DNA of 64,000 nucleotides from Selaginella moellendorffii (taxonomy: Eukaryota > Plantae > Lycopodiophyta), in NCBI RefSeq assembly GCF_000143415.4, contig NW_003314299.1, positions 482,229 through 546,228 of the forward strand. The letters run 5' to 3'. A program made the position numbers and the translations under genes. A model generated the notes under the pieces. That model was not told the origin of the DNA and did not search any database. It was given only the letters and a program-made list of their open reading frames with translations. Positions 1 to 64,000 of the stretch are shown here, piece after piece (within the stretch, counting starts at the first letter, position 1; each line of letters begins with the position of its first letter).

Positions 1-1735
1 AGCTACATACCAGACTATTTGCCACTTATAGCAAACCTAGGGAAGGTTTACTTTCACCTATGGTACAAGGAACAACTCATGGAACCACCAATAAGCTAAC
101 ATTAATCCTACTAACTCAAAGTGTAACCTTGAGTTGCTAATGTACTTCACTCACGAGCCCAAGTGCAAACTCGTGCGAACGGAACAACTCAATCCCTCTT
201 ATGAGCCCATAAGCAAGCTCACATCATATGGTACAAAAAGGTAACCAAACTCTATACCCAAGGAATGAATGTGAAGTCTTAGCACCCAAACGTGTACCCA
301 CTCGGATCATCGTTTTCATCTCTACGTATATAACGAGACTAATTGTTCAATCTCATTGGATAGCACTCATTAAGACTTGCAAACTCATGTGAATGGAACA
401 ACTCAATCCCTCTTATGAGCCCATGAGCAAGCTCACATCATATGGTACAAAAAGGTAACCAAATTCCATACCCAAGGAACGAATGCCAAACGTGTACCCA
501 CTTGGATCATCATTTTCATTTCTACATATACAATGAGACTAGTTGCCCAATCTCGTTCGATAGTACTCGCTGAGACTCATTCTTTGATACCAAATGTAGC
601 ACACGTGGTTTTTACCTTTTATCTTATGCTGATTTACTATAAGATAACACCACAAATCAGAACCTAAACCCTCCATATGCCACGTGTCATATGCCATGTG
701 TCACATGCCACATGTCCATAAGACAGTGGTGTGGAACCCAAGGTTCAAGGCCTTGGGCCATTGAACAAAGGAACGGTGCCAAACTCCTAAGCATGGAGTT
801 AAGGAGTGATGGAACTGGACCATGGAGCAACTCCTGAGCATACAGCCCAAGAAGCGAAAGGACAGGAGCCTGAAGCAACTTGGAACAGTCCTAGAGTATA
901 TAACATCCCAATGCCAGACTCCATTTGGCTCCGTTTTGTATGCTAGTCTTGGCACTATTTTGGCATACCGGTGGCCTAACACAAGGACATAGCTAGCATG
1001 GAATGAAACTTGGGCTTAGACCCAGGCCGGACGCAGAACAAAGACACGCACGTAAGCAGGAGCTAAACTATGCCTCAGGTTGGTTGGCCATGCCCAATGT
1101 ACCCACTATCTCTATTATACATTTGGAACCCCCCCCCCCCCCCCCCCTTGCCCCCTTGGAGGAACATATGCTTTGGGCTTTCACCCCAAGCCTCCTTTAG
1201 TATCAGGAGTTAATCTCTAGGACAAACTCAAAACTTACTAAATATGAAATATCCTTAGATTGCGAATTTGGACACGGGACAAACACTATTGTGTTTAACA
1301 CAATCTCTACATTCTGTAAATATGCCAAATGAGCAAATCTAGACACTTTCATAAATAACATTTGGGACCGAAATGAGATTAACACAAAAAACATGATAGT
1401 GAGGGTGTTTGAGAGACACGGTAAGCTATCATCCAGCGATATAGAGGAACTAATTTCAATACGCAAGGGTTCTTGTCAAGCGAGTGCAAGATAGAGCAAA
1501 AGAGAATTAACAAGCCAAGCCAAGTATGTTTGGCTAAATAGACATTTAGGAATTCCTTTCTTACATTCATCTGGCCAAGTATAGATGCAAAGTCCAGTTT
1601 ACTAACACTTGAACAAAAGGGACTAATAAAGGGGTCTAGTAATACTAATTTCCTGCCATCGTGGCAGTAAGGAAAGAGTGTCCATAAAGACTGGCCAACA
1701 GATAACTTTCGATACCCGAAGTCACATTCGCGACA
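1..1735 (-). mobile_element. 5' end of LTR retrotransposon family A: leader 1-594, tRNA-iMet PBS ~581-592, LTR 595-1735
   Basis: The LTR is bounded by TGTAGC...CGCGACA. TCTTTGATACCA just left of it reads TGGTATCAAAGA on the minus strand (PBS). The leader has a ~215-bp tandem duplication (~164-580). Near-identical to 59325-61032. Confidence 0.85.
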
Positions 1736-1930
1736 AATGGGATCCCTTAGATTTCCATACCACTCCATAAATGGAACCAAGTGGGCTTTCCTGTAGCTAG
1801 CCATCAGGAAGAACGAGGTCAAAATAGTTCCCGACTCTTCTAGTGCTCGCGTCCTTGTACTTGTAAGTGACGCCAACATAAGTGCCATGCTAGGAAGCGA
1901 TCTATCCGGCTTTGAATTGGAGAGAATCCC
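1736..1930 (-). pseudogene. Lnt-like gene remnant (YRKAHLVPFMEWYG region)
   Basis: Homologous to 20006-20202, with many transitions. The 5' part of the gene is deleted and the remnant abuts the LTR end. Confidence 0.85.
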
Positions 1931-3163
1931 AATGTAGGCGCCATGCTTGTTTGAATGTAGGTGGTAATTTATATTCTTATTATATTCATCAAAAATTAAA
2001 TTATTTATAAGGTGAACGGATTATACTATAAATATTTAGGTATATTTAAAATATACCTTAATCTAGCAGTTTTATGTTTGTAATCAGTGTTTAATACTAT
2101 ATCTTAAATATAGACCAAACCTCTAAAGTTAACTAAAATCTCTCAAAAGGAAAAAAAAATGTATTATTTGATTTTCTTGTAATACAAGACTCCTATCCCT
2201 TTGCCCATATTTACATTTTCTTCTTTCCCACTTTTTTTTTTTATTATAAATTATTAAAACCATGAAATAGTTATATTTGTTTAAGCTGCCACTTAGAGGC
2301 TATTAATGTTTGATATTGCCATGAGATAACTCACCATTATTTAAGGGATTCTTTTGATTTTTAAATTGCAAATATTTGAATTTTTGCTTTGTTCCCACCA
2401 AGTTGCAAAAGCTATTGGAAGCAATCCAAAAAAATATTATATTCAAACAAGGCTATTGTTCCTAGAATAATCTAATCACACTAGTTGCAAAATTTTTTTA
2501 ACTTATTTGTAAATTGTAAGTAATCAAAAAGAATAACTTACATAAAAGTTCAAATATAAAAGGTAAGAACTCTACTTTTCAATTAGTTAAAAATTTTGGG
2601 ATATTTAGGGTTAAATATTCTTAGATTTAAATAGTAATAGGTTATATGACTTCTCGGAAATCTAAACTCTATTGATTAGCTAAGGGAATCATACTATATA
2701 TTTGATTAACCTTTAGGAAAAGAATGGGGCTCTCAAAATAGTGTTACTTAAGAGATGATCAAATATAAAAAGGAAAGGGCTTATGAATAAAAATGTGCAT
2801 TTTTTTCCAATTGGTTAAATATTTTAGTATATTACAAGGAAATATAAAAAGAAAGAGTGTATGAATAAAACTGATTAAGGGTATTGGGATATTGAGTCTT
2901 GGGATAGCCACCTTTACCACTAACTTTGAGATTTTAAGATATGCTACTGTCTAATAATTAGATTAGTTTTGTATTCAAACACTTTTTTAGTATATTCTAG
3001 TTTATTCTACTATTTAATTTGGATTGGTCAAATAGGTTAAAATAATACTAAACAAAAATTTAACAAAACAGTCTCATAATGAGTTTCTATTATTATCATT
3101 AAATATTATTTAATCTAGGTATGTTCTTACAACAATCTTGAGTCCAATATTTTGGGTTGGACT

Positions 3164-4930
3164 ATGAACAGAAACTCTAACATTCATTTTTATTCAATCC
3201 TGCAAAAGCCTTTATGAAGCAAGAGAGATTTACTTGGATCTTAAAAGGAATCATCCACTTGCTGATGATTCCTTCCTCAGCAACAAACTCATCCAGATGT
3301 TTGGCAAATATGGAAGCCCACAAGAGGCACGCCAAATCTTCTCCTTTTCGTGGGCTTTCATGTTTCAAGCTTACGCTCAAAACTCCCATCTTAAACATGC
3401 AAAAGAGATCTTCGACAAACTGCCGCAAAAGGATGTCTTTGCATGGACATCCATGCTCTTGGCATATGCCCGAACTGGGCATGTTCTCAATGCCCAAAAA
3501 ACATTTGATGAGATGCCGCAACACAGCCTTCTCTCATGGAATGCAATCCTGTCAGTCCACGCACACAGCTGGGATCTAAAATATGCCGAAAGGATTATCT
3601 CCGGGGTGCCCGAGTATGATCTCGTGTCTTGGAATTCCATTCTAACGGCATACGCCCGGAAAGGGCATGAACGGGAAAAATGTGTTTTCGATTCAATGGA
3701 GGCTCGTGACCTTGTGTCATGGACGACAATCTTGGTTGCCTTGTCGCAGGGCGGAGATTTGCACGGAGCAAAGCTTTTGTTTGATGCAATGCCGCAGCAC
3801 GATCTCGTCGCCTGGACCGCGATGCTTGGCGCGTACGCACTGAACGAGGATGTCGATTCGACACAGAGGATTTTCCGCGAGATGCCTGAGATAGATCTCG
3901 TTTCGTGCAACACCGTGATGCGATGCTGCGTGATGCTAGACAATCAAAGCTTATATTTGACTCCATGCCGCAGAGAGCTCTCTCGTCATGGACAACAATG
4001 CTCGCTGTTCTTGCCAAGAACAGCCCCGGGGAGGAAACCAAGAGCTTTTTCTATCAAATGCCGGAGCTTGATCTTACTTCCTGTACGATAATGCTGCTCT
4101 GACAACCCTCAGACTTGGATCTTGTGAAGGCCACCTTTGATCAAATGCCGCAGCGAGACCTGTGCTCTTGGAACTCTGTTCTGTCGGTGTATGCCCAATC
4201 AGGGCATTGTGACTTTGCTTTAAGTCTCTTTAACGAGATGCCCGAAATGGATATGGTTTCGTGGAACAATATGTTAAATGCGTTTGTTCTAACTAGAAAA
4301 CTACGTGAAGCTGCTTTACTCTTTCATAGCATGCTAGAACGCAACGTTGTGACCTGGGATGCTTTAATATCTGCATTTTCCCGAGAAGGCCATATTGTAT
4401 ACGCAAGGAAACTTTTTGATACAGCCCCTGACAGAGACCAAATCTTGTGGAGCTCCATGATAGCTTCCTATGCACAAGTAAGCACCACTGCCAGCAAGGC
4501 CTTTCATCTCTTCAACGAAATGCAGGCCGTCGATTCCCCAAACACATCGTGCTTCGCATCCATCCTGGCCGCAAACAGCCACAAAGGCAGCTTTCAAGCG
4601 GGAAAGAGCTTCTTCGCTTCCATGGTTGTGGATCACGCCATTGAGCCCACAAGGCAGCACTACAGTTGCATGGTAGATCTCTTGAGCCGAGCCGGCCACC
4701 TTCACGACACCAAAGATCTAATCTTAAGCATGCCGTTCGTTCCCAGTGCTCTCGAGTGGACGTGCCTTCTCGGAGCATGCAAGAGCCACGAGGATTATAA
4801 CAATCTTAGACTGGGAGACGATGTAGTGAGATCTGTAATGGACGTAACCGACGCAACTCCCAAGACACCCTATGCTTTACTAGCAAACGTCTACACAAGC
4901 TCCCAAACAAAAAATCCACACTATATGTGA
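3164..4930 (+). pseudogene. PLS-class pentatricopeptide repeat protein (PPR-A copy 1), disrupted
   Basis: Repeated 'FDxMPxxDxxSWN' motifs and an 'HYSCMVDLLSRAG...MPFVP...W..LLGAC' E-type end. Frameshifts near 3190 and 3930 and a TGA at 4100 relative to copy 2. Confidence 0.9.
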
Positions 4931-4970
4931 AATCTAAGGACTTACTCTCTCCTGTACACATGAAGTCATT

Positions 4971-5171
4971 TTAATCACCTCCGCCACAGCCCCCACCGCC
5001 ACAGCCTCCGCCACCACCACAGCCTCCTCCACCGTGGCCTCCACCATGACCACCACCAGAGCCTCCACTGTGGCCTCCACCATGGTGGCCACCACTAAAC
5101 ATTGCTCCCGCGAAATCGGAGCGTCTTCTTGGCTTTCGCCTTTTTGGAGATGCAAAGAAACTGAAACACAT
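4971..5171 (-). CDS. Small Gly/His/Cys-rich peptide (MCFSFFASPKRRKPRRR...GGGCGGGD), 66 aa
   Basis: Intact ORF with a paralog at 36794-37003. It shares the CAATCCAARATGTGTTTC start context and architecture with the + strand peptide. Confidence 0.7.
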   Translation of the reverse strand: MCFSFFASPKRRKPRRRSDFAGAMFSGGHHGGGHSGGSGGGHGGGHGGGGCGGGGGCGGGGCGGGD

Positions 5172-5538
5172 TTTGGATTGATTGCTTGCATGCAAGGGGG
5201 CATAATCTTCTGCTTATACACAGGCTAGAAGGCAATTTGAGACTTTGACTCAGTGGAAGCCACGAAGAAAGCAATGATAGCGCGTGGACCTGGAGAAGTT
5301 TATGCAATCAGTGCCACGTCGTGACACTTCATCAGAGTGTTCAAGAAACGCAAGATGTGCATTTGTCTATCCAACCTTTAAGGAATACGTGCATAAAATC
5401 TCGTTAAATTGCGCGTGAAGGAAGTTGTTTTGCTTGCTTCATATGGTCAGGCCTTGTGGCCAATCAGATGTTCTCCTGCCTAGTATATAAGCGCAAGCCT
5501 CCTCGCATCGATTATACCTTTATCTTGCGCAATCCAAG
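5172..5538. promoter_or_regulatory. Putative bidirectional promoter between the divergent peptide genes
   Basis: TATATAA at 5484-5490 (~50 bp upstream of the ATG), CCAAT at 5460, ABRE core GCCACGT at 5313-5319, and CGCGTG motifs at ~5281 and ~5412. The ABRE is retained in copies 2, 4 and 5. Confidence 0.5.
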
Positions 5539-5745
5539 ATGTGTTTCGGTTTCTCTCAATCCTCTAACAGGCAAAAGCAGAGGCGAAGGCGCCCGTCTGC
5601 AGCAACAGGCGCCTTCATGGGGGCTGCCGGCAGTGGTGGCGGAGCTTGTGCTGGCACTGGCGGCGGAGGAGGCTGTGGTGGCTGCGGAGGAGGCGGTGGT
5701 GGAGGCTGCGGAGGAGGCGGTGGTGGAGGCGGTGGAGGCTGCTAA
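5539..5745 (+). CDS. Small Gly/Cys-rich peptide (MCFGFSQSSNRQKQRRRR...GGGC), 68 aa
   Basis: Intact ORF downstream of a TATA box, conserved in frame in 4 copies. Confidence 0.72.
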   Translation: MCFGFSQSSNRQKQRRRRPSAATGAFMGAAGSGGGACAGTGGGGGCGGCGGGGGGGCGGGGGGGGGGC

Positions 5746-6088
5746 ATACTCTGTATGAGAAATAGCCATGCATATGAATGTTTGTAAATATGTGGTTTTC
5801 CAAAACTTCCTCAAATAATTCGTACAATTTGTTTGTATTGAACTTGTTTGTTTTTTTTACAGCCAAGGATTGAGCTGGCCACGATCTTAGCACTGTTTTG
5901 GAACTAGTAAGTAGAATCTCGTAGAATCTATTCAGCAATTCTATGTACTTCAGGTACTATAGTGATTCAAGTAAAATCCAAAAAAAAGGGAAACATCCAC
6001 TTACAATACAACGTTTTGAGCTCTCTTCTCTTGTCTGCTCTCGAGTAAAAGCTTTGATTCTTCTAGCTCTCTCTCGCCTCCTGTTTTC

Positions 6089-7575
6089 TTACAATTCGCG
6101 TCGGGTTCTCCTTTGGCGGGCGCCCTCGCCTTCCTTCTCAATCTCGTTGCCACCCGCGTCGTCCTCCGCCTTGTCCTTGGAATCGTCCGGGCTGGAGATG
6201 TCTTCCTTCTTGGACTTCTCTACAGTCACCTGCGCAAGACAAACGACCATGACAGTCCAAAACTCGCGCAGGGTATTGCTAATTGTACCTTCGTCTTCTT
6301 GGGTGGCGATTTCTTGCCACCAAATAGAATCTTAAACAGCGTGACCACCACGACGAGCGGGATCACAGCTATGGCGCTCAAAGAAATGGTTGGGAACTTC
6401 TCGGCCTTCTCCAGAAGATCCTGTCACAACGAAAAGAAAAAGTTAGAAGACGAGACAAAGTTCATGCTCGTGTGTTTTACTTACAAGAATCTTTTCCTTC
6501 TGTGACGCCAAAGCCGGGATGTCGGCAACCTTGCGCAGGTACTCAAACATCTTTGCCTGAAAAGATTCAAGGTCGTCACACACACACACACACACACAAA
6601 AAAAAAAGACAGACAAAAGAAGATAAAGGAAAAGTACCTGGATGCCGTCAGGACTCGGAGTCGCTTCTTCAATTTTTTGCTTCTCCTTCTCAGCCTCGTA
6701 CTTGGGCTTCCATTTCGTCTCCCTGTACTCTGCTGCCACAGCCTCGTCGGTCGCCACCAGGATGTTGTCAAAAAGAATGCCGTCCTGCATCGTCCAGATC
6801 TCGATCCCTATCGCCGAGATCGGCTCTAGATCCTGCGTGTCCAACTCGAAGTACTCCGGGTTCGGTATTTGCTTTGGAGCCCAGATCCCCTTGTAAGCCG
6901 GGTTGTCGATCATCGGGTTGTAGTCCGGGTTCCTCTTCATGGGCCTCTTCCATTCTCCACACCCAGACGCTTCCTCACACTTTGGGTTGCTGATCTTCGG
7001 GGGCTCCCACTCGCCATCCTCCTCGTCGTCCCAGTCCGCGGGTTTGCTAGCTTCCGGATCGTCAACCTCGTCCGGCTCGTTGTCCAGCCAGTCATCGGGC
7101 TTGACCGCCTCCGCGTCCTCGATCTCCAGTGGAGCGTCCTCGTCCCAATCCTCGGGCTTGGTCGCTTCCGGATCGGGGATCTTCGCCGGCTCGTCCCAGT
7201 CCTCGGGCTTCTTGTCGTCGGGATTGGGGATGGTCTTGGGCGGGATCACGGCCGGCTGGAAGTCGCTCGAGAGGAGGTCGACGCTCTTCTCCTCCTTGCC
7301 GTCGACGAGGATCTTGAGCGTGTTGTTCAGGTAGATCACTGCTGTGTAGACGTGAGAGAGCTTGTCAGCCACTGGCGATGGCGGGTACTTGAGGTGATGC
7401 TCGATGTGCTTGTCGGATTTAGGGCCTTTGTGCTTGTAGATGACGTGCACCTTGTTGGTGGTGCCACATCTGTCCAGCCCAAACATGATTGAGTAGGGGG
7501 ATTCGTTGCCGAAATTGACGGGTGTCCATTGCAGGAGAAAGAACTTGAGATACACTCTAATCCCTTCTGGAATTA
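6089..7575 (-). pseudogene. CNX: Calnexin homolog copy 1, 5'-truncated (part of lectin domain, P-domain, TM, RRTRRE tail)
   Basis: YSIMFGxDxCG, IPDPEAxKPEDWDE repeats, [16 protein letters not shown], three short GT-AG introns, and a C-terminal RRTRREL*. No signal peptide or N-terminal exon is visible upstream. Confidence 0.88.
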
Positions 7576-8143
7576 TAGAGATTGGGTTTAAACTTTAGTT
7601 AAACACAGAATCACATAAGTATAGAGTTAAATTATGCTTTAAGTTAGTCAACCGTGTTTAACTTACCCATTATTCTTATTATACATTTGGAATTCATCAA
7701 AAATTCAAAAGTTTAAGGGTGGTTAAGTGGTGAAGAACCTTAAGAGAAGATTAAATTTTGTATTTTCACACTAAATTATAACATTGGTATTGGAGCCTAA
7801 TTTAATTCTCATGGCTAACAAATATAAAACGAGAACCAAAGTTGGTAAACCTTAAGAGAAGTACCATTGGTGACTAAAGGATAGCCTAAATATGATTGTA
7901 GATGATCATTCCTAAAGGATTGTTAAGCACCAAATTAATGTAATAGAATAGAAAAAAGGTTTATAAACAAAACCTCCATTTGTAAAAAAAATGCATGCTT
8001 TAGGATTTTACTTTAGTCCCAAAAATTAGTCTTTAAAACAATCACAAAAACTTATTAGATTGTAAATTTAGATGCAAGAATAATAAAGTGTATATTTGAC
8101 AAAATGCCATGTTAAAGTTTAGTATTGTGGAGTTCACTATTGT

Positions 8144-8839
8144 ATGGATACACAGGATCAAGAGATATGGACTTTGACACGACGATTTTTTGATAAAATG
8201 CCATACCAACATCTAGTTTCTTGGAACACCATGCTTGATGCTTATGCCCAAAACGGGTATATGGTAGAAGCAAGGGTCATGTTCAATGCAATGGTGGAGA
8301 AGGACGTAATTTCTTGGACTAGAATGCTTGCTGCCTATGGTCTTAGTGGCCAGAGTTCACTTGCAAGAAAAACTTTTGCCCAGATGCCAGGGAAGAATGA
8401 AGTTTCTTGGGATGCAATGCTCACTGCATGTACCCAAGCAGGGGATTCGGTTTCTGTGTTTGAGTTGTTTCACACTATGCAGATGGCCGGCATTTACAAC
8501 CAAGTTGGATTTGTCTCCGCTCTCAATGCTCACGGCCAAGTTGGCAGTGTTAAATGTGCTAGAAGTTGCTTTGTTTCGATGGCTTTTGATTGTGGCATTC
8601 AGCCATGTCACCAGCATTACTCCTGCATAATCGATGGCTTGGCAAGAGCTGGTTACATTGACAATGCAAGAGAACTCATCGCAAACATGCCATTTGTTCC
8701 CACTTCTTTGGATTGGCTGTGCCTTTTAGCTGCATGTCAGAGCCTCGAGTGTGGAACCTGCGTATCAAAATGGGTGTCTGGAATTGCGAGCAGCAGAGCT
8801 ATGTATCGTCTCCTGGCAAATGTATGCGCCTGGCATTGA
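8144..8839 (+). CDS. Short PLS-class PPR protein with truncated E domain (PPR-B copy 1), probably N-terminally truncated
   Basis: VSWNTMLDAYAQNG, HYSCIIDGLARAG and MPFVP..W..LL.AC motifs in an open 231-aa frame. Confidence 0.7.
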   Translation: MDTQDQEIWTLTRRFFDKMPYQHLVSWNTMLDAYAQNGYMVEARVMFNAMVEKDVISWTRMLAAYGLSGQSSLARKTFAQMPGKNEVSWDAMLTACTQAGDSVSVFELFHTMQMAGIYNQVGFVSALNAHGQVGSVKCARSCFVSMAFDCGIQPCHQHYSCIIDGLARAGYIDNARELIANMPFVPTSLDWLCLLAACQSLECGTCVSKWVSGIASSRAMYRLLANVCAWH

Positions 8840-10661
8840 CAGAATATAAGGAAAAATAAACTGCTGCCTGGATTATGTTGTCAAATTGCTCAAGAATTTA
8901 ACTAGAAGTACCAATTGCGTTTCATGCTTGATAAATTCAAATATTGACAAAATGGGAAAAAAACAAATCATTTGTCTATATAACACCCAACATTCCCAGG
9001 ATCTGAGCGTGGACCTCCTGGACCAAATCACCAGGGGCTCTGAGAGATCGCGAGCAACTTCAATCAGACAGATACCTTGCAACACCTAGCGATTGAGGTG
9101 TGTGGAAAGTGCAGCAGGCAAAAATTGTGTTTGATGATCCGCTGAGGTGTTTGATTCTATGCGAATGTTCTCAAAACTCTTCATCGAAAACTATCAAACG
9201 ACCAATGTTTAATGCCTGACGACGACCATGATAGGTACTAACAAAGCAAATATTCCTTTGGGTCACGATGCTCACACGAAGCTCTTCGGAGCGATGGAGA
9301 TGGAACGCGATGCCCTCGTCATGGCAGCGTGGGGCTGCCTTCTTTGCAATCGATACTCCAGCCGACTCGATCCAACGCCTTGGACTTTTCCAAATCGTGC
9401 GGTGCTTCGGTATCCAGCCTAGTCTCGTTGCACCAAACGACGATTAAGTCAATGCAAGTGCTACGTCCATATCACCCATGTTTTGTATACACTTCCTTAC
9501 AGATTGGGCTTCACAAGAATCTTAGACAAGCACGTTTGATTCCTCTGACAACGGCACGCAATGTAGCTCCGACCTCTCAAACTCCTTGAAGGATCGGTCA
9601 CCAGTGATGTAGAACACAAAGGCGGGAGGGGACGTGTCAAGGATATACATCACTGCTCCAAGAGGGAGGCAGAGCATGGAGACGTGTACCGCAGCGAGTG
9701 CTGCCACTAGCCAAGCGAAACGAAAGCCGTAGCCTGTAAAGCGTCCAGGCCTTCCTGAGTACTGGGAGCGCCATGGCGAAGACCGAGTCGGTGATACCTT
9801 CCCTGCCAAAGAAACAGAAGAACATTAGAGAGCTTTGATTGATCAAAACTGTCACACCTGTAATCGAATGTCTGGAGAGATGGATCTACAACCGCTGAAA
9901 CGCCTCCCGTGGAGCATCGAAACCAACTGAAGCCATTCTCCACGACACGGAAAGCATCGGCCTCTTTCGCCCGGGGACTGCTTGCTCCCCAAGTCGCGGT
10001 TGATATCAATCCTAAAAGCATTCACCAGAAACTTAGAGAACACCATCATAACTGCGCTCTACCTCTTTTTCCCGGCCTGGCGCATCAGGTCTGGGAACTC
10101 GAAATCGTAACAAATAGCTCCTCCAATCCGGCCGAGATCGGTCTTGATGACAGGAAGAATGGGATCCCCTGGAGTTCCATACCAATGGAACCAAGTGGGC
10201 TTTCCTGTAGCTAAATCCAATGGAGCCATCGGGAAGAACGAGGTCGAAATAGTTCCCGACTCTTCCAGTGCTCACGTCCTTGTACTCGTAAGTGATGCCA
10301 ACGTAGGTGCTGTGCTGGGAAGCGATCTGTCTGGCTTTGAATTGGAGAGAATCCCTCTCCTGTTTGAGGTCGAGTTTCACCGCAGCCTCGGACCAGAGGA
10401 CCAATCGATCGCCGGCTTGGAAGTGCTGGCTCGTCCTGTTGAGCATCACATCCATGTCCTCGTAGAAGAGGAACTTGCCCAGGACGCAAGAGACCAGCAC
10501 TGTTTTCTTCATCGTGAGGGCGATGTCCTTCTGGAAGAAATCACCTGAGAAAATGGAGACCCTGGCGCTGCTGTAGAACAAGATTGAGAAAGCAATGGCC
10601 CCAAACGCCAGGGAGTGGCCCACGATGCAGCTGTGTAGCACGCTTCTCATCGGATTTTTCC

Positions 10662-12280
10662 TTAACGGGCTGTGGCTCACCTGTTAACTTGATTCAACCG
10701 TTGGCAGCCGTCGGATTGGCCACAGCCCGTTAACTTGATTCAACTGTTGGCAGCCGTCGGATTGAGTCAGGTTCTCTGCGAGAATGTGGCTGACAATTGC
10801 CAGGTTCTCTAGAACCTAGCTGCCAGCTGCCAGGTTCTAGAGAACTAGGCTACCAGTTGCCAATTGTAGAGAACCCTCTCATCCTCCAATAACATTATTC
10901 CACGTGTCCGTTAACGGTCTCACCACAGCCCGTTAAGGCTGTTCTCGGGCACAGCCACGGTGACAGTATATTCAAATGAGGACATTGACTATTCCATTGT
11001 GTAGACCAGTTATTTTTACCAATCCTTCCATTGTGTAAACCAGCTATTCCATGTGAGGCACCAGAACTTAGTTGCCAGCTGCCAGGTTCTGGAGAACCAG
11101 GCTACCAGTTGCCAATTCTAGAGAACCCTCTCATCCTCCAATAACATTATTCCACATGTCCGTTAACGGTCTCGCCACAGCCCGTGTCCGTTAACGGTCT
11201 CGCCACAGCCCGTTAAGGCCGTTCCCGGGCACAGCCACGGTGACAGTATATTCAAATGAGGACATTGACTATTGACTACCATGTGAGGCAACTAATCATC
11301 CACTTGTACCGCAGTCCCACGGTGGATACCTTTGTTCGTGGATACTCCACACAGAAGGACGTACGCATGGATGCCCAATACGTACGATTCCATGTGAGGC
11401 AACTAGTCATCCACTCGTACCGCAGTCCCACGGTGGATACCTTCGTCCGTGGATACTCCACACAGAAGGACGTACGCATGGATGCCCAATACGTACGATT
11501 CCAGACATATGCATGGATGCCCAATACGTACGATTCCATGTGAGGCAATTAGTCATCCACTCGTACCGCAGTCCCACGGTGGATACCTTCGTCCGTGGAT
11601 ACTCCACACAGAAGGACGTACGCATGGATGCCCAATACATACGATTCCATGTAAGGCAACTAGTCATCCACTCGTACCGCAGTCCTACGGTGGATACCTT
11701 CGTCCGTAGATACTCCACACAGAAGGACGTACGCATGGATGCCCAATACGTATGATTCCAGACATATGCATGGATGCCCAATACGTACGATTCCATGTGA
11801 AGCAATTAGTCATCCACTCGTACCGCAGTCCCACGGTGGATACCTTCGTCCGTGGATACTCCATACAGAAGGACGTACGCATGGATGCCCAATACATACG
11901 ATTCCATGTAAGGCAACTAGTCATCCACTCGTACCGCAGTCCTACGGTGGATACCTTCGTCCGTGGATACTCCACACAGAAGGACATACGCATGGATGCC
12001 CAATATGTACGATTTCAAATTTAGGGGTAGGAATATACCTTGCTCAAGGGTATATTATACTTTTAAGTAACCACTAATCAATAGGAATCAAACCCGTGCC
12101 ATTTGCTCCGATACCAACTGTAGCGCACCTTATCTCTCTCCCCTTAAGCCAACTAGAAAAGGGGCAATTGCTTAATGAGAGAGCCCTTAGTGGCTATTTT
12201 ATCCCCATTTATCCCCCAAGGTTCCAAGGATCCACAGTGACAGTATATCCAAATCTCATCCCATGATTACATGCGCTACA
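10662..12280 (-). mobile_element. Non-autonomous short-LTR (TRIM-like) element, 3' LTR lost
   Basis: 162-bp LTR at 12119-12280 with perfect 9-bp terminal inverted repeats TGTAGCGCA/TGCGCTACA. PBS GCTCCGATACCA at 12105-12116. The interior is non-coding and repetitive. Confidence 0.75.
11279..12014. repeat. Six 111-bp tandem repeats with a 35-bp extra segment after units 2 and 4 (257-bp higher-order period)
   Basis: Units start at 11279, 11390, 11536, 11647, 11793 and 11904. The 35-bp segments are at 11501-11535 and 11758-11792. Confidence 0.95.
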
Positions 12281-14034
12281 ACGGCCCTGTCGTGGAGAAT
12301 CGCCGAGAACCACACCATGAGGAATGAGATCCCATCGATCCCCCACACGCCGGTGCTCATCACCAGCGGCAAGATTGTAACCTGGGAAACGGCGGGATGG
12401 AGGAAGGAGCCGACGCCGCCGAATCGATTCCATAACAACCACGCCGTGGTCAGATCGACGCGAATACCAGCGGCTGGGACGTTCTTGCTCGGTCAAAACG
12501 CTTCCTGTAGCCGATGCTTGCAACAAATGGGAGGAGAAGAAACATCCACAGTGCCAGTGCCCAAATTCTTCCCACAATTGGCACGCTGCTGGTGGTGGAG
12601 TTGTCCAGGCTCACCTTTCCCGGGAAGAATGCCAGGAACGCTAGGCTTGTGGCAGTGGTGTGGAGGATGAGCATCAGGAGAATTGTGAGCGCCCCAGAGC
12701 TCCATGAGCAAGAATTGTGCGAAATCCCTGATTTGTGGAAGAAATGCAGGAGGAAAAATGGTTGGAGCCAAGAACAAATTGCAACAGTTTGGAAACCAGA
12801 GAAGAAAGTGCACGCCACTGAGAGAATGGCCAACGGTGCCACCTTCTTCATGTCTCTTGGTGCTTGTTTAATTTATATTCTTATTATATTCATAAAAAAT
12901 TAAAATATTTATAAGGTGAAAGAAAAATACTATAAATATTTAGGGAATATACTTTAATTTATTGGTTTTAATTTTTTCACTCATAAAATTCGTTTGTAAT
13001 CAGTGCTTAATAGTATATCTTAAATATAGACTAAACGTCTAAAGTTAACTGAAATCCCTCAGAGGAAAAAAAAATTGTCCTACTTGACTTTCTTGTAATA
13101 CAAGACTCCTATCCCCTTCCCGATATTTACATCTTCTTTCCCACTTGTATTTTTTGGATTATAAAATATTAAAACCATGAAATAATTATATTTGTTTAAG
13201 CTGCTACCTAGAGGTCATTAATATTTGATATGGCCAAAGATAACTCACCATCATTTAAAAAAAAAATTTGATTTTTGGACTACAAATTTTTGAATTTTTG
13301 CTTTGTTCCCACCAAGTTGCAAAAGTTATTGAAAACAATCTAAAAAAATGTTATATTCAAACAGGGCTATTATTCTGATTTACATAAAAGTTTAATATAA
13401 AAAGAAAGAACCAATTATACTTTATTTTTCAATTAGTTAAAAATTTTGGGATATTTTGGATTAAATATTCTTAGGTTTGAATAATAATGCGTTAGATAAC
13501 TTCCCAGAAATTAAAATTATATTAGTTGGCTAGGGGAATCACACTATATGTTTAATAAACATCTAATAAAAGAGTGGGGTTCTCAAGGGAGTGCTACTTA
13601 AAAAAATGATCAAATATAAAAAGAAAAAGTTTATGAATAAGAATGCATATCTTTTTTCAATTAGTTAAAGATTTTGGGATATTATTGTGAAATATAGAAA
13701 GAAAGAGCATATGAATAAAACATTTCATTTTGCAACTGATTAAGGGTATTAGGATATTGAGTGTTAGGATAACCACTTTTAGCACTAACTTTGATATTTT
13801 AAAATATTCTACCATCTAATAATTAAATTCATTTTGTGTTTAAACACTTTTTTAGTATATTCTACTTTATTCTACTATTTAATTTGGATTGATCAATTAG
13901 GTTAATAAAAAATACTAAACAGTGTTACAAACAAATTATTCTTCTCATAATGAGTTTTTATTATTATCATTAAATATTATTTAATCTAGGCATGTTCTTA
14001 CAACAATCTTGAGTCCAATATTTTGGGTTGGATT

Positions 14035-15417
14035 ATGAACAGAAACTCTAACATTCATTTTATTCAATCCTGCAAAAGCCTTTATGAAGCAAGAGAGATT
14101 TACTTGAATCTTAAAAGGAATCATCCACTTTCTGATGATTCCTTCCTCAGCAACAAACTCATCCAGATGTTTGGCAAATATGGAAGCCCACAAGAGGCAC
14201 CCCAAATCTTTGATACCATCAAACACAAAGACTCCTTTTCGTGGGCTTTCACTCAAAACTCCCATCTTAAACATGCAAAAGAGATCTTCGACAAAATGCC
14301 GCAAAAGGATGTCTTTGCATGGACATCCATGCTCTTGGCATATGCCCGAAATGGGCATCTTGTCAATGCCCAAAAAACATTTGATGAGATGCCGCAACAC
14401 AGCCTTCTCTCATGGAGTGCAATCCTGTCAGTCCACGCACACAGCTGGGATCTAAAATATGCCGAAAGGATTATCTCCGGGATGCCCGAGTATGATCTCG
14501 TGTCTAGGAATTCCATTCTTGCGGCATACGCCCGGAACGGGCATGTAGAGGGAGCGAAACGTGTTTTCGATTCTATGGAGGCTCGTGACCTTGTGTCATG
14601 GACGACAATCTTGGTTGCCTTGTCGCAGGGCGGAGATTTGCACGGAGCAAAGCTTTTGTTTGATGCAATGCCGCAGCACGATCTCGTCGCCTGGACCACG
14701 ATGCTTGGCGCGTACGGACTGAACGAGGATGTCGATTCGGCACAAAGGATTTTCCGCGAGATGCCTGAGATAGATCTCGTTTCGTGCAAAACCGTGATGC
14801 GATGCTGCCGTGATGCTAGACAATCAAAGCTTATATTTGACTCCATGGCGCAGAGAGCTCTCTTGTCGTGGACAACAATGCTCGCTGTTCTTGCCAAGAA
14901 CAGCCCCGGGGAGGAAACCAAGAGCTTTTTCTATCAAATGCCGGAGCTTGATCTTACTTCCTGTACGATAATGTTGCTCTCACAACCCTCAGACTAGGAG
15001 CTTGTGAAGATTTTATCAAATGCCGCAGCTAGACCTGTGCTCTTGGAACTCTATTCTTTCGGCGTATGCTCAATCTGGGCATTGTGACTTTGCTTTAAGA
15101 CTCTTTAACGAGATGCCCGAAATGGATATGGTTTCGTGGAACACAATGTTAAATGCGTTTGTTCTAACTAGCAAACTACGTGAAGCTGCTTTACTCTTCA
15201 CGACGCCAAAGATCTAATCTTAAGCATGCCGTTCGTTCCCAGTGCTCTCGAGTGGACGTGCCTTCTCGGAGCATGCAAGAGCCACGAGGATTATAACAAT
15301 CTAATACTGGGAGACGATGTAGTGAGATCTGTAATGGACGTAGCCGACGCAACCCCCAAGACACCCTATGCTTTACTAGCAAATGTCTACACAAGCTCCC
15401 AAACAAAAAATCAATGA
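14035..15417 (+). pseudogene. PPR-A copy 2, premature stop and internal deletion
   Basis: Open to TAG at 14995-14997. About 380 bp is deleted near 15197, and the 3' end is fused to the peptide promoter. Confidence 0.88.
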
Positions 15418-15692
15418 TAGCGCGTGGACCTGGAGAAGTTTATGCAATCAGTGCCACGTCGTGACACTTCATCAGAGTGTTCAAGAAACGCAAGACATAA
15501 CACTACAAACTTGCAGTTGTCTATCCAATCTTTGAGGAATACGTGCATAAAATCTCGTCAAATTGTGCGTGAAGGAAGTTGCTTTGCTTGCTTCATATGG
15601 TCAGACCTTGTGGCCAATCAGATGTTCTCCTGCCTAGTATATAAGTGCAAGCCTCCTCGCATCGATCATACCTTTCTCTTGCGCAATCCAAG

Positions 15693-15872
15693 ATGTGTTT
15701 CGGTTTCTCTCAATCCTCTAGGCGAAAGCAGAGGCAAAGGCGCCCGTCTGCAGCAACAGGCGCCTTCGTGGGGGATGCCGGCAGTGGCGGAGCTTGTGCT
15801 GGCACTGGCGGCGGAGGCTGTGGTGGTGGTGGTGGTGGTGGCTGCGGAGGCGGCGGCGGCGGAGCCTGCTAA
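15693..15872 (+). CDS. Small Gly/Cys-rich peptide (MCFGF...), copy 2
   Basis: Intact ORF with only in-frame indels relative to copy 1. Confidence 0.7.
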   Translation: MCFGFSQSSRRKQRQRRPSAATGAFVGDAGSGGACAGTGGGGCGGGGGGGCGGGGGGAC

Positions 15873-16189
15873 ATACTCTGTATGAGAAATAGCCATGCAT
15901 ATGAATGTTTGTAAATATACATATTCCTGGGTTTTCCAATTGAACTTGTTTGTTTTTCTACAGCCAAGGATTGAGCTGGCCACGACCTTAGCACTGTTTC
16001 GGAACTAGTAAGTAGAATCTCGTAGAATCTATTCAGCAATTCTATGTACTTCAGGTACTATAGTGATTCAAGTAAAATCCAAAAAAAGGGAAACATCCAA
16101 CTTACAATACAACGTTTTGAGCGCTCTTCTCTTGTCTTCTCTCGAGTAAAAGCTTTGATTCTTCTAGCTCTCTCTCGCCTCCTGTTTTC

Positions 16190-17665
16190 TTACGATTCGC
16201 GTCGGGTTCTCCTTTGACGGGCGCCCTCGCCTTCCTTCTCAATCTCGTTGCCACCCGCGTCGTCCTCCGCCTTGTCCTTGGAATCGTCCGGGCTGGAGAT
16301 GTCTTCCTTCTTGGACTTCTCTACAGTCACCTACGCAAGACAAACAACCATGACAGTCCAAAACTCGCGCAGGGTATTGCTAATTGTACCTTCGTCTTCT
16401 TGGGGGGCGATTTCTTGCCACCAAAAAGAATCTTAAACAGCGTGACCACCAAGACGAGCGGGATCACAGCTATGGCGCTCAAAGAAATGGTTGGGAACTT
16501 CTCGGCCTTCTCCAGAAGATCCTGTCACAAACGAAAAGAAAGTTAGAATACGAGACAAAGTCCATGCTCATGTGTTTTACTTACAAGAATCTTTTCCTTC
16601 TGTGACGCCAAAGCCGGGATGTCGGCAACCTTGCGCAGGTACTCAAACATCTTTGCCTGAAAAGATTCAAGGTCGTCACACACACAAAGAAAAAAAAAAA
16701 CGACAAAAGAACACAAAGGAAAAGTACCTGGATGCCGTCAGGACTCGGAGTCGCTTCTTCAATTTTTTGCTTCTCCTTCTCAGCCTTGTACTTGGGCTTC
16801 CATTTCGTCTCCCTGTACTCTGCTGCCACAGCCTCTTCGGTCGCCACCAGGATGTTGTCAAAAAGAATGCCGTCCTGCATCGTCCAGATCTCGATCCCAA
16901 TCGCCGAGATCGGCTCTAGATCCGGCTTGTCCAACTCGAAGTACTCCGGGTTCGGTATTTGCTTCGGAGCCCAGATCCCCTTGTAAGCCGGGTTGTCGAT
17001 CATCGGAGGATACCACTTCCCCTTGTAGTCCGGGTTCCTCTTCATGGGCCTCTTCCATTCTCCACACCCAGACGCTTCCTCACACTTTGGGTTGCTGATC
17101 TTCGGGGGCTCCCACTCGCCATCCTCCTCGTCGTCCCAGTCCGCGGGCTTGCTAGCTTCCGGATCGTCAACCTCGTCCGGCGGGCTTGACCGCCTCCGCG
17201 TCCTCGATCTCCAGTGGAGCGTCCTCGTCCCAATCCTTGGGCTTGGTCGCTTCCGGATCGGGGATCTTCGCCCGCTCGTCCCAGTCCTGGGGCTTCTTGT
17301 CGTCGGGATCGGGGATGGTCTTGGGCGGGATCACGGCCGGCTCGAAGTCGCTCGCGAGGAGGTCGACGCTCTTCTCCTCCTTGCCGTCGACGAGGATCTT
17401 GAGCGTGTTCGGGTAGATCACTGCCGTGTAGACGTGAGAGAGCTTGTCAGCCACTGGCGATGGCGGGTACTTGAGGTGATGCTCGATGTGCTTGTCGGAT
17501 TTGGGGCCCTTGTGCTTGTAGATGAAGTGCACCTTGTTGGTGGTGCCACATTTGTCCAGCCCAAACATGATTGAGTAGGGGGATTCGTTGCTGAAATTGC
17601 CGGGCGTCCATTGTAGGAGAAGGAACTTGAGATAGGCGATGCCACATTCTAATCCCTTCTGGAAT
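16190..17665 (-). pseudogene. CNX: Calnexin homolog copy 2, 5'-truncated and frameshifted
   Basis: Frameshifting deletion in the P-domain at ~17181. Homology starts at FQKGLECGIAYLK. Confidence 0.88.
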
Positions 17666-18042
17666 TATAGAGATTGGGTTTAAACCTTAGTCAAACAGAC
17701 AATGAGTTAAATTATGTTTTAAGTCCCATTATCCTTATTATGCTCATCAAACTCAAAAGCTCAAGAGTGGTTATGTGGTGAAAAACTTTAAGAGAATATT
17801 AGATTTTGTATTTTTACACTAGATATTAAAGCTTAATTTAATTTTGATGGCTGACAAATATAGACGGAAAACCAAGGTTGGTAAACCTTAAGAGAAGTAC
17901 CATAGTGACCAGAGGATAGCTTAAATATGATTGTAGATATTTGACAAAATGATATGTTAAAGTTTAGTATTGTGGAGTTCACTATTGTATGTCTATGCAG
18001 GATCAAGAGATATGGACTTTGACATGACGATTTTTCGATAAA

Positions 18043-18684
18043 ATGCCATACCAACAGCTAGTTTCTTGGAACACCATGCTTGATGCTTATGCCCAAAACG
18101 GGTATATGGTAGAAGCAAGGGTCATGTTCAATGCAATGGTGGAGAAGGACGTAATTTCTTGGACTAGAATGCTTGCTGCCTATGGCCTTAGTGGCCAGAG
18201 TTCACTTGCAAGAAAAACTTTTGCCCAGATGCCAGGGAAGAATGAAGTTTCATGGGATGCAATGCTCACTGCATGTACCCAAGCAGGGGATTTTGTTTCT
18301 GTGTTTGAGTTGTTTCACACTATGCAGCTGGCCGGCATTTACAACCAAGTTGGATTTGTCTCCACTCTCAATGCTCACGGCCAAGTTGGGAGTGTTAAAT
18401 GTGCTAGAAGTTGCTTTGTTTCGATGGCTTTTGACTGTGGCATTCAGCCATGTCACCAGCATTACTCCTGCATAATCGATGGCTTGGCAAGAGCTGGTTA
18501 CATCGACAATGCAAGAGAACTCATTGGAAACATGCCATTTGTTCCCATTTCTTTGGATTGGCTGTGCCTTTTAGCTGCATGTCGGAGCCTCGAGTGTGGA
18601 ACCTGCGTATCAAAATGGGTGTCTGGAATTGCGAGCAGCAGAGCTATGTATCCTCTCCTGGCAAATGTATGGGCTTGGCATTGA
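18043..18684 (+). CDS. PPR-B copy 2 (213-aa open frame; may be a pseudogene)
   Basis: Highly similar to 8144-8839. An upstream in-frame TGA shortens it. Confidence 0.62.
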   Translation: MPYQQLVSWNTMLDAYAQNGYMVEARVMFNAMVEKDVISWTRMLAAYGLSGQSSLARKTFAQMPGKNEVSWDAMLTACTQAGDFVSVFELFHTMQLAGIYNQVGFVSTLNAHGQVGSVKCARSCFVSMAFDCGIQPCHQHYSCIIDGLARAGYIDNARELIGNMPFVPISLDWLCLLAACRSLECGTCVSKWVSGIASSRAMYPLLANVWAWH

Positions 18685-19357
18685 TAGAATCTAAGGAAAA
18701 AATAAACTGCTGCCTGGATTATGTTGTCAAATTGCTCGAGAATTTGAGACTAGAAGTACCAATTGCGTTTCATGCTTACAAAATGGGAAAAATACAAATC
18801 ATTTGTCTATATAACACCCATCATTCCCAGGATGTGAGCGTGGACCTCCTGGACCAAATCATCAGAGGCTCTGAGAGATCGTGAGCAACTTCAATCAGAC
18901 AGATACCTTGCAATACCTAGCGATTGAGGTGTGTGGAAAGTGCAGCAGGCGAAAATTGTGTTTGATGATCCGCCTGAGGGAATGTGTTTGATTCTATGCG
19001 AATGTTCTCAAAACTCGTCATGGAAAACTAGAAAACGATCAATGTTTAATGCCTGACGACGATACTTGCTGCCATGATAGGTACTAACAAAGCAAATATT
19101 TCTTTGCCCCACGATGCTCACACGTCGGAGCGATGGAGATACGCGATGCCCTCGTCATGGCAGCGTGGGGCTGCCTTCTTTGCAATCGATACTCCAGCTG
19201 ACTCGATCCAACGCCTTGGACTCCTCCAAATCATGTGGTGCTTCGGTATCCGGCCTAGTGTCGCTGTACCAAAGGACGATTAAGTCAATGCAAATGCTAC
19301 GTCCATTTCACCCATGTTTTGTATACACTTCCTTACAGATTGGGCTTCACAAGAATC

Positions 19358-21103
19358 TTAGACAAGCACGCTTGATTCCTCTGACAACAGCACGCAACGT
19401 AGCTCCGACCTCTCAAACTCCTTGAAGGATCGGTCACCAGTGATGTAGAACACAAAGGCGGGAGGGGACTTGTCAAGGATGTACATCACGGCTCCAAGAG
19501 GGAGGCAGAGCATGGAGACGTGTACCGCAGCGAGTGCTGCCACTAGCCAAGCGTAAAGAAAGCCATAGCTTGGGTAAAGTGTCCAGGCCTTCCCGGGTAC
19601 TGGGAGTGCCATGGCGAAGACCGAGTCAGAGATACCTTCCCTGCCAAAGAAACAGAAGAATATTAGAGAGCTTTGATTGATCAAAACTGTCACACCTGTA
19701 ATCGAATGTCTGGAGATATGGATCTACAACCGCTGAAACGCCTCCCGTGGAGCATCGAAACCAACTAAAGCCATTCTCCACAACACGGAAAGCATCGGCC
19801 TCTATCACCCGGGGACCAGTTGGTCCCCAAGTCGCGGCTGGTTGGAGCATGATATCAATCCTAGCACATTCACGAGAAATTTAGAGAACACCGTCATAAC
19901 TTCGCTCTACCTCTTTTTCCCGGCCTGCCGCATCAGGTCTGGAAACTCGAAATCATAACAAATAGCTCCTCCAATCCACCCGAGCTCGGTCTTGATGGCA
20001 GGAAGAATGGGATCCCCTGGAGTTCCATACCACTCCATGAATGGAACCAAGTGGGATTTCCTGTAGCTAAATCCAATGGAGCCATCGGGAAGAACGAGGT
20101 CGAAATAGTTCCCGACGCTCGCGTCCTTGTACTCGTAAGTGATGCCAACGTAGGCACCGTGCTGGGAAGCGATCTGTCCGGCTTTGAATTGGAGAGAATC
20201 CCTCTCCTGTTTGAGGTCGAGTTTCACCGCAGCCTCGGACCAGAGGACCAATCGATCGCCGGCTCGGAGGCGCTGGCTCGTCCTGTTGAGCATCACATCC
20301 ATGTCCTCGTAGAAGAGGAGCTTGCCCAGGACGCAAGAGACCGGCACTGTTTTCTTCATCGTGAGGGCGATGTCCTTCTGGAAGAAATCCCCCGAGAAAA
20401 TGGAGACCCTGGCGCTGCCGTAGAACAAGATCGAGAGAGCAATGGCTCCAAACGCCAGGGAGTGGCCGCGATGCAGCTGCGTAGCACGCTTCTTGTCGGA
20501 TTTCTCCATCTTGGAAAGATTCTCGTCGAGAACGGCCCTGTCGTGGAGAATCGCCGAGAACCACGCCATGAGGAATGCGATCCCATCGATCCCCCACACG
20601 CCGGCGCTCATCACCAGCGGCAAGATTGTAACCTGGGAAACGGCCGGATGGAGGAAGGAGCCGACGCCGCCGAATCGATTCCACAACAACCACGCCGTGG
20701 TCCAGATCGACGCGAATACCAGCGGCTGGGAGATTCTTGCTCGATCAAAACGCTTCCTGTAGCCGATGCTTGCAAGAAATGGGAGGAGAAGAAACATCCA
20801 CAGCAACAGTGCCCAGATTATTCCCACAATTGGCACCCTGCTGGCCTTGGAGTTGTCCGGGCTCACCTTTCCCGGGAAGAATGCCAAGAATGCCAGGCTC
20901 GCGGCGGTGGTCTGGAGGAGGAGCGCCAGGAGAATTGTGAGCGCTGCGGAGCGCCATGAGCAAGAATTGCGCGAAATCCCTGACTTGAGGAAGAAATGCA
21001 AGAGGAGAAATGGCTGGAGCCAAGAACAAATGGCAACGTTTTGGAATCCGGAGAAGATGGTGCATGCAGCCGAGAAAATGACCAACAGTGCCACCTTCGT
21101 CAT
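19358..21103 (-). CDS. Apolipoprotein N-acyltransferase (Lnt)-like membrane carbon-nitrogen hydrolase; join(19358..19640,19696..19860,19911..21103), 546 aa, intact
   Basis: Multi-TM N-terminus. Catalytic triad motifs LVLWSE (Glu), YRKSHLVPFME (Lys) and GAICYD (Cys), plus FRVVENG...RCSTGGVSAVVDP and TLY..YG followed by a TM. The two GT-AG introns (50 and 55 bp) splice in frame to 1641 nt. Confidence 0.85.
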
Positions 21104-22484
21104 GTCTCTTGGTGCTTGTTTGAATGTAGGTGGTAATTTATATTCTTATTATATTCATCAAAAATTAAATTATTTATAAGGTGAAAGGATTATATAATAA
21201 ATATTTAGGTATATTTTAGAATATACTTTAATCTAGCAGTTTTAATTTTTTCACTCATAAAATCCTTTTGTAATCAGTGTTTAATACTATATCTTAAATA
21301 TAGACCAAACCTCTGAAGTTAACTGAAAAAACTTAATTTACTTGTAATACAAGACTCCTATCCCTTTACCCATATTTACATCTTCTTTCCCACTTGTTTT
21401 TTTTGGATTATAAAAATTAAAACCATGAAATAATTATATTTGTTTAAGCTGCCACTTAGTCATTAATGTTTTGATATGGCCATGAGATAACTCACCATCA
21501 TTTAAAAAATTCTTTTGATTCTTGGATTGCAAATCTTTAATTTTTTGCTTTGTTCCCACCAAGTTGCAAAAGCTATTGGAAGTAATCCAAAAAAATATTA
21601 TGTTCAATTGTTCCTAGAACACACTAGTTGCATAAAGTTTTTAACTTATTTGTAAATTATGAGTAATCAAAGAGAATGACTTGCATAAAAGTTCAAATAT
21701 AACGAGAAAGAATCATTTTTCAATTAGTTAAGAAATTTAAAATATTTAGGGTTAAATATTGTAAATAATAATGGGTTAGATGACTTCCCGGAAATCTAAA
21801 TTCTATTGATTAACTACAGGAATTATACTATATATTTGATTAACATTTAACAAAAGAATCAGGCTCTCATATGAATGTTACTTAAGAGATGATCAAATAT
21901 AGAAGGAAATGCATAAAAATGTATATTTTTTTCAATTGGTTAAGGATGAAATATAGAAAGAAAGAGCATATGAATAAAATATTATATTCCAATTGATTAA
22001 GGGTATTGGGATATTGGGTCTTAGGATAACCACCTTTACCACTAACTTTGATATTTTAAGATATTCTACCATTTAATAATTAGATTGGTTTTCTATTTAA
22101 ACACTTTTTTAGTATATTCTAGTTTATTCTGCTTTTAAGTTGGATAATACTAAACATGTGAGGTCCAAGTGTATGGCTATGATGTTGTATACTAATATTA
22201 GCATAGTGGGATTTTGGTAGTCATCAGATTAGTTTCAATTTAGACCACTCGCTTTTATATATAAACTAAGGTTTTTGGGTTAATTGATATGCACATTTTT
22301 TGTATTCCCTTTTCATATTCCATGTATTTACATTGCCATATTCCATACCCTCATATTGGTGGGGGTGAGGGGCATTTTTTATTGTTTTGAGTGTTTGGAT
22401 TTAGGATTTTGGTTTAAATTTAAATTTTGCATCATCTAGATCTAGCTTTTCCATTTTCTTTCTTCTATTCTTTCCTTTTGTTTA

Positions 22485-22941
22485 GATCGTCAACCTCGTC
22501 CGGCGGGCTTGACCGCCTCCGCGTCCTCGATCTCCAGTGGAGCGTCCTCGTCCCAATCCTTGGGCTTGGTCGCTTCCGGATCGGGGATCTTCGCCCACTC
22601 GTCCCAGTCCTGGGGCTTCTTGTCGTCGGGATCGGGGATGGTCTTGGGCGGGATCACGGCTGGCTCGAAGTCACTCACGAGGAGGTTGACGCTCTTCTCC
22701 TCCTTGCCGTCGACGAGGATCTTGAGCGTGTTGTTCGGGTAGATCACTGTTGTGTAGACGTGAGAGAGCTTGTCAGCCACTGGCGATGGCAAGTACTTGA
22801 GGTGATGCTCGATGTGCTTGTAGATGAAGTGGATGTTGTTGGTGGTGCCGCATTTGTCTGGCCCAAACATGATTGAGTAGGGGGATTCGTTGCTGAAATT
22901 GCCGGGCGTCCATCCAGCCTCTTGCAGGAGAAGGAACTTGA
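22485..22941 (-). pseudogene. CNX: Calnexin fragment, copy 3
   Basis: FGPDKCG...[10 protein letters not shown]. It shares the copy-2 deletion, and its 3' half is replaced by unrelated sequence. Confidence 0.85.
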
Positions 22942-23415
22942 AAAGTTCAAAAGCTCGGGGGTAGTTAGGTGGTGAAGAACCTTAAGAGGAGATTAAATCT
23001 TTTATTTTCACACTAACATTAATATTGAAACCCAATTCAATTCTCATAGCTAACAATTGTAGAGAATTAAAGTTTGGCAAACCCTAAAAGAAGTAAAGAG
23101 ATAATCGTAGATGATCATTCCTTGGCAAAAGGAGGATTCTTAAGCACCAAATAGGATAGAAAAAATTTATAAACAAAACCCTCTTTTGGAAAGAATGCAC
23201 ATTTTAAGCTTTTACCTGAGTTAAAGTAATGACAAATAATCTTTGAAACAATAACAAAAACTTATTAAATATAAAATAACATTAAATTGCAATTTTGGAT
23301 GCAAGAATAACAAAATGTATATTTAACAAAATGCCATGTTAGAATTTAGTATTGTTGCTATATGTCTATGCAGGATCAAGAGATATGGACTTGACAATGA
23401 TGATTTTTCGATAAA

Positions 23416-24043
23416 ATGCCATACCAGCAGCTAGTTTCCTGGAACACCATGCTTGATGCTTATGCCCAAAACGGGTATATGGCAGAAGCAATGGTCATGT
23501 TCAATGCAATGGTGGAGAAGGACTATAATTCTTGCTGGCTATGGCCTTAGTGGCCAGATTTCACTTGCAAGAAAAACTTTTGCCCAGATGCCAGGGAAGA
23601 ATGAAGTTTCTTGGGATGCAATGCTCACTGCATGTACCCAAGCAGGGGATTTTGTTTCTGTGTTTGAGTTGTTTCACACTATGCAGATGGCCGGCATTTA
23701 CAACCAAGTTGGATTTGTCTCCGCTCTCAATGCTCACGGCCAAGTTGGCAGTGTTAAATGTGCTAGAAGTTGCTTTGTTTCGATGGCTTTTGATTGTGGT
23801 ATTCAGCCATGTCACCAGCATTACTCCTGCATAATCGATGGCTTGGCAAGAGCTGGTTACATCGACAATGCAAGAGAACTCATCGGAAACATGCCATTTG
23901 TTCCCACTTCTTTGGATTGGCTGTGCCTTTTAGCTGCATGTCGGAGCCTCGAGTGTGGAACCTGCGTATCAAAATGGGTGTCTGGAATTGCGAGCAGCAG
24001 AGCTATGTATCCTCCCTTGGCAAATGTATGGGCTTGGCATTGA
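23416..24043 (+). pseudogene. PPR-B copy 3, frameshifted
   Basis: A deletion near 23525 breaks the frame relative to the other copies. Confidence 0.82.
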
Positions 24044-24323
24044 TAGAATCTAAGGAAAAAAAAACTGCTGCCTGGATTATGCTGTCAAATTGCTCGAGAA
24101 TTTAAGACTAGAAGTACCAATTGCTCATGCGACTGGATTCTTGATGTTCCCATGAAGCATCGATGCTTCATGGGAAAAAAACAAATCATTTGTCTATATA
24201 ACACCCAACATTCCCAGGATCTGAGCGTGGACCTCCTGGACCAAATCACCAGGGTGAGAGATCGCGAGCAACTTCAATCAAACAGATACCTTGCAATACC
24301 TAGCGATTGAGGTATGTGGAAAG

Positions 24324-26893
24324 CATATTTGCATTTGAACGGGTATGATTAATAAAAAACGCCGTTTAAAACGTGCATATAATATGGCGTTTAAAATGGC
24401 GTTTAAACACCAAGAATATTTTTAAAAACCCTAAAGAATATGCTTTCTTTTACTTAGGATTTAGGGTTCACGTAAAATCAGGGTTTGCAGGATCCGGAAG
24501 CGTTGAGGTAAGTCTGGGATGGGGGGAGGAAGGCAGCCATGCTGGAGCTGGGCTCATGTTCTGTCGACATCCGAGACAAGCCACGGGGTGAGTCCATGGA
24601 AGTGTAAGTATTGCTCAAATACTTACACCGGCACGGCTGAACGAGTTTATGTTCACCTTGGGGGTATGAAAGGAAGGAATGTAGAGATTTGTATAGGACA
24701 GGTGCCACTGGAGGTGGTGAACAAGGCTCGGGCATCTTTTAATTGTGTGGAGCTCACAAAGAGCTCCATGATTGCAGCAAGTCCCCAAGAGAGACTTGCC
24801 TTAGCTCACGAGATTGAGGTCAGTGAGGTGAGCGGTGGTGCCAGCTGCGGGGCAAGTGGTGGGGCTACCGGAGGGCTGGGTGAGGTGAGCAGCGGCAGTG
24901 TTCCACTTTCTGGGAGCAGCAGTCTTAAACGAAGTGCTGCACCGGCGCTGGATGGTGACATTCAAAAGATGATGAAGTCTGCAAAGGTTCAATGTCTGGA
25001 TGATGCCGTGGCCGAGTTCTTCTATGTTGAAAATATCCCTTTCAACACCATTCGGAGGCCAAATCTGAGGAAGTTTCTTCAAGCTGCTATTGACTTCAGC
25101 CCTAGAGCTCTTGCACAGATGATGGGATATGAGAAGCTACGGAGTACACAACTGAAGAAGCTTTATGATAGTGTCAATGCTCGACTTGATCCAATCCATG
25201 AGGGGTGGAGAAGATATGGAGTTAGTATCGTCACCGATGGCTGGTCTAACAACCGTAGCCGATCCTTGATCAACTTCATGGCCTCCAACGTCCAGGGTTC
25301 GGTTTTCTTGAAGTCTATAAATTCCGAGGGCAGGACAAAGACGGGAGAGTGGATTTGGGTTGAGCTGAAGAAAGTGATTCAAGAAGTTGGCGAAAAAAAC
25401 ATTGTTCAGGTGATCACTGACAATGCATCAAACTGTGTGCAAATGGGAGAACTCATGACAGCTGAGTATCCTCACATTCTCCACAGCTAGTGTGTGTGCC
25501 ACGTCTTGGACCTTCTCTTTGAAGACATTGGGAGCTTGTCATGGGTAAAACCACTGGTGAAAGGCTGCAACGAGGTGGTAACTTTTATCACCAAAAAACC
25601 TCATGTTCTGGCTTTGTTTCGGAAGCTGAGCAATGGAGATCTCATCAAGCCGGCGAGCACAAGGCTCGCTTACATGTTTCTAGTGATGTCTCAGCTCCTA
25701 AATCTGACGACCTTGGAGGCATTGAAGGAGATGGTTGTGAGCTCCGAGTGGCGGCGATTGGACGTCACGAAGACCGCCAAAGCCCAGTGCATTCAAACTC
25801 AGATCTTAGAAGAGACTCCTAACTCTTTCTGGACTAGGTGCCAGCACTTGTTGGTGCTGCTTGGACTGCTCCTCAAGGTCTTGAAGCTTGCGGACCGGGA
25901 GGGGGCAACGTCCAGTCTTATTTTCGAGGCTATGGACTGGATGAATGAGAAGCTTTCAGAGGCTGTTGAGACTGGGATTTTAGCCGAGGAAGAGGTCAAG
26001 GAGATCAACAGGTTCATGATGGAGGATCATGGCAAGGGAGGTTGGAAAGCAGCTTGTTGGTTCCAGATGCATTCGATCTTGCATGGAGTTGCTTTTGTTC
26101 TGAACCCAACTTTTCTTCATCTCCCTCTCGACCAGGAGGCTTAGGAAGATTTTGTGGAGTACCTAGAGTTGTATTGCAAAGGAGATTGAGGACTTCAACA
26201 CAAGCTGCTGCACGAGTTTCAGAGTTTCCGTCAACAACTTGGCCATTTGTTTTCTTCGGAGGCAGCAAAGCAGGTGCGTATAAACTGTTTGTTTGTCAAC
26301 TTTTTAAACTGATTCTCTTGTATAGATGGAGAACTGGAAACACCCGGTGAGTTGGTGGAGCAACTTTGGTGTAGGCACACTAGAACTTCAAAGGCTTGCT
26401 TTATGGATCTTGAGTCAGCTAGTTTGTGCTTCACCATGCGAGCGAAACTGGAGCTCATGGAGCATGATCTAGACGAAGAGGAAGTCTCGACTGCTCTCCA
26501 AAAACTTGGAGAAGCTGGTTTTTGTGCACACAAATATGCATGTCATACAGAAGATCGAGTCCGGGAGTTTGAGGCTTATTGAGCATGATCTTGATAACCT
26601 TGAGCTTGAGCCTCAGTGGCAAAGGATCCTTGCACTTCAAGAGGTTGTTGAAGAACCTCTTCAACAACCTGATGATGACAGTGCTAGTGGTGATGATGTT
26701 CTAGATTCGGAGGATGAAGATTAGATTAAACCTATATTATATTATGTTAAACTTTGTTTAGTAACAATTAATTATTTTTTAATTATATTAAAACTGAAAA
26801 CCATTATACCCGTTCAAAAAAAAGCTAGACAGGTATTAAACATTCGATACCCGTTTGAATCCGGTTTTGTTCGAATGTTTGGATGCAAGTATG
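24324..26893 (+). mobile_element. hAT-superfamily DNA transposon (2570 bp)
   Basis: 8-bp TSD GTGGAAAG at 24316-24323 and 26894-26901. Imperfect 17-bp TIRs CATATTTGCATTTGAAC / GTTTGGATGCAAGTATG (13/17). The empty site is present in sibling units. Confidence 0.93.
24519..26724 (+). pseudogene. hAT transposase (BED finger, DUF659-type core, dimerization domain) with stops
   Basis: WKCKYC..H, SIVTDGWS, QVITDNASN, CHVLDLLFEDIG, WWSNFG...CERNWS. In-frame stops at ~25488, 26142 and ~26469. Likely intron ~26274-26325. Confidence 0.88.
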
Positions 26894-27299
26894 GTGGAAA
26901 GTGCAGTAGGCGAAAATTGTGTTTGATGATCTGCTGAGGTGTTTGATTCTATGCGAATGTTCTCAAAACTCTTCATCGAAAACTATCAAACGACCAATGT
27001 TTAATGCCTGACGACGACCATGATAGGTACTAAGAAAGCAAATATTCCTTTGCCCCACGATGCTCACACAAAGCTCTTCGGAGCGATGGAGATGGAACGA
27101 TGCCCTCGTCAAGGCAGCGTGGGGCTGCCTTCTTTGCAATTGACACTCCAGCCGACTCGATCCAACGCCTTGGACTCCTCCAAATCGTCTGGTGCTTGTA
27201 TCCGGCCTAGTCTCGTTGCGATTAAGTCAATGCAAGTGCTACGTCCATATCACCCATGTTTTGTATACACTTCCTTACAGATTGGGCTTCACCAGAACC

Positions 27300-28134
27300 T
27301 TAGACAAGCACGTTTGATTCCTCTGACAACAGCACGCAATGTAGCTCCGACCTCTCAAACTCCTTGAAGGATCGGTCACCAGTGATGTAGAACACAAAGG
27401 CGGGCGGGGACTTGTCAAGGATGTACGTCACTGCTCCAAGAGGGAGGCAGAGCATGGAGACGTGTACCGCAGCAAGTGCTGCCACTAGCCAAGCGAAAAG
27501 AAAGCCGTAGCTTGGGTAAAGCGTCCAGGCCTTCCCGAGTACTGGGAGTGCCATGGCGAAGACTGAGACGGAGATACCTTCCCTGTCAAGCAAAGGGAAA
27601 CTAAAGAATATCACAGCCGCATTGATCTAACACTGTCACACCTGTAATCGAATGTCTGCAGATATGGATCTACAACCGCTGAAACGCCTCCCGTGGAGCA
27701 TCGAAACCAGCTAAAGCCGTTCTCCACAACGTGGAAAGCATCGGCCTCTTTCACCCGGGGACCAGTTGGTCCCCAAGTCTCGGCTGGTTGGAGCACGATA
27801 TTAATCTTAGCACATCCACCAAGAACTTAAAGAACATCATCATAACTTCGCTCTACCTCTTTTTCCCGGCCTGGCGCATCATGTCTGGAAACTCGAAATC
27901 TTAACAAATAGCTCCTCCAATCCGGCCAAGCTCGGTCTTGATGGCAGGCAGAATGGGATCCCCTGGAGTTCCATACCACTCCACGAATGGAAGCTTTTCT
28001 GTAGCTAAATCCAATGGAGCCATCGGGAAGAACGAGGTCGAAATAGTTCCCGACTCTTCCAGTGCTCGCGTCCTTGTACTCGTAAGTGATGCCAATGTAG
28101 GCGCCGTGCTGGGAAGCGATCTGTCCGGCTTTGA
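27300..28134 (-). pseudogene. Lnt-like copy 3, 5' half deleted
   Basis: Exons 2-3 and the end of exon 1 remain, with a stop after GAIC. It joins the peptide promoter at ~28138. Confidence 0.87.
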
Positions 28135-28278
28135 TTTGAATCAGTGCCACGTCGTGACACTTCATCAGAGTGTTCAAGAAACGCAAGACGTAACACTACA
28201 AACTTGCAATTGTCTATCCAATCTTTGAGGAATACGTGCATAAAATCTCGATCATACCTTTATCTTGCGCAATCCAAG

Positions 28279-28461
28279 ATGTGTTTCGGTTTCTCTCAAT
28301 CCTCTAACAGGCGAAAGCAGAGGCGAAGGCGCCCGTCTGCAGCACCGGGCGCCTTCGTGAGTGGTGGCGGAGCTTGTGCTGGCACTGGCGGCGGAGGCTG
28401 TGGTGGCGGTGGCGGCGGTGGTGGTGGTGGTGGCTGCGGAGGCGGCGGTGGAGGCTGCTAA
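28279..28461 (+). CDS. Small Gly/Cys-rich peptide (MCFGF...), copy in unit 4
   Basis: Intact ORF, but the TATA-containing upstream segment is deleted. Confidence 0.6.
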   Translation: MCFGFSQSSNRRKQRRRRPSAAPGAFVSGGGACAGTGGGGCGGGGGGGGGGGCGGGGGGC

Positions 28462-28778
28462 ATACTCTGTATGAGAAATAGCCATGCATATGAATGTTTG
28501 TAAATATACATATTCCTGGGTTTTCCAATTGAACTTGTTTGTTTTTCTACAGCCAAGGATTGAGCTGGCCACGATCTTAGCACTGTTTTGGAACTAGTAA
28601 GTAGAATCTCGTAGAATCTATTCAGCAATTCTATGTACTTCAGGTACTATAGTGATTCAAGTAAAATCCAAAAAAAAGGGAAACATCCACTTACAATACA
28701 ACGTTTTGAGCTCTCTTCTCTTGTCTGCTCTCGAGTAAAAGCTTTGATTCTTCTAGCTCTCTCTCGCCTCCTGTTTTC

Positions 28779-30270
28779 TTACAATTCGCGTCGGGTTCTC
28801 CTTTGGCGGGCGCCCTCGCCTTCCTTCTCAATCTTGTTGCCAGCCGCATCGTCCTCTGCCTTGTCCTTGGAATCGTCCGGGCTGGAGATGTCTTCCTTCT
28901 TGGACTTCTCTACAGTCACCTGTTGCCAGCCGCATCGTCCTCTGCCTGATCCTTGGAATCGTCCGGGCTGGAGATGTCTTCCTTCTTGGACTTCTCTACA
29001 GTCACCTGCGCAAGACAAACAACCATGACAATCCAAAACTCGCGCAACGGTATTGGCTAATTGTACCTTCGTCTTCTTGGGGGGCGATTTCTTGCCACCA
29101 AAAAGAATCTTAAACAGCGTGACCGAAAAGAAAGTTAGAATACGAGACAAAGTCCATGTTCATGTGTTTTACTTACAAGAATCTTTTCCTTCTGTGACGC
29201 CAAAGCCGGGATGTCGGCAACCTTGCGCAGGTACTCAAACATCTTTGCCTGAAAAGATTCAAGGTCGTCACACACACACAAAAAAAAAAAGACGGACAAA
29301 AGAAAACAAAGGAAAAGTACCTGGATGCCGTCAGGACTAGGAGTCACTTCTTCAATTTTTTGCTTCTCCTTCTCAGCCTCGTACTTGGGCTTCCATTTCG
29401 TCTCCCTGTACTCTGCTGCCACAGCCTCGTCGGTCGCCACCAGGATGTTGTCAAAAAGAATGCCGTCCTGCATCGTCCAGATCTCGATCCCTATCGCCGA
29501 GATCGGCTCTAGATCCGGCCTGTCCAACTCGAAGTACTCCGGGTTCGGTATTTGCTTCGGAGCCCAGATCCCCTTGTAAGCCGGGTTGTCGATCATCGGA
29601 GGATACCACTTCCCCTTGTAGTCCGGGTTCCTCTTCATGGGCCTCTTCCATTCTCCACACCCAGACGCTTCCTCACACTTTGGGTTGCTGATCTTCGGGG
29701 GCTCCCACTCGCCATCCTCCTCGTCGTCCCAGTCCGCGGGCTTGCTAGCTTCCGGATCGTCAACCTCGTCCGGCTCGTTGTCCAGCCAGTCATCGGGCTT
29801 GACCGCCTCCGCGTCCTCGATCTCCAGTGGAGCGTCCTCGTCCCAATCCTTGGGCTTGGTCGCTTCCGGATCGGGGATCTTCGCCCGCTCGTCCCAGTCC
29901 TGGGGCTTCTTGTCGTCGGGATCGGGGATGGTCTTGGGCGGGATCACGGCCGGCTCGAAGTCGCTCGAGAGGAGGTCGACGCTCTTCTCCTCCTTGCCGT
30001 CGACGAGGATCTTGAGCGTGTTGTTCGGGTAGATCACTGCTGTGTAGACGTGAGAGAGCTTGTCAGCCACTGGCGATGGCAGGTACTTGAGGTGATGCTC
30101 GATGTGCTTGTCGGATTTGGGGCCCTTGTGCTTGTAGATGAAGTGCACCTTGTTGGTGGTGCCACATTTGTCCAGCCCAAACATGATTGAGCAGGGGGAT
30201 TCGTTGGGCGTCCATTGTAGGAGAAGGAACTTGAGATAGGCGATGCCACACTTTAATTCCTTCTGGAATT
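28779..30270 (-). pseudogene. CNX: Calnexin homolog copy 4, 5'-truncated, TM exon partly deleted, last exon duplicated
   Basis: The P-domain exon is open. There is a deletion at ~29125 and a direct duplication ~28835-29007. Confidence 0.87.
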
Positions 30271-30816
30271 ATAAAGATTGGGTTTAAACCTTAGTCAAAT
30301 AGACAATCACATAAGTGGGGAGTTAAATTATGTTTTAAGTTAGTCAACTATGCTTATCCTTATTATACTCATCAAAAGGTTATGTGGTGAAAAACTTTAA
30401 GACAATATTAGATTTTGTATTTTCACACTAGATTATAACATTGGTATTAAAGCTTAATTTAATTCTCATGGCTGACAAATATAGAAGGAAAACCAAGGTT
30501 GGTAAACCTTAAGAGAAGTACCATGGTGACCAGAGGATAGCTTAAATATGATTGTAGATAATCATTCCTGAAGGATTGTTAAGCATCAAATTAAGGTAAT
30601 AAAATAGAAAAAAGGCTTATAAACAAAACCCTCCTTTGTAAAAAAAATGCATGCTTTAGGATTTTACTTTAGTCCCAAAAATTAATCTTTAAAAAAATCA
30701 CAAAAAGTTATTAAATATAAAATGACACTAGATTGCAAATTTAGATGCAAGAATAACAAAGTGTATATTTGACAAAATGATATGTTAAAGTTTAGTATTG
30801 TGGAGTTCACTATTGT

Positions 30817-31513
30817 ATGTCTATGCAGGATCAAGAGATATGGACTTTGACACGACGATTTTTCGATAAAATGCCATACCAACAGCTAGTTTCTTGGAAT
30901 GCCATGCTTGATGCTTATGCCCAAAACGGGTATATGGTAGAAGCAAGGGTCATGTTCAATGCAATGGTGGAGAAGGACGTAATTTCTTGGACTAGAATGC
31001 TTGCTGCCTATGGCCTTAGTGGCCAGAGTTCACTTGCAAGAAAAACTTTTGCCCAGATGCCAGGAAGGAATAAAGTATCTTGGGATGCAATGCTCAGTGC
31101 ATGTACCCAGGCAGGGGATTCGGTTTCTGTGTTTAAGTTGTTTCACACTGTGCAGATGGCCGGCATTTACAACCAAGTTGGATTTGTCTCCGCTCTCAAT
31201 GCTCACGGCCAAGTTGGCAGTGTTAAATGTGCTAGAAGTTGCTTTGTTTCGATGGCTTTTGATTGTGGCATTCAGCCATGTCACCAGCATTACTCCTGCA
31301 TGATCGATGGCTTGGCAAGAGCTGGTTACATTGACAATGCAAGAGAACTCATCGGAAACATGCCATTTGTTCCCACTTCTTTGGATTGGCTGTGCCTTTT
31401 AGCTGCATGTTGGAGCCTCTGAGTGTGGAACCTGCGTATCTAAATGGGTGTCTGGACTTGCGAGCAGCAGAGCTATGTATCCTCTCCTGGCAAATGTATG
31501 GGCTTGGCATTGA
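30817..31513 (+). pseudogene. PPR-B copy 4 with premature stop at 31420-31422
   Basis: A 1-bp insertion creates TGA before the E-region end. Confidence 0.8.
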
Positions 31514-32164
31514 CAGAATCTAAGGTAAAAAAAACAATGTTACCTGGATTATGTTGTCAATTTGCGAGAATTTAAGACTAGAAGTCAAACTCTTACCAAC
31601 TGCGTTTCATGCTTTCAAATATGCTATATTGCACATTCTATGTGTCTACAACACCCAACATTCCAAGGATCTGAGCGTGGACCTCCTGGACCAAATCACC
31701 AGAGGCTTTCAGGGATCGCGAAGAACTTCAATCAGACAGATACCTTGGAAACCTAATTCTCTACTTTGAGACGTCTTTCTGGCATTTTGTTGAACAAATA
31801 GCAAGGCGGATCGCTTTTTGCCTGCTATTCTATGTGAACATTCTCAAAACTCTTAAAATCTGAATGTTTGATGCCTACTTGCTGCAATGATAGCTACTAA
31901 CGAAGCAAAGACATTGGCCACGATGCTCGCACGAAGCTCTTCGGAACGATGGAGATGGAAGGCGATGCGCCTTGGCACTGCATCGCCTTCTTTGAAATCC
32001 CTTTCCAACTCCGTGACACTCCAGCCGACTTGATCCAACGCCTTGCCTCCAAATCGTGCGGTGCTGCGGTGTCCGGCCTCAAGTCTCGGCATCTAAAAAA
32101 GTGTGATTCTCTCGCTTCACCAAACGGGCGATTAAGTCATGTCACCCATGTTTTGTACACTTGT

Positions 32165-33780
32165 TTACAGATTGGGCTTCACAGGAACCTTGACAAGCAC
32201 GTTTGATTCCTCTGGCAATAGCACGCAACGTAGCTCCGACCTCTCAAACTCCTTGAAGGATCGGTCACCAGTGATGTAGAACACAAAGGCAGGCGGGGAC
32301 TTGTCAAGGATGTACGTCACTGCTCTAAGAGGGAGGCAGAGCATGGAGACGTGTACCGCAGCGAGTGCTGCCACTAGCCAAGCGAAAAGAAAGCCGTAGC
32401 TTGGGTAAAGCGTCCAGGCCTTCCCGAGTATTGGGAGCGCCATGGTGAAGACCGAGTCGGAGATACCTTCCCTGCCAAAGAAACAGAAGAATATTAAAAA
32501 GCTTTGGTTGATCAAAACTGTCACACCTGTAATTGAATGTCTGGAGATATGGATCTACAACCGCTGAAACGCCTCCCGTGGAGCATCGAAACCAACTAAA
32601 GCCATTCTCCACGACACAGAAAGCATCGGCCTCTTTCGCCCGGGGACCGCTTGCTCCCCAAGTCTCGGCTGGTTGGAGCATGATATCAATCCTAAAAACA
32701 TTCACCAGAAACTTAGAGAACACCATCATAACTGTGCTCTACCTCCTTTTCCCGGCCTGGCGCATCAGGTCTGGGAACTCGAAATCGTAACAAATAGCTC
32801 CTCCAATCTGCCCGAGCTCGGTCTTGATGGCAGGAAGAATGGGATCCCCTGGAGTTCCATACCACTCCATGAATGGAACCAAGTGGGATTTCCTGTAGCT
32901 AAATCCAATGGAGCCATCGGGAAGAACGAGGTCGAAATAGTTCCCGACGCTCGCGTCCTTGTACTCGTAAGTGATGCCAACGTAGGCGCCGTAGGAGCTT
33001 GCCCAGGACGCAAGAGACCGGCACTGTTTTCTTCATCGTGATGGCGATGTCCTTCTGGAAGAAATCCCCCGAGAAAATGGAGACCCTGGCGCTGCCGTAG
33101 AACAAGATCGAGAGAGCAATGGCTCCAAACGCCAGGGAGTGGCCGCCATGCAGCTGCGTAGCACGCTTCTTGTCGGATTTTTCCATCTTGGAAAGATTCT
33201 CGTCGAGAACGGCCCTGTCGTGGAGAATCGCCGAGAACCACGCCATGAGGAATGCGATCCCATCGATCCCCCACACGCCGGCGCTCATCACCAGCGGCAA
33301 GATTGTAACCTGGGAAACGGCCGGATGGAGGAAGGAGCCGACGCCGCCGAATCGATTCCACAACAACCACGCCGTGGTCCAGATCGACGCGAATACCAGC
33401 GGCTGGGAGATTCTTGCTCGGTCAAAACGCTTCCTGTAGCCGATGCTTGCAAGAAATGGGAGGAGAAGAAACATCCACAGCGCCAGTGCCCAGATTATTC
33501 CCACAATTGGCACGCTGCTGGCCTTGGAGTTGTCCGGGCTCACCTTTCCCGGGAAGAATGCCAAGAATGCCAGGCTCGCGGCAGTGGTGTGGAGGATGAG
33601 CGCCAGGAGAATTGTGAGCGCCGCAGAGCTCCATGAGCAAGAATTGTGCGAAATCCCTGATTTGTGGAAGAAATGCAGGAGGAAAAATGGTTGGAGCCAA
33701 GAACAAATTGCAACAGATTGGAAACCAGAGAAGAAAGTGCACGCCACCGAGAGAATGACTAACAGTGCCACCTTCCTCAT
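32165..33780 (-). pseudogene. Lnt-like copy 4 with ~155-bp deletion removing the catalytic Glu motif
   Basis: The junction at ~32992 skips the sequence equivalent to ~20161-20315 and shifts the frame. Confidence 0.88.
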
Positions 33781-34963
33781 GTCTCTTGGTGCTTGTTTGA
33801 ATGTAGGTGGTAATTTATATTCTTATTATATTCATCAAAAATTAAATAATTTGTAAGGTGAAAGGATTATACTATAAATATTTAGGGGATATACCTTAAT
33901 CTAGCCGTTTTAATTTTTTAATCAGTGTTTAATACTATATCTTAAATATAAACCAAATGTCTAAAGTTAATTGAAATCTCTCAGAGGAAAAAAAAATTGT
34001 ACTATTTCACTTTTTTATAATACAAGACTCTTATCCTTTTGCCTATATTTACATCTTCTTTCCCACTTGTATTTTTTGAATTATAAAATATTAAGACCAT
34101 GAAATAATTATATTCATTTAAGCTGCCACTTAGAGGTCATTAATATTTGATATGGCCAAAAAGATAACTCACCATCATTTAAAGAATTTTTTTGATTCTT
34201 AGATTATAAATCTTTTAATTTTTGTTTTGTTCCCATCAAGTTGCAAAAGTTTTTGGAAGCAATCTAAAAAAATATTATATTCAAACAGTCTTAGAATAAT
34301 TTAACCACACTAGTTGCATAAAATTTTTAACTTATTTATAGATTGTAAGTAGTAAAAATAAATGACTTGCATAAAAGTTTAAATATAAAAAGAAAGAACC
34401 AATTGAATTTTTCTCTCTGTAGTTTCCAAGAAACACTAGGAAACCCTAAAGATTAGGGCAATGTGCTAGTGTGATTCATAGGATATTTGGGATTAAATAT
34501 TTTTGGGTTTGAATAATAGTGGGTTAGATAACTTCCTAGAAATTGGTTGAGTAGGGGAATTACACTATATGTTTAATTAACATCTAGTAAAAGAATGGCA
34601 TTCTCAGGAAATTACTACTAAAACAATGATCAAATATAAAAGGAAAAAGTTTATGAATAAGAATGCACATATTTTTTCAATCAGTTAAAGATTTTAGGAT
34701 ATTATAGTGAAATATAAAAAAAAAAGCATATGAATAAAACATTTCATTTTCCAATTGATTAAGGATATTAGGCTTTTAAGTGATGGGATAACCACCTTTA
34801 CCACTAACTTTCATATTTTAAAATATTCTACCATCTAATAATTAAATTCGTTTTGTATTTAAACCCTTTTTTAGTATATTCTCGTTTATTCTACTATTTA
34901 ATTTACAAACAAATTATTCTTCTCATAATGAGTTTTTATTATTATCATTAAATATTATGGACT

Positions 34964-36753
34964 ATGAACAGAAACTCTAACATTCATTTTATTCAATCCT
35001 GCAAAGTAAATCTCTCTTGCTTCATAAAGGCTTTGAATCTTAAAAGGAATCATCCACTTGCTGATGATTCCTTCCTCAGCAACAAACTCATCCAGATGTT
35101 TGGCAAATATGGATGCCCACAAGAGGCACGCCAAATCTTTGATACCATCAAACACAAAGACTCCTTTTCGTGGGCTTTCATGTTTCAAGCTTACGCTCAA
35201 AACTCCCATCTTAAACATGCAAAAGAGATCTTCGACAAAATGCCGCAAAAGGATGTCTTTGCATGGACATCCATGCTCTTGGCATATGCCCGAACTGGGC
35301 ATGTTCTCAATGCCCAAAAAACATTTGATGAGATGCCGCAACACAGCCTTCTCTCATGGAACGCAATCCTGTCTGTCCACGCACATAGCTGGGATCTAAA
35401 AAATTCCCAGAGGATTATCTCCGGAATGCCCGAGTATGATCTCGTGTCTTGGAATTCCATTCTTGCGGCATATGCCCGGAACGGGCATGTAGAGGGAGCG
35501 AAACGTGTTTTCGATTCTATGGAGGCTCGTGACCTTGTGTCATGGACGACAATCTTGGTTGCCTTGTCGCAGGGCGGAGATTTGCACGGAGCAAAGCTTT
35601 TGTTTGATGCAATGCCGCAGCACGATCTCGTCGCCTGGACCGCGATGCTTGGCGCGTACGCACTGAACGAGGATGTCGATTCGACACAGAGGATTTTCCG
35701 CGAGATGCCTGAGATAGATCTCGTTTCGTGCAACACCGTGATGCGATGCTGCGTGATGCTAGACAATCAAAGCTTATATTTGACTCCATGCCGCAGAGAG
35801 CTCTCTCGTCGTGGACAACAATGCTCGCTGTTCTTGCCAAGAACAGCCCCGGGGAGGAAACCAAGAGCTTTTTCTATCAAATTCCGGAGCTTGATCTTAC
35901 TTCCTGTACGATAATGCTGCTCTGACAACCCTCAGACTTGGAGCCTGTGAAGGCCACCTTTGATCAAATGCCGCAGCGAGACCTGTGCTCTTGGAACTCT
36001 GTTCTTTCGGTGTATGCCCAATCAGGGCATTGTGACTTTGCTCTTAGACTCTTTAACGAGATGCCCGAAATGGATATGGTTTCGTGGAACACAATGTTAA
36101 ATGCGTTTGTTCTAACTAGCAAACTACGTGAAGCTGCTTTACTCTTTCATAGCATGCTAGAACGCAACGTTGTGACCTGGGATGCTTTAATATCTGCATT
36201 TTCCCGAGAAGGCCATATTGTATACGCAAGGAAACTTTTTGATACAGCCCCTGACAGAGACCAAATCTTGTGGAGCTCCATGATAGCTTCATATGCACAA
36301 GTAAGCACCACTGCCAGCAAGGCCTTTCATCTCTTCAACGAAATGCAGGCCGTCGATTCCCCAAACACATCGTGCTTCGCATCCATCCTGGCCGCAAACA
36401 GCCACAAAGGCAGCTTTCAAGCGGGAAAGAGCTTCTTCGCTTCCATGGTTGTGGATCACGCCATTGAGCCCACAAGGCAGCACTACAGTTGCATGGTAGA
36501 TCTCTTGAGCCGAGCCGGCCACCTTCACGACGCCAAAGATCTAATCTTAAGCATGCCGTTCGTTCCCAGTGCTCTCGAGTGGACGTGCCTTCTCGGAGCA
36601 TGCAAGAGCCACGAGGATTATAACAGTCTTAGACTGGGAGACGATGTAGTGAGATCTGTAATGGATGTAACCGACGCAACTCCCAAGACACCCTATGCTT
36701 TACTAGCGAACGTCTACACAAGCTCCCAAACAAAAAATCCACACTATATGTAA
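34964..36753 (+). pseudogene. PPR-A copy in unit 5 (frameshift ~35753, stop ~35923, 31-bp micro-inversion)
   Basis: Same two downstream lesions as copy 1. Confidence 0.9.
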
Positions 36754-36793
36754 AATCTAAGGACTTACTCTCTCCTGTACACATGAAGTCATT

Positions 36794-37003
36794 TTAATCA
36801 CCTCCGCCACCGCCACCTCCTCCGCCACAGCCCCCACCGCCACAGCCTCCGCCACCACCACAGCCTCCTCCACCGTGGCCTCCACCGTGGTCACCACCAA
36901 AGCCTCCATTGTGGTGGTGGCCACTGCTAAACATTGCTCCCACGAAATCGGAGCGCCTTCTTGGCTTTTGCCTTTTTGGAGATGGAAAGAAACTGAAACA
37001 CAT
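36794..37003 (-). CDS. Small Gly/His/Cys-rich peptide (MCFSFFPSPKR...), second copy, 69 aa
   Basis: Intact ORF paralogous to 4971-5171. Confidence 0.68.
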   Translation of the reverse strand: MCFSFFPSPKRQKPRRRSDFVGAMFSSGHHHNGGFGGDHGGGHGGGGCGGGGGCGGGGCGGGGGGGGGD

Positions 37004-37370
37004 TTTGGATTGAGTGCTTGCAAGGGGGCATAATCTTCTGCTTGTATACAAGGCTAGAAGGCAATGTGAGACTTTGACTCAGAGGAAGCCACGAAGAAAG
37101 CAATGATAGCGCGTGGACCTGGAGAAGTTTATGCAATCAGTGCCACGTCGTGACACTTCATCAGAGTGTTCAAGAAACGCAAGACGTAACACTACAAACG
37201 TGCATTTGTCTATCCAATCTTTGAAGAATACGTGCATAAAATCTCGTCAAATTGCGCGTGAAGGAAGTTGCTTTGCTTGCTCCATATGGGGCCAATCAGA
37301 TGTTCTCCTGCCTACTATATAAGCGCAAGCCTCCTCGCATCGATCATACCTTTATCTTGCGCAATCCAAG

Positions 37371-37559
37371 ATGTGTTTCGGTTTCTCTCAATCCTCTAAC
37401 AGGCGAAAGCAGAGGCGAAGGCGCCCGTCTGCAGCAACGGGCGCCTTCGTGAGTGGTGGCGGAGCTTGTGCTGGCACTGGCGGCGGAGGCTGTGGTGGCG
37501 GTGGCGGCGGTGGTGGTGGTGGTGGCTGCGGAGGAGGCGGCGGCGGCGGAGGCTGCTAA
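37371..37559 (+). CDS. Small Gly/Cys-rich peptide (MCFGF...), copy in unit 5
   Basis: Intact ORF with TATATAAG upstream. Confidence 0.7.
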   Translation: MCFGFSQSSNRRKQRRRRPSAATGAFVSGGGACAGTGGGGCGGGGGGGGGGGCGGGGGGGGC

Positions 37560-37876
37560 ATACTCTGTATGAGAAATAGATATGAATGTTTGTAAATATG
37601 CATAATCTCAAACTTCCTCAAATAATACGTACAATTTGTTTGTTTTTTTTACAGTCAAGGATTGAGCTGGCCACGATCTTAGCACTGTTTTGGAACTAGT
37701 AAGTAGAATCTCGTAGAATCTATTCAGCAATTCTATGTACTTCAGGTACTATAGTGATTCATGTAAAATCCAAAAAAAAGGGAAACATCTACAATACAAC
37801 GTTTTGAGCGCTCTTCTCTTGTCTTCTCTCGAGTAAAAGCTTTGATTCTTCTAGCTCTCTCTTGCCTCCTGTTTTC

Positions 37877-40620
37877 TTACGATTCGCGTCGGGTTCTCCT
37901 TTGACGGGCGCCCTCGCCTTCCTTCTCAATCTCGTTGCCACCCGCGTCGTCCTCCGCCTTGTCCTTGGAATCGTCCGGGTTGGAGATGTCTTCCTTCTTG
38001 GACTTCTCTACAGTCACCTGAACCATGAGAATCCAAAACTAGCGCAACTCTATTGCTAATTGTACCTTCGTCTTGTTGGGGGGCGATTTCTTGCCACCAA
38101 AAAGAATCTTAAACAGCGTGACCACCAAGATGAGCGGGATCAAAGCTATGGCGCTCAAAGAAATGGTTGGGAACTTCTCGGCCTTCTCCAGAAGATCCTG
38201 TGTGTCACAAACGAAAAGAAAGTAAGAATACGAGACAAAGTCCATGCTCATGTGTTTTACTTACAAGAATCTTTTCCTTCTGTGACGCCAAAGTCGGGAT
38301 GTCGGCAACCTTGCGCAGGTACTCAAACATCTTTGCCTGAAAAGATTCAAGGTCGTCACACACACACACAAGAAAGAAAACAAAAGACAGACAAAAGAAG
38401 ACAAAGGAAAAGTACCTGGATGCCGTCAGGACTCGGAGTCGCTTCTTCAATTTTTTGCTTCTCCCTCTCAGCCTCGTACTTGGGCTTCCATTTCGTCTCC
38501 CTGTACTCTGCTGCCACAGCCTCGTCGGTCGCCACCAGGATGTTGTCAAAAAGAATGCCGTCCTGCATCGTCCAGATCTCGATCCCTATCGCCGAGATCG
38601 GCTCTAGATCCGGCCTGTCCAACTCGAAGTACTCCGGGTTCGGTATTTGCTTCGGAGCCCAGATCCCCTTGTAAGCCGGGTTGTCGATCACTTCGGAGGA
38701 TACCACTTCCCCTTGTAGTCCGGGTTCCTCTTCATGGGCCTCTTCCATTCTCCACACCCAGACGCTTCCTCACACTTTGGGTTGCTGATCTTCGGGGGCT
38801 CCCACTCGCCATCCTCTTCGTCGTCCCAGTTCGCGGGCTTGCTAGCTTCCGGATCGTCAACCTCGTCCGGCTCGTTGTCGTTTCCTAGCACACAAGCCTC
38901 ACAAAATTCAAGCTTGCCTGTAAACTCGAATTCTTGTGCATGTGCTTGATCTCTGGACACTGCTTTGAGGGCGTCTTCATGCACATGGCCTAGACGCTCA
39001 TGCCACAACTGGAGATTACTCGCTCGAGTTGAGAGCGCTCGATCTGGCTGCTTATCTGGAACAACCATGGTGGCGTCAAGTTTATAAAGTCCAGAATAGC
39101 GTTGTCCATAAGCCACTGCTTGATCTGTCTTCTCGTCTCGCATAATAGCCTGCTTGGCATTAAAAATAAAATAGAAACCGAGAATTCTTTGTTTGCTTTG
39201 AGTTGACAAACAAAGCTGTGGTTGTGGTTGTATCTGCGGGTGTCTGGTCTTCGGCTGGTTCTTCTTCATTGATAAGAGCTGCTTGCATTTCAATGAAGGT
39301 TTTCGTTGAGTTCTTGAGCATAGTCTTCAATGATTTGAATTCTGGGCGAACCAAAGCATTGAGAAGAACTGCTCGCTTATCATTCTCGGTGACTGCTTCA
39401 CCTAGACTTGACAGTTGGGAGAGCACCGACTTCAGCCTTCCTAGAAAAGCTGCTGGAGTCTCGTCCGCTGCCATTTTTAAGCCAAAAAGTTTAGACTTTA
39501 ACTCAACCTTTGAAATCTCTGCGCTCGCTTGGTTCCCAAATACGTTCTTCAAGGCTGTCCAGTTCTCTTCTGCGGTCTTCGTGATATCCAGGTGGTGGTG
39601 GTGCAATTTGCCCAGGCCAATCCCCATGGTGGAGACTGCCTTATCGTTTCTGACCTGCCATTCGTCTTCATCGCTTGCCGCTGACTTCGGCTCTGTTCCT
39701 TGGACAATTCTGAGACAGTTGTCCCGGAGAAAGAGGAACGAAATTTCTTTCGCCCAATTCTCAAAATCTGTGCCCGTGAATAGAGGGATCGGTATTAGTT
39801 GTGGTCATTTCTTCTACAATTTCCAGCACGCTCCACTTTTCTACAGCACGGATTTTTCCCTTCCTCTTCTTCTGCTGCAGTCGAGCAGTCACGCGATCTA
39901 GAGTCGCGTAGCCTTGCTGCTCGTTGCGTGGTCTTGTTTTGCCCATGAGATCATCGTTTGCTCCGATACCATGATAGTTTTCTAGTTAAACGACATACTC
40001 TGTTTCCCCTAACCTACTACCTTTTCATTTTCTCCATGTAAATATATACAAGTCTTGTGTCCGCTCATTTCAGCGTCCACATAAATCTCTTGCCACCTTG
40101 GATTAGACTCCAGGCTGGCTATCTACACAGCCAGTCATCGGGCTTGACCGCCTCCGCGTCCTCGATCTCCAGTGGAGCGTCCTCGTCCCAATTCTCGGGC
40201 TTGGTCGCTTCCGGATCGGGGATCTTCGCCCGATCGTCCCAGTCCTGGGGCTTCTTGTCGTCGGGATCGGAGATGGTCTTGGGCGGATCACGGCCGGCTC
40301 AAAGTCGCTCGAGAGGAGGTCGACGCTCTTCTCCTCCTTGCCGTCGACGAGGATCTTGAGCGTGTTGTTCGGGTAGATCACTGCCGTGTAGACGTGAGAG
40401 AGCTTGTCAGCCACTGGCGGTACTTGAGGTGATGCTTGATGTGCTTGTCGGATTTGGGGCCCTTGTGCTTGTAGATGAATTGCACCTTGTTGGTGTTTCC
40501 ACATTTGTCTGGCCCAAACATGATTGAGTAGGGGGATTCATTACTGAAATTGCCGGGCGTCCATTGCAAGAGAAGGAACTTGAGATAGGCGATGCCACAC
40601 TCTAATCCCTTCTGGAATTA
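37877..40620 (-). pseudogene. CNX: Calnexin homolog copy 5, interrupted by a copia fragment
   Basis: Collinear with the other copies, with an insertion at 38880-40127 and several frameshifts. Confidence 0.87.
38880..40127 (-). mobile_element. Truncated Ty1/copia element (5' LTR, PBS, gag, GAG-pre-integrase fragment)
   Basis: ~156-bp LTR at 39972-40127 (TG...CA) with adjacent PBS TGGTATCGGAGC at 39960-39971. Gag motifs F.G..FENW and W..LK..FG. Pre-integrase motif LWHERLGH...FCEACVLG. Confidence 0.88.
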
Positions 40621-41228
40621 TAAAGATTAGGTTTAAACCTTAGTCAAACACAGAATAAGGGAGTTAAATTATGCTTTAAGTTAGTCATCCATGTTTAGCT
40701 TACCCAATATCTTTATTATATTTTTGGAATTCATCAAAAACTAAAAAACTCAAAAGTAGTTTTATGGTGAAAAACCTTAAGAGAATATTAGATTTTGTAT
40801 TTTCACATCAGATTATAACATTGGTATTGGAGCCTAATTTAATTCTCATGGCTGACAAATATGGAAGGAAAACCAAGGTTATGGTGACTAGAGGATAACT
40901 TAAATATGATTGTAGATGATCATTCCTAAAGGATTGTTAAGCACCAAATTAAGGTAATAGAATAGAAAAAAGGCTTGTAATCAAAACCCTCCTTTGTAAA
41001 AAAAATGCATCCTTTAGGATTTTACTTTAGTCCCAAAAATTAATTTTTAAAACAATCACAAAAACTTACTAAATATAAAATGACACTAGATTGCAAATTT
41101 AGATGCAAGAATAACAAAGTGTATATTTGACAAAATGATATGTTAAAGTTTAGTACTGTGGAGTCCACTATTGTATGTCTACACAGGATCAAGAGATATG
41201 GACTTTGACATGACGATTTTTCGATAAA

Positions 41229-41873
41229 ATGCCATACCAACAGCTAGTTTCTTGGAACACCATGCTTGATGCTTATGCCCAAAACGGGTATATGGTAGAA
41301 GCAAGGGTCATGTTCAATGCAATGGTGGAGAAGGACGTAATTTCTTGGACTAGAATGCTTGCTGCCTATGGCCTTAGTGGCCAGAGTTCACTTGCAAGAA
41401 AAACTTTTGCCCAGATGCCAGGGAAGAATGAAGTTTCTTGGGATGCAATGCTCAGTGCATGTACCCAAGCAGAGGATTCGGTTTCTGTGTTTAAGATGTT
41501 TCACACTATGCAGATGGCCGGCATTTACAACCAAGTTGGATTTGTCTCCGCCCTCAATGCTCACGGCCAAGTTGGCAGTGTTAAATGTGCTAGAAGTTGC
41601 TTTGTTTCGATGGCTTTTGACTGTGGCATTCAGCCATGTCACCAGCATTACTCCAGCATAATCGATGGCTTGGCAAGAGCTGGTTACATTGACAATGCAA
41701 GAGAACTCATCGGAAACATGACATTTGTTCCCACTTCTTTGAATTGGCTGTGCCTTTTAGCTGCATGTCAGAGCCTCGAGTGTGGAACCTGCATATCAAA
41801 ATGGGTGTCTGGACTTGCGAGCAGCAGAGCTATGTATCCTCTCCTGGCAAATGTATGGGCTTGGCATTGTTAG
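41229..41873 (+). CDS. PPR-B copy 5 (214-aa open frame; may be a pseudogene)
   Basis: Homologous to the other PPR-B copies. Confidence 0.62.
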   Translation: MPYQQLVSWNTMLDAYAQNGYMVEARVMFNAMVEKDVISWTRMLAAYGLSGQSSLARKTFAQMPGKNEVSWDAMLSACTQAEDSVSVFKMFHTMQMAGIYNQVGFVSALNAHGQVGSVKCARSCFVSMAFDCGIQPCHQHYSSIIDGLARAGYIDNARELIGNMTFVPTSLNWLCLLAACQSLECGTCISKWVSGLASSRAMYPLLANVWAWHC

Positions 41874-42511
41874 AATCTAAGGGAAAAAAAACTGCTGCCT
41901 AGATTATGTTGTCAAATTGCTCAAGAATTTAAGACTAGAAGTACCAATTGCGTTTCATGCTTGATAATTTCAAATATTGACAAAATGGGAAAAAAACTAA
42001 AAATCATTTGTCTATATAACACCCAACATTCCCAGGATCTGAGGGTGGACCTCCTGGACCAAAGAGGCTCTGAGAGATCGCGAGCAACTTCAATCAGACA
42101 GATACCTTGCAATACCTAGCGATTGAGGTGTGTGGAAAGTGCAGCAGGCAAAACTTGTGTTTGATGATCCGCCTGAGGGAATGTGTTTGATTCTATGTGA
42201 ATGTTCTCAAAACTCTTCATGGAAAACTAGAAAACGATCAATGTTTGATGCCTGACGACGATACTTGCTGCCATGATAGGTACTAACAAAGCAAATATTC
42301 CTTTGTGCCATGATGCTCACACGAAGCTCTTCAGAGCGATGGAGATGGAACGCGATGCCCTTGTCATGGCAGCGTGGGGCTGCTTTCTTCTGCAATCGAC
42401 ACTCCAGCCGACTCGATCCATCGCCTTGGACTCCTCCAAATCGTGCGGTCCTTCGGGTGCTATGTCCATATCACCCATGTTTTGTATTACAGATTGGGCT
42501 TTACAGGAATC

Positions 42512-43160
42512 TTAGACAAGCACTCTTGATTCCTCTGGCAACAGCACGCAATGTAGCTCCGACCTCTCAAACTCCTTGAAGGATTGGTCACCAGTGATGT
42601 ACAAAGGCGGGAGGGGACTTGTCAAGGATGTATGTCACTGCTCCAAGAGGGAGGCAGAGCATGGAGACGTGTACTGCAGCAAGTGCTGCCACTAGCCAAG
42701 CGAAAAGAAAGCCATAGCCTGGGTAAAGCGTCCAGGCTTTCCTGAGTACTGGGAGGACCATGGTGAAGACCGAGTCGGAGATACCTTCCCTGCCAAAGAA
42801 ACAGAAGAATATTAGAGAGCTTTGATTGATCAAAACTGTCACACCTGTAATCGAATGTCTGGAGATATGGATCTACAACCGCTGAAATGCCTCCCGTGGA
42901 GCATTGAAACCAACTAAAGCCATTCTCCACGACACGGAAAGCATCAGCATCCTTTGCCCGGGGACCGCTTGCTCCCCAAGTCGCGGTTGGTTGGAGCATG
43001 ATACCAATCCTAAAAGCATTCACCAGAAACTTAGAGAACACCATCATAACTGTGCTCTACCTCTTTTTCCCAGCCTGGCGCATCAGGTCTGGGAACTCGA
43101 AATCGTAACAATTAGCTCCTCCAATCCAGCCGAGCTCGGTTTTGATGATAGGAAGAATGG
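42512..43160 (-). pseudogene. Lnt-like copy 5, 3' part (continues at 61033)
   Basis: Interrupted at GGAAGAATGG by LTR element A, with a 5-bp deletion in exon 3. Confidence 0.87.
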
Positions 43161-46100
43161 TGTAGCGTATGTGGTTTTTACATTTTATCCTTTGGTGATT
43201 TACCATAGGATAACACCATAAAGTGGAACTTAAACCCTCTATGTGCCACATGTCACATGCCATGTGTCCATAGGATAGTGGTGTGAAACCCAAGGTTCAG
43301 GGCGTTGGGCCACTGAACGAAGTATTAGTGCTAAACTCCCAAGCATGGAACTAAAGAGTGATGGGACTATGGAGCAACTCTTGAGCATACAGCCTAAAAA
43401 GTGAAGGGACAGAAACCAGGAGCAATTTGGAACAATCCTAGAGTATCTAACATCCCAATGCTAAGACTAATACGCAAAACAGAGTTAAATGGAGTCTGGC
43501 ACTATTTTGGTATACCAGTGGCCTAATGCAAGGACATGGGTACTCTACCAGCTAGCATGGAATGGAAGTTGGGCTTATACCCAAACCAAAATAAGGACAA
43601 GCATGCAAGCGAGAGCTAAACTATGCCTCAGGTTGGTCGGCCATGCCCTACCTACCCACTATCCTTACTATACATTTGAAACCCTTCACAGCCGGAGCAA
43701 AGAAACCAAACCCATCGGTAAGGTTTAGATAGATTACTGTAAACAGGCAAATAGAGTTGTTTACACAGTCATGCTCGACAGAGAGGTGGGTTATGTGACT
43801 AGTCGACAATAACTACCTCATGACTAGAGATTTCACCATGCACACGAAGTGCCGAAGCCAGTCTGCTGATACTGGCCCAAATTCAAAGATCAATAGATAG
43901 ACCATATCAAAGTCAGAGACAATGATATCTTAGAGACTTAAGTATCAGTGATTAAATCTTAGATTAAAACACAAAAGTATTCCAAGTAAGTTATCATCCG
44001 ATAAACCAGTATTATAGTATAGAAACCACCAAGATCATCATGATTGGAAAATATAAGATTCACTATCCAACAAAATTCAATAGTCAATGTATCATCAAGA
44101 AAACTCAATGATAAAACTTAACGATCAAATACTGTAGATAGAATGCCAAATAACTTACGAAAGATAACTCAAAGAACATAAGGTAACATTGACTGGTAAG
44201 CAAAATGCTCGCGAATGTATCAGTCAAAGGAGAGAACTTCCTAATCTATCATAACTAACTCGAGCAACAATCAACAGAATAAAATGAATGCTGCAGAACC
44301 AACAAACATTTGTTTATGTCAACTATCGCACTAGCCAATGGAAATAAATCCCAGCCAACAACACCAAGGAACTTAAGTTGCCTAAGCAAGTGTCAGCAAC
44401 ATCTTATTAATATCTCAACCCAAGAGATCAATCCAGAGCAAACCACAAAGAACATGTGATATTGTGAAAAGCCATAAGCCATCAAGGAGAACAATTAACC
44501 ATCACGAAAGATCATCAATCATTCTATAATAAAGAGAGATGTATAATCATTGTCGAAGAAAGAATCTACCATCCCGAAGAATAACAAATCATTCTTGATC
44601 AACAATAATCAAGCAAAACTTTTTGATAAAGATAATCAACTATCCTAGATGATAATCAATTATCACCAATGATTGCTAGATGCAAAAGCCAACTTCAGCA
44701 TTGAAGTTAATGAGCCAAAAATGTTTTCCCCAATAACTTCTAATAAATGGAACAATGAGCATAAAAACTCAAAGAACCAAAAGTTTGAAGAAGTCTATAG
44801 CCAAGTCTTGCCTAAAATGATCACAAGTCTTACATGAATTCATTTCAATACCAAAGAAGAAATCATGGTATAACCCACAATATCCCCCTCAACACATCCA
44901 TAAGTTAAACTTCAAAATGTAAAGCTAATGAAAAGCATAATTGCATCAATCCAAAATTCAAGCACAATGAAGCTATGCTCAACAAGTGATCACTAAACGA
45001 TCCTTCATGAATTCATCTATAGCAAGACGTAACTCACTTCATAACAAACACAAGAAAAATCATCAATGATCAATATATTTTAACTCAAATTTAACAAAGA
45101 TTCAAACATTCCAATATCAATCATTAACTCTTCATCTCGTAAAGCTAGCATAGTTCACGACTAAATCACTTTTCAAGGAAAAGCCAAAGCTCAACCCCTA
45201 CTAAATAATCTCGTCTAGAACACAACTAACTCAAACTTGCCACTCAGTTTATTTGAATATCAACATAGTTGCTAACTAGCAAATGCACAAATGCCAATAA
45301 TATAAAGCCATAGCCAAATCATCAACACTATTTTCATCGAGACTAATGAAATTCAACATCAATCTTTCGGAGAGATATCTTATTTCACTCAAATCTCAAC
45401 ATTAACAATGTCAACGACAAGGCATTACTTCAATTTCATCAACACCATAACAAAGCTAGAAGAAAGCACGAGTGAAAACACTTCCTCAAGGAGTAAATCA
45501 CCACATCCAAGACTCAATGAAATCTAACACCACAGACTAGACGTAACTAAATGATATCAACAGAGATAGAGTCGACATGCTAACATGGAAAACCCATGTA
45601 AGTCTAACAACACAATTCTTCGCAACACCATTCAGTAAAGCAAGCCCATCACCGCTAAATCATCATCGAGCAAAATAAGTATCAAAGGTTCTCAATGAAG
45701 TCTACAAGCAATTATTAGTCGCAAAGCAACTAACAATCACTCTTTCAACTTGCCTTCAAAGGACCCAACACTAAACTCATATCATCAAGTATGAGATAAA
45801 GGTTCATGGACAAGCATAAACTAAATGACCCCTCGAATCCAACTTAGCTGTAATAAGCTCATTATCACGTTTACCCAATAGCTCTAAGCATGCCTTGAAG
45901 AAGCTAGCTATGCATGATCAACACTCAGTCAAAACAAAAATGAAGACCATAAGATGGACTCATATTGGTACATAACCTCCACTTAGACAAGCTATAGTAC
46001 AGGTACTAATATCTTAAACTCAAATAACTAAGTTGGACATCACTATCCTTAGCTAAGGTGCAGGACCATCAAGATCAAGTCAAGATCAGTGAGAGCTCAC

Positions 46101-48278
46101 TACTTTTATAGAGTTTAACGAAATGCAAGGTGCAACCTGCTGCTAAACATAATGCTATAGAAAAAAGGCACAAGGGTCACCCTTCTTCGAAAAGTGTAAT
46201 AGCCACTTTTCTACACCAACTCCAGACTTTATCCAACTTAATTGCCTTAGCTTTAAAAGTTAACATCCCTTTCAGGCCGCATCATAAAAACTACATACTA
46301 AAGTCTAAGGTAACCAAAGTCAACTCTAACCCTTTCACTAGTTTGTGTTGACTTACGAAAATGAAATGGTTTTCAAGCAAAGTGATCAATAGATCAGCAA
46401 TTGGAAAAATCTAAGAAAATTTGTGGAAATTTTCCATCCTAGAGAAAGAATGATTCTCAGTCTAGAAGTGCAAACTTTCAAGACTCAATCAACTTCTTCC
46501 TACTAACAAGTTCACATAAGTTCCCATTAACATAAATTTTCAAGACCCAACAGCATGCTAAACAGTGAATATCTTGCCCATATTTCGAACATCCAACACC
46601 GACATCCATAAAATGCAAAATGAACATCCAAGACTTGATCACGAAGACTATATCTTCAGATATCCACATTGCATTAACACTCTTCTTCAATCATTTTCAA
46701 GATCTAATGTGAAGTCAAAACACTAATACGAAAAATGACATGGAAAATCAAGCTCTAAGGAAAATTCCTCATCACTCGAAATAACAATGCCACTTCTACT
46801 AACACAAGTGCTAGTGATGTCAATGCCTCAACTACACATCTTCATCCAGCAATCTACTCCAAGTGCTAACAGATAAACTAACAAGCCATAACAAATGAAT
46901 GCTATAACCCTTTCCAACACTTTATGGGCAACCTCTCACGGAAACAAAGAACCAACTTAAGCTTAGTATAATGGACCACTATCGAGAACCCAGTCAAAGT
47001 TACTAAAATGCTACTTCATGCAAGTAGACTAGCTTCACCATCAACCACTTTGGGGTTGATCATCATTTAACTAAGCAACTTCGTAAACACATTGATCATA
47101 ATTATATGGATATGATATAAGTATCACAATGACTTGATCATCAATTGAGCAACACTTCTCTCATAAACTTTCTTAGATTGGACTGAAGGCAGTGCGAACG
47201 CAAGCCTAAGGTTTAGTCAAAGATGAGACCAAAAAGAAAGTTGTCAAGAACGAAGGATCAAACACGTAAATCATTTTCTCTTCTTGGAGAGATGATTCGC
47301 AACGAGATGCTAACTCATTTTGCTCATGTTCACATCATGCAATCCAGAGTCCCTACCTTGATGCATGTTGGAAATGATAGTCTTGTAAATGGTGAGTCAT
47401 GGGATGGATAACGATGAAGCGCTAAACCATTTTGTCTAGGCTTGCTATTGAAAGACTTAGGTTATAATACTTAAATTCTGTTCCGGGGAACCTTGCTATT
47501 GCTCTTGGAGTAGCTTGGTGTTGGATTAGTTTTGAGTTTGGTCAGATAAAGAGTGACATGAGTTTGTCTGTTTTGTGAACAAAAAGTTAGTGGTGTTTAG
47601 TGTTATAAGTCTCTATTGGTGGAGTGTGGCATTTATGTTGCATTTTGTCAAATCAAGTTTACATTTGATACTCACATAAACCTTTAAAGTAATGATAATG
47701 GCATTGCTTGTACGGCAATGACTACTTGAACCAATAGACTAATCTTTATAGTCTTTAATTGATCCACTTATAATCATGCCTTGGAAGGATCCACTAGTGC
47801 TGTCGTGAATGTGACTTCGGGTATCGAAAGTTACCTGTCGGCTAGTCCTTACGGACATTCTTTCTTTACTGCCACGATGGCAGAAGGTCGGTATTGCTGG
47901 TTCCCTTTATTAGCCCCTCTTGTTCAAGTGTTAGTAAGCTGGGTTTAGCACATGTACTTAGCCAGATGGACATAAGGTAAGAACTCCTATGTGTTTTTAG
48001 CTGAGCATACTCGGCCTGGCTCTTAGTTCTTTTTTGCTCTATTTTGCACTAGCTTGACAAGAACCCTCGTGTATTGAAATTGGTCCCTTAATATCACTGG
48101 ATGATAATTTACTGTGTCTGCCAAATACCCTCGCTATCATGCCCTTTGTGTTAGTCTCATTTCGGTCCCAAATGCTATTTATGGAAAGTGTCCAGATTTG
48201 CTTATTTGGCATATCTACGGATATGTAGAGATTGTCCTGAACACAATGGTGTTCGTCCTGTGTCCAAATTCGCAATCT

Positions 48279-48884
48279 NNNNNNNNNNNNNNNNNNNNNN
48301 NNNNNNNNNNNNNNNNNNNNNNNNNNNNNNNNNNNNNNNNNNNNNNNNNNNNNNNNNNNNNNNNNNNNNNNNNNNNNNNNNNNNNNNNNNNNNNNNNNNN
48401 NNNNNNNNNNNNNNNNNNNNNNNNNNNNNNNNNNNNNNNNNNNNNNNNNNNNNNNNNNNNNNNNNNNNNNNNNNNNNNNNNNNNNNNNNNNNNNNNNNNN
48501 NNNNNNNNNNNNNNNNNNNNNNNNNNNNNNNNNNNNNNNNNNNNNNNNNNNNNNNNNNNNNNNNNNNNNNNNNNNNNNNNNNNNNNNNNNNNNNNNNNNN
48601 NNNNNNNNNNNNNNNNNNNNNNNNNNNNNNNNNNNNNNNNNNNNNNNNNNNNNNNNNNNNNNNNNNNNNNNNNNNNNNNNNNNNNNNNNNNNNNNNNNNN
48701 NNNNNNNNNNNNNNNNNNNNNNNNNNNNNNNNNNNNNNNNNNNNNNNNNNNNNNNNNNNNNNNNNNNNNNNNNNNNNNNNNNNNNNNNNNNNNNNNNNNN
48801 NNNNNNNNNNNNNNNNNNNNNNNNNNNNNNNNNNNNNNNNNNNNNNNNNNNNNNNNNNNNNNNNNNNNNNNNNNNNNNNNNNNN
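48279..48884. other. Assembly gap (606 N)
   Basis: Run of N. Confidence 1.
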
Positions 48885-50488
48885 TAATGACTTTCCTTTA
48901 TGATATCATTTGGTTGCGTTTAGTTCATAATGTTGAATTTCATAAAGTCTTGGATGTGGTGATTCACTCTTTGATAAAGTGTTATCTATAGCTGAGTATT
49001 GTTGAAGAACTAATCTCGGATACTTGGTTAACTTGGTTGTTAGAGAGCTTTGTGTGGTGATTCACTTTTGCTTTCTTTTAGCTTTGTTTTGGTGCTGATG
49101 GCATTGAAGTGATGCCTTGTCGTTGACATAGTTAATATTAAGATTTGAGTAAAATGAGATATCTCTCATAAAGATTGATGTCGAGTTTCATTAGTCTTAA
49201 TAAAGATAGTGTTGATGATTTGGCTTTGGCTTTATGTTATTGGCATTGGTGCATATGCTAGTTAACAACTGTATAGATGTTCAAACGAGCTGAGTGGCAA
49301 GTTTGAGTTAGCTGTGTTCTAGATGAGATTGTTTATTAAGGGTTAAACTTTGAGCTTTTCCTTGAAAAGTGATTTAGTCGTGAACTATGCTAACTCTACA
49401 AACGGAAGAGTTCATGATCGATATTGGAATGTTTGAATCCTTGTTGGGTTCAAGTTGGGATATATCGATCATTGATAGTTCTTTTTGTGCTTGTTATGAA
49501 GTGAGTTACGTCTTGCTATAAATGGATTCATGAAGGATTGTTTCATGATCACTTGTTGAGCATAGTTTTATTATGTTTGGTTTTTGGATTGATGCAAATC
49601 TACTTTTCATTAGCTTTGCATTATGAAGTTTAGCTTATGGATATGTTGAAGAGGATATTATAGGTTGTACTATGATTTCTTCTTTAGCATTTAAATTAGT
49701 TCATGTGAGACTCGTAATCATTGCTAAGCAAAGACTTGGCTATAGGCTTCTTTGAACTTTTAGAGTTTTCATGCTCATTATTCCATTTGTTAGGAGTTGT
49801 TAGGGAAAACATTTTTGGTTAGTTAGCTTTGATGTTAAAGTTAGTATTTTGTGTTTGGTGATTATTGGTGATAATTGACTATCATCTAAGATAGTTGATT
49901 ATCCTTATCAAAAAGTTTTGCTTGATTGTTGTTGATATAGAATGATTCATTATTCTTTGGGATGGTAGATTCCTTCTTTGACGATAATTATGCATATCTC
50001 TTTTTGATGGGATGATTGATGATCTTTCATGATGGTTAGTTATTCTCTTTGATAGTTTTTGGCTTTTCGCAATACCACATGTTTTTTGTGGTTTGGTCTT
50101 TTGGGTTTGAGACATTGGTAGGATGTTGCTGGCACTTGCTTAGACAACTCTGATTCCTTAGTATTATTGACTGGGATCTATTCAAATTAGCTGATGCAAT
50201 AATTGGCATGAATGAGTGTTTGTTAGTCTTGCCATATTCATTTTGTTCTATTGATTATTGCTCAAGTTCGCTTTGATAGATTCGGATGTTATTTCTTTTG
50301 GATGATACATTTACGAGCATTTTGCTTGCCAGTCAATGATACTTTGAGTAAGTTATTTGGCATACTGTTTGCCATCTTCGATAGTTAAGTTTCATCATTG
50401 AGTTTCCTTGATGATATACTTGCTCTTGAATTTTGTTGGATGGTGATTCCTATGTTTACCAATTATGATGATCATGGTGGTTCCTATA

Positions 50489-50751
50489 NNNNNNNNNNNN
50501 NNNNNNNNNNNNNNNNNNNNNNNNNNNNNNNNNNNNNNNNNNNNNNNNNNNNNNNNNNNNNNNNNNNNNNNNNNNNNNNNNNNNNNNNNNNNNNNNNNNN
50601 NNNNNNNNNNNNNNNNNNNNNNNNNNNNNNNNNNNNNNNNNNNNNNNNNNNNNNNNNNNNNNNNNNNNNNNNNNNNNNNNNNNNNNNNNNNNNNNNNNNN
50701 NNNNNNNNNNNNNNNNNNNNNNNNNNNNNNNNNNNNNNNNNNNNNNNNNNN
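50489..50751. other. Assembly gap (263 N)
   Basis: Run of N. Confidence 1.
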
Positions 50752-53700
50752 GAGACTGAGATCGGGACCGAGACCGAGACCGAGGCCGAGGCCGAGACCG
50801 AGCCCGAGCCCGAGTCCGAATCCGAGTCCGAGTCTGAGTCCGAGTCCGAGTCCGAGTCCGGAGCCTGAGAGGGTGAAAGCCCAAAGCGTTCGTCTCCCAG
50901 ACCCTGGGGGGTTTGGTGAGCTCCAAAAGTATAGTAGGGGGAGGACTGCAGTGGAGACAGTTTGGCCAGAAAAGGCCAGTTTGGCCCAGGAAGGCCGGAC
51001 CCAGTGTTGGGTGATGAGCTGCCCACTGGGAAGTCCAAGACTAGAGTGAACACAGACCGACAAGCGGGGTAGCTTGGTGAAGTGTTCAAGAGCCGGCTCT
51101 AGTTCCCCCGGGAGATCGACTGGCCGATGCTCCCAGTCCAAGTGTGGGTGGCACTACCTACTTGGATACCAGGCATGGCTCAACAGAACCTCGCTCTAAG
51201 CCCATGGCTAGAGCACCTAAAGGCGAAAGGTGGGGAGAGTACCCAGGTGGCTCGCGTAAGGCCACGGTGTTCCGAAATGGTGTCCCAAAGTCCCAGACTG
51301 TGGAAAGGAAGAGGGGTAGCCCTCTGGTGGGGTGACCAAGGACACAGTCACACAGTGAGGAAGTCCTCAAGGATAGTGGGACTTAGTGGTAGGGCCGGTG
51401 GGCCTTGATCCAGTGGCAGTGTTGGCGAACATAGCTAAGGACAGAAAGGGACTTGGTGGGGACCGGAACAGAGATATTGGGGAAGGCTATTCCCCATGTC
51501 TGTAGGCATCCTAAGGATGTTAAGGAGTGGATCTGGGATGATCCCTCATGGACGGATGACCCAGTCTTTGAGAGACGGGATTGGAATGCAAGTGGTGTTG
51601 GACCACCAGTGTGACCAAGGTAATTGGGCATGGCCTTAGCGTAACGGGCCGATACGTTGGTGGTACCTTGGGGTGTCGATCATGGGATCGGACACATGGA
51701 GCACTTGGACCAAGTGCTAAGGTTGAGTGGCATGGATGCCATTCTCGGGGCTAGCAAGCCCCAAGTCCTAAGTTGGACTTATGGAGGTTGTGAATGAGAC
51801 TCCTCCAAGTGGTCGGAGGTGTGGTTAAGTGACTAAAGTAGAATGGAAAAATTAGTCGCTTACAATTTGGTATCGGAGCTGTTCCTTAGTCCGACTTTTA
51901 TTGGTGCTCAAGTATATCACCACTAGTGTTGGCATCGGAAGGTCCGAGGAGTGGGCCTATCCTTGAGGAGTAGCAAGTCGGGAAGACATGGCTCTCCATT
52001 ACAGTTCATGTGTGAACTTGTAGACGAGGTGGTGGATAGAAAAGGGCCAATAATGGAACGACTTTGGGATCTTGGGAACAGTATATGGTTTTCCTCAAAG
52101 AGTTGAGGATGTGATCCAGATGAGCGTTTGACTTAGCAAACTGGCTAATGTAGTTGTGGTAAACAACTACAGTTGGGATCACGGGAAAGATAAAGACTCC
52201 AAAGCAATAAAGGAGTCACAAGATTTTCCTCATATAGTTGAGGTTGGTGCTCATGAATATGAGACCAGAAGTAATGACCGTGGGAGGTCAAATACGGAAG
52301 AGGACTCAAGTCCTTGAAAAGGTAGCCGGGGCTACCTCTAATAAATGCTGGAACAACCCAAGGAGTTGGGGGTGTATTAAGTGGATGAGTTGGTGTTCTT
52401 ATCACATGGACAAGTAGTCCTAAGGGGCAAAGGTTGCCCCCAGAGAACAAAATCAAGTGTCGGAGTAACACTTGTGAAAATAGTCCTTTTGAGTAGGACA
52501 GGAATGCAAGAAGTGTATTCCAGTGAGCTAGTGCCTCACAAGTAGGACCTTACGGGTCTGTGGATTAACCAAGTCCAAAACTGCTGGATGACTCAAGTAG
52601 AGTCAACGAATGGTCCTAAAAGGACTGATGGAAGCATTTGGACTGAGGTGTGTTGTACCCCACAAAGGATGGGGGGGGATCATAGGATCCAAGGATGAGA
52701 ACAGAGGGTATCTCATCGATGGCAAAATGTGCCATGCTAAAGTTATGGGAAAGGTGTTCCCAGAAGAAAACAACCTTGACATAAAGTTGTGTGTGACCTC
52801 TATGGTGCAGTGCTAACGGATGGTTGGCATGAGAAAGAGCGGTGTTGGTCTTGGCAAAGACTTAGACACGAAGGGGAAATGTCATAGAGGTAGGCTCGTG
52901 GAGCCGATGGTGTGGAGACACCAAATGTGCCAAGGTGTGATACCTTGAGGCTATGTTGGTGGGTTCATGAGAACCCCTTGCCAAAGGAATCCCAATGGAA
53001 ATGGGAATAGCATAGCCTAAGCTGCAGAGCATGCAGTTGGAGTGTGGTGACCCAGATAATGATGGAGGTGTGAAAGCACCAAGCAATGAGTTGTAGGACT
53101 TGACAACTATGAGGCAACTAAGCAAGAGATGCAAAATAACTGGTTAAACGGGTAGAAGGTAGCTACCCAAGACTTCTTAATAGCATAGGGAAGTTGGATA
53201 TACCCTTACGGGGGATAAGTTGCTTGTGTTGCGATATAGTAAGTCAATGTCATAAAAGGAAATACTCATTGTCAAAAAAGCCATCATTGGGACACCCGAA
53301 CACTCTAGAACACCAGAAGGTGGTGTTTGATGTCGCGAGGGCAATGGATAAAGCCCAAGGGACTAAGTCCCTAGCGAATGATGGATAGAAGGTGCTATCC
53401 AAATGTCCAAGGTTGCGGAGACAGGAGAGGACTGTCTACCCGAGTTGGACAAAGCCAAAAATGGAATTTTGGCAAGGTTAGTGATGGGCATGCAAAGGCC
53501 CATAAGCAACAATGTAATCCCAGTGTGTGGGATTATAAGGTGAGCATACCTGGATTGAGGAACCACTCCCTAGGCTATTGGGTAGGTTCATCCCTAAGAA
53601 TACTTGCTAAAGCATGATAGAAAGTGCAAAGCTATCCTCCTGGTCTGGAGGAGAATGACCAAAGCAAAGCTGTGAAGCCTCAAGGCAAGAAGTAAGGGGA

Positions 53701-56505
53701 TGGAACCGAACCATAGGAATCAAAGGGCATAACTAAGGTTGGTTATGCCAGCTGGGAGTGGAGAATCAAGTGGGGGCTCGAGGGTGTTGCTGCTAGCAAC
53801 CGTGATGCCATGGAGAGTCTAAAATATGGAATTGTCCATGTTAGACTATGTGGCATTTGGAAGGCTTGCAAAAAGGGAGGCCTTAGCAAGCTGAGGGACA
53901 GAGTTCCTTCAAGGTTCCCAAAGACGATTCTAGGTAGCTTAGTACCTAGAAAGGCCAAGTGTAAATGGTTCATGGAACGCGCGAAATCAGAGTGGCGCAG
54001 CAGAAGCGTGGTCTTGAAGCTTGCCATGAGGCAAGGCTATCAAGGTTAGGGAAGTAGTTCCCGAGTGTTCAAAGAGAGGGCTTTGAACGAAAGTCGATGG
54101 TCAAGGACTTTCACGCTTATGCAGGAACCATGTTACAGTGGTCGGAGGACTTGCCAAGCGAGATTGGCACGTCGGGGGAACAAATACCCTAGTTGAAGGT
54201 GATAACTTCAAAAAGGGTGGGCCATGGGGCCGAGCATGGAGGAGTCCATGCATGATCACAGACATGTCAAGTGAGAGGACTTGGCAGTGTGGAGGAACTA
54301 GGTTCCTAAACTGTGATCTGTAGCGCGCTTTAAAAATAGGTTGGTGCACCGGCGTGGGGAGTCACGCCAGGCATCTTGTGTGATGCCGTCCGTAGATGCA
54401 TATACGGAGGTTGGGTTCGAGTCCCGACCCTCTAGTGCTTGGGTTCGAGTCCCAAATCACTAGGGCGTGGTGATGGTTTGGAATATGAGGACACTCATAT
54501 TTCGGTGATCATGGACTCTCAGTGGGGAGACTGGTTTGGGCACACCGCCAAGCGAGGGATGCCTCGGAGTCGTGATGCATGGTTAGATTGCTTAGTGTGA
54601 AAGCTCGGCATATCTAACTTGAACGCTTTGGTGCGAGTGGCACCAAGGACGTGGTGAGTGAGATGGGGACACCTAATCTCAGTTGCTATGGACCCTTGGC
54701 CGGAAGGGCTGGCTTGGGCGCACCGCCAAGTGTGGGGGATGCCCCCGGGGTCGTAGTTAACAAATTAAAGGTCTGGAAGACCTAGTACCTATTGGCAAAC
54801 CTGTTAAGGTGCCGAGGTGAGATCATTAGGTGATCTTGTGGCTAAATAAGGACAAGGTCCTTGTTTGGGTTAAGGAATAAGGTTCCTAGTTCAAAGTGTT
54901 GATTTGAACTATTGATGATGGTGTGGCTTGGTCAAGGTGACCAAGTGGGAAAAGCACCCTAGGGAAATGAGCTATGTCATTGCGATGGCATACTGTGTCC
55001 AAGGAAAGTAGTCTCTAAAGAGACCCATGGGAGGGTCACAAAGTTGGGCCGTGGATAGAGCCCACAGCAGAAGATGCTAAAGAGACTTACTAGGGGCGAA
55101 CACCCTAGTCTTGGCAAAGCAGAGCCTTTGCTATGGAATCACAAGAATACCTCAAGGAGGGAGGTAGAGATTCGATGTTGCTTGGTGCAACAATCAATGG
55201 ATAGGAGCAAAAGATGAGTGGCCAAGATAGGGCCGTGGAATCCCTTGGAAGGAATCCAAGTGACAAAGTTAGGCGAGGAACACTAATGTGTTGGATGCTA
55301 ACAAATTCCGGAAAAGGAAGTGTGTTTCCAAGGATGAATTCCGAATTGCTCTGATTTGGCGAAAGTGGAAGCTCCAAGGGAGGGAGCGGTAAGGTAGCCA
55401 AATGATAGGGCCATGGACAGCCCTAGCACAAAGTATGATAAATGGAACTTAGTGCCCAAGGTGGCACGAAATAGAAGAGAGGATGATGGTGCCCTCAAGT
55501 AATGAGCTTCCTAGGATGGGGAAGTGGAGTTGCACAATCTGTGCAATGCAAGGTGTTGGAGACACCTAGGAAATTGACTTCCAAAAGTCAAAAGAGTAAA
55601 AGTTCCAAGGTGCAAACGTTCAATAGATGGAAATTGAGACTACTCGAGAAGGAGTAGCGGGATTGACTTAGAGAAGGGTCTCTAAGAAGTTTAGCGAGAA
55701 CTAAACCAATAAAAGGAGAGAACCACTATATGTGGTCCAATCAGTCTCTAAGTTGGAGAGACTACCCTCCTTAGAGGATAGGCAAGGCATGGTGAGCCTT
55801 TGGTGTCAAACCATTGAGGCATATGCAAAAGGCATGGTGAGCCTTCAATGTCAAACCATTGACGAATATGGAGAAGGCATGGTGAGCCTTCAATGTCAAA
55901 CCATTGACAAATATTGGCTAGGTGCCAAGGATGGAAATGGTAACACATGCGAGTGTTACTTTAAAAAAATGGTTTACCGTTCGATGAAGACATCGAACTT
56001 CGTCTATGGGTGGTGGAGTTGTGAGACACAAAATCCCTAGGCCCCAAAGTGGAGCCAGAAGGGCGCCACATGGTAGTGGCCGAAGCGAGAGCCAAACGAG
56101 CGTAACACGTTTGGACCAAAAGCTCCGACTTGAAAAGTCAAGAGCGGGAGTGGAACTCCCAACGAAGTGTTCGAGGAACGAGCACGAAGCGAGCAAAAAG
56201 CGAGGCTCCAAAAAGGGACCCAAAAGGACCAACACATGACACGTGGAAGTGTCTGAGATGGACTCGAGTTGGAGTCCGAAGTGGAGTCCGAGATGGACTC
56301 GAGTTGGAGTCCGAGGTGGACCCGAGATGGACCCGAGATGGAGTCCGAGATGGAGTCCGGGGTGAACCTGAGATGGACCCGAAATGGAGTCCGAGATGGA
56401 ATCCGAGATGGACCCGAGATGGAGTCCGAGATGGACCCGAAATGGAGTCCGAGATGGACCCGAGATGGAGTCCGAGATGGAGTCTGAAGTCGAGACCGAG
56501 ACCGG

Positions 56506-56549
<44 letters not shown>

Positions 56550-57645
56550 TCGGGACCGAGAACGAGACCGAGGCCGAGGCCGAGACAGAGCCCGAGCCCG
56601 AGTCCGAGTCCGAGTCCGAGTCCGAGTCCGAGTCCGAGTCTGAGTCTGAGAGGGTGAAAGCCCAAAGCGTTCGTCTCCCAGACCCTGGGGGGTTTGGTGA
56701 GCTCCAAAAGTATAGTAGGGGGAGGACTGCAGTGGAGCCAGTTTGGCCAGGAAAGGCCAGTTTGGCCCAGGAAGGCCGGACCCAGTGTTGGGTGATGAGC
56801 TGCCCACTGGGAAGTCCAAGACTAGAGTGAACACAGACCGACAAGCGGGGTAGCTTGGTGAAGTGTTCAAGAGCCGGCTCTAGTTCCCCCGGGAGATCGA
56901 CTGGCCGATGCTCCCAGTCCAAGTGTGGGTGGCACTACCTACTTGGATACCAGGCGTGGCTCAACGGAACCTCGCTCTAAGCCCATGGCTAGAGCACCTA
57001 AAGGCGAAAGGTGGGGAGAGTACCCAGGTGGCTCGCGTAAGGCCACGGTGTTCCGAAATGGTGTCCCAAAGTCCCAGACTGTGGAAAGGAAGAGGGGTAG
57101 CCCTCTGGTGGGGTGACCAAGGACACAGTCACACAGTGAGGAAGTCCTCGAGGATAGTGGGACTTAGTGGTAGGGCCGGTGGGCCTTGATCCAGTGGCAG
57201 TGTTGGCGAACACAGCCAAGGACAGAAAGGGACTTGGTGGGGACCGGAACAGAGATATTGGGGAAGGCTATTCCCCATGTCTGTAGGCATCCTAAGGATG
57301 TTAAGGAGTGGATCTGGGATGATCCCTCATGGACGGATGACCCAGTCTTTGAGAGACGGGATTGGAATGCAAGTGGTGTTGGACCACCAGTGTGACCAAG
57401 GTAATTGGGCATGGCCTTAGCGTAACGGGCCGATACGTTGGTGGTACCTTGGGGTGTCGATCATGGGATCGGACACATGGAGCACTTGGACCAAGTGCTA
57501 AGGTTGAGTGGCATGGATGCCATTCTCAGGGCTAGCAAGCCCCAAGTCCTAAGTTGGACTTATGGAGGTTGTGAATGAGACTCCTCCAAGTGGTCGGAGG
57601 TGTGGTTAAGTGACTAAAGTAGAATGGAAAAATTAGTCGCTTACA
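50752..57645 (+). mobile_element. LTR retrotransposon C (gypsy-like, decayed interior, near-identical LTRs); left end lies in a gap
   Basis: The 5' LTR ends at 51864, followed by PBS TGGTATCGGAGC (51868-51879). The 3' LTR is 56020-57645 (TG...CA), after a G-rich tract. Element B sequence resumes at 57646. Confidence 0.87.
56255..56650. repeat. Mini/microsatellite inside the LTR of C (GAGATGGACCC / GAGATGGAGTCC, then GAGACC and GAGTCC hexamers)
   Basis: Directly visible, and partly present in the 5' LTR at 50752-50870. Confidence 0.92.
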
Positions 57646-60600
57646 TTTATCGAATGATAACTTACTTGGAATACTTTTGTGTTCTAATCTAAAATATATT
57701 CACTGATAATTAAGTCTCTAAGATATCATTGTCTATGACTTTGATATTGTCCATCTATTGATCTTTGCGTTTGTGCCAGTATAGGCAAACTGGCTTCGGC
57801 ACTTCGTATGCATGGTGAAATCTCTAGTCATGGGGTAGCTATTGTCGATTGGTCACATAACCTGCCTCTCTGTCGATATTCCTTATTCCGTTAAAAGGGC
57901 GTGACTGTGTAAACAACTCTAACTACCTGTTTACAGTAGTTTATCTAAACCTTACCAACGGATTTGGTTTCTTTGCTCAGGAGGGTTGGGGCCTCTGGCT
58001 TCTCTTTCTATGTCCCTACGGGCAGGGGCATATCACACTTTTGTAAGCTGGGTGACACCCAGAGTAGCAAGGGTGGCTGACTTTGTTGGTCATTTCCTTG
58101 TCAGCGATGGCCGGAAGGTGTCTGAATTAGTAGCGCATTTGCGTTAGACAAAGAGGTTGCCTCATAACTCATTTAAGTTGGTGTATTTCTCACATAGTGT
58201 GAATACTGTGAACTTTTTCTTGAGTTGTTTCCTTGGCGGTATTCTAGACTAGAGTATACATCGATGAGGACGTCAATCTTCCCTAATGGGGGGGGTGGGG
58301 GGGGGGAGAGTGTCGCAAATGTGACTTCGGGTATCGAAAGTTACCTGTCGGCTAGTCCTTTTGGACACTCTTTTCTTACTGCCACGATGGCAGAAGGTCG
58401 GTATTGCTGGTTCCCTTTATCAGCCCCTCTTGTTCAAGTGTTAGTAAACTGAGCTTAGCACCTGTACTTAGCCAGATAGACATAAGGTAGAAACTCCTAT
58501 GTGTTTTTAGCTGAGCATACTCGGCCTGACTCTTAGTTCTCTTTTGCTTTGTCTTGCACTGGCTTGACAAGAACCTTTGCGTATTGAGATTGGTCCCTCA
58601 ATATCACTGGATGATAATTTACCGTGTTTGCCAAACACCCTCGCTATCATGCCCTTTGTGTTAGTCTCATTTCAGTCCCAAATGTTATTTATGGAAAGTG
58701 TCCAGATTTGCTTGGGGTGAAAGCCCAAAACATGTGTTTCTAGGGGGGGGGGGGGGGGGGTGCCGAGCTGTGGGGGTTTCCAAATGCATAGTAGGGATAG
58801 TGGGTAGGTCAAGCATGGCCGACCAACCTGATGTATAGTTTAGCTCCCACTTGCATGCTTGTCCTTATTCTGCATCCAACTTGGGTCTAAGTTTAAGTTC
58901 CATTCCATGCTAGCTGGTGGAGTACCCATATCCTTGTGTTAGGCCACTAGTATGCCGAAATAGCACCAGACTCTGTTTGGCTCCGTTTTGTGTGCTGGTC
59001 CTGGCATTGGGATGCTGGTTGCTCTAGAACTATTCCAGGTCGCTTCGGGCTCCTGTCTCTTCGCTCCTTGGGCTGTATGCTTGGGAGTTGCTCCGTGGTC
59101 CGGTTCCACCACTCTTTGGCTCCACGCTTGGGAGTTTGGCACCGTTCCTTTGTTTAGTGGCCCAAGGCCCTGAACCTCGGGTTCCACACCATTGTCCTTT
59201 AGACACGTGGCATCTGTCACATGGCACAAAGAGGGTTTAAGTTCCACTTCGTGGTGTTATCCTATAGTAAATCACCATAGGATAAAAGGTAGAAACCATG
59301 TGCGCTACAAGTGCCATGCTAAACAGCTACATACCAGACTATTTGCCACTCATAGCAAACCCAGGGAAGGTTTACTTTCACCTATGGTACAAGGAACAAC
59401 TCATGGAACCACCAATAAGCTAACATTAATCCTACTAACTCAAAGTGTAACCTTGAGTTGCTAATGTACTTCACTCACGAGCCCAAGTGCAAACTCGTGC
59501 AAACGGAACAACTCAATCCCTCTTATGAGCCCATAAGCAAGCTCACATCATATGGTACAAAAAGGTAACCAAACTCTATACCCAAGGAATGAATGTGAAG
59601 TCTTAGCACCCAAACGTGTACCCACTCGGATCATCGTTTTCATCTCTACGTATATAACGAGACTAGTTGTTCAATCTCATTGGATAGCACTCATTGAGAC
59701 TTGCAAACTCATGTGAATGGAACAACTCAATCCCTCTTATAAGCCCATGAGCAAGCTCACATCATATGGTACAAAAAGGTAACCAAATTCCATACCCAAG
59801 GAACGAATGCTAAACGTGTACCCACTTGGATCATCATTTTCATTTCTACATATACAATGAGACTAGTTGCCCAATCTCGTTCGATAGTACTCACTGAGAC
59901 TCATTCTTTGATACCAAATGTAGCACACGTGGTTTTTACCTTTTATCTTATGGTGATTTACCATAAGATAACACCACAAATCAGAACCTAAACCCTCCTT
60001 ATGCCACGTGTCATATGCCATGTGTCACATGCCACATGTCCATAGGACAGTGGTGTGGAACCCAAGGTTCAAGGCCTTGGGCCATTGAACAAAGGAACGG
60101 TGCCAAACTCCTAAGCATGGAGTTAAGGAGTGATGGAACTGGACCATGGAGCAACTCCTGAGCATACAGCCCAAGAAGCGAAAGGACAGGAGCCCGAAGC
60201 AACTTGGAACAGTCCTAGAGTATATAACATCCCAATGCCAGACTCCATTTGGCTCCGTTTTGTATGCTAGTCTTGGCGCTATTTTGGCATACTGGTGGCC
60301 TAACACAAGGACATAGCTAGCATGGAATGAAACTTGGGCTTAGACCCAGGCCGGACGCAGAACAAAGACACGCACGTAAGCAGGAGCTAAACTATGCCTC
60401 AGGTTGGTTGGCCATGCCCAATGTACCCACTATCTCTGTTATACATTTGGAACCCCCCCCCCCCCCCCCTTGGGCTTTCACCCCAAGCCTCCCTTAGTAT
60501 CAGAAGTTAATCTCTAGAACAAGCTCAAAACTTACTAAATATGGAATGTCCTTAGATTGCGAATTTGGACACGGGACAAACACTATTGTGTTTAACACAA

Positions 60601-61032
60601 TCTCTACATTCTGTAGATATGCCAAATGAGCAAATCTAGACACTTTCATAAATAACATTTGGGACCGAAATGAGACTAACACAAAGAACATGATAGTGAG
60701 GGTGTTTGAGAGACATGGTAAGCTATCATCCAGCGATATAGAGGAACTAATTTCAATACGCAAGGGTTCTTGTCAAGTGAGTGCAAGATAGAGCAAAAGA
60801 GAATTAACAAGCCAGGCCAAGTATGTTTGGCTAAATAGACACTTAGGAATTCCTTCCTTACATTCATCTGGCCAAGTATAGATGCAAAGTCCAGTTTACT
60901 AACACTTGAACAAAAGGGACTAATAAAGGGGTCTAGTAATACCAACTTCCTGCAATCGTGGCAGTAAGGAAAGAGTGTCCATAAAGACTGGCCAACAGAT
61001 AACTTTCGATACCTGAAGTCACATTCGCGACA

Positions 61033-61227
61033 AATGGGATCCCTTAGATTTCCATACCACTCCATAAATGGAACCAAGTGGGCTTTCCTGTAGCTAGCCA
61101 TCAGGAAGAACGAGGTCAAAATAGTTCCCGACTCTTCTAGTGCTTGCGTCCTTGTACTTGTAAGTGACGCCAACATAAGCGCCATGCTAGGAAGCGATCT
61201 ATCCGGCTTTGAATTGGAGAGAATCCC
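61033..61227 (-). pseudogene. Lnt-like copy 5 continuation (remnant)
   Basis: Resumes exactly after the TSD. Confidence 0.85.
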
Positions 61228-62452
61228 AATGTAGGTGCCATGCTTGTTTGAATGTAGGTGGTAATTTATATTCTTATTATATTCATCAAAAATTAAATTA
61301 TTTATAAGGTGAAAGGATTATACTATAAATATTTAGGTATATTTAAAATATACCTTAATCTAGCAGTTTTATGTTTGTAATCAGTGTTTAATACTATATC
61401 TTAAATATAGACCAAACCTCTAAAGTTAACTAAAATCTCTCAAAAGGAAAAAAAAATGTATTATTTGATTTTCTTGTAATACAAGACTCCTATCCCTTTG
61501 CCCATATTTACATCTTCTTCTTTCCCACTTTTTTTTTATTATAAATTATTAAAACAATGAAATAGTTATATTTGTTTAAGCTGCCACTTAGAGGCTATTA
61601 ATGTTTGATATGGCCATGAGATAACTCACCATTATTTAAGGGATTCTTTTGATTTTTAAATTGCAAATATTTGAATTTTTGCTTTGTTCCCACCAAGTTG
61701 CAAAAGCTATTGGAAGCAATCCAAAAAAATATTATATTCAAACAAGGCTATTGTTCCTAGAATAATCTAATCACACTAGTTGCAAAATTTTTTTAACTTA
61801 TTTGTAAATTGTAAGTAATCAAAAAGAATAACTTACATAAAAGTTCAAATATAAAAGGTAAGAACTCTATTTTTCAATTAGTTAAAAATTTTGGGATATT
61901 TAGGGTTAAATATTCTTAGATTTAAATAGTAATAGGTTATATGACTTCTCGGAAATCTAAACTCTATTGATTAGCTAAGGGAATCATACTATATATTTGA
62001 TTAACCTTTAGGAAAAGAATGGGGCTCTCAAAATAGTGTTACTTAAGAGATGATCAAATATAAAAAGGAAAGGGCTTATGAATAAAAATGTGCATTTTTT
62101 TCCAATTGGTTAAATATTTTAGTATATTACAAGGAAATATAAAAAGAAAGAGTGTATGAATAAAACTGATTAAGGGTATTGGGATATTGAGTCTTGGGAT
62201 AGCCACCTTTACCACTAACTTTGAGATTTTAAGATATGCTACTGTCTAATAATTAGATTAGTTTTGTATTCAAACACTTTTTTAGTATATTCTAGTTTAT
62301 TCTACTATTTAATTTGGATTGGTCAAATAGGTTAAAATAATACTAAACAAAAATTTAACAAAACAGTCTCATAATGAGTTTCTATTATTATCATTAAATA
62401 TTATTTAATCTAGGTATGTTCTTACAACAATCTTAATATTTTGGGTTGGACT

Positions 62453-64000
62453 ATGAACAGAAACTCTAACATTCATTTTTATTCAATCCTGCAAAAGCCT
62501 TTATGAAGCAAGAGAGATTTACTTGGATCTTAAAAGGAATCATCCACTTGCTGATGATTCCTTCCTCAGCAACAAACTCATCCAGATGTTTGGCAAATAT
62601 GGAAGCCCACAAGAGGCACGCCAAATCTTTGATACCATCAAACACAAAGACTCCTTTTCGTGGGCTTTCATGTTTCAAGCTTACGCTCAAAACTCCCATC
62701 TTAAACATGCAAAAGAGATCTTCGACAAACTGCCGCAAAAGGATGTCTTTGCATGGACATCCATGCTCTTGGCATATGCCCGAACTGGGCATGTTCTCAA
62801 TGCCCAAAAAACATTTGATGAGATGCCGCAACACAGCCTTCTCTCATGGAATGCAGTCCACGCACACAGCTGGGATCTAAAATATGCCGAAAGGATTATC
62901 TCCGGGGTGCCCGAGTATGATCTCGTGTCTTGGAATTCCATTCTAACGGCATACGCCCGGAAAGGGCATGAACGGGAAAAATGTGTTTTCGATTCAATGG
63001 AGGCTCGTGACCTTGTGTCATGGACGACAATCTTGGTTGCCTTGTCGCAGGGCGGAGATTTGCACGGAGCAAAGCTTTTGTTTGATGCAATGCCGCAGCA
63101 CGATCTCGTCGCCTGGACCGCGATGCTTGGCGCGTACGCACTGAACGAGGATGTCGATTCGACACAGAGGATTTTCCGCGAGATGCCTGAGATAGATCTC
63201 GTTTCGTGCAACACCGTGATGCGATGCTGCGTGATGCTAGACAATCAAAGCTTATATTTGACTCCATGCCGCAGAGAGCTCTCTCGTCATGGACAACAAT
63301 GCTCGCTGTTCTTGCCAAGAACAGCCCCGGGGAGGAAACCAAGAGCTTTTTCTATCAAATGCCGGAGCTTGATCTTACTTCCTGTACGATAATGCTGCTC
63401 TGACAACCCTCAGACTTGGATCTTGTGAAGGCCACCTTTGATCAAATGCCGCAGCGAGACCTGTGCTCTTGGAACTCTGTTCTGTCGGTGTATGCCCAAT
63501 CAGGGCATTGTGACTTTGCTTTAAGTCTCTTTAACGAGATGCCCGAAATGGATATGGTTTCGTGGAACAATATGTTAAATGTGTTTGTTCTAACTAGAAA
63601 ACTACGTGAAGCTGCTTTACTCTTTCATAGCATGCTAGAACGCAACGTTGTGACCTGGGATGCTTTAATATCTGCATTTTCCCGAGAAGGCCATATTGTA
63701 TACGCAAGGAAACTTTTTGATACAGCCCCTGACAGAGACCAAATCTTGTGGAGCTCCATGATAACTTCCTATGCACAAGTAAGCACCACTGCCAGCAAGG
63801 CCTTTCATCTCTTCAACGAAATGCAGGCCGTCGATTCCCCAAACACATCGTGCTTCGCATCCATCCTGGCCGCAAACAGCCACAAAGGCAGCTTTCAAGC
63901 GGGAAAGAGCTTCTTCGCTTCCATGGTTGTGGATCACGCCATTGAGCCCACAAGGCAGCACTACAGTTGCATGGTAGATCTCTTGAGCCGAGCCGGCCAC
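62453..64000 (+). pseudogene. PPR-A copy (runs off window)
   Basis: Same frameshifts and stop as 3164-4930. Confidence 0.88.

Follow-up and report, generated by a model that had tools for sequence, protein, structure and literature searches.

A gene with three exons and 546 codons lies on the minus strand of the Selaginella moellendorffii window (the whole 64-kb stretch of DNA analyzed), between positions 19358 and 21103, as read from the sequence together with the list of open reading frames. In that list, it is broken into three minus-strand pieces (19907–21103, 19626–19850, and 19358–19693), which the initial annotation had joined into one spliced frame; the codon tally bears this out (397 codons, a split codon, 54 codons, a second split codon, and 93 codons). 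Exon 1 (19911–21103) begins with an ATG at 21103 and comprises 397 whole codons and two nucleotides of a split arginine codon; it encodes the N-terminal set of seven membrane helices and the larger part of a nitrilase-like domain, ending just after the catalytic cysteine. It is followed by a 50-nt GT..AG intron in phase 2 (intron 1, 19861–19910), with borders AAG AG|GTAGAG at the end of exon 1 and GCTAG|G ATT GAT at the start of exon 2. Exon 2 (19696–19860; one nucleotide, 54 codons, and two nucleotides) supplies the latter half of the nitrilase-like domain (IDIMLQPAATWG...ENGFSWFRCSTGGVSAVV) and matches positions 366–394 of the TIGR00546 model. Intron 2 (19641–19695) is also of the GT..AG type and in phase 2, is 55 nt long, and is bordered by TAC AG|GTGTGA and TGGCAG|G GAA. 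Exon 3 (19358–19640) contributes one nucleotide, 93 codons, and a TAA stop at 19358–19360, and encodes the end of the domain, then a WTLYPSYG motif and the final membrane helix, with a short tail after it. The exon 1 product is 94% identical to an uncharacterized S. moellendorffii paralog (P0001), which stands for the window's own joined protein in all full-length analyses below.

The gene is transcribed and spliced. Contigs from three public runs of the same species, each from a different study (X1, X5, and X12; that these are RNA is our guess), skip exactly the 55 nt between 19640/41 and 19694/95, and those from X5 also skip the 50 nt between 19860/61 and 19909/10, so that both introns of the initial annotation are removed in transcripts. 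At 19910, the X1 and X12 contigs carry loose ends of 12 nt identical to the beginning of exon 2. On the plus strand, the two joints have CT..AC borders, that is, GT..AG on the strand of the gene; unspliced contigs are likewise present in the public runs. The gene is also under purifying selection, with a dN/dS of 0.33 relative to a second paralog (L014) in which intron 1 and intron 2 are both conserved. The flanking genes are plant genes of the PPR and calreticulin families, and the gene lies in a tandem array with six other copies or fragments in the window, each truncated, frameshifted, or interrupted. Contamination was rejected on the basis of the 50- to 55-nt GT..AG introns, the plant genes on the flanks, and the presence of the array on the same contig.

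Hydropathy of the window's own exons reveals hydrophobic segments throughout residues 1–236 (20396–21103, minus strand), modeled as seven helices in P0001, and one further segment at residues 477–509 (19472–19570, minus strand), modeled as a helix at 478–501. Lysine and arginine are concentrated in loops 4–5 (YRKRFDRAR) and 6–7 (six K/R) and are absent from loops 1–2 and 5–6, a distribution that agrees with the cytoplasmic and periplasmic loops of bacterial apolipoprotein N-acyltransferase (Lnt) and would place the nitrilase-like domain on the non-cytosolic side of the membrane. On the minus strand, the codon for Glu290 (20234–20236, WSE motif) corresponds to the general base E267 of Escherichia coli Lnt and is invariant in an alignment of 30 sequences (A2), that for Lys349 (20057–20059, SYRKSH) corresponds to K335, and that for Cys382 (19958–19960, ICYD) to the acyl-carrying nucleophile C387. 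Glu357 (20033–20035, VPFME) corresponds to E343, the Lnt-specific fourth catalytic residue (PMC5500890), in the HMM alignment; MAFFT has a gap immediately before it. Equivalents of N314, Y333, and R432 are present as well, the catalytic Glu, Lys, and Cys are invariant or almost so in 30–135 relatives, and WTLYPSYG aligns with LTPYARTG of Lnt directly ahead of the last helix. Exon 1 alone matches the CN_hydrolase family (PF00795) with 30.9 bits (2e-7) against a gathering threshold of 23.2, and P0001 reaches 52.6 bits; together with the Glu-Lys-Cys triad, this indicates membership of the nitrilase superfamily. Hydropathy, CN_hydrolase match, and alignment to E. coli Lnt thus uphold the architecture originally proposed for this protein, comprising an N-terminal membrane bundle, the E-K-C triad, a TLY..YG motif, and a last membrane helix.

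The resemblance to Lnt extends over the whole chain. The AlphaFold model of P0001 (pLDDT 93.1, pTM 0.92) superposes along its entire length on solved Lnt structures, a comparison that the initial annotation had suggested; the best 24 Foldseek matches in the PDB are all Lnt (TM 0.62–0.73 over ∼540 columns), whereas soluble nitrilases reach only 0.35 in the same search. In a fold search of the ESM Atlas, a cluster of bacterial Lnt is matched with a TM of 0.79. Like the Selaginella protein, Lnt of Proteobacteria (E. coli b0657; PDB 5N6H, 5XHQ, 5VRG, 6NWR, 8B0K-P) has eight membrane helices, the last two of which flank the nitrilase-like domain. A profile of the family aligns end to end with E. 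coli and Pseudomonas aeruginosa Lnt (4e-32; positions 15–486 against Lnt 13–513) but with soluble nitrilases through the domain alone (1e-18), a difference of 14 orders of magnitude that is mirrored in fold coverage. The family profile was required here: a single-sequence phmmer search of the PDB missed Lnt and matched soluble nitrilases only. The best NCBIfam model is TIGR00546, the Lnt equivalog (EC 2.3.1.269), with 53 bits and 3e-14 for exon 1. The model and profile evidence together indicate a full-length Lnt homolog with the whole Lnt fold. Soluble plant members of the superfamily (NIT4, N-carbamoylputrescine amidase, beta-ureidopropionase, Nit2) have the alpha-beta-beta-alpha fold and the Glu-Lys-Cys triad in common with the Selaginella protein but lack the membrane domain and match only residues ∼280–430. 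Assignment to these enzymes (NIT1–4, NLP1/CPA, beta-ureidopropionase) was rejected because of the membrane domain and the far higher rank of Lnt chains, and the grouping with widespread plant nitrilase-family proteins that the initial annotation had named as its counter-case did not occur.

The protein is nevertheless not a canonical Lnt: its score lies below the lnt cut-off and its lid loop is shortened. P0001 scores 80.1 bits against TIGR00546, compared with a cut-off of 132.9 and 411 for E. coli Lnt, and exon 1 scores 16.5 bits against Pfam LNT_N, under the cut-off of 27.1. Identity to Lnt is 15–17% in structural alignments to the P0001 model, the NDAWF loop is three residues shorter, and WPE and C-Y-E of Lnt are replaced by WSE and C-Y-D. 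These substitutions had been correctly noted at the outset as signs of a divergent subfamily, and they prove to be typical of one, WSE and C[YF]D being the consensus of the eukaryotic family described below. The first Trp of the family motif WTW is replaced by E or A in Selaginella. Unlike lnt of Proteobacteria, the Selaginella gene is eukaryotic and intron bearing, and we know of no Lgt/Lsp pathway in this plant. A further departure concerns the lid loop, called arm 3 (E. coli ∼344–364, including R352 and P361), of which ∼19 residues are missing, as they are in the whole eukaryotic family and its nearest bacterial relatives. In Lnt, arm 3 closes over the donor lipid and R352 is essential (PMC5500890, PMC10313180), so donor handling may differ from that of Lnt.

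Strong matches to the family number at least 434 (E ≤ 1e-30). The nearest relatives are from peat moss, liverwort, Closterium, Spirogloea, and Klebsormidium, followed by green algae and then by fungi, an amoeba, and Paulinella. The distribution is patchy, covering the green lineage, some fungi, Balamuthia, Paulinella, and MMETSP protists, and the best-match lists contain no seed-plant member. Relatives from Sphagnum (CAK9202127), Calypogeia fissa, Klebsormidium nitens, Closterium, Pleodorina (GLC43321), Basidiobolus (KAK9729531), Mortierella (KAF9134723), and Balamuthia (KAL6050154) align with the Selaginella protein over its full length, fall with it into one clade, and carry the motifs WSE, K.H.VP..E, ICFD, QPSWTW, and ENGF.L.RCS. 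In a careful tree of 46 rows, streptophytes (98/96), eukaryotes (95/92), and bacteria (98/85) are each recovered; a streptophyte-only clade of Selaginella, Sphagnum, Calypogeia, Klebsormidium, Spirogloea, and Closterium adjoins a clade containing chlorophytes, within a eukaryote-only clade separate from bacteria, and the relationships among eukaryotic supergroups are unsettled. A quick tree of 117 rows likewise places the gene among streptophytes within a eukaryote-only clade. Many tree rows are metagenome or Logan proteins, and sampling is skewed to the best 150 matches of a plant profile. Both introns occur at the homologous codon and in the same phase 2 in a contig bearing a Sphagnum-type ortholog, which has two further introns upstream that have been lost in Selaginella.

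In the trees, the bacterial sequences closest to the family, which still form a separate clade (98/85), are non-canonical Lnt-like proteins (P0139 and P0120; loci L006 and L007 of Bacteroidota metagenome-assembled genomes). They have the same short lid loop and ENGF..R motif and also fall under the lnt equivalog cut-off (92–121 bits), but are intronless, have W[GP]E or LPE instead of WSE, and reach the Pfam LNT_N threshold; P0139 adjoins an mraZ–mraY cell-division cluster. A scan of genome contigs yielded only eight bacterial loci, some on very short contigs of metagenome-assembled genomes, which were used as labeled tree rows, and a second word search, with alignment A2, returned only seven proteins and contributed nothing further. 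Among unusually long relatives, a Pfam scan detected no informative fusion, the sole fusion being to a bacterial VTT/DedA domain, and it recognized no extra domain in two relatives of ∼1,200 residues.

Vertical descent is demonstrated by the introns shared with the Sphagnum-type gene and by the agreement between gene tree and species tree, and we consider it probable that the family has been inherited in this way from the streptophyte common ancestor onward, if not from earlier. The initial annotation had offered an old horizontal acquisition or patchy retention as explanations; the latter fits the distribution of the family, whereas the tree and the shared introns run counter to a transfer into plants. 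Such a transfer, of a bacterial or fungal lnt-type gene into Selaginella or an early land-plant lineage with introns gained later, is suggested by the reputation of Lnt as a bacterial enzyme, by the lack of seed-plant relatives among the best matches, and by a language-model search that listed bacterial clusters first. It is very hard to reconcile, however, with a single clade of streptophyte algae, liverwort, peat moss, and Selaginella placed beside chlorophytes inside the eukaryotes, with intron positions and phases common to Selaginella and the Sphagnum-type ortholog, and with an identity of only 24–31% to the closest bacterial proteins, and we regard it as extremely improbable. A deeper transfer deserves more weight, although we still think it unlikely: the whole eukaryotic family could derive from one or a few ancient bacterial transfers followed by spread between eukaryotes, in which case it would be younger than the last eukaryotic common ancestor and the Selaginella gene would still have descended vertically within green plants. 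The patchy occurrence, the unsettled supergroup branching, and the short lid loop and ENGF..RC and QPS.TW-type motifs of the closest bacterial group are all compatible with this scenario, but the monophyly of the eukaryotic sequences is predicted equally by ancient vertical descent with losses, and was obtained from the skewed sample noted above.

We likewise favor, with reasonable confidence, a functional nuclear gene of Selaginella encoding a Lnt-fold membrane enzyme of this vertically inherited eukaryotic family, which by homology would catalyze a Lnt-like acyl transfer. That the copy is instead a decaying, roleless member of the array might be suspected from the six damaged neighbors and from the unspliced contigs; it would be surprising given the frame of 546 codons unbroken over three exons, the retention of every catalytic residue, the dN/dS against L014, and correct splicing in several studies, and we judge decay highly unlikely. 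More plausible, though still improbable in our estimation, is that the enzyme keeps nitrilase chemistry but passes the acyl group to water as a hydrolase (a membrane phospholipase A1 or lipid amidase). Most members of the superfamily are hydrolases, plants are not known to have an acceptor of the bacterial type, and the lid under which Lnt keeps its donor lipid buried and its thioester shielded (PMC10313180) is largely missing. Set against this are the conservation of the entire membrane domain and of the Lnt-specific Glu, the same short loop in the closest bacterial relatives, proteins that carry LNT_N, and the conservative retention, as Y/F and D, of Y388 and E389, which affect the second step of the E. 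coli Lnt reaction (PMC5500890).

We infer transferase activity, and the nature of donor and acceptor, by homology with Lnt. In this scheme, Glu290 and Lys349, together with Glu357, would activate Cys382 to attack the acyl ester of a membrane glycerophospholipid, forming a thioester acyl-enzyme and releasing a lysolipid. From there, the acyl chain would be handed to an acceptor embedded in the membrane, in its luminal or extracellular leaflet, the receiving nucleophile being most likely a free amine. Bacterial-type diacylglyceryl-cysteine lipoproteins are unlikely acceptors. We tentatively suggest, as a possibility short of an even chance, that the eukaryotic Lnt-like family performs a lipid-dependent N-acylation so far assigned to no enzyme in these organisms. 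One candidate is a phospholipid-to-amine transacylation that would yield N-acyl-phosphatidylethanolamine or another N-acylated membrane lipid, an idea that arises because Lnt asks no more of its acceptor than the diacylglyceryl-Cys moiety, in effect a free amine on a lipid with two chains (PMC10313180). Alternatively, the substrate could be a secretory protein anchored in the membrane, acylated at its N terminus either in the lumen or on the cell surface.

Lnt has been treated as a bacterial envelope enzyme and antibiotic target, and our literature searches for eukaryotic Lnt-like proteins returned only bacterial work. Here, a Lnt-fold enzyme with intact catalytic residues is conserved from streptophyte algae via bryophytes to a lycophyte and is found also in fungi and amoebae. 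Conservation of a catalytically intact family of this fold points to a so far unrecognized acyl-transfer reaction on the non-cytosolic side of membranes in eukaryotes and makes the family a concrete candidate for orphan N-acylation activities. Should the N-acylation reading be true, it would constitute a new eukaryotic route of lipid modification, one absent from animals so far as our searches show and lost in seed plants. By the best-match lists, the gene itself is a case of loss on the way to seed plants, and it illustrates how a tempting reading of horizontal transfer can be corrected by introns and a tree.

Amplification of the gene in tandem arrays distinguishes Selaginella from the eukaryotic relatives named above. 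Fragments of calreticulin and PPR genes have been co-amplified with the Lnt-like copies, and an open reading frame at 15645–15872 of the window is a low-complexity, G+C-rich stretch.

The Lnt-like gene of Selaginella moellendorffii occupies positions 19358-21103 on the minus strand, where the ORF list gives it as three minus-strand pieces (19907-21103, 398 aa; 19626-19850; and 19358-19693). Two short GT..AG introns can be read from the sequence. Exon 1 (19911-21103) ends in ...AAA AAG AG before the GTAGAG donor of intron 1 (19861-19910), which closes with ...GTGCTAG ahead of the G ATT GAT ATC ATG that opens exon 2 (19696-19860). Exon 2 in turn ends in ...GAT TAC AG before the GTGTGA donor of intron 2 (19641-19695), whose end, TTTGGCAG, is followed by the G GAA GGT ATC of exon 3 (19358-19640). 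Each intron interrupts an Arg codon between its second and third bases, and the codons (397 whole, 1 split, 54, 1 split, and 93) sum to 546 with a TAA stop. The coordinates, strand, introns, and 546-aa length proposed in the initial annotation are therefore right.

Public sequencing runs, all of one organism, contain the gene region, with many contigs free of mismatches to the window. Exactly 55 nt, intron 2, are skipped in contigs of three studies (runs X1, X5, and X12) and 50 nt, intron 1, in one contig (X5); contigs of X1 and X12 that stop at 19910 extend by 12 letters (CATGATATCAAT) identical to the beginning of exon 2. The joints of both introns are CT..AC on the plus strand, that is, GT..AG in the minus-strand gene. 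Both predicted introns thus appear spliced in these data, which are assembled contigs rather than reads, from runs taken as RNA by guess only. Unspliced contigs over both introns occur beside the spliced forms in runs X1 and X6 (19833-19939 and 19524-19737) and could represent intron retention, pre-mRNA, or library DNA.

Exon 1 alone passes the Pfam model CN_hydrolase (30.9 bits) and matches LNT_N weakly; among NCBIfam models, TIGR00546 (lnt; 3e-14) fits it best and covers both the membrane and hydrolase parts. Its top database match is P0001 (LOC112351564), an uncharacterized S. moellendorffii paralog of 549 aa that shares 94% identity across exon 1, followed by two further Selaginella paralogs. 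P0001 served as the full-length stand-in for structure and full-length scores, with the exons of the window analyzed separately. A single-sequence search of the PDB found soluble nitrilases only. A profile of 135 relatives matched E. coli and P. aeruginosa Lnt end to end (15-486 vs. Lnt 13-513, E = 4e-32), whereas soluble nitrilases matched over the domain only, at 1e-18 or weaker. The AlphaFold model of P0001, built on the same alignment (pLDDT 93.1, pTM 0.92), places seven helices ahead of residue 236, then an alpha/beta domain (245-470) followed by a long helix (478-501). Its first 24 Foldseek matches are Lnt chains (TM 0.62-0.73 over ∼540 columns), with soluble nitrilases ranking after them (TM 0.35), and a shape search of the ESM Atlas matched a bacterial Lnt cluster at TM 0.79. 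The Lnt architecture first recognized from the sequence alone is found by profile and model alike. As modeled on its 94%-identical paralog, the window protein is a homolog with the Lnt fold and catalytic center. Judged by profile score, it falls outside the Lnt functional equivalog: TIGR00546 gives P0001 80.1 bits and the nearest bacterial relatives 92-121, against 411 for E. coli Lnt and a cut-off of 132.9.

We aligned the exon translations to E. coli Lnt (L011:4344-5882, minus strand) and relatives. E. coli residues E267, K335, and C387 correspond to E290 (in WSE), K349, and C382, and N314, Y333, Y388, and R432 to N332, Y347, Y383, and R423. The Lnt-specific fourth catalytic residue, E343 (PMC5500890), corresponds to E357 (in VPFME), and E389 is replaced by D384. 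The lid of E. coli Lnt, arm 3, holds the essential R352 and the phosphatidylethanolamine (PE)-contacting P361 (PMC5500890, PMC10313180); the window protein lacks ∼19 residues matching E. coli 344-364, which comprise this lid. Its NDAWF loop is also three residues shorter than in E. coli, with QPS-WTW in the family and QPA-ATW in the window protein. Unlike E. coli Lnt, the eukaryotic Lnt-like family has the consensus WSE and C[FY]D, so that the WSE and ICYD of the initial annotation do mark a divergent subfamily, one scoring below the TIGR00546 cut-off. Exon 2 of the Selaginella copies encodes Ala or Glu (QPAATWG or QPAETWG) for the first Trp of QPSWTW, which nearly all relatives keep; this loop is the counterpart of the W415-F416 region of E. 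coli Lnt, near the active-site cavity.

In the exon 1 protein, Lys and Arg are dense in loops 4-5 (YRKRFDRAR) and 6-7 (six K/R) and absent from loops 1-2 and 5-6. From the positive-inside rule and Lnt homology, we infer that the nitrilase-like domain lies on the luminal or outer side. The protein begins directly with a membrane helix, and no transit-peptide-like N-terminal extension was seen in its sequence.

Most likely, the enzyme would follow Lnt-type ping-pong chemistry, in which Cys382 forms a thioester from a membrane phospholipid and the acyl group then passes, on the non-cytosolic side, to an amine group in a membrane-embedded acceptor. The main functional rival is that the enzyme is a hydrolase. 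For the acyltransferase reading, because the lid is missing and we know of no Lgt/Lsp pathway in the host, we argue for differences from Lnt in how the donor is handled and, most of all, in the acceptor. Lnt requires of its acceptor the diacylglyceryl-Cys moiety only (PMC10313180), which makes an amine-bearing two-chain lipid a reasonable guess for the acceptor here.

An exhaustive profile search gave 7,147 cluster representatives at E<=1e-3, of which 434 reached E<=1e-30. Relatives named among the best matches include streptophytes (four Sphagnum species, the liverwort Calypogeia fissa, three Closterium strains, Spirogloea, and Klebsormidium nitens), chlorophytes (Pedinophyceae sp., Chromochloris zofingiensis, and Pleodorina starrii), the fungi Basidiobolus and Mortierella, Balamuthia, Paulinella, and MMETSP protists; a Basidiomycota cluster was also among the matches listed by a language-model search. 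No seed-plant protein was among the closest matches, in libraries rich in seed-plant proteomes, which suggests, as far as closest matches can be a guide, that the family was lost in seed plants.

Two trees took E. coli Lnt as outgroup, a quick one of 117 rows and a careful IQ-TREE of 46, many rows being without names. In the latter, the window exon 1 and two Selaginella paralogs form one group (100/100) nested in a streptophyte-only clade (98/96), which adjoins a clade with chlorophytes (84/68); the eukaryotes fall together (95/92), separate from the bacterial rows (98/85). Gene structure independently supports this streptophyte placement. In L001, a Sphagnum-type metagenome contig, the penultimate intron (...AAG CTG GG, gt...ag, A GTT GAT ATT ATG) and the last (...GAG TAC AG, gt...ag, G GAA GCT) match the two Selaginella introns in codon position and phase. 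Against the paralog gene L014 (S. moellendorffii assembly GCA_000143415.2), which keeps both introns, dS is 0.087, dN 0.029, and dN/dS 0.33. Horizontal acquisition by plants, raised earlier as an option, is not borne out, given a streptophyte clade inside the eukaryotic one and introns common to L001. On these comparisons, the gene belongs to an uncharacterized eukaryotic Lnt-like family and has been inherited vertically and maintained by selection. The Sphagnum-type ortholog (L001:6082-9518) has four introns, of which Selaginella retains the last two only, at 50-55 nt vs. about 230-250 nt.

The nearest bacterial relatives, P0139 (L013:6001-7512) and the Bacteroidota MAG loci L006 and L007, have LNT_N and CN_hydrolase, score below the lnt equivalog cut-off, and have in common with the eukaryotic family a short lid loop; their function may differ from that of canonical Lnt. 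P0139 is truly bacterial, since mraZ-rsmH-ftsI-murE-mraY adjoins it, and is oriented divergently beside this mraZ-mraY cell-division cluster.

The gene lies within a tandem segmental duplication (5900-43200) of ∼10.6 kb units, 86-97% identical (roughly 5900-13900, 16000-24500, 26900-34900, and 37700-43200). Every unit carries, in the same order, calreticulin-family fragments (e.g., 16581-17045, 17167-17568, and 22490-22870), PPR fragments (pieces at 14023-14997, 18043-18684, and 23453-24043), and an Lnt-like copy, 19358-21103 being the sole intact one. The near-full copy at 32192-33780, which over residues 1-263 shares 96.6% identity with P0001, is probably a pseudogene, because it lacks 155 nt matching 20161-20315 and with them the catalytic-Glu region, a deletion that also shifts the frame. 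Another copy (9525-12851), with ∼1.6 kb of foreign sequence inserted between 10660 and 12277 and a frame change near residue 134, is probably also a pseudogene. A G+C-rich low-complexity stretch at 15645-15872 reads as a run of Gly/Cys (GGGGCGGGGGGGC...) in one of its frames and, on the opposite strand, as a run of Ala/Thr/Ser, with no sign of a gene there in the window sequence. Plus-strand ORFs at 24519-26144, between two units, contain a DUF659 domain (2.6e-35), which is typical of hAT-type transposase-derived proteins. Truncated Lnt-like fragments, 3' or internal parts only, lie at 27303-28141, 42515-43158, 1736-1954, and 61033-61225; the last two are of equal extent and resemble each other in their flanks (1944-3024 and 61241-62319), suggesting an additional, older duplication.
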